Source: Pseudomonadota bacterium (GTDB lineage: Bacteria > Pseudomonadota > Alphaproteobacteria > Micavibrionales > CSBR16-224). Taken from it: 32,644 nucleotides of DNA. Below the pieces are notes generated by a model that searched no databases, was not told where the DNA came from, and saw only the letters and a list, made by a program, of their open reading frames with translations. Position 1 is the first letter of the stretch. Each line of letters starts with the position of its first letter. This document shows positions 1 to 32,644 of this stretch, in pieces. Where the stretch lies: the NCBI GenBank assembly GCA_051745265.1, contig JBNJDW010000002.1:1-32644 (forward strand), in the 5' to 3' direction. Position numbers and translations under genes: made by a program.

Positions 1-88
1 CATAAAAATAAATTCCCATGGCTGTCATTAACAGAATTAGAGGTAGAAAAACTTTACTTCTAATCCCTGAGATACCACGAAAATTCAT

Positions 89-625
89 TTATATAACCGT
101 TACGAGCATAAGAAAAATGGGTTTAAAACGGGCGTTTAATGTATCCGTTATGGTTTTGTTAATGACAATTTCAACCCGGTTTTCGGAGTTTACATAAATC
201 GCGCAGCAATTTTGTTCCAAACAGGCCCGGTCAAGGGTAAAGCTGAGGATACGATGTGTGTTCAAAGCACTGGTAATCTCATTATAATGAGGCTGCAGGC
301 CCGTCGTTACAAAAGCAAAAGAAGCTTCTTTTAAAAGAGATAGCTCTGACACGGGAACAAGTAAGGGTGTTATCTGTTTGTTGTCCTGTGATTTGATCAG
401 ATCGCGCATGCGACGGGCATTTCTGACAGATATGTTGATGTTCGGATCATAGACGATCGCCATGTTTAACGGCGCAGAGGATTTTTCCTCGAGAAAGCCT
501 ATGGTCCGTGTAATGGTTTGCAGGTCTTTAAGAGTGACATCCTGATTGTCAGCATGCGCTGTTGACGACAGGAAAAAAACTGTCGCAAAAACTATAAACA
601 AAAAGAGTTTAATATTTTTTTTCAA
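89..625 (-). CDS. Periplasmic YfiR/DUF4154-like protein (putative)
   Basis: 178-aa ORF with a TTG start at 625 and no earlier in-frame ATG. It has a clear Sec signal peptide (KKNIKLFLFIVFATVFFLSSTAHA). Its size, periplasmic prediction, C-terminal Cys pair (EQNCCAIYV) and position beside a TonB-dependent receptor recall YfiR/DUF4154 proteins. The family call is from memory, not a search. Confidence 0.45.
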   Translation of the reverse strand: MKKNIKLFLFIVFATVFFLSSTAHADNQDVTLKDLQTITRTIGFLEEKSSAPLNMAIVYDPNINISVRNARRMRDLIKSQDNKQITPLLVPVSELSLLKEASFAFVTTGLQPHYNEITSALNTHRILSFTLDRACLEQNCCAIYVNSENRVEIVINKTITDTLNARFKPIFLMLVTVI

Positions 626-821
626 GGTAACTATTTTTTTCTACCCGCTAGAGGCTGAACATATATATTGATATATAACTCTAGCAAATAAAAACCAATC
701 TGGACAGTGCTTTAAAATAAAAGAGCGGTATCAGGTGTAAACCCTAGGTTAAGATTGGCACGGTCATGTATTTCTGATAAAGTTTTGTCAGATTTTGCTC
801 CTTTTGAGGATATTTAAAATA

Positions 822-2804
822 ATGTCATGTAAAACTAAAATAATTGCTGCGTTTTTATGCTTATCGACTGCGGCATTCTTGGGGAGCACGGCACAGGCAC
901 AAACAATAGATTATCAGTCACTTGAAGAATTATTTGGTGAGGCGGTGACCACCAGCGCAACAGGCAAGCCGCAAAGGGCGCCTGATGTGCCCGTCACGAT
1001 GGAGATTCTTACAGATGAAGATATACGCAGATCCCCGGCCACCGATATTCCCGGTGTGCTTCGCCATGTTGGCGGTATGAGTGTCTGGCAATGGACCCGT
1101 ACATATTCTGATGTCAGTGTGCGGGGCAATAATGAAGTTTTTTCGCCGCGTCTTTTGGTTCTGGTCAATGGACGGCAGGTCTATACCGATGATTACGGCC
1201 ATGTCGCCTGGGAGACAATTCCCGTCCAATTGGAAGAAATCCGACAGATTGAAATTGTCAAAGGGCCAAATTCCGCACTGTTCGGTTTTAATGCTGTCGG
1301 CGGGGTGGTGAATATCATTACTTATAATCCGCTATATGACGATGTATCCAGTGCCGGTGTCAGGGTCGGGACGGATGATTATAAACAGGGGCATTTTCTG
1401 CATACGATTCAGGGCGAAAACTATGGTATGCGGCTATCAGGCGGCAGAATGACATCAGAAGATTTCGATTCGCCCGCCGGTTTCGATTACGAAGATCCGG
1501 ATCAGTGGTCTTTCGCAGTTGATAGTGTATTTGAAGTTACAGATTCAGCGCATTTGCGGCTGGAGGTAAATAAATCAGCGCTGCAGGCGTCTCATTTTAT
1601 ACCGTCTTATGCGCCGTCAAGTACGCGTCATGGAACTGAATCTGCCAAATTAAGTCTCGCGGCGGAAGCCGGGCCCGGCATGTTTGAGGCCACGGTATAT
1701 CACAATATAAGTGAAAAGAAGGGACTTGATCCGACATTTCCATTGGAGCTGGATAACAGTGTGACGGTTGCACAGGCAGAATATCTGTTTCCGTTCAGCG
1801 TTAATCATGATTTTCAGGTTTTGACGGAATATCGGCATAATTCCCTGACAGGTTCTAACGTTGTGCCGGATGGCAGCGAAGTCTATTATGATCTTTATGC
1901 TGCCGGCGGCATGTGGAATTGGCGTTTGCGTGATAATCTCAGCTGGACCAATGCTATCCGCGTTGATCATCTTGATATGGGGCGGAGCGGTCCATTGCTG
2001 ACAAATGCGCTTGTCACCTCTAATGAGCAGTATAATAAACGCATAACTGAAATTGCCTATAACAGCGGTCTGGTCTGGCACGCCACGCCCCATGATACAC
2101 TGCGGCTGAGTACCGCGCGGGGCGTTCAGGCCCCCAGTCTTTGGGATTTTGGTCAGATGCTTGATTTCGGTCCGGTTACGGTTGTCGGCAATCCCGGTAT
2201 TGATGCCTCGGTCATAAAAAATTATGAGATCGGTTATGATCGTAGGATTGATCAAATTAGTGGCCAATTGCGGACCAGCGTGTTTTATCAGGAAATTAAG
2301 GATATTAAAGGGCCGGACAATGTGAATACTGTCGGGACGAGCATTCAACCGGATAATATCGGAGACAGCAGCACCATTGGCGCTGAAATCGGCCTTGAAG
2401 GTTTGATTGGTACAGATTGGAACTGGGATGCCAATTACATGATTCAGCATGTTGATGATAAGCTGACGGTCAATCAGGGCGGTACGACAACGGTTGGTTA
2501 TGATGGCGAGGACGCAACGCCGACACATACGCTAAACGGGCATCTTGGCTATACGAAGGGGGCTTGGGAAGTTGATGGATATGCGCGTTATGTCACTGGA
2601 TATAAGGTTTTGCGCGGTATTTCTCCTTATAGTGAGGTTGACGCCGGTAGTTTTCTCAGCCTTAGCGGCAGGGTTGCCTATAATGTGAACGAAAACATAA
2701 CGCTGGCCTTATCAGGGCAGCAGCTTAACCATGAGGACGTTCGGGAAACCTCAGCCCCGGGAAGAGAACGTCAGGTCTTTTTATCTGTGAATGCATCCTT
2801 CTAA
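822..2804 (+). CDS. TonB-dependent outer-membrane receptor
   Basis: ORF 795..2804. The preferred start is ATG 822, which gives the signal peptide MSCKTKIIAAFLCLSTAAFLGSTAQA; TTG 795 would add only 9 aa. Plug-domain motifs are present (VPVTMEILTDEDIRRSPATDIPGVLRHVGG, VSVRGN, IEIVKGPNSALFG). A long beta-barrel region follows, ending in the terminal aromatic residue (..NASF). Confidence 0.9.
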   Translation: MSCKTKIIAAFLCLSTAAFLGSTAQAQTIDYQSLEELFGEAVTTSATGKPQRAPDVPVTMEILTDEDIRRSPATDIPGVLRHVGGMSVWQWTRTYSDVSVRGNNEVFSPRLLVLVNGRQVYTDDYGHVAWETIPVQLEEIRQIEIVKGPNSALFGFNAVGGVVNIITYNPLYDDVSSAGVRVGTDDYKQGHFLHTIQGENYGMRLSGGRMTSEDFDSPAGFDYEDPDQWSFAVDSVFEVTDSAHLRLEVNKSALQASHFIPSYAPSSTRHGTESAKLSLAAEAGPGMFEATVYHNISEKKGLDPTFPLELDNSVTVAQAEYLFPFSVNHDFQVLTEYRHNSLTGSNVVPDGSEVYYDLYAAGGMWNWRLRDNLSWTNAIRVDHLDMGRSGPLLTNALVTSNEQYNKRITEIAYNSGLVWHATPHDTLRLSTARGVQAPSLWDFGQMLDFGPVTVVGNPGIDASVIKNYEIGYDRRIDQISGQLRTSVFYQEIKDIKGPDNVNTVGTSIQPDNIGDSSTIGAEIGLEGLIGTDWNWDANYMIQHVDDKLTVNQGGTTTVGYDGEDATPTHTLNGHLGYTKGAWEVDGYARYVTGYKVLRGISPYSEVDAGSFLSLSGRVAYNVNENITLALSGQQLNHEDVRETSAPGRERQVFLSVNASF

Positions 2805-2807
2805 ATT

Positions 2808-3116
2808 TCATGAATATTTTTGGTGATAGGGATGCTGCCTTTTTTCATTATGTTGGTGGAGTCTGACGCGACAGCCAATATCGGTCAGGGCCGTTGTGCC
2901 ATTAGATTCCGTTTCTGCAATCAGATTGCCGATTGAATTGATAAGCATACCCGTTGTGCCAATCAGAAAGAACCAGCCGGCGCTGTCTATGTCTTGTAAA
3001 AATAGAATGCTACCGACCAGCCAGAACAGGTTTCCTAAAATACCAATGGTTATTTGTATCCATTTATAACGTTTGATGCAGGCGCTTAAGGTTTTATGCA
3101 GAATTTTAAAGTCCAT
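2808..3116 (-). CDS. YrhK-like small membrane protein
   Basis: 102-aa ORF with two hydrophobic helices. The pattern ILGNLFWLVGSILFL...GWFFLIGTTGMLINSIGNL is typical of the YrhK domain. It is convergent with the receptor gene, with only 3 nt between the stop codons. Confidence 0.5.
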   Translation of the reverse strand: MDFKILHKTLSACIKRYKWIQITIGILGNLFWLVGSILFLQDIDSAGWFFLIGTTGMLINSIGNLIAETESNGTTALTDIGCRVRLHQHNEKRQHPYHQKYS

Positions 3117-3206
3117 GGGCAGATCTTTTATTCAGGTGACTGTATGTTCATAGGCATAACAATAGCCCTGTTTAAAAGTTCCGATGAAAACTGATGTGCG
3201 AAAAGG

Positions 3207-5084
3207 TCAGCAGGCGTCTTCCAGCTCTGCAAGCGCTTCGAGCCATGATTTTTCCTGTTTTTCAAGGTCTTTGGTGACCCGCGCATATTTTTGCTGCGTC
3301 TTTGTGGCTTTATCAAGATCGTCATAGATTTCAGGATCGGCCAGCAGGTCTTCAAGTTTTTGCTTTTCCGCCTCCAGATCCGCGACTGTTTTTTCAGCCT
3401 TGGCGACGCTTTTTTCCAGATCTTTGGGTGAGATTCTCCCCGCGGTCTTGTTCTTTTTCTCCGCTTTGGCTTTTTTATTATTTTTGCTGTCTTTCTTTTT
3501 GTCATCGCGGCGGGATTGGATGACAAATTTCCGGTAATCCTCAAGATCGCCGTCAAAATGCTGGCAGGTGCCGTCCTTAACCAGCCACAGGCGGTCGGCA
3601 ACCCGTTCAACCATGCTGGGATCGTGGCTGACCATGATCACGGCCCCTTCGTAATGATTGAGGGCTTGAATCAAGGCTTCTCTGGCATCGACATCCAGGT
3701 GGTTGGTCGGCTCATCCAGTAGTAGCATATGCGGTGCATCATAGCTCATGAAGGCAAACAGCAAGCGGGCTTTTTCACCACCGCTCAGATTGCCGATTTT
3801 ATTATCCGCAAGATCGCGGCAAAAGCCGAACTGGCCCAGCTTGGCCCGGACGGCCGGTTCTCTGGCTTCACCTGTGGTCTGAAGTACCATGCGGGACAGC
3901 GCCTGATAGGGGCTTTCCTCAACATCGAGTTCTTCGGTTTGATGCTGCGAGAAATAACCGATACGCAGTTTTTTGGAGCGTACGACTTCGCCATCCATGG
4001 GACTGAGCTTATCAGCGATCAGTTTGATCAGGGTCGATTTACCGTTACCATTGGCCCCCAGCAGGGCGATCCGGTCGCCGGGATCAATGTTTTCATGTAA
4101 GTGGCGCAGCACCGGTTGTCCGGCGGTATAGCCGACACTGACATGGCGCAGCGATATCATCGGCGGTGATAATTTATCCGGCTGGGGAAAATTAAAGCGC
4201 ACAGAACGCGAGGCGATAATCGCATCAACAATATCCATGCGTTCCAGTGCTTTCATCCGGCTCTGGGCCTGACGGGCCTTGCTGGCCTGCGCCTTGAAAC
4301 GGTCGATAAAGCCCTGAATACGGGCGCGTTCGGCCTGCTGTTTTTCATGCATTTTCTGCTGCAGGTTCAGCTTTGCCGCGCGTTCGCGTTCAAAAGTATC
4401 ATAGTCACCGGTATACATGGTGATTTGCTGTTGATCGATATGCAGGACATGATCAATACATTTATTCAGAATATCGCGGTCATGCGAGATGATCAGCAAA
4501 GTGTGCGGATAATTGGCCAGATAGCTTTCCAGCCACATGATCGCTTCCAGATCAAGGTGGTTGGTCGGCTCATCGAGCAAGAGCAGATCAGGCTGGACAA
4601 ACAAGGCGGCGGCCAGCGCCACGCGCATCCGCCAGCCACCGCTGAAGGATGAAAACGGTTGATAGATTTCTTCGTCTTTAAAGCCAAGACCGGTGAGCAG
4701 GATTGCCGCCCGCGCCGGGGCGGTGTAGGCGTCAAGCTCGGCCAGACGCATATAGATGTCGCCCAGCTTATTGGGATCGGGCTCCGTTTCGGTCAATCCG
4801 TTCAGGCGGGTTAATTCCTCGTCCGCTTCAAGGACGATATCAATCAGCGGCTTGTCGGATTCAGGAATATCCTGCCGGACAATCCCCATGCGCTGCCCGG
4901 ATGAAAGCATAATCGTGCCGCGGTCAAGCGGAAGTTCGCCCGAGATCAGTTTGAACAGGGTTGATTTGCCGGCGCCATTGATGCCGACAACGCCGACTTT
5001 CCAGCCATCCATGATATCGGCATTGCCGTTTTCAATCAGGGTTCGGGTGCCGATCGTGTATGTGAGGTCTTTTATGCTTAACAT
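3207..5084 (-). CDS. ABC-F family ATPase (two ABC domains, no transmembrane domain; YheS/Uup-like)
   Basis: 625 aa. It has two Walker A motifs ([18 protein letters not shown]), two ABC signatures ([16 protein letters not shown]) and two Walker B motifs ([12 protein letters not shown] twice). An inter-domain linker and a Lys/Glu-rich coiled-coil C-terminal tail are present. Confidence 0.9.
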
Positions 5085-5154
5085 CTGTCTTGCAACGCGT
5101 CGTTTAAAATGGAATTGTAAGGCTACTTATAGAGGACCAAAGGCGATACGACAA

Positions 5155-5610
5155 ATGAAAATATGGATTGATGCAGATGCCTGCCCAAATGTGATCAAGG
5201 AAATTCTTTTTCGGATGGCCGAACGGACGCAGATTTCAATCACGCTGGTGGCCAATCAATGGATTAAAAAACCGCAATCTGAATTTATTCACTTTATTCA
5301 GGTCGCCGATGGGCCCGATATCGCCGATGATGAAATTGTTGAACTGTGCAGCGCCGGGGATCTGATCATTACCGCGGATATTCCGCTGGCCGCCCGCGTC
5401 GTTGACAAAGGCGCCTTTGCCCTTGATCCGCGCGGAACGCTGTATGATCAAAGCAATGTCGGCCAGGCCCTGTCCATGCGGGACTTCATGGATTCCCTGC
5501 GTGGCAGCGGGGTTGAAACCGGTGGCCCGGATAGTTTTCATCAGCGTGACCGCCAGGCTTTTGCCAATGCGTTAGATAAGTTTATTATACAGAAGGGCAG
5601 AAAAGGATGA
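5155..5610 (+). CDS. YaiI/YqxD family protein (UPF0178, DUF188)
   Basis: The ORF track gives 4756..5610, but the first 133 codons are antisense to the ABC-F gene. The in-frame ATG at 5155 gives [20 protein letters not shown]..., the characteristic YaiI N-terminus. The product is 151 aa, the usual family size. Confidence 0.8.
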
Positions 5611-6149
5611 CAAAAGCTGAACTGGGTGAGATTATTGCCAGAACCTTTGCGCTTTATTTCTTTTTTAAGGCAGCGGGATTGTTTTTAGTCAACATCGCGC
5701 CACCGTTTTTTCACCCCGAACCTTTAGAACACTGGAATTATATACTTTTAAGCGTCGTGGTGCAGGTTATTCCCTTTGGCCTGTTTGCGCTGATCTTATG
5801 GTTTTGGGCAAAACGGGCAGGCTGCCTGATCGCGGGGGATGACAAGGATAAGGTTATTTCAACACTATCCGCAGATTCATTTCTGTCTGTTGTCTTTGCC
5901 GGGTTTGGTCTTCTTCTGTTGATCCCGATTGTGGTTGAGCTTTCTAATATGATCAGCATGATTTTTGTCGAAAGCGATGACCGCCCCTTAACACATTTTG
6001 AATGGCTACCCCATTCAATCAGGCTGATGTTCTTTTGTCTTTTAAGTCTGAGTTTTATTTTCGGAATTGAGGGTTTGAAGAATATTTTTTACAGCATCAG
6101 GCAGGCTGGCCGGGATAAATATACCGATAAAGATGCAGGCAGAAAATGA
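5607..6149 (+). CDS. Hypothetical integral membrane protein
   Basis: 180-aa ORF with about 4 hydrophobic helices. It has ATGA start/stop overlaps with both neighbours (5607-5610 and 6146-6149). I recognised no family motif. Confidence 0.6.
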
Positions 6150-7246
6150 AACATGTCCTGATCATTGGCGGCTATGGTAATTTTGGCAGTTTTATTGCCA
6201 GACGACTGGCCAGCAATGCTGATATTAAACTGATCATTGCCGGACGGTCTTTGGAAAAGGCGCAGCATTTTGTCTCCGGCCTTGAGGCTGTAAACAAGGC
6301 CGAGGCCGCGGCGCTGGATATCAACAGTGATTTTGTTGCGGCTTTGACAAGGCTTAAACCGGATATTGTCATTCATACCTCCGGCCCGTTTCAGGGGCAG
6401 GATTATCATGTGGCGCGGGCCTGTATTGATCAGGGCTGTCATTATATTGATCTGGCCGATGGCCGTGAATTTGTGGCTGAGATTGATGAAATTGATCCGC
6501 TGGCCCGGGCAAATAATGTATTGGTCATCAGCGGCGCCAGTTCTGTGCCCGGCCTGACCGCAGCGCTTGTTGATCATTACCAGACAGACTTCAAGCAGTT
6601 AGAATATCTTGATTACGGTATTACGACAGCGCAACAGACCAATCGCGGTCTGGCCACCACGGCGGCGATCCTCGGCTATACCGGCAAGCCGTTTGAGACG
6701 CTGATCAATGGCCGGATGACACGGGTTTACGGCTGGCAGGATATGCACCGCCGCCGGTATGAGCATTTGGGCAAAAGACTGCTGGGCAATTGCAACATCC
6801 CTGATCTGACCCTGTTTCCAAAGCGTTATCCGGGTTTAAAAACGGTGCGTTTCTATGCCGGTCTTGAAATTCCGTTTATTCATGTATCGCTATGGCTGTT
6901 GTCCTGGCTTGTGCGGGCCGGGGTGATCCGTCATTTGGAAAAGGCGGCGCCATTATTGCTGACACTATCGTTTTTGTTTGATTGTTTTGGCTCGGCAGAT
7001 AGCGGTTTTCACATGGAGCTGACCGGCACGGGGCATGACGGCAGCATTCAAACACGAGGGTTTGAGCTGACCGCCCGCGCCGGAGATGGTCCTTATATCC
7101 CCTGCATGCCGGCGATTATACTGGCCGGGAAACTGGCCCGCGGGGATTTGACCACGACAGGGGCGTATCCCTGTATGGGCTTTATCAGTCTTGAAGATTA
7201 CCTGCATGCGTTGGACGGGCTGGATATCAGTATTTCGCGGTATTAA
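6146..7246 (+). CDS. Saccharopine dehydrogenase-like NAD(P)-binding protein
   Basis: 366 aa. The N-terminal Rossmann motif is [21 protein letters not shown]. The length and the central SGASSVPGL segment fit the saccharopine dehydrogenase NADP-binding domain family. Confidence 0.7.
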   Translation: MKHVLIIGGYGNFGSFIARRLASNADIKLIIAGRSLEKAQHFVSGLEAVNKAEAAALDINSDFVAALTRLKPDIVIHTSGPFQGQDYHVARACIDQGCHYIDLADGREFVAEIDEIDPLARANNVLVISGASSVPGLTAALVDHYQTDFKQLEYLDYGITTAQQTNRGLATTAAILGYTGKPFETLINGRMTRVYGWQDMHRRRYEHLGKRLLGNCNIPDLTLFPKRYPGLKTVRFYAGLEIPFIHVSLWLLSWLVRAGVIRHLEKAAPLLLTLSFLFDCFGSADSGFHMELTGTGHDGSIQTRGFELTARAGDGPYIPCMPAIILAGKLARGDLTTTGAYPCMGFISLEDYLHALDGLDISISRY

Positions 7247-7291
7247 AACACTATAATATTGTTATTTATGCTGAACAGCTTAATTAAAAGT

Positions 7292-7320
7292 TTAAGACTT
7301 GTTTACCATTTTGATATACT
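7292..7320 (+). promoter_or_regulatory. Sigma70-like promoter candidate upstream of the orphan-protein/cusBA genes
   Basis: TTAAGA (7292-7297), a 17-nt spacer, then TATACT (7315-7320), lying just upstream of the 7327 ORF. This is a pattern match only. Confidence 0.3.
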
Positions 7321-7326
7321 ATAGCG

Positions 7327-7704
7327 GTGATGCGGAATTTTATGCTGACATTTCTGACCCTGATTATGCTGACGCCATCTTTGGCGTGCGCAATGGCGTA
7401 TGATATGTCACTGCCCGCAGCGCAGGAAACACAGGAACCCTGCCATAAATCCGCTGAGAAGAAAACGGATGAAGGCCCGGTTTTGATTGTCGACTGCCTT
7501 GGCGTTGATCTGTTTCAGCAGCAGGCCGATGAAGATGTCGGGCCTGATCTTTCCTTTGATATCATAGATTTTGACGGCTATGTTTCTAATGCCGACAGCC
7601 TGAATACCGGCCATAGCAACAGTATTCGTGGCCCGCCGGTGCAGCTTTCTGCCGCTTATCATCCGCCATCCGTTATTCTGACAACACAGCGTTTCAGACT
7701 CTAA
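7327..7704 (+). CDS. Hypothetical exported protein upstream of cusB
   Basis: 125-aa ORF with GTG 7327 or ATG 7330 as start. The signal peptide is FMLTFLTLIMLTPSLACA. The mature part is acidic and lacks the Met/His/Trp motif of CusF. I recognised no family. Confidence 0.5.
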   Translation: MMRNFMLTFLTLIMLTPSLACAMAYDMSLPAAQETQEPCHKSAEKKTDEGPVLIVDCLGVDLFQQQADEDVGPDLSFDIIDFDGYVSNADSLNTGHSNSIRGPPVQLSAAYHPPSVILTTQRFRL

Positions 7705-7752
7705 GCACATCTCTTTTCCGTTTATTTACACCCTTGGAAAGGAGAATTTTCT

Positions 7753-9057
7753 GTGCGTATTTTTATGTTTTTAGTTTTGTTCCTGGTTTTCACGCCGCCT
7801 GCGTTGGCTGCGGAGGACCCTTATATCTGCCCGATGCACCCGCATATCAGCGGTGAAGAAGGGGACGATTGTCCGATCTGTGGTATGTCGCTGGTCCCTA
7901 AAACCGATGAAACCCCGGTTGAAGAGGGGCCTGATGCGCATGCCGATCATCAGGACCATACGGACCATACGGACCATACGGACCATACGGATCATAATGC
8001 TGATACCGATGCTGCGAATGAAGATGCGGCGAAGGACGAAGGATTTCAAATTGATCCGTCTTATGTGCAGGCGTTGGGCGTGAAGTCCGGCGAGGTCCGT
8101 CATCATGAATTTGGCCGCAATATTCGCGCCTTTGGCGCGCTTGCCGCCAATACCCGGCTTGAGCATGCCGTTAATGTCCGGACCAATGGCTGGATTGTGG
8201 ATCTGGCGGCAGATGCGGTGGGCGATACGGTTAAAAAAGGCGATCTGTTATTCAGTTATTACAGTCCTGATCTGATGTCGGCGCAGACAGATTTTGTCAA
8301 TGCCAGGCGGGCGCGAAACCCTGAACAGCGTTTGCGCCTGTATGGTATGACCGATAAAGCCATTGCCGATGTGCGCAAAAAAGGCCAGTTTCTGGAGCAA
8401 ACGCCTTTTTATGCTCCGGCAGATGGTACCGTAACGGCGCTTGATGTTCGTAAGGGCGCCTATGTGAATGAAGGGGGCCGGGTCTTAAGCTTGCAGGACT
8501 TTTCCAAATTATGGGTCAATGTTGCAGTACCCGTGCGCGATGTTCAGTTTTTGAATACCGAAACACCGGCAGAGATCACCCTGCCTGAAACGGGCGAGAC
8601 TTATACAAGCAAGATTGATTTTATTCACCCCCTTAATGATCCGGAAAGCCGGACAACAACCGTCCGGCTGATCCTGGATAATCCAGAAGGTCAATTAAGA
8701 CCGGACACCTATGTCGATGCCGTGTTTAAGCCCGGCGTTCAATCCCGGCTGGCGGTTCCGGTCGAGGCGGTTCTTTACAGCAGTGAAGGGGCCTATGTGA
8801 TCGAACAACTGGGCGATGGTCGCTTTAGACCGGTGATGGTCGAAACAGGCATCACGGCAGAGGGCATGACGGAAATTACCGAAGGCCTGAATCACGGCCA
8901 GCAGATTGTCACCTCCGGCCAGTTTATGCTGGATGCTGAAAGCAGCCTGCGCGGTGGGATGGCCGCGATGGGCCATGATCATGGCGGTGACGATATGGAG
9001 GATATGGATATGACACCACAAGAAACACAGGAAGGTCAGGGACATGACCAGCACTGA
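7753..9057 (+). CDS. cusB: Cu(I)/Ag(I) efflux RND periplasmic adaptor (CusB-like) with N-terminal heavy-metal-binding module
   Basis: GTG start 6 nt after the SD AAGGAGAA, followed by a signal peptide. A CPMHP...CPICGM zinc-ribbon-like metal-binding module spans aa 22-49. A His/Asp-rich repeat covers aa 63-84. A membrane-fusion-protein core follows (hairpin, barrel-sandwich and beta-barrel regions). The C-terminal tail is rich in Met/His/Asp (MAAMGHDHGGDDMEDMDM...GHDQH). The gene overlaps cusA by 14 nt. Confidence 0.88.
   Translation: MRIFMFLVLFLVFTPPALAAEDPYICPMHPHISGEEGDDCPICGMSLVPKTDETPVEEGPDAHADHQDHTDHTDHTDHTDHNADTDAANEDAAKDEGFQIDPSYVQALGVKSGEVRHHEFGRNIRAFGALAANTRLEHAVNVRTNGWIVDLAADAVGDTVKKGDLLFSYYSPDLMSAQTDFVNARRARNPEQRLRLYGMTDKAIADVRKKGQFLEQTPFYAPADGTVTALDVRKGAYVNEGGRVLSLQDFSKLWVNVAVPVRDVQFLNTETPAEITLPETGETYTSKIDFIHPLNDPESRTTTVRLILDNPEGQLRPDTYVDAVFKPGVQSRLAVPVEAVLYSSEGAYVIEQLGDGRFRPVMVETGITAEGMTEITEGLNHGQQIVTSGQFMLDAESSLRGGMAAMGHDHGGDDMEDMDMTPQETQEGQGHDQH
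7945..7998 (+). repeat. In-frame 9-bp tandem repeat (4 perfect GACCATACG units plus degenerate flanking units) encoding (Asp-His-Thr)n
   Basis: The run reads GATCATCAG, then GACCATACG four times (7954-7989), then GATCATAAT. It translates to DHQ-DHT-DHT-DHT-DHT-DHN inside CusB. Confidence 0.95.
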
Positions 9058-12000
9058 TCATCTGAAAGATCCGTCCACCAGTATTGCCGCCAGAATTATT
9101 GACTGGTCGGTTAATAACCGTTTTTTTGTAATATTGGGGGCGCTGGCCTTATTGGCCGCGGGGCTTTTGTCACTGGATAAAACACCGCTGGATGCGATCC
9201 CGGATCTGTCGGATACGCAAGTGATTATCCGGACGGAATGGCCGGGGCAGGCCCCGCAGGTGGTCGAGGATCAAGTCACTTTTCCCTTATCAACACAGAT
9301 GTTATCGGTGCCCAAAACCAAAGCGGTGCGCGGCTATTCGATGTTTGGCACCAGTTTTGTCTATATCGTTTTTGAAGATGATGTTGATATGTACTGGGCC
9401 CGCAGCCGGGTGCTGGAATCCTTATCGCAGGTCAGGGGAACATTGCCTGAAGGCACGGCACCGGCCCTTGGCCCCGATGCGACGGGTGTTGGCTGGGTGT
9501 TTCAATATGCCTTATATGACCGGACGGGTCAGCATGATCTGGCGGATTTGCGCAGTCTGCAGGACTGGTTTATCCGCTATGAACTGGCCACGGTTGAGGG
9601 TGTGGCTGAAATTGCCTCTGTCGGCGGTTTTGTTAAAGAATATCAGGTAAAAATTGATCCCAATAAGCTGCGGGCCTTTGATGTTGGTTTGCAGCGTGTG
9701 ATCGATGCGGTGCGCAGCGCCAATCAGGAAACCGGTGGCCGAACATTGGAAATGGCCGAGAGCGAATATATGATCCGCTCCCTCGGTTATATTGAAGCCC
9801 CCGAAGATTTGCGGCAGGTGGTTTTAAAAAGTGATCAGGGCGTTCCCATCACCGTGGGTGATGTCGCCCGGGTGGTCGAAGGCCCGGCACTGCGCCGCGG
9901 CATTGCCGAGCTGAATGGCATGGGCGAAGCTGTTGGCGGCATCGTTGTCATGCGCCCCGGATCGAATGCCCCGCAGGTGATTGACGATGTTAAAGCCCGG
10001 CTTGAAACTATAAAACAAGGCCTGCCCGAAGGGGTCGAAATTAAAACCGTTTATGACCGCAGCGAACTGATTAAAGGCGCGGTCGGTTATCTGCAAGGCA
10101 AATTGATTGAAGAGGGGCTGATCGTCGCCTTTATCACATTGCTGTTTTTACTGCATATCCGCAGCATGCTGGTGGCGATTATCACCATCCCGCTGGGGAT
10201 TCTGGCGGCTTTTGTCGTTATGTCACTGCAGGGCATTACGGTGAATATTATGTCGCTGGGCGGGATTGCCATTGCCATTGGTACGATGGTCGATGCCTCG
10301 CTGGTGATGGTTGAAAATACCCATTATCGTTTATCGGCCTTGTCCAAAAATGCCGGACAAAAAGAACGGCGGGCGGCGATGATGGCGGCGATGAAAGAGG
10401 TCGGGCCGGGATTATTCTTTTCCCTGTTGATTATCACAGTGTCTTTCCTGCCGGTCTTTGCCTTGACCGGACAATCAGCGCGGTTGTTTTCACCGCTGGC
10501 CTATACCAACATTTATGCGATGGCAGCGGCCAGCCTGTTGGCTGTGACGTTAGTGCCGGTGCTGGTGATGTATCTGGTCCGTGGCCGTATCCGGCGTGAG
10601 GATGAAAATCCGCTTAACCGTTTTCTGGCCTTTTTGTATAAACCGGCCTTAAATCTGGTGCTGCGCTGGCGCGGGCTGACGGTTATTATTGCGCTTATCG
10701 TACTGGTCAGCACCGCCTTACCGCTGAAGAAACTGGGCAGTGAATTCATGCCGCCGCTTTATGAGGGGGGCTTATTATATATGCCGATGACATTGCCCGG
10801 CGTCTCAACGGCCAAGGCGCGGGAAATTCTGCAGGTGACCAATCGTCAACTGATGACTGTTCCTGAAGTCGAACATGTTTTCGGTAAGGCGGGGCGCTCG
10901 GATTCAGCGACTGATCCGGCGCCGCTGGCAATGATTGAAACCTGGGTTGAATTAAAGCCAAGATCCGAATGGCGGCCGGGCATGACCCCTGAAAAACTGA
11001 TTGCCGATATGAATAAACGGGTCAGCCTGCCGGGGATGATGAACAGCTGGGGCTATCCGATTAAAATCCGTCTTGATATGCTGACAACCGGTATTCGGAC
11101 ACCTGTGGGGATCAAGATCGCTGGCGATGATCTGGATGTTATTGATCAGATCGCCAAAGATGTTGAAACTCAGGCCCGTGATGTTCCGGGGACGCGCAGC
11201 GCCATTGCTGACCGGGTTGTCGGCGGTAAATACATCGAAATCGACCCCAAACGCCGTGAAATTGCCCGCCACGGGCTGGCGCTGGCCACGGTCCAGCAGG
11301 TGATCCAGACCGCCATGGGCGGTATGGCCCTTGATCAGGCGATTGAGGGGCGGGAGCGTTATCCGATTATGCTGCGTTATGACCGGCCCTTCCGCGAACA
11401 TATTTCTGATCTGGACAATATTCTGGTACCGACCCCGGCGGGGGCGCATATTCCGCTGGCCGATCTGGCGGAAATCCGCATTGCGGATGGTCCGGCGATG
11501 ATTAAATCCGAAGATGCGCGGCTGAATGGCTGGGTGTTTGTGGATATTGAAGACCGTGATCTCGGGTCTTTTGTTGCCGAGCTTCAGACTGAACTTGCCG
11601 CACTGGAACTGCCGCAGGGTTACAGCCTTAAAATTTCCGGCCAGTTTGAACAGATGCAGGACGCCAATGAAAGGCTGCGCATTGCCATTCCGGCAACGCT
11701 GTTTATCATTCTGACGCTTTTATATATACATTACGGGCGCTGGGATCGGCCCTTACTGATTATCACGGCTGTGCCTTTTGCTGTGACCGGCGGTATCTGG
11801 TTTATATGGCTGGGCGGTTATAACCTGTCGGTGGCGGTTGCGGTTGGCTTTATTGCGTTGGCCGGGGTTGCCGTAGAAACGGCGATCGTCACGATATTGT
11901 TTATTGATCAGCGTATGCGTGAAAATCCGCCAAAACTGCAAAGCGATCTGCTCGACAATGTCCGCTGGGGGGCTTTGTCGCGCTTGCGGCCCAATCTGAT

Positions 12001-12208
12001 GACGGCCTTGACGATTATTCTGGGCCTGTTGCCGATCTTTATTGTTGAAGGTCCGGGGTCGGATGTCATGCGGCGGATTGCCCTGCCTATGGTTGGCGGT
12101 ATGGCCAGTGCCCTGATCATGTCGCTTATTCTGTTGCCGGTTTTATATGCGGTCTATTTACAATGGAAGCTTAAACTGCCCGCGACAACAGAAAAGGCCA
12201 AGAGCTGA
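9044..12208 (+). CDS. cusA: Heavy-metal efflux RND pump, CusA family (Cu/Ag type)
   Basis: 1054 aa with 12-TM RND architecture. The TM4 signature GGIAIAIGTMVDASLVMVEN matches the Cu/Ag (HME4) pattern seen in E. coli CusA (GIAIAVGAMVDAAIVMIEN). It is operonic with the cusB-like gene. Confidence 0.92.
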   Translation: MTSTDHLKDPSTSIAARIIDWSVNNRFFVILGALALLAAGLLSLDKTPLDAIPDLSDTQVIIRTEWPGQAPQVVEDQVTFPLSTQMLSVPKTKAVRGYSMFGTSFVYIVFEDDVDMYWARSRVLESLSQVRGTLPEGTAPALGPDATGVGWVFQYALYDRTGQHDLADLRSLQDWFIRYELATVEGVAEIASVGGFVKEYQVKIDPNKLRAFDVGLQRVIDAVRSANQETGGRTLEMAESEYMIRSLGYIEAPEDLRQVVLKSDQGVPITVGDVARVVEGPALRRGIAELNGMGEAVGGIVVMRPGSNAPQVIDDVKARLETIKQGLPEGVEIKTVYDRSELIKGAVGYLQGKLIEEGLIVAFITLLFLLHIRSMLVAIITIPLGILAAFVVMSLQGITVNIMSLGGIAIAIGTMVDASLVMVENTHYRLSALSKNAGQKERRAAMMAAMKEVGPGLFFSLLIITVSFLPVFALTGQSARLFSPLAYTNIYAMAAASLLAVTLVPVLVMYLVRGRIRREDENPLNRFLAFLYKPALNLVLRWRGLTVIIALIVLVSTALPLKKLGSEFMPPLYEGGLLYMPMTLPGVSTAKAREILQVTNRQLMTVPEVEHVFGKAGRSDSATDPAPLAMIETWVELKPRSEWRPGMTPEKLIADMNKRVSLPGMMNSWGYPIKIRLDMLTTGIRTPVGIKIAGDDLDVIDQIAKDVETQARDVPGTRSAIADRVVGGKYIEIDPKRREIARHGLALATVQQVIQTAMGGMALDQAIEGRERYPIMLRYDRPFREHISDLDNILVPTPAGAHIPLADLAEIRIADGPAMIKSEDARLNGWVFVDIEDRDLGSFVAELQTELAALELPQGYSLKISGQFEQMQDANERLRIAIPATLFIILTLLYIHYGRWDRPLLIITAVPFAVTGGIWFIWLGGYNLSVAVAVGFIALAGVAVETAIVTILFIDQRMRENPPKLQSDLLDNVRWGALSRLRPNLMTALTIILGLLPIFIVEGPGSDVMRRIALPMVGGMASALIMSLILLPVLYAVYLQWKLKLPATTEKAKS

Positions 12209-12215
12209 GTAAAAG

Positions 12216-12254
12216 AAAAGGCCGGCACAGATTATCCCGTGCCGGCCTTTTTAT
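12216..12254. terminator. Bidirectional rho-independent terminator between convergent cusA and aminotransferase genes
   Basis: GGCCGGCAC (12220-12228) pairs perfectly with GTGCCGGCC (12239-12247) across a 10-nt loop. An A-run lies upstream (AAAAGAAAA) and a T-run downstream (TTTTTATTT). Confidence 0.75.
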
Positions 12255-12272
12255 TTAGCAGAGTCTGGATGC

Positions 12273-13682
12273 TTAGGCGGCATCCCAGACTTTTTCGCGG
12301 ATCAGTTCATCTGAAACACGGTCGATGGCGGTTTTGGCTTTACCAACAATAGTATCAACGTCTTCTTTGGTGATACACAGCGGTGGAGAGAAGCCAAGAA
12401 TATCGCCATGCGGCATAGCGCGGGCAATCATGCCTTCTTCCAGGCAGGCGTTTGATATGCGGGCACCGACTTTCAGTGTTTTATCAAAGCATTCCTTGGT
12501 GTCCCGGTTGGCGACAAATTCAATGGCTGCCATCATACCAACGCCGCGGACTTCACCGACCAATGGGTTCTGGGCAAAGGTTTCCTGCATGCGCTGCTGA
12601 AGATAACCACCGACATCGCGGGAGTTACCGGGCAGGTCTTCACGCTCAACAATATCCAGTACGGCATTTGCGGCCGCAGCGCCAAGCGGATGGCCTGTAT
12701 AGGTGTAACCATGCGGGAACATACCGGCGACATCGGAGCCCTGTTTCAGCACATCGCTGACTTTCTTGGAGACAATCGCCCCGGACAGCGGCACATAAGC
12801 ACTGGTCAGGCCTTTGGCAATGGTGATCAGGTCAGGTTCGATGTTGTATTTGGTGGCACCGAACATTTCACCTGTGCGGCCAAAGCCGGTGATGACTTCA
12901 TCACAGATCAGCAGGATGTCGTATTTCTTCAGGACCGGCTGGATGGCTTCCCAGTAGCCTTCCGGTGGCGGGGTGATGCCGCCTGTACCCAGAACCGGTT
13001 CAGCAATAAAGCCGCCGATTGTATCCGGGCCTTCGGCCAGAATCATGTCTTCGAGTTCCTGTGCCCGGCGCTTGGAGAATTCAAGCTCGGTCTCACCCGG
13101 TTTGGCATTGTGGTAATAATGCGGTGATCCGGTATGCAGGATCGGTTTGGTCGGCTGATCAAACAGCGTGTGATAGATCGGCAGACCGGTCAGGCTGCCT
13201 GAAATGATTGACGAGCCGTGATAGCCGCGTTCGCGGGAAATTATCTTTTTCTTTTCCGGCTTGCCGATGACATTGTGATAATACCAGACCAGCTTGACTT
13301 GCGTTTCGTTGGCGTCTGAACCGGACATGCCGTAGAAAATGCGCTCCATATTGCCGGGGGCCATTTTACAAATGCGTTCTGACAGGCGGATGATCGGCTC
13401 ATTCGATTGCTGGGCATAGGTGTGGCAATAGGCCAGATCCTTGGCCTGCTTGTAGATAGCATCAGCCACTTCTTCGCGGCCATACCCGATATTCATGCAA
13501 TACAGACCGGCAAAGGCATCAATCAGATTTTTGCCGTTATAATCCTGAATATTCATGCCCTTACCACCGGCAAGAATACGGGGATCGCCGGTTTTGCCTT
13601 CGGAATAATCTTTCAGGACGGTGAACGGGTGAAGTACGTGGTCTTTATCGGCTTGGGCCAGTTTTTCGAAATCAGATGTCAT
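12273..13682 (-). CDS. Class-III (omega) aminotransferase, DoeD/Atf-like (diaminobutyrate or omega-amino acid transaminase)
   Basis: 469 aa with PLP fold-type I class III features: GSDANETQ, the ICDEVITGFGRTG motif, and a Schiff-base Lys in the context DLITIAKGLTSAY. It lies 41 nt downstream of the aldehyde dehydrogenase gene and has the SD AAGGAA. Confidence 0.85.
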   Translation of the reverse strand: MTSDFEKLAQADKDHVLHPFTVLKDYSEGKTGDPRILAGGKGMNIQDYNGKNLIDAFAGLYCMNIGYGREEVADAIYKQAKDLAYCHTYAQQSNEPIIRLSERICKMAPGNMERIFYGMSGSDANETQVKLVWYYHNVIGKPEKKKIISRERGYHGSSIISGSLTGLPIYHTLFDQPTKPILHTGSPHYYHNAKPGETELEFSKRRAQELEDMILAEGPDTIGGFIAEPVLGTGGITPPPEGYWEAIQPVLKKYDILLICDEVITGFGRTGEMFGATKYNIEPDLITIAKGLTSAYVPLSGAIVSKKVSDVLKQGSDVAGMFPHGYTYTGHPLGAAAANAVLDIVEREDLPGNSRDVGGYLQQRMQETFAQNPLVGEVRGVGMMAAIEFVANRDTKECFDKTLKVGARISNACLEEGMIARAMPHGDILGFSPPLCITKEDVDTIVGKAKTAIDRVSDELIREKVWDAA

Positions 13683-13723
13683 GTTGTTTTCCTTTTCTCT
13701 CTCTTCTCTTTTGTGTGTTGATG

Positions 13724-15220
13724 TTACGCCCTGGCGTCAAGATTGCCAAGACAGATATATTTAATTTCCATGTAATCATCGAGGCCGTAATGCGATCCTT
13801 CACGACCCAGCCCGGATTGCTTGAAACCGCCAAACGGGATGGCAGATCCGGTGAATTTTGGCGTGTTCACGCCGACCATGCCGTAATCAAGCGCATTGCT
13901 GACACGGTGGCACCGGCCAATGTCATTGCTGTAGACATAGGCGGCAAGCCCGTATTCGCTGTCATTGGCCGCTTTTATCACATCGGCTTCATCAGAAAAA
14001 CGTATCAGCGCGGCGACCGGGCCGAAGGTTTCTTCGTGATAGATTTTCATCTCGGGCGTGACATCGCCAAGGACGGTGGCTTTGTAAAACAGCCCGCCTT
14101 TTTCATGGCGTTCGCCGCCGGTCAAAAGTTTGGCGCCTTTATCAAGCGCATCTTTGACATGTTCTTCGCATTTCAAAACGGCGCTTTCATTCATCAGCGG
14201 CCCCAGATCAGCGCCCTCGACAAGCCCGTCATCCATTTTCATTGCGGCTGTACCGGCGGTGAATTTTTCTGCAAATTCATCATAGATCGCGTCATGGACA
14301 TAGATGCGGTTGGCGGCAAGGCAGTCCTGCCCCGTGGTTGCGAATTTTGCGCCGATGGCACCCGGGATCACCAGATCCATATCACAGTCATCAAAAGCAA
14401 TAAACGGTGCATGACCGCCCAGCTCCATCGACATTTTCTTGACCGTATCGGCAGATTGTTTCAACAGAATACGGCCAACTTCGGTTGAGCCGGTAAAGCT
14501 GATCTTGCGGACTGTTGTGCTGTCACACAGGGTGCCGCCGATCGTCGGGCCATCACCGGTGATGACGGAGAATACGCCTTTGGGTACGCCGGCCTGCTCG
14601 CCCAGCACCGCAAGGGCCAGTGCCGAATACGGTGTTTCAGAGGCCGGACGGACAACCATGGTACAGCCGGCGGCCAGCGCCGCGCCGGCTTTGCGGGTGA
14701 TCATCGCCGATGGAAAATTCCATGGCGTGATGGCAGCGGTAACACCGACGGGATGTTTACTGACCAGCATTTGAGAATGTTGAAGATGGGTTGGGATGGT
14801 ATCGCCATAGGCGCGTTTGGCTTCCTCACCAAACCATTCAAAGAAGCTTAAGGCATAGTCAACCTCACCGCGGGATTCATTTAACGGCTTGCCTTGCTCC
14901 AGCGTCATAATCAGGGCGAGGTCTTCTTTGTTATCAAGCATCAGATCTGCCCAGCGGCGCAGGATACGGCCACGGTCTTTGGCCAGCATTGTCGACCAGT
15001 CTGCAAAGGCATCATCGGCGGCCTTGATGGCGTCTTCCGTTTCCGTCTTGCCAAAATCGGGCACCTGTCCCAGCAGGCTACCGTCAGACGGATTGGTCAC
15101 ATCGATTGCTTTTGCGCCTGTTTTCCATTGGCCATTGATATAAGCGGCTTCGCGGAAGAGGGCCTTGTTTTTAATAAGGTCAACCAGATTTACGGTCTCC
15201 GTTTTCTTGTGCGTTTGCAT
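13724..15220 (-). CDS. NAD(P)-dependent aldehyde dehydrogenase, succinate-semialdehyde dehydrogenase (GabD)/DoeC-like
   Basis: 498 aa. ALDH motifs are present: PWNFP, FTGST, the catalytic Glu in MELGG, the catalytic Cys in GQDCLAANR, and EETFGP. Confidence 0.9.
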   Translation of the reverse strand: MQTHKKTETVNLVDLIKNKALFREAAYINGQWKTGAKAIDVTNPSDGSLLGQVPDFGKTETEDAIKAADDAFADWSTMLAKDRGRILRRWADLMLDNKEDLALIMTLEQGKPLNESRGEVDYALSFFEWFGEEAKRAYGDTIPTHLQHSQMLVSKHPVGVTAAITPWNFPSAMITRKAGAALAAGCTMVVRPASETPYSALALAVLGEQAGVPKGVFSVITGDGPTIGGTLCDSTTVRKISFTGSTEVGRILLKQSADTVKKMSMELGGHAPFIAFDDCDMDLVIPGAIGAKFATTGQDCLAANRIYVHDAIYDEFAEKFTAGTAAMKMDDGLVEGADLGPLMNESAVLKCEEHVKDALDKGAKLLTGGERHEKGGLFYKATVLGDVTPEMKIYHEETFGPVAALIRFSDEADVIKAANDSEYGLAAYVYSNDIGRCHRVSNALDYGMVGVNTPKFTGSAIPFGGFKQSGLGREGSHYGLDDYMEIKYICLGNLDARA

Positions 15221-15308
15221 AGGGGCCTCTTTTTCTTTTGATCGTTTTCTAATGCAAGGAGTGTGTCACAAATAATACAAAAAATCTCACTGAACATCAG
15301 CCATATTA

Positions 15309-15354
15309 CCGCATATAATTCGGTAATATAGATTTTCTATAGAATTATATGCGG
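15309..15354. promoter_or_regulatory. 46-nt compound palindrome (13-bp perfect inverted repeat with nested 6-bp inverted repeat) between asnC stop and the dehydrogenase gene
   Basis: CCGCATATAATTC (15309-15321) pairs with GAATTATATGCGG (15342-15354). A nested pair TATAGA / TCTATA sits inside. It starts 10 nt past the AsnC stop codon. No U-run follows on the transcribed (minus) strand, so it is not a canonical terminator. Confidence 0.5.
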
Positions 15355-15363
15355 GGAATAGAC

Positions 15364-15849
15364 TTATGCGCTGTCAAAAAAGCGATCAACCGGATAGGGC
15401 GTTTTTTTAATCTGACGGGTGACAAAATAGGTGAAATAGCGGTCAATACCGGCATTGCTGTTCAGCAGCTGGTCCATCATCTGCTGGTAATGATTGATGT
15501 CATGCGAGATGAATTTGACAATATAATCAATGCCGCCGCCGACTGCATAGCACTCAATAATTTCGGGCAGTTTGATGACAACATTTTCAAAGCGCTGGAA
15601 GTCTTCCGAATGGTGCTTTTTCAAGGTGATTTCAACCATGATGGTTGAGTGAGGGGTGATTTTTTCAAAATCAATATCGGCAAGATAGCCGCGGATATAG
15701 CCTTCCTGATCCAGCTTTTTATGTCGTTCCAGACAGGCGCTGGGGGACAGGTTAACATGTTCGGCAAGCCGCTGATTGGTAAGGCGGCCATAGCGCTGTA
15801 AAGTTTCGATAATTTTAATATCTATTTTATCAAGCGCCATGGGCCGCAT
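15364..15849 (-). CDS. Lrp/AsnC family transcriptional regulator (DoeX-like position)
   Basis: 161 aa. The N-terminal HTH reads LDKIDIKIIETLQRYGRLTNQRLAEHVNLSPSACLERHKKLDQEGYIRGY, followed by a C-terminal RAM/AsnC_trans_reg domain. An alternative start is ATG 15840 (M4). Confidence 0.9.
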   Translation of the reverse strand: MRPMALDKIDIKIIETLQRYGRLTNQRLAEHVNLSPSACLERHKKLDQEGYIRGYLADIDFEKITPHSTIMVEITLKKHHSEDFQRFENVVIKLPEIIECYAVGGGIDYIVKFISHDINHYQQMMDQLLNSNAGIDRYFTYFVTRQIKKTPYPVDRFFDSA

Positions 15850-15859
15850 TTACTCCGTA

Positions 15860-16249
15860 TCAGTCATGGACAACATAGGCGCCGTCTTCGTCATGCACTT
15901 CCTGACCTGTAACCGGCGGGTTAAAGACACAGACCATGCGCATATGCGTGCCCTTGTTGGCGCGCAGAATATGGCGGTCATTCTTGTCCAGCGCATAAAT
16001 CGTTCCCACCGCAAGCGGGTGAATATCCCCCGTGGCCAGGTCTTCGATTTCGCCTTCGCCTTCTATCAGATAGACCGCTTCCAGATGGTGTTTGTACCAC
16101 ATGGTCAGCTCGGCGCCTTCTTTGATGATGGTGTCATGAACGGAATAGCCCATATTATCATCTCTTAACAATAAACGGCGGCTGTTCCAGCCTTCGGTAT
16201 CGACGTCTTTGTCTGTACCGATGATGTCTTCAAGTTTACGTACGAGCAT
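15860..16249 (-). CDS. ectC: EctC-type cupin (L-ectoine synthase family), solitary copy
   Basis: 129 aa. It is alignable end to end with canonical EctC as I recall it ([13 protein letters not shown]..., [18 protein letters not shown]-terminal [11 protein letters not shown]). Glu57, Tyr85 and His93 sit at the positions of the EctC iron ligands. SD AAGGA lies 6 nt upstream of the ATG. Confidence 0.85.
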
Positions 16250-16270
16250 GTTTTTTCCTTTTCTGTGTTT

Positions 16271-17467
16271 TTAGTCCTCTGAAGGCAGTGCGCTTTCGGC
16301 CAGATTGACCCAATATTGAACGCCGATGGGCAGAATATCGTCATTAAAGTCATAATACGGACTGTGAATTGAATAAGAAGACGAATGTTTCGGGTGATCC
16401 GGTTCGCCCTGACCAATGAATATAAAGGTACCGGGAACATCCCGAAGGAAGCTGCCGAAATCTTCACCTGACATAGACGGCGCGTAATGCATGTCAACAT
16501 TATCGGGGCCGACAATATTTGCGGCGGCCTTATGGGCAATTTCTGTCGTCTCTTCATGGTTAAAGACTTCGTCACTGTCACAGGTGACAACAACCGACGC
16601 ATTACCACCATGGGCCGAGGCAATATGCGTGCAAAGCGTACGGGTGCGCTGTTCAAGATAGCTGCGCAGGCCCGAGCTGAAGGTTCTAAGGACGCCTTTT
16701 AAGGTGACGGTTTCCGGCACAACCCCGGCATCATGCACCCCGGTTTCAAAAATCGGGAAGTAAATAGAGGCCGGTTCCATCGGATCCGTCGCTTGACTGA
16801 CCAGAGTCTGGATCGAGGTAATAATCTCACAACCGATAATCACCGGATCAATGGCACTGCTGAGTATGCCGGAATGCCCGGCTTTACCAATGATTGTGAC
16901 TTCAAGATAGGAGACAGCGGCCATCAGCCCGCCTTCACGCATGCCGAATTTGCCTTTGGAAATCCAGGGCCAGTTATGCATGCCGTAAATCTGGTCGCAG
17001 GGGAAATCTTCAAACAAGCCATCATTGATCATCCCCCGGGCGCCCATCAGTGTTTCTTCAGCAGGCTGAAAGATAAAATGGACCTTGCCGTCAAAATCGG
17101 GGTTATCTTTTAAATGTTTGGCTGCACCCAATAGCATTGTCATATGCCCGTCATGGCCGCAGGCGTGCATTTTGCCTTCGTGTTTTGATGTCCAGGTTTT
17201 GCCGGAATCTTCACTGATATCCAGCGCATCAAGGTCAGAGCGGAAGCCAATAGCCCGACCCGATTTGTTGGTTTTGCCTTCAACCGTGGCAATAAAGCCG
17301 GTCTGCGCATAGCCCGTCTTAAAATCGATGCCAAATTCCTTTAATTTTTCCTGGACGAATTTGGAGGCAAAGGTTTCCTCAAAGGCGGTTTCAGGGTGCC
17401 TGTGCAGCTCATGCCGCCACTCTATCATTTCGTCATGCAAGCTTTTGATTTCGTTACGTATCCGCAT
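16271..17467 (-). CDS. M20D-family amidohydrolase (N-acyl-amino-acid deacylase / hippurate hydrolase-like)
   Basis: The ORF track starts at 17551, but the family-typical N-terminus MRIRNEIKSLHDEMIEWRHELHRHPE begins at ATG 17467, giving 398 aa. The metal-binding motif MHACGHDGH and FQPAEE are present. Confidence 0.85.
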   Translation of the reverse strand: MRIRNEIKSLHDEMIEWRHELHRHPETAFEETFASKFVQEKLKEFGIDFKTGYAQTGFIATVEGKTNKSGRAIGFRSDLDALDISEDSGKTWTSKHEGKMHACGHDGHMTMLLGAAKHLKDNPDFDGKVHFIFQPAEETLMGARGMINDGLFEDFPCDQIYGMHNWPWISKGKFGMREGGLMAAVSYLEVTIIGKAGHSGILSSAIDPVIIGCEIITSIQTLVSQATDPMEPASIYFPIFETGVHDAGVVPETVTLKGVLRTFSSGLRSYLEQRTRTLCTHIASAHGGNASVVVTCDSDEVFNHEETTEIAHKAAANIVGPDNVDMHYAPSMSGEDFGSFLRDVPGTFIFIGQGEPDHPKHSSSYSIHSPYYDFNDDILPIGVQYWVNLAESALPSED

Positions 17468-17650
17468 CTTTTTTTGATCCTTGATGTTGGCGGTTATGCA
17501 ATAGAAGGAAATATCCCAGCACATATTATATCGACAAGGCGATAATGACAATTAATATCAGCAAAGAAGATGGCAAATATGTTGGAATACTCAAGATTCA
17601 TGTTATTTTACAGGTAATATCTCAAAGCCGGTTTTAAAGCGCAAAGGATA

Positions 17651-19840
17651 ATGCACATGAGCGAATGTTGTCACCATCACGAAAGCAAGGCCCCTGTTGA
17701 ATTGCCCAAAGGGGTTAATCCCGATGAGGTGACGTATACTTGCCCCATGCATCCCGAAATTCGCCAGCTGGGACCAGGGAACTGTCCGAAATGCGGTATG
17801 GCGCTGGAACCGGAAACAATTACCGGCGATGAGGGCGAGAATCCGGAGCTGACAGATTTCCGCCGCCGGTTCTGGGTCGGGTTGTTTTTGGCATTGCCGG
17901 TTTTTGTGCTGGAGATGGGCGGTCATGTTTTGAACCTTCATCAGTATATTGCCGGGCAGACTTCTAATATCATACAGATGGTTTTTGCAACGCCGGTGGT
18001 GCTATGGGCCGGCTGGCCGTTTTTCCAAAGGGGCTGGGCATCCGTGAAAAACTGGAATCTGAATATGTTTACCCTGATTGCGATGGGCACGGGCGTTGCC
18101 TGGATATACAGTATGGCCGGAACGCTGACACCGGGTATTTTTCCCGATACGTTTCAGAATGAGGATGGGTCGGTGCCGATCTATTTTGAGGCCGCCGCTG
18201 TGATTGTTGTGCTGGTCCTGCTGGGGCAGTTTCTTGAGCTGAAAGCCCGGGAACAGACCGGCGGCGCCATTCGGGCGTTGCTGGGGCTGGCCCCGAAAAC
18301 CGCGCGGCGTATTAATCAGGAAGGGCAGGATGAAGATGTGCCTTTGGAAGATATTCAGGAAGGCGATCTGCTGCGCGTCCGTCCGGGTGAAAAAGTGCCG
18401 CTGGATGGTGTTGTAACCGAAGGCCAGAGCGCGGTTGATGAATCCATGATCACCGGCGAATCCATGCCGGTTAAAAAACAACCGGACGGCAAAGTCATCG
18501 GCGGCACCATGAATCAGACCGGCAGCTTTGTCATGAAAGCCACCCGTGTGGGCAAAGATACAATGTTATCCCAGATCGTTCATATGGTCGCCGAAGCCCA
18601 GCGCAGCCGCGCACCGATACAGCGGCTGGCGGACATTGTCGCGGCCTGGTTTGTGCCGATTGTCATTGTGATTGCCATTGTCGCCTTTGCGGTCTGGATG
18701 TTTGTCGGACCGTCGCCGGCGTTCAGTTATGCGCTGATTGCCGCGGTCAGTGTCATGATTATTGCCTGCCCCTGCGCCCTTGGGCTGGCAACGCCGATGT
18801 CAATTATGGTGGGGGTTGGTAAGGGAGCCCAGTCCGGCGTGCTGATTAAAAATGCCGAAGCCCTGGAACAGATGAAAAAGGTTGATACGCTGGTTGTTGA
18901 TAAAACCGGAACGCTGACAGAAGGCAAGCCCACGGTTACCGATATTATTCCGGCAGAGGGTTTTGCAGAGGATCAATTGTTACAAATGGCAGCTTCGCTG
19001 GAGCAGGGCAGCGAACATCCGCTGGCCCATGCGATAATAATGGCTGCCAAAGAAAAATCTGTTGAGACGCAGAGGGTTGAAGGATTTGATTCTCCGACCG
19101 GAAAGGGTGTTATCGGTGAAATCAACGGTACGCATATTGCCCTTGGCAATGTCATGCTTATGGAGGACATCTCTGCCGATGTTTCAAGCCTATCCCAGAA
19201 GGCAGATGATCTGCGTGCTGACGGGGCGACGGTTATTTTCATCAGTGTTGATAAAAAAGCAGCGGGTCTGCTGGCGATTGCCGATCCGGTGAAAGACACA
19301 ACGCCGGATGCGATCCGTCAATTGCAGGAGATGGGCGTGCATGTTGTCATGCTGACCGGTGATAACCGCCGCACGGCCGAGGCTGTGGCAAAATCGCTGG
19401 GCATTGATGATGTCGAGGCTGAAATTCTGCCCGCAGATAAAAGCCGGATTGTTAAAAAGCTCCGCGAAGAAGGCCGCATTGTTGCCATGGCCGGGGACGG
19501 TACCAATGATGCACCGGCGCTGGCGGCGGCGGATGTTGGTATTGCCATGGGCACGGGTACAGATGTCGCGATGGAAAGTGCCGGAATTACGTTGTTGAAA
19601 GGCGATTTGACCGGGATTGTCCGGGCGCGAAAACTATCAGTGGCGGTGATGAATAATATTCGCCAGAATCTGTTTTTTGCCTTTGTTTACAATACCGCAG
19701 GCGTACCGATTGCCGCCGGGGTGCTTTACCCGTTCTTTGGTATTCTGCTGTCACCGATTATCGCAGCCGCGGCAATGTCGCTGTCCTCAGTCAGTGTGAT
19801 TGCCAATGCCTTGCGGTTGAAGCTTGTACGTTTTAAATAA
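17651..19840 (+). CDS. copA: Cu(I)-translocating P1B-1-type ATPase (CopA-like) lacking a classical HMA domain
   Basis: 729 aa. Motifs present are TGES, CPC ([12 protein letters not shown]), [17 protein letters not shown]...P in TM5 (FVYNTAGVP) and MSLSS in TM6. The N-terminus carries CCHHH plus a CPMHP...CPKCGM module in place of MxCxxC. Confidence 0.92.
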
Positions 19841-19878
19841 ATGCTTATTGTTAATAGAAATCACAGGGAGTGTTTATT

Positions 19879-20223
19879 ATGGCGGTTGCGTTTCAGGAAA
19901 CACTGGCCCTTATTTTATTGGCGATGATTTTTGGCGGGGTTGCTTTGGCCGGTGCCTATGTGCTGGTTTTAAATTGTTTCTTTAAAGAATTGCGTGAAAG
20001 AGAGCCGGAGGTTCATCAGAAGATCGGTAATCCCGGTCTAACCAATATGGTGTTTTTACCTTTTATAAAATTCAGAAAGTTTTACGCCTTTTATCCGGTT
20101 TTAAAACAGCGCCGCCACAGCGATTATAAATACGCAGGCAAAGCTTATTTATTGTTGAATCTGGGGTTGGGGTATTGTGCCGTTGTCTTTTTGGTTGTTA
20201 TTGCGCAGATTGCTATACTTTAA
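19879..20223 (+). CDS. Hypothetical small membrane protein
   Basis: ORF track 19870..20223. ATG 19879 is preferred because the SD AGGGAG lies 8 nt upstream. Two hydrophobic helices flank a basic loop. I recognised no family. Confidence 0.45.
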   Translation: MAVAFQETLALILLAMIFGGVALAGAYVLVLNCFFKELREREPEVHQKIGNPGLTNMVFLPFIKFRKFYAFYPVLKQRRHSDYKYAGKAYLLLNLGLGYCAVVFLVVIAQIAIL

Positions 20224-20238
20224 AGATATTTTTATCAC

Positions 20239-22257
20239 TTAGACCAAATCGCGCTTAATAACTTCGTCCCAGTTATCGGAAAAAATCCGGCGGTTTTTTT
20301 CATAGGCATCCAATGTGGCGTGAATATAGAAATTCTCGGCATCTGAGGTCAGTTCCGTGCGGGTGATAATCGAAACCTCCCAATCATCACGACGGAAAGC
20401 GCGTTCTGTATAACTGATGCCGCACAGGGAATTAAAATCACTGTCACGGAAACTGTATTGTTCTTCGGTACTGCGGCGCAGGGTCAGATTGATCTCTGGA
20501 ATATGAAAGCTGCCATTGTCATTCAGCACCTCAAGCGTTGATTTGTTTTCAACCAGATCACGGACAACACGCCAGCTGTGGCGTGGTTCGGTTTGTTGCT
20601 GGGTTACAAGTTCGGCTGCACCTTCGGGTGCGCCGAAAGGCCGTAACGCGGTTTCTTCATATGCCGGGCGTTCGGGGATATACAGCCGACTTCCGGATGT
20701 CCGCAAGGTCAGGCAGACCGGTTCCGGCGGCGCCCAGGCCAGCGGAAAATATGTGCTGGAGACCGCCAGTCTGAGTTTATGACCTGCCGGTATCCGCTGC
20801 GCCATACCGTTTAAGGGAACCCTGACGCGATAAAAACGGCCCGGTTCCAGCGGTTCAGGATTTTCATGGCTGTTACGGTGGGTCAGGTTCAGAAGGCCGT
20901 AGGTGATCCGCGTTGCCCGGCCATCGGGCATGATATCAGATAACCGCACCACCACCTGGGCAACGGGTTTATCGGCAGCGACCTCCAGTTCAACTACCGG
21001 GCTGCCGAGGATCTCCATTTCCTCACTTAATTGGTCTGTGTCAAAAATAAGCGCGCCGCCATCTTCTTCGCGCTGATCATGCGGTAAATCCGGTAAAGCA
21101 GAATAAGAGCACCATTTTCCGGCAAACATACCGACGGATAGGGGCGATTGGATGCTTTCCTCTATATCGATAATGACGTCTTCTTCTTCGGTCAAATGGC
21201 GATAGCCCAGACCAAAACAGCGTTCTTTTATATTTGACGACGGCCAGACGGTTTCGGTCACCCAGCGACCGGGACGATCCTGATAGGAGGTCGCCGGCGG
21301 CATCGGATCCTGCATCCAGACGCGCAACATCGGGTCCTGATCAATACCGGTATCATCGCCCTTCAACCAGTGGTCAAACCAGCGCAGAACTTCCTGTAGA
21401 AAGCCCGTAGCCGGACCCGGAATGCCCATATGCGGATAACGGTGCCCCCAGGGGCCGATAAGCCCCCGACGCGGCACTTCAAGATGTTCAAGCAGCCGGA
21501 AAATGGCATTGGTATAGCCGTCTGTCCAGCCGCCGACCGCCATGACCGGACATTTGATCTGACTATAATCTTCACAGACGGAGCCTGTTTTCCAAAAATC
21601 ATCACGGTGTTGGTGTTCCAGCCAGTTTTTCAGCCATAGTCCGCTGCCTTTCAGGCGGTCCAGCCACATTTCGCGCCAGCGTTCACCGATAAGCTCTGGA
21701 TCAGGCGGCAGGCTGTTAAAGGCAAACATGACCGTTGCTTCTGACAGGTGGTCCCCCAAAAGACAGCCGCCCATATAATGCATGTTATCTTCATACTGAT
21801 CATCAGACGCGCAGCAGGAAATAATCGCCTTGAGCGCCTCGGGCTGGCGGGCGGCCAGTTGAAGTGAATTAAACCCGCCCCAGGAAATGCCCATCATACC
21901 GAGATTACCGTTACACCAGTCCTGTTGCGCGATCCAGTTAATGACCGCAACACCATCGGATAATTCCTGTTCGGTATATTCATCGGTCAGAATGCCGTCA
22001 GATTCCCCGCTGCCGCGCATATCAACACGAATGCAGGCATAACCATGTCCGGCCAGATAAGGATGGTTTACAGCATCCCGGGCGCGGGTCATGTCCCGTT
22101 TGCGGTAGGGCAGATATTCCAGAATAGCGGGCACCGGATGTGTTTCGGCATCTTCCGGCAACCAGATTTTTGCACTGACCATAGCGCCATCGGGTAGCGG
22201 AATAAAAAAATGTTCTATGACGCGGGTCTTGTGCGGAAAAGTATCAATATGTTGCAC
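20239..22257 (-). CDS. CocE/NonD family alpha/beta hydrolase (peptidase S15, X-Pro dipeptidyl-peptidase-like)
   Basis: The ORF track starts at 22443, but that extension overlaps the upstream gene. GTG 22257 follows the SD AAGGAGGA and gives 672 aa. The N-terminal segment EYLPYRKRD and the nucleophile elbow GISWGG are present, with a large C-terminal beta-sandwich region typical of CocE/NonD. Confidence 0.85.
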   Translation of the reverse strand: MQHIDTFPHKTRVIEHFFIPLPDGAMVSAKIWLPEDAETHPVPAILEYLPYRKRDMTRARDAVNHPYLAGHGYACIRVDMRGSGESDGILTDEYTEQELSDGVAVINWIAQQDWCNGNLGMMGISWGGFNSLQLAARQPEALKAIISCCASDDQYEDNMHYMGGCLLGDHLSEATVMFAFNSLPPDPELIGERWREMWLDRLKGSGLWLKNWLEHQHRDDFWKTGSVCEDYSQIKCPVMAVGGWTDGYTNAIFRLLEHLEVPRRGLIGPWGHRYPHMGIPGPATGFLQEVLRWFDHWLKGDDTGIDQDPMLRVWMQDPMPPATSYQDRPGRWVTETVWPSSNIKERCFGLGYRHLTEEEDVIIDIEESIQSPLSVGMFAGKWCSYSALPDLPHDQREEDGGALIFDTDQLSEEMEILGSPVVELEVAADKPVAQVVVRLSDIMPDGRATRITYGLLNLTHRNSHENPEPLEPGRFYRVRVPLNGMAQRIPAGHKLRLAVSSTYFPLAWAPPEPVCLTLRTSGSRLYIPERPAYEETALRPFGAPEGAAELVTQQQTEPRHSWRVVRDLVENKSTLEVLNDNGSFHIPEINLTLRRSTEEQYSFRDSDFNSLCGISYTERAFRRDDWEVSIITRTELTSDAENFYIHATLDAYEKNRRIFSDNWDEVIKRDLV

Positions 22258-22267
22258 AAGTCCTCCT

Positions 22268-23560
22268 TTATATTTCCAGATGTCCGTTATCACTGAATTC
22301 AAGCGGGATACGCGGGACCAGCCGGCGATAACAATTTTGTAATTCCTCTGCGGACTCAGCGCCGATCCAGACATCACCGATATGGTAACAATAGACCGGT
22401 TGCTCTGGTAATTCTGATAACTGATCGCCCTGCTTAACGCCAAGCTCGATCAGGGCATCATTGAATTCTTTTGATAAGGCTTCAATTTCTTCGGCGCTGG
22501 GCATGTGACTAACCTTGGCATCACCATGTTTGCTGAGATAAAATTTAGCAGCAACCTTACAGGAACCGCTTTCATGCGGAAAATGCGGTTCATGGCCCAA
22601 AGCAACACTGACGGCAATTTCATGATTGGACATGCCGTCCACTTTGCGGAACATTTCACAATGTGATTGGGAAATCCGTGCGTTGACTTCAATAATCCAG
22701 AGTTTGTCGGCAGCGGCATTCCATTGGAATTCAACATTAAAGCAGCCGTTATCAAAGCCGACCTGCTCCAGAATTAACCGGCAGGCTTCATGGCTCTTTT
22801 TCTCCAGCCACGGGGGCAGATCAGCGGGGTATTTTAGCCCGGCCACCGTTTTGCCGTTATCCGTGAAAAACATGTCAAACAGGCCATGGATTTTCATCTG
22901 ACCATTCAGAACATAGCCTTCGGGGGCGAACTGGTTACCGCTTATGATGCCTTCGGCAATGGCGTGGTAGCCGCCGATGCCTTTGATTTCATCCGGCAGT
23001 TCAGCATGTTTCAGGCACGCATCAAAGGCCTGACCAAGTTCGCCGATATGTTCGCGCATTTGCTGTAATGCGTTGTCAAGCTGGCTACGGTTTTGAATGC
23101 GAAAGCCCAGTAATGAGGCAAATCCCTTCACCGGTTTTAACCAGAACGGAAAATCCAGACTGATTTTGTCAGCGGCTTTGGGGTCAAAGGGATCGACGGC
23201 TTCAAATTCAGGGATTAAATCCGGGACAACACGCTGTTGTTCCAACCGGGCCCAGTATTTATGCTCACATTTCAGCACTGATTCAAGCGATGGTGCCGGC
23301 AGGCCGTATTCCGCGGCCAGTACAGGGGCAAGACAGCTGGACGGAAAATCCCAGTGACAGACAAAGGCATCAGGTTTCAGGCCGGAGGTTTCAATTTGTT
23401 GCCGGGCACGTTGTAAAAGATCATCAAAGCCAAGATGTTGTTCAATAAGTTCTTCCGTGCTCAGCAGAGAAATAAAATTATAATCCTCGGCATGATCGAT
23501 GGTGTCAAGTTCATCCCGCTGCCAGTCAAGCATTCCAAATACATAAATATTCTTAGCCAT
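22268..23560 (-). CDS. ATP-grasp domain protein (putative carboxylate-amine ligase)
   Basis: 430 aa. The central region fits the ATP-grasp pattern (FPFWLKPVKGFASLLGFRI, AIAEGIISGNQF, FNVEFQW...LWIIEVNARISQ). Its TAA stop (22268-22270) lies inside the SD of the downstream hydrolase gene. Confidence 0.8.
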   Translation of the reverse strand: MAKNIYVFGMLDWQRDELDTIDHAEDYNFISLLSTEELIEQHLGFDDLLQRARQQIETSGLKPDAFVCHWDFPSSCLAPVLAAEYGLPAPSLESVLKCEHKYWARLEQQRVVPDLIPEFEAVDPFDPKAADKISLDFPFWLKPVKGFASLLGFRIQNRSQLDNALQQMREHIGELGQAFDACLKHAELPDEIKGIGGYHAIAEGIISGNQFAPEGYVLNGQMKIHGLFDMFFTDNGKTVAGLKYPADLPPWLEKKSHEACRLILEQVGFDNGCFNVEFQWNAAADKLWIIEVNARISQSHCEMFRKVDGMSNHEIAVSVALGHEPHFPHESGSCKVAAKFYLSKHGDAKVSHMPSAEEIEALSKEFNDALIELGVKQGDQLSELPEQPVYCYHIGDVWIGAESAEELQNCYRRLVPRIPLEFSDNGHLEI

Positions 23561-23683
23561 GTTTGTATCCCTATATTGCCTGAGGCTTTTGTTTCTACGC
23601 TTGTGTCTACAAACTTAACCGCAGTTTAAAAGTTCCGCTTTGGCTGATAGGGGGCAGGATACAAAGAGAATTTTATATGCGTA

Positions 23684-24064
23684 TCATTCCGTATTTTCCA
23701 ACACGTCTATGATTTCATCAACCGCAGTTTCCTGGCCATTAACGGAACTGGTATTATTTGCGGTTTGTTCACCGTTTGAATCCTGACCGACATCAATCGC
23801 ACCATTGGCGTTATTCATGATGATGCAGGTTGAATTGCCTTTGGCGGCGGTTTCATCGCCGGCACCGCAAACAATGGTATCGGCACTGACGGATCCGGGG
23901 CCGCCGTTGTTAGAGGGTTGCTGTTCAGCCTGACGCATGAGCGAGGCAATAGAGGCCCGGTTCTGCGGGGTAAAGCCCCAGGGTTTGGCATTCATTTGTG
24001 CCTGCGTTTCGGCAACAGGGGTGAATAGAAAAGCAGCGGATAGAAAAGCAATTGAATATTTCAT
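23684..24064 (-). CDS. Hypothetical secreted protein (126 aa), last gene of the csgG-like operon
   Basis: The signal peptide is MKYSIAFLSAAFLFTPVAETQA. The mature N-terminus reads QMNAKPWGF. The body is rich in Asn/Gly/Thr/Asp and has two Cys. SD AAGGAGA lies 6 nt upstream of the ATG. Confidence 0.6.
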   Translation of the reverse strand: MKYSIAFLSAAFLFTPVAETQAQMNAKPWGFTPQNRASIASLMRQAEQQPSNNGGPGSVSADTIVCGAGDETAAKGNSTCIIMNNANGAIDVGQDSNGEQTANNTSSVNGQETAVDEIIDVLENTE

Positions 24065-24077
24065 GATAATTCTCCTT

Positions 24078-24119
24078 ATAAAAAGAAAGGGGAGAAGAAG
24101 CCTTGGCCGCTTCTCCCGC
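24078..24119 (-). terminator. Terminator/attenuator-like hairpin between the 341-aa and 126-aa genes
   Basis: On the minus strand GGGAGAAG(C) pairs with (G)CTTCTCCC, with one bulge. TTTCTTTTTAT follows immediately, and then the SD of the 126-aa gene. Confidence 0.5.
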
Positions 24120-24142
24120 TTTCGATTGATGAAAACTGGGTA

Positions 24143-25168
24143 TTAGTCCAGTTCTGGTCCATTCAGTGTCATGCTAAGGTTATTGCCGATAGCTGTTGCG
24201 GCAGAGTTAACCAATGGTCCGTCAACAACGCCCAGATTATCATAGTTATTAACGGTGATATCTGAAACGGCTGACGTCGCTGTGACATCTGCATAAGAGG
24301 CCTGTGTGACATCAGCGATCGCGAAGGTATCTGCATCCGTCGCAGGATTCAGCGTGATATCCATGTTATTGGCAACGCTGGTCGCGGTGCTGTCAACACT
24401 GGCATTCAGGATATCATTAACTGTTGATGTCGCTGTTACCTGTGCTGGTTCCACCATGCCTTGAAGGCCGCCGGACAGCAGAGAGGCCATCATGTCAATG
24501 TTAAGGTTGCCACCTTCTTCATCAGACGGGATATCACCGATGTCACCGGTTTCAGCATCCTCTGCGAAGCCGCCAAAGGTGAATTGTCCGTCATGCAGTT
24601 GAAGCGCTGCTGCGGTTTCAAGCTGCTGGTTGTTGCCAACGGCAGTTGCGGCAGATTCAACGGCGGGCAGGTCAACACCATCCAGGGTGCCGCCGGGTAC
24701 GAACTCAACATCGCCAAAAACATCAAAGTTGGCGGTCATTTCATTGCCTGTTTCATCAACCGTACCACCTGTCATTTCAGCGCTCAGTTGTTCGCCTTCA
24801 TTTGGTCCGGCAGGACTAATGACATCAATACCGTCACCATTCTCATAATCAGAGCTGAAGGTAAAACTTTCATCAATAGTCACAAAGCCATTTTCATCGG
24901 CTTCACCCGGTGCATTGTTATCAATGCCGGTGACAGATGATGTGGCAATAACATCACCAACCTGAAGCTGGGTCTTTTCCATGACGATCAGGCCGGCAGG
25001 AACAAGTTCCAGATTGAGATCAAGATTGGTATTGAGGTCACCATCAACATCCTGATTCCAGTCCCAGTTCACATTCTCAAAGGCCTGAGCCGGGCTGGTA
25101 GAAACACCGAGTGCAAGCGCTGCCACGGCAACGGTCGCAAACAGTTTAGTCGTCTTTAGTTTTTTCAT
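24143..25168 (-). CDS. Secreted, extremely acidic repeat protein (candidate CsgG-dependent substrate)
   Basis: 341 aa. The signal peptide KLFATVAVAALALGVSTSPAQA is cleaved after AQA. The mature chain has one Lys, no Arg and many Asp/Glu. Two motifs each occur three times (V-x-ATS-x-V-x-x-I and S-x-AT-[AS]-[VI]-[GA]-NN-x-x-[LIM]-[ET]-L). SD AAGGAGA lies 8 nt upstream of the ATG. The gene overlaps the csgG-like gene by 23 nt. Confidence 0.75.
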   Translation of the reverse strand: MKKLKTTKLFATVAVAALALGVSTSPAQAFENVNWDWNQDVDGDLNTNLDLNLELVPAGLIVMEKTQLQVGDVIATSSVTGIDNNAPGEADENGFVTIDESFTFSSDYENGDGIDVISPAGPNEGEQLSAEMTGGTVDETGNEMTANFDVFGDVEFVPGGTLDGVDLPAVESAATAVGNNQQLETAAALQLHDGQFTFGGFAEDAETGDIGDIPSDEEGGNLNIDMMASLLSGGLQGMVEPAQVTATSTVNDILNASVDSTATSVANNMDITLNPATDADTFAIADVTQASYADVTATSAVSDITVNNYDNLGVVDGPLVNSAATAIGNNLSMTLNGPELD

Positions 25169-26021
25169 GAGATTTTTCTCCTTGTTTAGATTGTAGCTGC
25201 GATAAATAATTGGACATATGATCGTTTTTCACGAGGTCGCAGCTGTTGGCCTCGGGAAGTCCAAGGAATTCCGTCATGATTTGGTAAACTGCCATTTCCA
25301 CGACGGATCTAACGCCAAGCTGAAGCGGTTCATTTTGAATCGCGCCGGCGTTAAATTCGACCAGTGTATCTCCGAAAAAGCGGAAGACATTGGCCTCGAC
25401 CTCATGGCCGAAAATCTGTTTTTGTAAGCTTGAAACATGCTTGATCGCAAAGTTCCGGGAATCAATAACCCGAAGATCAAGGGCAACATTTATAATGACA
25501 GTTCGGGCGCCGCCGCCGATCCCTTTGACAAAAAGCTGGCTGCCGCCGCTGACGATATTGTGATTAAGCTCGGTCAGGGCCCCGACAACGATAAAATCGC
25601 TGGCCGGAAGCTTACCGTAATCCGCAATACTCCGGTTGAGACGGTTTTGTTCAGCCAGTTTGACTTCGGCCAACGGAATACGCAGATCAAGACGCTCGAC
25701 CATATGAACCTTATCAGTTTTGGAGAGCGCACTGATGACCATTTCGGACACCCCTTGTGTCAGGGCATGACCGTTTTCATCAAAGTTAATCTGCCCCGTT
25801 TTGTCCGAGACTTCACCGACAGAAAAGACGGGAAGGTTATTGGCAGGAATTTCTCCAAGACTATCAAGGCATTGACTGTAAGGTGTATCGTTGTTGGTCA
25901 CCGCAAAGGAATATGATGGTTCCACCCCTGTTATGGGATGAGAGTTCACCGAAGTACATCCGGTCAAAGTCAAGACGCCGAGAAACAGCGATAGATATTT
26001 TAATGGCTTTGAATTAGGCAC
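25146..26021 (-). CDS. csgG: CsgG/HfaB family outer-membrane lipoprotein (type VIII secretion channel component)
   Basis: 291 aa with a GTG start after the SD AAGGAAG. The lipobox is LTLTGC. Blocks are collinear with E. coli CsgG as I recall it: FSVGEVSDKTGQ vs VYNIQDETGQ, IVSGGSQLFVKGIGGGAR...VALDLRVID vs VKSGGVGARYFGIGAD...IAVNLRVVN, EVEANVFRF vs EVQAGVFRF, and NEPLQLGVRSVVEMAVYQI vs NEPVMLCLMSAIETGVIFL. Confidence 0.88.
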   Translation of the reverse strand: MPNSKPLKYLSLFLGVLTLTGCTSVNSHPITGVEPSYSFAVTNNDTPYSQCLDSLGEIPANNLPVFSVGEVSDKTGQINFDENGHALTQGVSEMVISALSKTDKVHMVERLDLRIPLAEVKLAEQNRLNRSIADYGKLPASDFIVVGALTELNHNIVSGGSQLFVKGIGGGARTVIINVALDLRVIDSRNFAIKHVSSLQKQIFGHEVEANVFRFFGDTLVEFNAGAIQNEPLQLGVRSVVEMAVYQIMTEFLGLPEANSCDLVKNDHMSNYLSQLQSKQGEKSHEKTKDD

Positions 26022-26147
26022 AAGGACTTCCTTTCAAAAATTGTTCAGGTTTATTCAGATTTTTTAAAACTCGTGGTCAATCAACGGGGGCTTACCATGC
26101 GCCGTTCCCGGCGAATACGGGGTAGTGTTCTTCTATAATGGGATATG

Positions 26148-26199
26148 CTTTCGGGTCTTATTGCCCGAAAGGAGTACTTCCTTTGAAGGAAGTTTTTTC
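26148..26199 (+). terminator. Orphan tandem hairpin plus T-run (intrinsic-terminator-like; possible small RNA 3' end or leader attenuator)
   Basis: Hairpin 1 is CTTTCGGG (26148-55) / CCCGAAAG (26164-71). Hairpin 2 is ACTTCCTT (26176-83) / AAGGAAGT (26186-93), followed by TTTTTTCTTT. A TATAAT hexamer lies at 26134-26139. No plus-strand gene ends upstream of it. Confidence 0.45.
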
Positions 26200-26302
26200 T
26201 TTGGTGGTCTGTAATTGATTGTGGCTTTGGGGCTCTATTTTAAATGTTAGTGAAGGGCGCGATTGATGTCCCGCCTGTTATTTATATCAAGGAGGTTTCC
26301 CG

Positions 26303-26833
26303 ATGAAAAAGAGATCAAAACGATTATCCGTGATGCTGTACGCAGCGGCATTTCTGATTATATCCAGTACGGCCTTTACACAGATGAACAATGAACCCTA
26401 CAGCTTTAACAATGCACCGGGTGCCGGTATGAGTGTTGGTGGCAAACAGGCTATTCTGAACGAAAAAATATTCGGTCAAACACCGGATAATCTGGTGCGT
26501 GGCCCGTCCGGCCAATTGCTGGACGTGACCGAAGGGCCCGGTCATTCCGCGATCGTCAGTTATCCGGGCAATGGTGGGTTTATTCCGGGATTCAAAGGCG
26601 CTGATTTTCGCGGCGGAAATGCCGGTATGGCGGCAGGGGCTTTTAATTCCTTTTTCACGCCGTCTTATAATCGTACATCTTACGCCGCCTATTCAGCGCA
26701 GGCGTATTCACAGACAGGTCATGTGGTCAGTTCCTGGACATCGCGGGCGGTGAATGGCCCTGCGGCTTTTACGGGTACGAATTCTATAGAAAGCTGGACG
26801 GGGATGGTGCATTCCCTGCCAGATAATCCTTAA
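26303..26833 (+). CDS. Hypothetical exported low-complexity protein (176 aa)
   Basis: SD AAGGAGG lies 7 nt upstream of the ATG. The signal peptide is KRLSVMLYAAAFLIISSTAFT. The mature N-terminus reads QMNNEPYSF. The central region is rich in Gly/Ala/Ser/Asn and aromatics (GNGGFIPGFKGADFRGGNAGMAAGAFNSFFTPSYNRTSYAAYSAQAYSQ). Confidence 0.65.
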   Translation: MKKRSKRLSVMLYAAAFLIISSTAFTQMNNEPYSFNNAPGAGMSVGGKQAILNEKIFGQTPDNLVRGPSGQLLDVTEGPGHSAIVSYPGNGGFIPGFKGADFRGGNAGMAAGAFNSFFTPSYNRTSYAAYSAQAYSQTGHVVSSWTSRAVNGPAAFTGTNSIESWTGMVHSLPDNP

Positions 26834-26852
26834 TATATCTATGTAAGAAGGA

Positions 26853-27518
26853 TTATACGATTTTTAAGTCTGGAAGCTGTTCATCTTCATAGCCGTTATT
26901 CAAAGCCCAGATTGCAATCTGGGTCCGGTTGGAAACACCAAGCTGTTTAAGGATCTTCTTAATATGAACCTTGACCGTCGCTTCGGCGATATCAAGATCA
27001 TTGGCGATCATTTTATTGGACGCCCCGCTGACAAGCTTTTTGATGATTTCCTGTTCCCGCATGGAAAACCCCTGTACCGACACCGGGGTGGGATTATTAA
27101 GGCCGATAGTGTAACGGGTCAGCTCTGTTGCAAAACAGCCCGGCAAAACTTTTTCGCCAAGAAGGATTAACTGTAATGATTTTTTCAAGGCAGAGGGCGG
27201 CGTGTCATTCATCAGATATCCATCTGTACCGGCCGCAAAAGCCGCGCAGATTGTCTCCAGCCTTGAACACCCGGCCAAGGTCACAATGTAGCTTTGCGGG
27301 AACGTGTCTTTGACAGTTTTAATCGTCGTTTCCGGCTTGGGTGTATCGGAGATTTCACCAATGATGAATAAGGTGCAGGATTGATGTTCAACGGCTGGGT
27401 GGAGGTCTTCTAAACTTTTAAAGTCACCAATGATTTGATAGCCTTCTTCGTCTAAAAGGGCTTTTAATCCTTCTTTGGTCAGGGCGTTCTTCTCCAATAT
27501 GCAAACTGTGTTTGTCAT
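26853..27518 (-). CDS. LuxR/FixJ-type transcriptional regulator with degenerate receiver domain (CsgD-like architecture)
   Basis: 221 aa. The C-terminal LuxR HTH reads FSMREQEIIKKLVSGASNKMIANDLDIAEATVKVHIKKILKQLGVSNRTQIA. The N-terminal REC-like fold has substitutions at the acidic pair (E-K for D-D), the phospho-acceptor (LFIIGE for LxxxD) and the conserved Lys (N). Confidence 0.85.
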   Translation of the reverse strand: MTNTVCILEKNALTKEGLKALLDEEGYQIIGDFKSLEDLHPAVEHQSCTLFIIGEISDTPKPETTIKTVKDTFPQSYIVTLAGCSRLETICAAFAAGTDGYLMNDTPPSALKKSLQLILLGEKVLPGCFATELTRYTIGLNNPTPVSVQGFSMREQEIIKKLVSGASNKMIANDLDIAEATVKVHIKKILKQLGVSNRTQIAIWALNNGYEDEQLPDLKIV

Positions 27519-27626
27519 GCGTATTCCTAATATGAATGGAATTAAATATTAAATATATGAGTGAGCAAATAGATTTTGCGTGTCACAGGTTCCGTCAAAA
27601 CGCTTAAAGGTTGAAGCCAGATGTGT

Positions 27627-28457
27627 TTATCCCGCCTGCATATCCATGCGTCGCTGTAATTGCAGATACCAGCGATAGGCAATCCAGACAGCCGCGGTCA
27701 GATAAGGCAGGGCGCCCATGACCCACATGATCAGCCCGGCGAGCTGTTGATCGGACAGGTTTCTTGAAGCCCCGTAAAGCGGTTCCGGCGAAAAGGTTAA
27801 AAGCGCGCCCAGAAAGCCGGTGTGCATTAAGGTGAACAGCACGGCCAGCAAGGCCCAGGGGGCGCGATATCGGGTGCTTTTTAATACAGCCCACCAGAAT
27901 AAACCGGCACTCAGCAGGAAACAGGCATGTTCAAATATATGCCACCAGGGATTTTCTAACGCCAGTGTATAGAAATAAGGCAGATGCCAGAACCAGATCA
28001 CCGCGCCATGAATATAGGCGGTTATCATCGGATGATGGGTCAATCTGAGCAATGGTTTGGCAATCCAGATGATGATTGTGCCGCCACCGGTGATCATTTG
28101 GGGCAGAGGGCGGCTCAGCACCCAGAGCGGGGCGATGATCACCATTAATAACATATGCTGGGTCATATGGGCCGCTTCATTGGTTTCGGCCCATTCATCA
28201 AGCGGTCCTAAAACGGCAAACGCACATAGGATCAGGGCGGCATGAAAACACAATATCCGCAAAGCATCTGGCGGTTTACGTTTGGCGCCTGTCAGGTAAA
28301 TCCCCCAGAACAGAGCCAGCAGAAAAATGCTGATAAAAGCGGAGATCTTTTCCGGCCCGTTATTTGAGGTCAGTGGGCTGTGGGCCATGGCCGCCTGACT
28401 GTAAAGCAGGCCAAATCCAAGGATCAGTATGGAAAGGCTGGTTTTGATCACAAGCAT
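27627..28457 (-). CDS. ctaG: Cytochrome c oxidase assembly factor, Caa3-type CtaG family membrane protein
   Basis: The ORF track starts at 28592, overlapping the upstream gene. ATG 28457 (MLVIKTSLSIL...) gives 276 aa. The protein is polytopic and carries the family-typical AHMTQHMLLMVIIAPLWVLSRPLP segment. Confidence 0.75.
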   Translation of the reverse strand: MLVIKTSLSILILGFGLLYSQAAMAHSPLTSNNGPEKISAFISIFLLALFWGIYLTGAKRKPPDALRILCFHAALILCAFAVLGPLDEWAETNEAAHMTQHMLLMVIIAPLWVLSRPLPQMITGGGTIIIWIAKPLLRLTHHPMITAYIHGAVIWFWHLPYFYTLALENPWWHIFEHACFLLSAGLFWWAVLKSTRYRAPWALLAVLFTLMHTGFLGALLTFSPEPLYGASRNLSDQQLAGLIMWVMGALPYLTAAVWIAYRWYLQLQRRMDMQAG

Positions 28458-28798
28458 GGCGGTAACAAGAGTGTCGGCAGGCCGATGGCCAGGGTGGCAA
28501 TAGCTGCGGCCAGATAAAGGGCCGCAGAAACATGTAAGGTAAAGGCATGCTGTCTGATATGTTTTCCGGTTGGTTTCGGGCTGCGCCAACAACGAAAGGA
28601 CAAAGTGAGCAGCACGGCAAAAATCAGCACCGTAAAGATTAGCAGGACAATATTAATCCAGCTTAGCGGTCCAAGGCTTGTCGGGGATGAAGTGATCTGA
28701 CAGGCCACTGACAAGCCGCCATAGATGGTAATGAACCAGAGGCTCCAGATTATCAGCCCGATCATCAGATGCAGCGGATGCGTAAAAGCGAATTTCAT
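28448..28798 (-). CDS. Hypothetical 3-TM membrane protein within the oxidase operon
   Basis: ATG 28798 forms an ATGA overlap with the stop of the CoxI/III gene. The product is 116 aa (MKFAFTHPLHLMIGL...) with three hydrophobic helices. I recognised no family. Confidence 0.55.
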   Translation of the reverse strand: MKFAFTHPLHLMIGLIIWSLWFITIYGGLSVACQITSSPTSLGPLSWINIVLLIFTVLIFAVLLTLSFRCWRSPKPTGKHIRQHAFTLHVSAALYLAAAIATLAIGLPTLLLPPCL

Positions 28799-31302
28799 AC
28801 GACCTCCCATGCCATGGGTAACAACAGCACAAAGGCAGCAACAGCCGTCCAGAATATGCCCAGCGTATAAAGCCAGAACAAGCGCAGCACGACCGGTTCA
28901 TAGGGCAGGCCTGCACCGACATAGCCAAACCTGACCCGGCAGGCCTGCATAACGGTCAGGATCACCGAAAATCCACTATGTATAAGCAGGTAATAAAACA
29001 TAACGCTGAGCACGGAATCATGCGCTGTTTGCGTGGGCTGAAGATCGGCGCCGATAAAAACCCATACCAGCAGAATAAAGTGAAGCAGTCCTAATCCTGC
29101 GATCATAGAGAACCGAGAACCAAGGCCATCGGCCTTGCCCTGCTTTAAATTTCTCACGGTTCGTGTATACAGCCAAGTGGCAAGGCTGAGTATAATACCG
29201 CTACCGAGCAAGGCGATAAAATCAATCGGGCTGTCTGAAGGCGCCGCCCATAAAGGTGCCACCGTCCATAAATACAGCCATCCGAACAACAGGGATAAAT
29301 ACAGTGTTCCATTTGCCAGTAAGGCTGTGCCCATCCCCCATAATCCGGGGCCGCTGACAGTGCGCGAATGTAATGGCGGGTGGGTTGGCTCATCCTTGGT
29401 CACCGGCGCTGCCACCGGATGCGCGCCGTTCTGCCAGCTCCAGCGTAACAGCAGGAAAACCGATAGGGCGGTGGCAAACAGGGCGAGGATATATGTTTTG
29501 AATAACAGGCTGAGGCAGAGCGCCGCCAAAGCAAGCCCGGCTTGAAAAGGCAGCCAAGAATTGGTCGGTAGATGAATAATTTCCTGAATACGGCCCGTGA
29601 CCGGATTGGATCCGATTGTCTCCCGCCGGCCATGCTCAGCACTGGCCAGATGGTGTTTTCCGGCTGCCATGTTTTCCGGCAAGTCGGCTTGATCCCAGAG
29701 CGGATGACGGCTTTTTAGTGTCGGCAGGCTGGTGAAATTATAATTATTGGGTGGTATCGGCGTGGCCCATTCCAGCGTATCGGCATGCCACGGGTTTGGT
29801 TTCGCTGATTTACCAAAACGGAAATGCAGAATGAAATCAAGCAGGATAACCGCAATGCCCAGAGCCATGACAAAACCGCCGATTGAGGACAGAAGGTTCA
29901 GGTGGCTCCAGCCTATATCGGCTTCATATGTATAGCTGCGCCGCGGCATACCCAGAAGGCCGGTCACATGCATAAGAAGGAAGGTCAGGTTAAAGCCGCC
30001 AAAGGTCAGCCAGAATCCAAGCCGTCCCAATTTTTCAGAGGAGACCCGGCCCGAGAAATGCGGCAGCCAGTAATAAAGCCCGGCCATCAGCGGGAAAAAC
30101 ATGCCGCCGACCAGAACATAATGCATATGGGCGACGACAAAATGGGTATCATGAACCTGCCAGTTAAACGGCACCAGCGCCAGCATAACGCCGGTCAGCC
30201 CCCCGGCAACAAAGATGACCAGAAAGCCGAATATCCACAACATTGGCAAGCTGTATCTGACGCGCCCGGTCCAAAGCGTACCCAGCCAGGCAAACAGCTG
30301 AATACCCGTGGGCACGGCAATCATCATACTGGCGACCGAGAAAAAGGCCTGCGCTAGCTGCGGTATACCTACGGTAAACATGTGATGGACCCAAAGCCCG
30401 AAACTAATAAATCCGGTAAGGATGATCGACAGGACAATCCAGCGATATCCCAGAATAGGACGATTGGCAAAGACCGGAATCAAGGTCGAGACAATGCCGG
30501 CGGCCGGCAGAAATAAAAGATAAACCTCAGGATGGCCGAACAGCCAGAACAGATGCTGCCAGAGCAGGGGATCCCCGCCGCCGTCAACATCGAAAAAGAT
30601 CATGCCCGCGGCCCGTTCAAGTTCCAGCAGAATACTGGCCAGAATCAGCGGTGGAAAACCGAAAATAATCATCAATGACATGGCCAGAATATACCAGCAG
30701 AAGATCGGCATTTGACGCAGATTCATACCGTCTGTCCGGCTGCGCATGATGGAGACGAACAGTTCGACCCCGGCTGAAATCGCTGAAATTTCGACAAAGG
30801 TAATCCCCAGCAGCCAGAAATCAGCACCCCTATCCGGCGAATATGTTGCGCCGCTTAAGGGTGTATACATGAACCAGCCGGTATCGGGTGCAGCGCCGAA
30901 AAACAGGCTGGAAAGAATGATCAGCCCGCCAAACAGATAACAGAAATAGCCAAAGGCACTTAACCGTGGAAAGACCAGATCACGCGCACCGATCATTTTG
31001 GGGATCAGATACATTGATAAGCCTTCGAGCACCGGAATGGCAAACAAAAACATCATCACCGTGCCATGCATGGTAAAGGCCTGACTGTAAAATTCGGCGG
31101 TCACAATGTCTTGATTGGGCTGCGCCAGTTGCGTGCGCATCAGCATGGCCAGCAGACCGCCAACCAGAAAGAAACACATGCCGGTGATCATAAAACGTAT
31201 ACCCACCGTGGTATGGTTGACCGCCGCCAGCCGGCCCCATCCGGGCAGGTTGGCCCAGACCTGATCAAGGTTTTTATGCGGTTTTTGGGCGCTGTTATTC
31301 AT
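28795..31302 (-). CDS. ctaD: Haem-copper oxidase subunit I fused to a subunit III-like C-terminal domain
   Basis: 835 aa. Subunit I signatures are present: NHTTVG, WLFGHPEVYLLFLP, WVHHMFTVG and HDTHFVVAHMHYVL. Beyond about aa 550 a further ~280-aa polytopic domain has the size and hydrophobicity of subunit III. The gene overlaps coxII by 8 nt. Confidence 0.9.
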   Translation of the reverse strand: MNNSAQKPHKNLDQVWANLPGWGRLAAVNHTTVGIRFMITGMCFFLVGGLLAMLMRTQLAQPNQDIVTAEFYSQAFTMHGTVMMFLFAIPVLEGLSMYLIPKMIGARDLVFPRLSAFGYFCYLFGGLIILSSLFFGAAPDTGWFMYTPLSGATYSPDRGADFWLLGITFVEISAISAGVELFVSIMRSRTDGMNLRQMPIFCWYILAMSLMIIFGFPPLILASILLELERAAGMIFFDVDGGGDPLLWQHLFWLFGHPEVYLLFLPAAGIVSTLIPVFANRPILGYRWIVLSIILTGFISFGLWVHHMFTVGIPQLAQAFFSVASMMIAVPTGIQLFAWLGTLWTGRVRYSLPMLWIFGFLVIFVAGGLTGVMLALVPFNWQVHDTHFVVAHMHYVLVGGMFFPLMAGLYYWLPHFSGRVSSEKLGRLGFWLTFGGFNLTFLLMHVTGLLGMPRRSYTYEADIGWSHLNLLSSIGGFVMALGIAVILLDFILHFRFGKSAKPNPWHADTLEWATPIPPNNYNFTSLPTLKSRHPLWDQADLPENMAAGKHHLASAEHGRRETIGSNPVTGRIQEIIHLPTNSWLPFQAGLALAALCLSLLFKTYILALFATALSVFLLLRWSWQNGAHPVAAPVTKDEPTHPPLHSRTVSGPGLWGMGTALLANGTLYLSLLFGWLYLWTVAPLWAAPSDSPIDFIALLGSGIILSLATWLYTRTVRNLKQGKADGLGSRFSMIAGLGLLHFILLVWVFIGADLQPTQTAHDSVLSVMFYYLLIHSGFSVILTVMQACRVRFGYVGAGLPYEPVVLRLFWLYTLGIFWTAVAAFVLLLPMAWEVV

Positions 31303-31954
31303 TTTGCCTGTCCTTTAACCATCTTTCGAAATCTTCCGGCGTATGGGCTTTGACAGTGAATTTCATATGGGCGTGATCAACGCCGCAGAATTCGGCGCAT
31401 TGTCCACCATACAGGCCCGGCTGATCGGCTTCAATACGCAGGGTATTTACGCGGCCGGGGATGGTGTCCATTTTACCGGCCATACGCGGTATCCAGAAAG
31501 AATGAATAACATCGGCTGTTGTCAGGTTTATATTCACCGGCACCCCGGCCGGAATATGCAGTTCGTCAATAAGTTCGATACCAGTGCCCGGATAGCTGAC
31601 CTCCCACTGCCATTGTCGGCCTGTGATATCTATCTGCAATACATCGCCTTCCGCCGAAGGCAGGGGCAGCATTCTGTGCCCGGCGGGGATGCCGAAAAAC
31701 AGGATGATAATAATACTGATCACAGGTAAAACGATGCCACCTCCCAAAATCCATCGGTTTTGGATCTTTCGGGCTTCGGTATCATGAATTATCCGTTTTG
31801 GATCGCGGCGCAACGCATAAACCCATAAAGCAATAACAAGGACCAGTACCAGCGTAAAGAATGCAAACATACCCCACCATAGAAAAGCTGCATCCTGTGC
31901 GGCGGGTCCGGCAGGGTCCAGCATGGAATAAGGGCCGCTACAGGCGGTGAGCAT
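31295..31954 (-). CDS. Cytochrome c oxidase subunit II (CuA cupredoxin; no fused cytochrome c domain)
   Basis: The 441-aa ORF in the track is mostly a spurious N-terminal extension. The first plausible canonical start is ATG 31954 (MLTACSGPYSMLDPAGP...), giving 219 aa. There are two TM helices and the CuA motif HSFWIP...CAEFCGVDHAHM. The true start may lie further upstream (see findings). Confidence 0.82.
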   Translation of the reverse strand: MLTACSGPYSMLDPAGPAAQDAAFLWWGMFAFFTLVLVLVIALWVYALRRDPKRIIHDTEARKIQNRWILGGGIVLPVISIIIILFFGIPAGHRMLPLPSAEGDVLQIDITGRQWQWEVSYPGTGIELIDELHIPAGVPVNINLTTADVIHSFWIPRMAGKMDTIPGRVNTLRIEADQPGLYGGQCAEFCGVDHAHMKFTVKAHTPEDFERWLKDRQNE

Positions 31955-32032
31955 GAAAAAACTGGAAATAATTGTCAGGACTGATAGTCTTTTTGTCGAC
32001 TGCTCTGAAATGCGAAAGATCTGAGGTAAATC

Positions 32033-32485
32033 ATGGAGCTGGAACCCATTGACAGCCGGATGTCGATACGGGGACACCCGATCCATTCCATGCTGGTGCA
32101 CTTCCCTGTGGCAGCGCTTTTGGGATTGATCGCAACGGATGGTGCCTTTCTTTATACTCAGGATTTTTTCTGGGCCCGGGCCAGCCTTTGGTTGGCGGGG
32201 GTTGGCGCAATCGGTGGCTGGATTTCCGGTCTGGTTGGTTTTATTGATCTTGTCAGTGTGCGCAATATCCGCCGTCTTATTACAGGCTGGTGCCATGCGG
32301 TGCTTGCCGTTTTGCTGTTGTCGCTGGCCTCGTTTAACTGGTTGCTGCGTGTCGGTGATGCCGGTGCATCGATTATGCCGATGGGCTTTTATATCTCGTT
32401 GTTGTCCGGTTTTGTCATGGCGGTGACCGCCAATCTTGGCGGGCGTCTGGTCTATGAGCATGCCGTCGGTGTGAAAACGGAATAA
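32033..32485 (+). CDS. DUF2231 domain membrane protein
   Basis: 150 aa. The N-terminal HPIHSMLVHFPVAALL motif and four TM helices are typical of DUF2231. SD GAGG lies upstream of ATG 32033. An alternative start is M10 at 32060. Confidence 0.7.
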   Translation: MELEPIDSRMSIRGHPIHSMLVHFPVAALLGLIATDGAFLYTQDFFWARASLWLAGVGAIGGWISGLVGFIDLVSVRNIRRLITGWCHAVLAVLLLSLASFNWLLRVGDAGASIMPMGFYISLLSGFVMAVTANLGGRLVYEHAVGVKTE

Positions 32486-32506
32486 GCCTGTCGCGGCTGT
32501 TTTTTT
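32485..32506 (+). terminator. Weak terminator-like element after the DUF2231 gene
   Basis: A short stem AGCC / GGCT with a 6-nt loop is followed by GTTTTTTT. The stem is only 4 bp, so support is weak. Confidence 0.25.
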
Positions 32507-32529
32507 GACGGCGCGATGTATAAGCTGCA

Positions 32530-32643
32530 TCAGAGCCCTCCAAAATCCGGTTTGGCCAAAACGATCCAGAGGATCATACCGATCAGTGTTATAAAAATGA
32601 TTTCCAGTAACCAGCACCATAAAGTGACCGGTTTTTCAGGGTG
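32530..32643 (-). CDS. Possible 3' end of a membrane-protein gene entering from the right edge (partial)
   Basis: A minus-strand frame open from the window edge reads HPEKPVTLWCWLLEIIFITLIGMILWIVLAKPDFGGL and stops at TGA (32530-32532). It forms one clean TM helix. It is too short to assign, and it competes with the spurious 441-aa frame. Confidence 0.25.
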   Translation of the reverse strand, partial: HPEKPVTLWCWLLEIIFITLIGMILWIVLAKPDFGGL

Positions 32644-32644
32644 A

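Follow-up and report, generated by a model that had tools for sequence, protein, structure and literature searches.

The window (the whole 32.6-kb stretch of DNA analysed here) carries on its minus strand, at 12273-17467, a five-gene module in which an ectoine synthase gene, ectC, is kept under strong purifying selection among genes that resemble those of ectoine degradation. The module descends from a supercluster that combined genes of ectoine synthesis (ect) and degradation (doe), and its composition suggests, without proving it, that the retained synthase takes the place of the enzyme that usually opens the ring.

Gene content and layout of the module

Genes for an M20D aminoacylase, EctC and an AsnC/Lrp regulator are followed, across a gap of 143 nt, by genes for an SSADH-type aldehyde dehydrogenase (ALDH) and a class-III aminotransferase (AT; Table 1). 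The spacing is operon-like (M20-ectC 21 nt, ectC-asnC 10 nt, ALDH-AT 41 nt) and divides the genes into two tight units, M20-ectC-asnC and ALDH-AT. A preliminary description of this DNA had named these five genes, and family profile matches bear out their identity, strand and position. It had also reported that ectA, ectB and an ectoine transporter are lacking, which holds across the whole 32.6-kb window; the same is true there of ask, ectR, doeA, doeB, eutB, eutC and enuR.

Table 1 Features of the module and its flanks (positions in the window)
Feature	Position	Strand	Assignment
M20D-type aminoacylase, 398 aa	16271..17467	-	First gene of the M20-ectC-asnC unit; proposed N-acetyl-DABA deacetylase
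EctC, 129 aa	15860..16249	-	Bona fide ectoine-synthase orthologue
AsnC/Lrp-family regulator, 161 aa	15364..15849	-	DoeX/AsnC analogue
Intergenic region, 143 nt	15221..15363	-	Putative AsnC operator and promoter for ALDH-AT
SSADH-family aldehyde dehydrogenase, 498 aa	13724..15220	-	DoeC/Ssd analogue; proposed to convert aspartate semialdehyde to aspartate
Class-III (omega) aminotransferase, 469 aa	12273..13682	-	DoeD/Atf analogue; proposed to convert DABA to aspartate semialdehyde
Intrinsic-terminator-like hairpin	12216..12251	-	Closes the ALDH-AT unit; 16-bp stem with 9 G-C pairs, then CTTTT

The layout parallels that of the canonical catabolic clusters (doeABX-doeCD in H. elongata, eutDE-asnC-ssd-atf in R. 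pomeroyi, asnC-ssd-atf-enuR-eutBC-doeAB-ehuBCDA in Sinorhizobium), a likeness already pointed out, for the first two, in the preliminary description. Regulator, dehydrogenase and transaminase occur in the same relative order, and in both cases hydrolytic enzymes plus regulator form one unit and dehydrogenase plus transaminase the other. The window differs in having neither the M24 ectoine hydrolase (DoeA/EutD) nor the AstE/AspA-type deacetylase (DoeB/EutE), whose slots are filled by EctC and the M20 aminoacylase, and in lacking EnuR, EutABC and an Ehu/Ueh/Tea transporter. Clusters of the DoeA2/DoeB2 type (NF038259/NF038260) likewise use an M20-family amidohydrolase instead of the AstE/AspA-type DoeB as N-acetyl-DABA deacetylase, but retain the M24 hydrolase and do not include EctC. 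The methylotroph doeBDAC cluster, whose DoeB is 22% identical to that of H. elongata (PMC7192451), may be of this kind, judging by that low identity.

The two last enzymes match their family profiles: the ALDH scores 553 bits against PF00171 and 655.7 bits against the SSADH model TIGR01780 (cut-off 646.35), and the AT scores 290 bits against PF00202 (Aminotran_3) and 765 bits against PRK07482 (cut-off 687). The ALDH shares 55% identity with Ssd of the canonical Sinorhizobium cluster, and the AT 66% with the Atf adjoining doeA/doeB/ehuBCDA in Sinorhizobium sp. B11; paralogues from other doe-like clusters or non-ectoine contexts, however, resemble the AT just as closely (65%), which counts against an ectoine-specific reading.

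EctC is a bona fide synthase under selection

EctC scores 197 bits against PF06339 and 196 bits against NF009806 (cut-off 128), and is 59% identical to the crystallised enzyme of P. lautus (PlEctC, 5ONM) and about 70% identical to EctCs encoded in ectABCD clusters. All metal- and ligand-binding residues are kept, the conserved positions being W21, S23, R25, T40, Y52, E57, Y85, H93 and F109; H38 is common to many ectABC-linked EctCs. Phylogenetic placement, which the preliminary description had proposed, groups the protein with bona fide synthases and outside the orphan clades, so that its substrate is probably ectoine/N-gamma-acetyl-DABA (N-gamma-ADABA).

Solitary EctCs, whose genes likewise lie without adjacent ectA or ectB, are known from P. 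syringae B728a, Burkholderia and Marinobacter, and their function is regarded as unresolved in reviews (PMC5924519, PMC6344544). Classical orphans are 37-42% identical to PlEctC (PMC6344544) and basal in the EctC tree, whereas the window EctC nests with cluster-encoded EctCs, has a traceable descent from an ect cluster, and lies in a conserved catabolic neighbourhood of a kind not reported for orphans in the literature searched. Its identity to PlEctC and its intact catalytic residues rule out that it is itself a divergent orphan.

Compared with the related locus L085, EctC has a dN/dS of 0.039 (dS 0.70), and the neighbouring AT (0.033), ALDH (0.053) and M20 (0.038) give similar values. The reading frame and active site of ectC are intact in all module loci.

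Origin and co-conservation of the module

The five-gene set is co-conserved, with congruent phylogenies, in about 20 loci of "Micavibrio"-labelled marine alphaproteobacterial MAGs, in which six gene orders occur; the synteny in relatives anticipated by the preliminary description is thus present. The association goes beyond chance, given its recurrence on about 20 independent contigs and in six arrangements. The order M20-EctC-AsnC-ALDH-AT (A) is found in the window, L085, L168, L169, L174 and L175, and M20-AsnC-ALDH-AT-EctC (B) in L002-4, L007 and L086. The latter order without M20 (C) occurs in L001, where the missing nearby M20 counts against our preferred reading. Arrangements D and E (L165, L166, L006, L172) comprise the module plus ectA-ectB-ask and ectR, and in F (L177) a bicistronic M20-EctC unit is divergent from AsnC-ALDH-AT. 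Gaps between M20 and ectC are about 20-55 nt across loci. The surroundings of arrangement A differ: in the window and L085 the module is flanked by cusBA and copA, in L168 it follows rlmL, with an integrase close by, and in L174 it follows a Sel1/PG-binding gene. The module host is a marine alphaproteobacterium. Within 10 kb of any of the roughly 20 loci we found no DoeA, DoeB or ectoine transporter, a check on relatives that the preliminary description had proposed for doeA/doeB, and EutB, EutC, EnuR and EhuB are absent from the window and every module locus.

In sister genomes, ectA-ectB-ask and ectR-ectC are fused to the M20-asnC-ALDH-AT genes, which identifies the window ectC as a retained biosynthetic gene; its orthologues beside ectA, ectB, ask and ectR are 80-86% identical to it. 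Two of these sister loci (L165 and L172) carry MarR-type ectR, ectA, ectB, ask and ectC, as do EctR-controlled clusters (ectR / ectABC-ask), but there ectC has been split off from ectAB and lies on the opposite strand, where it is transcribed together with ectR, and the ect genes are fused to the catabolic set; the window, by comparison, has lost ectR, ectA, ectB and ask. Flanking synteny on either side is shared by L165 and L002, whose sole difference is the block ask-ectB-ectA-ectR. As ectAB-bearing loci occupy two places in the trees of EctC, M20, ALDH and AT, the synthesis genes were repeatedly lost while ectC was kept, and ectA, ectB, ask and ectR were probably lost at least twice. The earlier suggestion that EctC and the M20 enzyme occupy the hydrolase and deacetylase slots, with no doeA or doeB nearby, stands as a description of the layout, but not as a simple replacement within a doe cluster.

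The M20 enzyme

With its ATG start the M20 protein has 398 aa, and its homologues have 397-400 aa; the longest open reading frame begins at a TTG at 17551. It scores 135 bits against PF01546 (Peptidase_M20) and 298 bits against TIGR01891 (cut-off 154). Among the NCBIfam models, DoeB2 (NF038260) ranks near the top for the M20 proteins of the module (294-307 bits), although the window protein, at 294 bits, misses its cut-off of 550 and scores as high against generic aminoacylase models. Homologues with at least 56% identity are confined to the module, the next ones being at most 48% identical. The closest PDB entries are ILL2 (1XMB), YxeP (1YSJ), 4EWT and an N-alpha-acyl-glutamine aminoacylase (6SLF); these nearest solved relatives are all N-alpha-acyl-amino-acid hydrolases, which counts against our preferred reading. 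M20-type DoeB analogues are already known, DoeB2 being a curated family specific for the N-alpha (N2-acetyl) isomer, so the earlier argument that the gamma isomer calls for a different deacetylase is not required.

Possible routes from ectoine to aspartate

The reading we tentatively prefer is that EctC equilibrates ectoine with N-acetyl-2,4-diaminobutyrate (N-acetyl-DABA) and that the M20 enzyme pulls the reaction toward DABA and then aspartate. The five genes would then form a self-contained unit turning ectoine and N-acetyl-DABA into aspartate, from which the DoeA/DoeB (= EutD/EutE) pair would have been lost, EctC and the M20 aminoacylase being used instead. Intracellular ectoine would be in equilibrium mainly with the gamma isomer, possibly with the alpha isomer too; irreversible deacetylation by the presumably co-transcribed M20 enzyme would pull an otherwise unfavourable ring opening; the AT would convert DABA to aspartate semialdehyde, and the ALDH would oxidise this to aspartate. 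The in vivo direction assigned to EctC is presumptive, and so are the M20 enzyme's substrate and regiospecificity.

Precedent for such a pull comes from EutD, whose efficient degradation of ectoine needs EutE (PMC8739950). In the EutD/EutE bimodule (Mais et al. 2020, as cited in PMC8739950) the ring-opening enzyme is likewise encoded directly beside the deacetylase, without which, according to that citation, net ring opening is not efficient. The folds are unrelated, a cupin taking the place of M24 and M20 that of AstE/AspA, and we infer the EctC-M20 coupling from gene adjacency. M24+M20 pairs in other doe-like clusters are a further precedent. The EctC reaction was reversible in crude extract (Peters 1990, as cited in PMC3187862); purified H. 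elongata EctC gave no reverse reaction at 10 mM to 1 M ectoine (Ono 1999). Purified EctCs hydrolyse ectoine negligibly (PMC6344544, PMC5924519, PMC3187862), which does not support the hydrolytic direction proposed for EctC in the preliminary description. Several further points tell against the preferred reading: reverse EctC would yield mainly the N-gamma isomer, whereas M20D relatives act on N-alpha substrates and DoeB2 is N2-specific; a gamma-specific deacetylase would, in arrangements D and E, create a futile cycle by reversing what EctA does; and none of the loci has an ectoine transporter linked to the module.

Since published EctCs barely hydrolyse ectoine, two alternatives are serious rivals, each of them unlikely but of real weight. 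EctC could act forward, cyclising N-gamma-ADABA that is no longer self-made but taken up or obtained from prey or neighbours into ectoine for osmoprotection, while any surplus of N-acetyl-DABA and DABA would be broken down to aspartate by M20, AT and ALDH. This agrees with the unchanged active site, with the module's ancestry in a biosynthetic cluster, with the evidence from purified EctCs, which shows the forward direction alone, and with the solitary P. syringae EctC, which made ectoine with plant-supplied precursor (PMC5924519). N-gamma-ADABA should, however, be much rarer than ectoine in the environment, the module comes without a linked uptake system, and it would be odd to co-transcribe EctC with a deacetylase competing for the same precursor; moreover, ectC was repeatedly kept or moved beside catabolic genes, not osmostress genes or transporters. 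Comparably improbable is an ordinary doe pathway, in which an unlinked M24 hydrolase of DoeA/DoeA2 type supplies N-alpha-ADABA to the M20 enzyme as a DoeB2-like N-alpha deacetylase, with EctC serving synthesis (ectAB lying elsewhere) or recycling by-product N-gamma-ADABA to ectoine. The DoeB2 scores and the N-alpha-acyl substrates of solved M20D relatives fit this view, and both scattered doe genes, in some methanotrophs (PMC7192451), and genomes with ectC away from ectAB (PMC3187862) are on record. Against it, the DoeB2 cut-off is missed widely and generic models score equally, and none of the about 20 loci, in all six arrangements, has an M24 hydrolase within 10 kb, whereas eutD and eutE as a rule adjoin each other (363 genomes, PMC8739950). 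A weak further point is that, among the closest EctA relatives listed, which are cluster representatives, the 80.1-kb contig of the ectAB-bearing arrangement E is the only one to agree in length with the contig of a module locus. The preferred reading presumes that doeA is absent from the remaining genome as well.

A shift of EctC specificity toward a different cyclic amidine, toward hydroxyectoine or toward an N-acyl-diamino acid is much less probable still. EctC is promiscuous in vitro (homoectoine, DHMICA, ADPC), and paralogous doe-like clusters with unknown substrate exist, such as that on R. etli pRetMIM1e, which has a DoeA-like M24 scoring below threshold, M20, MocR, AT (65% identity), ALDH and an ABC transporter; yet the orthologues beside ectA, ectB, ask and ectR must make ectoine there, the residues binding ectoine and ADABA are all retained, and neither ectD nor eutABC was found near the module. 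That ectC no longer functions and is left over from an ect cluster since deleted, beside doe-like genes by descent alone, would fit the clean deletion of ask-ectB-ectA-ectR that separates arrangements B and D and left ectC behind. It is effectively refuted by the purifying selection within the ectAB-less arrangement A lineage, equal to that on the adjoining enzymes, by the intact frame and active site in all loci, and by the mobility of ectC, which moved between M20 and asnC (A) or directly after M20 (F) and accompanies the module into new genomic surroundings.

The putative regulatory gap

The AsnC/Lrp regulator contains the domains PF01037 (AsnC_trans_reg), PF13412 (HTH_24) and PF13404, scores 118 bits against the Lrp model NF008370 (cut-off 233), and shares only 27% identity with AsnC of the canonical Sinorhizobium cluster (L170). 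In response to a presumed ligand, it may control the ALDH-AT unit via a conserved palindromic box. The gap upstream of ALDH, described earlier as 143 nt with a palindrome, has exactly that length. Within it, the arms of a perfect 13-nt inverted repeat (CCGCATATAATTC/GAATTATATGCGG) occupy 15309-15321 and 15342-15354, and those of a nested 12-nt repeat 15303-15314 and 15318-15329. The box CCG.ATA..ATT, which overlaps one arm of the 13-nt repeat, does not vary among eight related loci (alignment A1) and is followed there by the conserved blocks TT..GTG..A and TG..A.A.T. The full 15-nt box consensus, with zero mismatches, has its only match in the window at 15309-15323.

EctC within a doe-like gene set lacking DoeA

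Family scores and ORF coordinates bear out the five minus-strand genes that the preliminary description had named, encoding an M20D aminoacylase, EctC, an AsnC/Lrp regulator, an SSADH-family aldehyde dehydrogenase (ALDH) and a class-III aminotransferase (AT). A longer, TTG-initiated ORF was considered for the M20 gene and rejected, as its homologues are 397–400 aa long. The intergenic gaps measure, in order, 21, 10, 143 and 41 nt, and the AT gene is followed by a strong terminator hairpin, so that the genes are best read as two units, M20-ectC-asnC and ALDH-AT. This is the same two-unit arrangement as doeABX and doeCD of H. elongata (PMC3187862).

Features of the module and its surroundings in the window
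Feature	Position	Strand	Length	Remarks
M20D aminoacylase	16271-17467	minus	398 aa from ATG	Peptidase_M20; TIGR01891 298 bits
EctC	15860-16249	minus	129 aa	PF06339 197 bits (cut-off 27); NF009806 196.4 bits (cut-off 128)
AsnC/Lrp regulator	15364-15849	minus	161 aa	AsnC_trans_reg + HTH_24
SSADH-family aldehyde dehydrogenase (ALDH)	13724-15220	minus	498 aa	TIGR01780 655.7 bits (cut-off 646.35)
Class-III aminotransferase (AT)	12273-13682	minus	469 aa	PRK07482 765 bits
Copper/silver-resistance-type genes	7753-12208
Copper/silver-resistance-type genes	17651-19840
Segment collinear with L085	4858-19840			cusBA, module, copA; ~83% DNA identity
S15 (CocE/NonD-type) peptidase	20239-22443	minus		Overlaps ATP-grasp ORF as listed
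ATP-grasp protein	22268-23560	minus		Adjoins S15 peptidase
Segment without counterpart in L085	20343-23481			Most of the S15 X-Pro dipeptidyl-peptidase-family gene + ATP-grasp gene

The regulator, dehydrogenase and aminotransferase belong to the same three families, in the same order, as the trio asnC(doeX)-ssd(doeC)-atf(doeD) of canonical ectoine-degradation clusters. The M24 ectoine hydrolase DoeA/EutD (TIGR02993 or NF038259) has no counterpart among the window ORFs, none of which carries a Peptidase_M24 domain, and tblastn with Sinorhizobium DoeA as query gave no match in the window or the module loci. Neither the AstE/AspA-type deacetylase DoeB/EutE nor EhuB or EnuR found a match in the same set. 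The window ORFs also lack an AstE/AspA deacetylase, a GNAT protein, a second class-III transaminase, a MocR regulator and a solute-binding protein. That the window holds no ectoine transporter, as had been noted earlier, stands: it contains no EhuB match and no SBP or TRAP domain. Homologues of DoeA, DoeB, EutB, EutC, EnuR, EhuB and EctD are absent within 10 kb in the module loci, and neither ectA nor ectB occurs in the 32.6-kb window or in loci of types A, B, C and F (table below).

Conservation of the module in relatives

Marine metagenomes, together with MAGs that bear the label "uncultured Micavibrio sp." or Alphaproteobacteria, supply the closest EctCs (80–95% identity). Those that follow, with identities of 74% or less, are encoded in ordinary ectABC(D) clusters wherever the contig is long enough, and most are from Betaproteobacteria such as Hydrogenophaga, Thauera and Azoarcus. 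The idea that the five genes are conserved together held up across ~20 close-clade loci: ectC is accompanied by the same AsnC, ALDH and AT genes in each locus long enough to judge, and the M20 gene is also linked to it in all but one of these, with variable gene order.

Gene orders of module loci
Type	Order	Loci
A	M20-EctC-AsnC-ALDH-AT	Window; L085 (92-96% protein identity); L168, L169, L174, L175
B	M20-AsnC-ALDH-AT-EctC	L002-4, L007, L086; L087 partial
C	Type B order without M20	L001/L005, complete 2.1-Mb chromosome
D	M20-AsnC-ALDH-AT; ask, ectB, ectA on opposite strand; then ectR-ectC	L165, L166, L006
E	ectA-ectB-ask-M20-AsnC-ALDH-AT co-directional; ectR-ectC divergent	L172
E, partial contig	ectB-ectA, ectR-ectC, same arrangement as L172	L173
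F	AsnC-ALDH-AT on one strand, M20-EctC on the other	L177, L178

The flanks of these loci differ. In the window and its close relative L085 the module lies between cusBA and copA, types B and D are placed between an RND pump and hutGUHI, and the L168 module comes after rlmL with an integrase nearby. An arginase-family gene 3' of ectC in types B and D was considered as a further member and dismissed, being hutG of the adjoining hutGUHI cluster. In L169 (2046-3550) the ALDH gene reads as two separate ORFs, 191 and 310 aa long, owing to either a frameshift or an assembly error in this low-coverage contig. A terminator-like hairpin separates AT from ectC in L086 (9834-10000), and ectC is therefore probably transcribed on its own in that locus.

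EctC is under the same constraint as its partner enzymes

The window EctC exceeds both curated cut-offs for ectoine synthase (EC 4.2.1.108); an exact-match look-up with its sequence returned no record. Alignment to 5ONM, the crystal structure of P. lautus EctC (PlEctC, whose numbering is used here), shows that the Fe ligands Glu57, Tyr84 and His92 are kept, as are the ligand residues Trp21, Ser23, Arg25, Thr40, Tyr52 and Phe106, while Asn38 is replaced by His. This substitution was weighed as a mark of altered function and discarded, since His38 is present in 169 sampled EctCs, many of them encoded in ectABC(D) clusters. Identity to PlEctC is 59% over 123 aligned residues, compared with 49–90% for cluster-encoded synthases and 37–42% for orphan EctCs (PMC6344544), and reaches 67–74% with ectABCD-encoded betaproteobacterial EctCs. 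Between the window and L085, both of type A and without nearby ectAB, EctC has a dN of 0.027, a dS of 0.70 and a dN/dS of 0.039; this is the only fully reliable comparison, as dS is saturated for most cross-lineage pairs. The partners gave 0.033 (AT), 0.053 (ALDH), 0.038 (M20) and 0.039 (AsnC) for the same pair, from which EctC is indistinguishable. Judged by its dN/dS, its place in the identity range and its retained Fe and ligand residues, the window EctC is a genuine ectoine synthase orthologue, with ectoine and N-gamma-acetyl-diaminobutyrate (N-gamma-ADABA) as its predicted substrate pair.

A second group of solitary EctCs, ~61% identical to the window protein, occurs on marine metagenome contigs (L145, L146, L149-L151, L153-L155, L157-L160, L162-L164) with no ectA, ectB or doe-like genes within 10 kb. 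It does not qualify as a second example of the module: in L151 the gene has transposase and integrase genes on one side and a P-type ATPase on the other, and doe-like genes are lacking.

A distinct M20 lineage beside EctC

AT and ALDH are 66% and 55% identical to Atf and Ssd of the canonical Sinorhizobium ectoine-utilisation cluster (L170; asnC-ssd-atf-enuR-eutB-eutC-doeA-doeB-ehuBCDA), AsnC only 27% to its counterpart there. At 56% identity or more, the M20 clade is confined to this module, and the next homologues (48% or less) stand in unrelated contexts. The nearest outgroup protein (P0263, 45% identity) has surroundings of the housekeeping kind and offers no clue to the M20 substrate. The nearest solved relatives, ILL2, YxeP, 4EWT and 6SLF, are N-alpha-acyl-amino-acid hydrolases. 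Module M20 proteins miss the equivalog cut-off (550 bits) of NF038260, the curated NCBIfam model DoeB2 for N2-acetyl-DABA deacetylases of M20 type, with 294.4 bits for the window, 306.9 for L165 and 301.5 for L177, and the generic TIGR01891 scores them equally high or higher. Among plasmids, a search for bona fide DoeB2 found none so labelled; all matches were at most 42% identical and called "M20 aminoacylase".

An M20 deacetylase in place of DoeB is not new in kind, given the NCBIfam DoeA2/DoeB2 models and an R. etli plasmid with a sub-threshold DoeA-like M24 beside an M20 gene. The unusual feature here is the presence of ectC, rather than an M24 hydrolase gene, next to M20. The paralogous doe-like cluster of that plasmid (Rhizobium etli Mim1 pRetMIM1e, NC_021909.1, 266000-288000) comprises MocR, AsnC, a four-gene ABC transporter, an M24 "Xaa-Pro peptidase" adjoining an M20 aminoacylase, a second MocR, an AT (65% identical to the window AT), an ALDH and a Glu/Leu/Phe/Val dehydrogenase. 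Its M24 protein scores 277 bits against the DoeA model (cut-off 613) and its M20 protein 321 bits against DoeB2 (cut-off 550).

Proposed origin by fusion of synthesis and degradation genes

In the sister loci L165, L166, L006 and L172, ectA and ectB accompany ectC. Type D locus L165 and type B locus L002 are collinear on both sides, and their sole difference is a block of four genes, ask-ectB-ectA-ectR. Between the AT stop and the ectC start of L002 lie 17 nt (9984-10000). Neighbour-joining trees of EctC, M20, ALDH and AT pair these two loci in all four cases, whereas type E locus L172 falls beside the type A group in the EctC and M20 trees and near the base in those of AT and ALDH. EctA and EctB of L172 and L165 are 69–72% identical, a divergence about that of the module genes. 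In both loci (L165 5802-10390, L172 5303-9992) ectC stands apart from ectA-ectB-ask and is transcribed with a MarR-type ectR on the opposite strand, and this whole unusually laid-out ect cluster is fused to M20-asnC-ALDH-AT.

On the simplest reading, the ancestor had a cluster for ectoine synthesis in which ectC was already set apart next to ectR, and this cluster was fused to a doeA-less doe-like gene set. The synthesis genes would then have been lost at least twice, ectC being retained on every occasion. Types A and F show a further change, the relocation of ectC to a position directly 3' of the M20 gene.

A possible DoeA-independent route and its alternatives

The core idea of the preliminary description was that EctC would equilibrate ectoine with N-acetyl-diaminobutyrate, that deacetylation to diaminobutyrate (DABA) by the M20 enzyme would pull ring opening, and that transamination and oxidation would carry DABA on to aspartate. 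Read from gene content, this scheme is a tentative one, possible but short of probable. In its fuller form, EctC may be the physiological ring-opening enzyme and work in kinetic coupling with an M20 enzyme dedicated to the deacetylation of N-acetyl-DABA, in a DoeA/DoeB-independent ectoine catabolism. We favour this form, with reservations, because ectC was repeatedly kept and moved with the module after ectAB loss, because doeA is absent in every locus and because an M20-ectC bicistron exists. Precedent for such a pull comes from EutD, whose efficient degradation of ectoine requires EutE (PMC8739950). Reversibility of EctC was observed in crude extract (Peters 1990, as cited in PMC3187862); the literature searched yielded no report of a coupled EctC assay. 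The synteny evidence is strong; the mechanism built on it is a proposal.

The main objection is biochemical: purified EctCs hydrolyse ectoine negligibly and the equilibrium favours ectoine (PMC6344544, PMC5924519, PMC3187862). Forward salvage of exogenous N-gamma-ADABA is another use of EctC to be set beside these data, though an unlikely one in our estimate. A further objection concerns the M20 enzyme: members of the M20D family typically take N-alpha-acyl substrates, and in genomes of types D and E deacetylation specific for the gamma isomer would work against EctA. It is also doubtful that an unlinked DoeA opens the ring and EctC is peripheral. Rhizobial AT paralogues in other contexts are as similar (65%) to the window AT, so that similarity alone does not fix the substrate. 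A related compound in place of ectoine strikes us as improbable. Least credible is that ectC is a relic, a view at odds with the intact Fe and ligand residues and with a dN/dS like that of the partner enzymes.

In the sea and in soils ectoine is a major osmolyte, and it also serves as a nutrient. Surveys of its consumers count juxtaposed eutD and eutE (PMC8739950, PMC13188858), and a DoeA-less module would escape them because they are keyed on EutD/EutE. If EctC-driven degradation proved true, a DoeA/DoeB-independent route would have been missed by design in all such surveys, and a subset of "solitary" EctC proteins would gain a first defined function. Since 2010 the literature has described the role of ectC without ectAB as unresolved (PMC5924519, PMC6344544), and the papers covered by our full-text searches do not describe an ectC gene within a catabolic module. 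With its traceable ectAB loss, an ectC clearly under selection and conserved partners, this clade makes the function of solitary ectC testable. Should EctC run backwards in vivo, one enzyme would serve both synthesis and degradation, its direction set by the presence of EctA or of the deacetylase, with a bearing on engineered ectoine producers and the avoidance of product loss. Should it not, the clade still combines ect and doe genes in an unusual way and carries a new M20 lineage associated with the metabolism of DABA.

A conserved region upstream of ALDH-AT

The regulator combines an N-terminal HTH (PF13412, PF13404) with a C-terminal RAM domain (AsnC_trans_reg, PF01037). A palindrome reported earlier in the 143-nt gap was recovered as a perfect 13-nt inverted repeat. 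Alignment of the AsnC-ALDH spacers of eight loci revealed an invariant box, CCG.ATA..ATT (consensus CCGAATAAWATTCGG), upstream of the ALDH gene, followed ~31–33 nt further on by a second, degenerate copy and then by two conserved blocks; the inverted repeat of the window embraces the boxes. This region would look like a putative AsnC/Lrp operator in front of ALDH-AT. The degenerate 15-nt pattern is not enriched in the window (6 matches vs 4.6 expected), and its significance thus rests on conservation across loci rather than on counts. The conserved blocks were inspected for a clean sigma-70 promoter of ALDH-AT and gave no convincing -35/-10 pair in the window; no conserved AsnC-type box was found upstream of the M20 gene.

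Surroundings of the module in the window

Other genes of the window encode a TonB receptor, an ABC-F protein, CsgG, a LuxR regulator and cytochrome oxidase components, besides cusBA-like and copA-like genes, the S15 peptidase and the ATP-grasp protein. The module is wedged between the copper/silver-resistance-type genes, as it is in L085: one flank carries a CusB-like protein with HMBD and a HTDHTDHTDHTDH repeat, together with CusA, and the other a CopA-type P-type ATPase with HMBD. The stretch that lacks a counterpart in L085 is an indel between close relatives, and the ATP-grasp/S15 peptidase pair may be unrelated to the module.

Follow-up and report, generated by a model that had tools for sequence, protein, structure and literature searches.

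The 341-aa secreted protein described here is probably the main substrate of an HfaB-type (type VIII-like) channel and a remote, shortened, and hyperacidic relative of HfaD. Its gene lies in a 32,644-nucleotide stretch of alphaproteobacterial DNA (the window, i.e., the whole stretch that was analyzed). By sequence, the system appears to be a hitherto undescribed form of the type VIII-like Hfa anchor, with a putative function. To our knowledge, holdfast-anchor proteins are regarded as a speciality of Caulobacterales, and the way in which HfaA and HfaD tether polysaccharide is not yet known. The HfaB/HfaD-like/HfaA-like module, compact and with five conserved genes, is present in many alphaproteobacteria beyond that order, and these carriers were previously not known to have such a system.

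Gene product and composition

The gene starts with an ATG located 10 nt downstream of AAGGAG, and its ORF shares 23 nt with the 3' end of the CsgG-family gene, in agreement with the overlap reported in an initial annotation of this DNA. The annotation had also described the product as secreted and polyanionic, rich in Asp and Glu and nearly devoid of Lys, Arg, and His, and the composition confirms this description. After the signal peptide with its A-Q-A site, the mature chain (aa 30-341) contains 34 Asp and 21 Glu, i.e., 55 acidic residues, against one Lys (K65), no Arg, and one His (H192). The net charge is approximately -54 and the pI approximately 4.05. No Cys was found. Strong acidity is a trait of the whole family, in which the net charge ranges from -23 to -54.

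The charge might have another meaning, i.e., a mainly divalent-cation-binding polyanionic coat that is S-layer-like or Ca2+/Mg2+-bridged on LPS, with the repeats as scaffold only and no anchor or adhesin role. The 55 acidic residues against one basic residue, the acidity conserved in the family, the marine or groundwater habitats of many carriers, and the limited similarity of HfaD to S-layer proteins (PMC6707917) would suit such a coat. However, the highest density of acidic residues falls in the inserts, which are least conserved, and just eight acidic columns reach 80% conservation, which speaks against defined sites for binding, and no Ca-binding family (RTX/HemolysinCabind or other Pfam) matched at E<=1. 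RTX-type Ca-binding was rejected on this search, and a coat of this kind is improbable. The cation-coat reading is compatible with the HfaD-like cargo explanation.

Repeat units along the protein

The segments of the protein and its neighboring genes are listed in Table 1.

Table 1. Features of the hyperacidic protein gene and its cassette in the window (aa, residues of the 341-aa protein unless a length is given)
Feature	Position	Strand	Basis or remark
Hyperacidic, three-unit, HfaD-like secreted protein, 341 aa	24143..25168	-	ORF, composition, homologues, hhalign
Sec signal peptide, aa 1-29, cut after A-Q-A	25082..25168	-	K-rich n-region, hydrophobic core
Mature N-terminus, aa 30-57, F-[DE]-x-V-x-W-x-W-N	24998..25081	-	Conserved yet predicted disordered
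Unit 1, first half, predicted beta-hairpin, aa 58-85	24914..24997	-	E64-K65, invariant Q67, G71-D72, motif A1 (aa 72-82)
Variable acidic insert 1, aa 86-165	24674..24913	-	19 D/E, no K/R
Motif B1 (aa 171-185) and L-H-D-G-Q-F with invariant Q195	24575..24673	-	pLDDT 92-96
Variable acidic insert 2, aa 199-239	24452..24574	-	Degenerate G-N-x-H motif (N221); sole predicted helix, aa 222-235
Motifs A2 (aa 244-253) and B2 (aa 259-273), one long predicted beta-hairpin	24344..24451	-	Strands 242-254 and 257-273, pLDDT 97-98
Invariant D286 and Q289, motif A3 (aa 295-304)	24248..24343	-	Alignment, model
Motif B3 (aa 321-335), C-terminus, stop codon	24143..24247	-	Faint HfaA-model match; pairs with HfaD C-terminal motif
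HfaB-like (CsgG-family) outer-membrane lipoprotein channel, 291 aa	25146..26021	-	Lipobox L-T-G-C
Small secreted HfaA-like protein, 126 aa	23684..24064	-	Family alignment against HfaA
Terminator-like hairpin and T-run between the 341-aa and 126-aa genes	24093..24117	-	Pattern match only
Secreted cassette protein, 176 aa, divergently transcribed	26303..26833	+	Relatives within 5 kb in 48/79 loci
LuxR/GerE-type (CsgD-like) cassette regulator	26853..27518	-	Relatives within 5 kb in 70/79 loci

The initial annotation had described two alternating motifs, A and B, in three copies each. All six copies were found in the translation at the residues in Table 1, the nucleotide ranges assigned to motif B translate to these residues by arithmetic, and the A-to-B spacings are 88, 5, and 16 aa, as had been read. 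The following motif positions were invariant or at least 90% conserved among 118 homologues: D72, A75, S77, V79, A246, S248, V250, A297, S299, and V301 in motif A; S172, A174, T175, A176, V177, N179, and N180 in B1; A262, T263, A264, N267, and N268 in B2; S322, A324, T325, A326, G328, N329, and N330 in B3. Profile self-comparison of the family also recovered the internal repeats, with off-diagonal alignments at a probability of 97% (P 5e-11 and 1e-10). Because of this conservation in 118 homologues and these internal repeats, the motifs are not due to chance.

The threefold repetition of the motif pair holds, but each A and its B make up the halves of a shared unit. The unit consists of an invariant Gln, x3-[A/G]-D-V-x-A-T-S-x-V, and then S-x-A-T-A-[VI]-G-N-N-x-S-[IV]. 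The lack of a conserved Gln ladder, noted earlier, needs correction, since each unit carries one invariant Gln (Q67, Q195, and Q289). Three such units are present in the 341-aa protein and approximately eight copies of a like unit in HfaD. Judged from the alignments, motifs A and B join one invariant Gln in a single bipartite unit that also appears to build HfaD, and motif B corresponds by sequence to the A-T-A-[VI]-G-N motif of HfaA and HfaD, which was read directly in bona fide members of both.

In the signal-peptide region, A27, A29, and F30 were invariant among 118 sequences, giving a conserved A-x-A site ahead of F. The segment of aa 30-57 (F30, W35, and W37 invariant among 118 sequences; 25% acidic; pLDDT approximately 40) may be an export or docking segment. 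The first half of unit 1 resembles the HfaD N-terminal motif V-L-N-x-Q-x-Q-x-G-D-V-x-A, and an alternative hhalign match paired residues 60-79 of the family with 12-31 of HfaD (P 0.012). Insert 1 shows a mean column conservation of 0.39 and an acid fraction of 0.24, and was predicted as additional hairpins (pLDDT 71-88). The G-N of insert 2 pairs with the A-x-G-N motif of HfaD in the hhalign alignment. At the C-terminus, residues 265-345 of the family were aligned with 325-393 of HfaD (probability 57%), and the HfaA model NF037934 matched with E-values of 0.19 and 0.026.

Relation to HfaD and HfaA

The family alignment (117 sequences) matched HfaD (21 sequences) in hhalign with a probability of 77.7% (P 1.9e-5, 134 columns; reversed control, P 0.24), in an alignment that draws on short recurring motifs of proteins with a biased composition. 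Further matches were obtained, one for the C-termini (56.9%, P 1.1e-4) and one at 21.7%, and smaller alignments gave a probability of 33% only. In profile-profile comparison, a probability above 95% is the level usually accepted as proof; for scale, HfaA against HfaD gave 24.5% (P 8e-4). These values suggest that the family is a remote relative of HfaD, with a moderate placement.

The curated HfaD model NF037936 (cut-off, 100 bits) scored above its cut-off in the Caulobacter control genome. When the whole genome of the 341-aa protein was searched with this model, nothing matched at E<=10, and the protein and six homologues gave no match at E<=1. The protein had appeared as an orphan in the initial annotation. 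It is less orphan than that: remote-homology searching gave the moderate HfaD link (78%) and no confident placement in a curated family. The outcome is borderline with respect to confident placement in a characterized family, because the placement is moderate and the mechanism of HfaD itself is not known.

The likeness to HfaD covers several features. Both proteins are secreted, acidic, Lys-poor, and similar in size (341 against approximately 374 aa), and the acidity of many HfaD members is of the same kind but milder. Both genes directly follow and overlap an hfaB-type channel gene; with an HfaB-like gene upstream, the 341-aa gene holds the position of hfaD, which overlaps hfaB in bona fide loci too. 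The bipartite unit reads Q-x-[NS]-x-x-x-V-x-A-x-[ST], then A-x-A-x-G-N, the first unit opens alike with Q-x-x-x-G-D-V-x-A, and the C-terminal motif ...A-[IV]-G-N-[NSA]-[AL]-[TS]... is common to both.

There are also clear differences. The 341-aa protein has three units against approximately eight, adds two large non-repetitive acidic inserts and a W-x-W N-terminal segment, and shows a charge density approximately two to three times higher. It lacks Cys, of which HfaD carries 2-6. The genes are arranged as hfaB, D-like, A-like instead of hfaA-hfaB-hfaD, the carriers are non-Caulobacterales alphaproteobacteria, the curated HMM misses the protein, and no hfs-type exporter was detected in its genome.

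HfaA (NF037934/Pfam PF27294) shares A-T-A-[IV]-G-N-N-L-[NS]-[VM], i.e., motif B, with the family. The third copy reads S-A-A-T-A-I-G-N-N-L-S-M, against G-A-T-A-I-G-N-N-L-N-V in an HfaA (locus L007). The HfaA model matched the C-terminus of the 341-aa protein only faintly, with 12.1 and 15.3 bits over aa 294-337 only, and its matches to the family reached 12-15 bits, far short of the 50-bit cut-off. The 341-aa protein was rejected as HfaA itself; its scores are below the 50-bit cut-off, and it is three times longer (341 against approximately 115-150 aa) and multi-unit. Within the cassette, the 126-aa protein encoded downstream is a better counterpart of HfaA. Its family matched HfaA in hhalign with a probability of 83% (P 8.8e-6; reversed control, 0.31), and the protein was not detected by NF037934. 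This remote HfaA-like gene is placed downstream of the channel gene rather than upstream of hfaB.

Predicted structure and database searches

The AlphaFold2 model (pLDDT 81.6, pTM 0.67) is all-beta, with approximately 14 long strands of 11-17 residues in long hairpins and one helix. The beta-helix with Asn ladders considered in the initial annotation does not appear in the predicted model. In Foldseek against PDB, two models gave no match at E<=0.001, and the better model matched no chain at E<0.1. The top matches, none of them significant, were the FapC amyloid for the first model (E 0.03, TM 0.08-0.14) and hot-dog thioesterases (E 0.16-1, TM<=0.25).

The sequence search against PDB returned no match at E<=10. 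The only Pfam match, to Cbm74, stayed below its cut-off of 27 bits (14.5 bits, E 0.032) and was taken as noise, and NCBIfam gave only the sub-threshold HfaA matches. Pfam PF27277 is precomputed for a few homologues. No paper describing the family, or an Hfa-like system outside Caulobacterales, was found in literature searches.

Channel gene and cassette

The channel gene product is assigned to the CsgG family (Pfam CsgG, 7.2e-28) and is the sole member in its genome. The CsgG channel of the initial annotation is right as to family but not as curli-type CsgG, since the protein scores far better as HfaB (NCBIfam HfaB, 1.9e-49, 168 bits, below the cut-off of 300) than as CsgG (57 bits). In the tree, the cassette channels cluster with HfaB, and Escherichia coli CsgG is a distant outgroup.

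The cassette is composed of five parts, i.e., the HfaB-like channel, the hyperacidic protein, the small HfaA-like protein, the divergent 176-aa protein, and the CsgD-like regulator. The 176-aa protein showed no match in Pfam and NCBIfam searches. The regulator was recognized by GerE (5.8e-18) and the CsgD model (2.9e-17), with a receiver domain below cut-off (16.8 bits). The channel gene was directly upstream of the family gene in 74 of the 75 genome loci that could be evaluated, and the HfaA-like gene was downstream in 67 of 78. Channel gene and family gene share 23 nt in the window, 11 nt in locus L002, and 4 nt in locus L004, which suggests translational coupling with the channel. No polysaccharide pathway gene was conserved beside the cassette.

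The survey of homologues supports both the constant adjacency to the channel gene and the role of candidate cargo that had been proposed from a single locus. The protein fits a type VIII-like substrate in the broad sense, in that it has a Sec signal peptide, lacks any further anchoring signal, and shows conserved operon linkage to the channel. From sequence, the protein is most likely the surface-exposed cargo of the adjacent HfaB-like channel.

A curli-type functional amyloid should also be considered. The protein would then be a CsgA analogue that forms beta-solenoid fibres once it has passed a CsgG channel, independent of polysaccharide, with the 126-aa protein as nucleator. The curlin repeat is S-x5-Q-x-G-x-G-N-x-A-x3-Q, and the curlin fold is a beta-solenoid of stacked strand-turn-strand rungs. 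The cassette shares with curli a CsgG-family lipoprotein channel that is encoded with the cargo, a Sec-dependent repeat cargo, a nearby LuxR-type (CsgD-like) regulator, and transcription units that diverge. Gln, Asn, Gly, and Ala abound in the repeats, including G-N-N and A-T and the one invariant Gln per unit, polysaccharide export genes were not detectable in the own genome, and the best, non-significant, Foldseek match of the first model was FapC. However, curlin was rejected: Curlin_rpt (Pfam PF07012) gave no match at E<=1, and hhalign against E. coli CsgA/CsgB gave P 0.32. No relatives of CsgE, CsgF, or CsgC were found, and the channel is much nearer to HfaB than to CsgG. The predicted fold is not a solenoid, with modelled strands of 11-17 residues in long hairpins instead of rungs of approximately 22 residues, and searches with the better model retrieved no curli or Fap structure. 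The units number only three and are set apart by the large, non-repetitive acidic inserts, and in-register stacking would be opposed by the net charge of -54 if this is not neutralized. A curli-type amyloid is unlikely.

The protein could instead be a partner of the channel, i.e., an outer-membrane beta-barrel or a CsgE- or CsgF-like cap or adaptor, in the periplasm or outside the cell, gating the pore, with the 126-aa or 176-aa protein as cargo. The all-beta model with its approximately 14 long strands, a fixed stoichiometry suggested by translational coupling, and a conserved, disordered W-x-W segment that could dock into the pore are in line with such a partner. A beta-barrel was rejected because of the C-terminus, strand polarity, and charge. 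The chain ends in ...L-N-G-P-E-L-D, has no C-terminal aromatic beta-signal, and differs at the C-terminus among family members, and both strand faces are polar or small (V/A/S against T/N/D), so they would not face lipid. In length (341 aa) and net charge (-54), the protein does not resemble CsgE or CsgF, and a CsgF relationship was rejected (hhalign P 0.54). The protein resembles HfaD, which is a surface-located cargo (PMC6707917). Such a role is very unlikely.

Another CsgG/HfaB-family gene within a small conserved cluster is known from the Acinetobacter/Neisseria type, which has two lipoproteins and is linked to retention of a surface polysaccharide, PNAG (bioRxiv 10.1101/2021.05.19.444899). 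Its partners are the two GNA1162-like lipoproteins and not signal-peptide repeat proteins, and they have no sequence relation to the 341-aa family.

Proposed function

HfaA and HfaD are HfaB-dependent, surface-located, and form SDS-resistant multimers (bioRxiv 10.1101/2022.07.20.500906; PMC6707917). Heat resistance of the multimers and shedding of the holdfast upon deletion are further experimental hallmarks of HfaD in these two sources. For the HfaD-like cargo, we infer passage through the channel, oligomerization, and a role of the charge as follows. After Sec export, the unfolded chain would be handed through the HfaB-like channel. Once at the cell surface, the half-units A and B would pair as long beta-hairpins. 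Together with the HfaA-like partner, the protein may then assemble on the outer leaflet, in the manner of HfaA and HfaD, into stable oligomers that possibly resist SDS. The scant Lys and Arg and the two acidic inserts may hold the chain soluble and unaggregated in the periplasm. Outside the cell, these same features would create a polyanionic surface to which a cationic partner binds, with divalent cations or a partly deacetylated amino-sugar polysaccharide as candidates, and the outcome would be matrix anchoring or direct adhesion. Anchor mutants and cells that have lost the holdfast deacetylase HfsH show the same shedding phenotype (PMC8449245), which fits a charge-based link.

With its short chain of three units, a core modelled with confidence, and its extreme charge, the protein is a simpler object than HfaD. 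It could serve in studies of the fold, of passage through a CsgG-type pore, and of whether anchoring is electrostatic.

Distribution and polysaccharide genes

In the own assembly, which is 89% complete, neither a Wza/HfsD-type Poly_export domain (PF02563) nor a PgaC-like synthase was found, so no polysaccharide to anchor is evident there. Wza-type genes were found in all 12 other carrier genomes, without assignment to a particular polysaccharide, and these carriers showed no true PgaC above cut-off. It is conceivable, though doubtful, that the five-part cassette is a third CsgG/HfaB-dependent branch, independent of holdfast and apart from curli and the Caulobacterales anchor. The protein, with an unsolved long-hairpin fold, would then itself be a polyanionic, cation-bridged adhesin or fibre for surface or prey attachment in small-genome alphaproteobacteria.

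The HfaE preprint cites HfaA as confined to Caulobacterales (10.1101/2022.07.20.500906). The 341-aa protein has at least 242 homologues, and 301 clusters were counted at 50% identity. The family was found in approximately 3% of alphaproteobacterial species, with no Caulobacterales among the carriers in the sample, and none of the seven HfaD-positive genomes in the sample carries it. So far the family is unannotated and its cluster members are named hypothetical; approximately 300 such protein clusters thus gain a plausible name. Labels among the carriers include Rhodospirillales, Parvibaculum, Pelagibius, Oceanibaculum, Inquilinus, and Micropepsaceae, and many genomes bear the label Micavibrio, the name of an epibiotic predator. 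Three carriers are cultured, i.e., Oceanibaculum pacificum MCCC 1A02656, Pelagibius litoralis DSM 21314, and Inquilinus sp. CAU 1745, and with these the question is directly testable.

Gene, composition and repeats of the 341-aa protein

An AAGGAG was found 10 nt ahead of the ATG of the 341-aa ORF, and this ATG lies 23 nt within the 3' end of the upstream channel gene. A typical Sec signal ends in A-Q-A, followed by F. The initial annotation described a polyanionic secreted protein with a thrice-repeated motif pair, and this was confirmed by composition, motif positions and family conservation. The mature chain contains 34 Asp and 21 Glu and, as had been claimed, one Lys (K65), one His (H192) and no Arg; its computed net charge is about -54 with a pI of about 4.05. 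All six motif copies, i.e., A1 to A3 (aa 72-82, 244-253, and 295-304) and B1 to B3 (aa 171-185, 259-273, and 321-335), are present, with nucleotide ranges and spacings also correct. Net charge ranged from -23 to -54 across aligned homologues, the window's protein being the extreme. Acidity, poverty in Lys and Arg and absence of Cys were common to these members (one of 40 has two Cys), and the K65 column holds a basic residue in 79% of them.

A word-indexed search recovered >242 homologues. The exhaustive profile search (1.84 billion representatives) gave 301 clusters at E<=1e-3, of which 267 remained at E<=1e-10, so the family is compact and sharply bounded. Motif residues were invariant or >=90% kept both when 40 and when 118 members were aligned, and profile self-comparison gave off-diagonal alignments with 97% probability (P 5e-11 and 1e-10). 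The repeats are real and conserved. Motifs A and B are two halves of a single unit, i.e., an invariant Gln, then [A/G]-D-V-x-A-T-S-x-V (motif A), then S-x-A-T-A-[VI]-G-N-N-x-S-[IV] (motif B). The initial annotation was wrong to describe the Gln ladder as lacking, because an invariant Gln heads each unit (Q67, Q195, and Q289). Units 1 and 2 are broken by two weakly conserved inserts (aa 86-165 and 199-239); acid density peaks at 22-25% in these inserts and in the N-terminal segment aa 30-57.

Length variants (genomes G039, G079, G247, and G411; loci L041, L045, and L046) all still adjoin the channel gene. A 598-aa open frame (G039:C1:941457-943190) has a large insertion between the conserved N- and C-terminal parts, and in short forms of 239-283 aa the conserved parts are reduced to the first hairpin plus the last unit.

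Features of the cassette and its surroundings in the window
Feature	Position	Strand	Basis or content
341-aa ORF	24143..25168	minus	ORF reading
126-aa secreted protein	23684-24064	minus	remote HfaA homologue by profile comparison
Q-M-N-x-x-P-[WY]-x-F, 126-aa protein	23972-24000	minus	straight after signal peptide
Terminator-like hairpin	24093-24117	minus	9 pairs and T-run, between 341-aa gene and RBS of 126-aa gene
Upstream channel gene	25146..26021		Pfam CsgG, E 7e-28
176-aa secreted protein, divergent	26303-26833	plus	no family match
Q-M-N-x-x-P-[WY]-x-F, 176-aa protein	26378-26410	plus	straight after signal peptide
Regulator	26853-27518	minus	GerE/LuxR HTH, 5.8e-18
ATP-grasp enzyme gene and overlapping S15 (X-Pro dipeptidyl-peptidase/CocE-NonD) hydrolase gene	20239-23560	minus	directly downstream of cassette

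Channel and conserved cassette

The channel protein has a lipobox and matched the NCBIfam HfaB model at 1.9e-49 (168 bits, below the equivalog cut-off of 300), compared with 57 bits for curli CsgG. In the tree, cassette channels grouped with bona fide HfaB, and E. coli CsgG was a very distant outgroup. It is the sole CsgG-family gene in its own assembly (1.75 Mb, 89% complete).

The cassette was seen in three metagenomic contexts, 11 species genomes and 79 named genome loci. A survey of the csgG neighbourhood, suggested earlier, placed the channel gene immediately upstream of the 341-aa family gene in 74 of the 75 loci that could be evaluated, and the two genes overlap or abut in every locus checked. 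A small secreted protein follows directly downstream in 67/78 loci, a LuxR/GerE regulator is near in 70/79, and a divergent protein of about 170 aa in 48/79. The ATP-grasp and S15 hydrolase genes were outside the conserved cassette in the three metagenomic contexts.

The regulator's receiver domain scored 16.8 bits, under the Pfam cut-off, and its C-terminal half matched the CsgD model at 2.9e-17; it may be phosphorylation-independent and CsgD-like. Highly diverged relatives of the 176-aa protein (L004 and L005) still carry its C-terminal motif, [ES]-W-[TV]-G-[MF]-V.

Relation to Hfa proteins and curli

No curated model picks up the 126-aa protein. Its family (alignment A2) was related to HfaA with 83% probability (P 8.8e-6; reversed control P 0.31). 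The family core is A-x-G-N-S-T-C-I-I-x-N-N-x-x-G-x-I-x-x-G-Q-D-x-x-G-x-Q, with two invariant Cys (C66 and C80), and W29 and F31 are also invariant. Some HfaA N-termini resemble the starts of the 126-aa and 176-aa proteins, i.e., M-N-T-P-Y-G-F (L009) and F-Q-R-P-W-G (L008); comparison with CsgF gave nothing significant (P ~0.5). The terminator-like hairpin could mean that less of the small partner is made than of the 341-aa protein.

The curated HfaD model served to locate bona fide Hfa loci in genomes of Caulobacterales, and the genes of these loci were then read. HfaA carries A-T-A-I-G-N-N-L-N-V-V, which equals motif B. HfaA-model matches to the 341-aa family were faint (12-15 bits). HfaD is built of repeated Q-x-[NS]-x-x-x-V-x-A-x-[ST] / A-x-A-x-G-N pairs and has A-[IV]-G-N-[SA]-A-T-F at its C-terminal end. 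Its start, V-L-N-x-Q-x-Q-x-G-D-V-x-A, parallels E-K-x-Q-x-x-I-G-D-V-T-A of the 341-aa family, and many HfaD proteins are likewise acidic and almost Lys-free (net charge about -20 to -29). Remote-homology comparison, proposed in the initial annotation, suggested a link of the family to HfaD at moderate probability (B1-to-A3 alignment). The curated HfaD model did not match the 341-aa protein.

Profile-profile comparisons
Comparison	Probability	P
341-aa family (40 seqs) vs HfaD (18 seqs)	33%	4.6e-4
341-aa family (117 seqs) vs HfaD (21 seqs), 134 columns, B1 to A3	77.7%	1.9e-5
C-termini, 341-aa family (117 seqs) vs HfaD (21 seqs)	56.9%	1.1e-4
Reversed control, 341-aa family vs HfaD		0.24
Known partners HfaA vs HfaD	24.5%	8e-4

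A curli relation was rejected (P 0.32 against E. coli CsgA/CsgB), and profile comparison with CsgF gave no relation (P ~0.5). Because of the profile-profile results and gene position, we read the cassette as a putative Hfa-like module in the order hfaB-like, hfaD-like (the 341-aa gene), and hfaA-like.

Predicted structure

AlphaFold2 with 118 sequences gave a mean pLDDT of 81.6 and pTM of 0.67, with repeat regions at 90-98. The model is a run of long beta-hairpins (strands of 11-17 residues) with one helix (aa 222-235); A2 pairs with B2 in a single hairpin, and disorder is predicted for the N-terminal W-x-W segment, which is conserved. Neither the beta-helix with Asn ladder envisaged earlier nor a curli-type solenoid is the modelled fold. 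The earlier interpretation was partly supported: the place beside a CsgG-family channel held, but not the absent Gln ladder. Foldseek found no PDB match for this model (best E 0.16, TM <=0.25) or for the first one. The HfaD-like member is a three-unit, hyperacidic protein with a confident predicted fold that has no solved counterpart.

Possible function

Sequence comparison showed predicted Sec export, HfaD-type repeat units, a putative HfaA-like partner, and a gene that is coupled to, and conserved together with, that of an HfaB-type channel. By analogy with Caulobacter (PMC6707917; 10.1101/2022.07.20.500906), the 341-aa protein would pass through the HfaB-like channel and form stable oligomers with the small partner at the surface. 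More speculatively, the acidic inserts and lack of basic residues may keep the chain soluble ahead of export, and cations or an amino-sugar polymer with partial deacetylation may bind to the acidic surface. Holdfast deacetylase loss gives the same phenotype as anchor mutants (PMC8449245).

In the window's own assembly (G000), neither a Wza/HfsD-type (Poly_export) domain nor a PgaC-like GT2 synthase (E<=1e-10) was detected. This counts against a classical holdfast role, although the assembly is incomplete and Wza-type and PgaC-like GT2 matches were both present in 12/12 other carrier genomes checked.

Distribution

HfaA is cited as restricted to Caulobacterales (HfaE preprint, 10.1101/2022.07.20.500906), and no Hfa-like system outside this order was found in the literature searched. 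Judged by sequence, the 341-aa cassette is probably an anchor or fibre system of the Hfa type, type VIII-like, that occurs outside Caulobacterales and has its operon rearranged. The 341-aa family occurred in 13/401 sampled alphaproteobacterial species across several families, and in none of seven genomes with HfaD matches. Its members were named 'hypothetical protein' in every source naming one. Named carriers included three cultured strains, Oceanibaculum pacificum MCCC 1A02656, Pelagibius litoralis DSM 21314, and Inquilinus sp. CAU 1745, and MAGs with the labels Micavibrio, Rhodospirillales, Parvibaculum, Ferrovibrio, Neomegalonema, and Micropepsaceae/Rhizomicrobium. One alphaproteobacterial genome (G424) encodes five full-length paralogues, four within 10 kb (G424:C11:458539-468201) and one at 318056-319111.

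The full alphaproteobacterial-type cassette was also found on some contigs (L084, L099, L100, L104, L117, L118, and L122) titled uncultured Bifidobacterium, Flavobacteriaceae or Mycobacteriaceae. These titles seem to reflect mistakes in binning or naming, not the true hosts.
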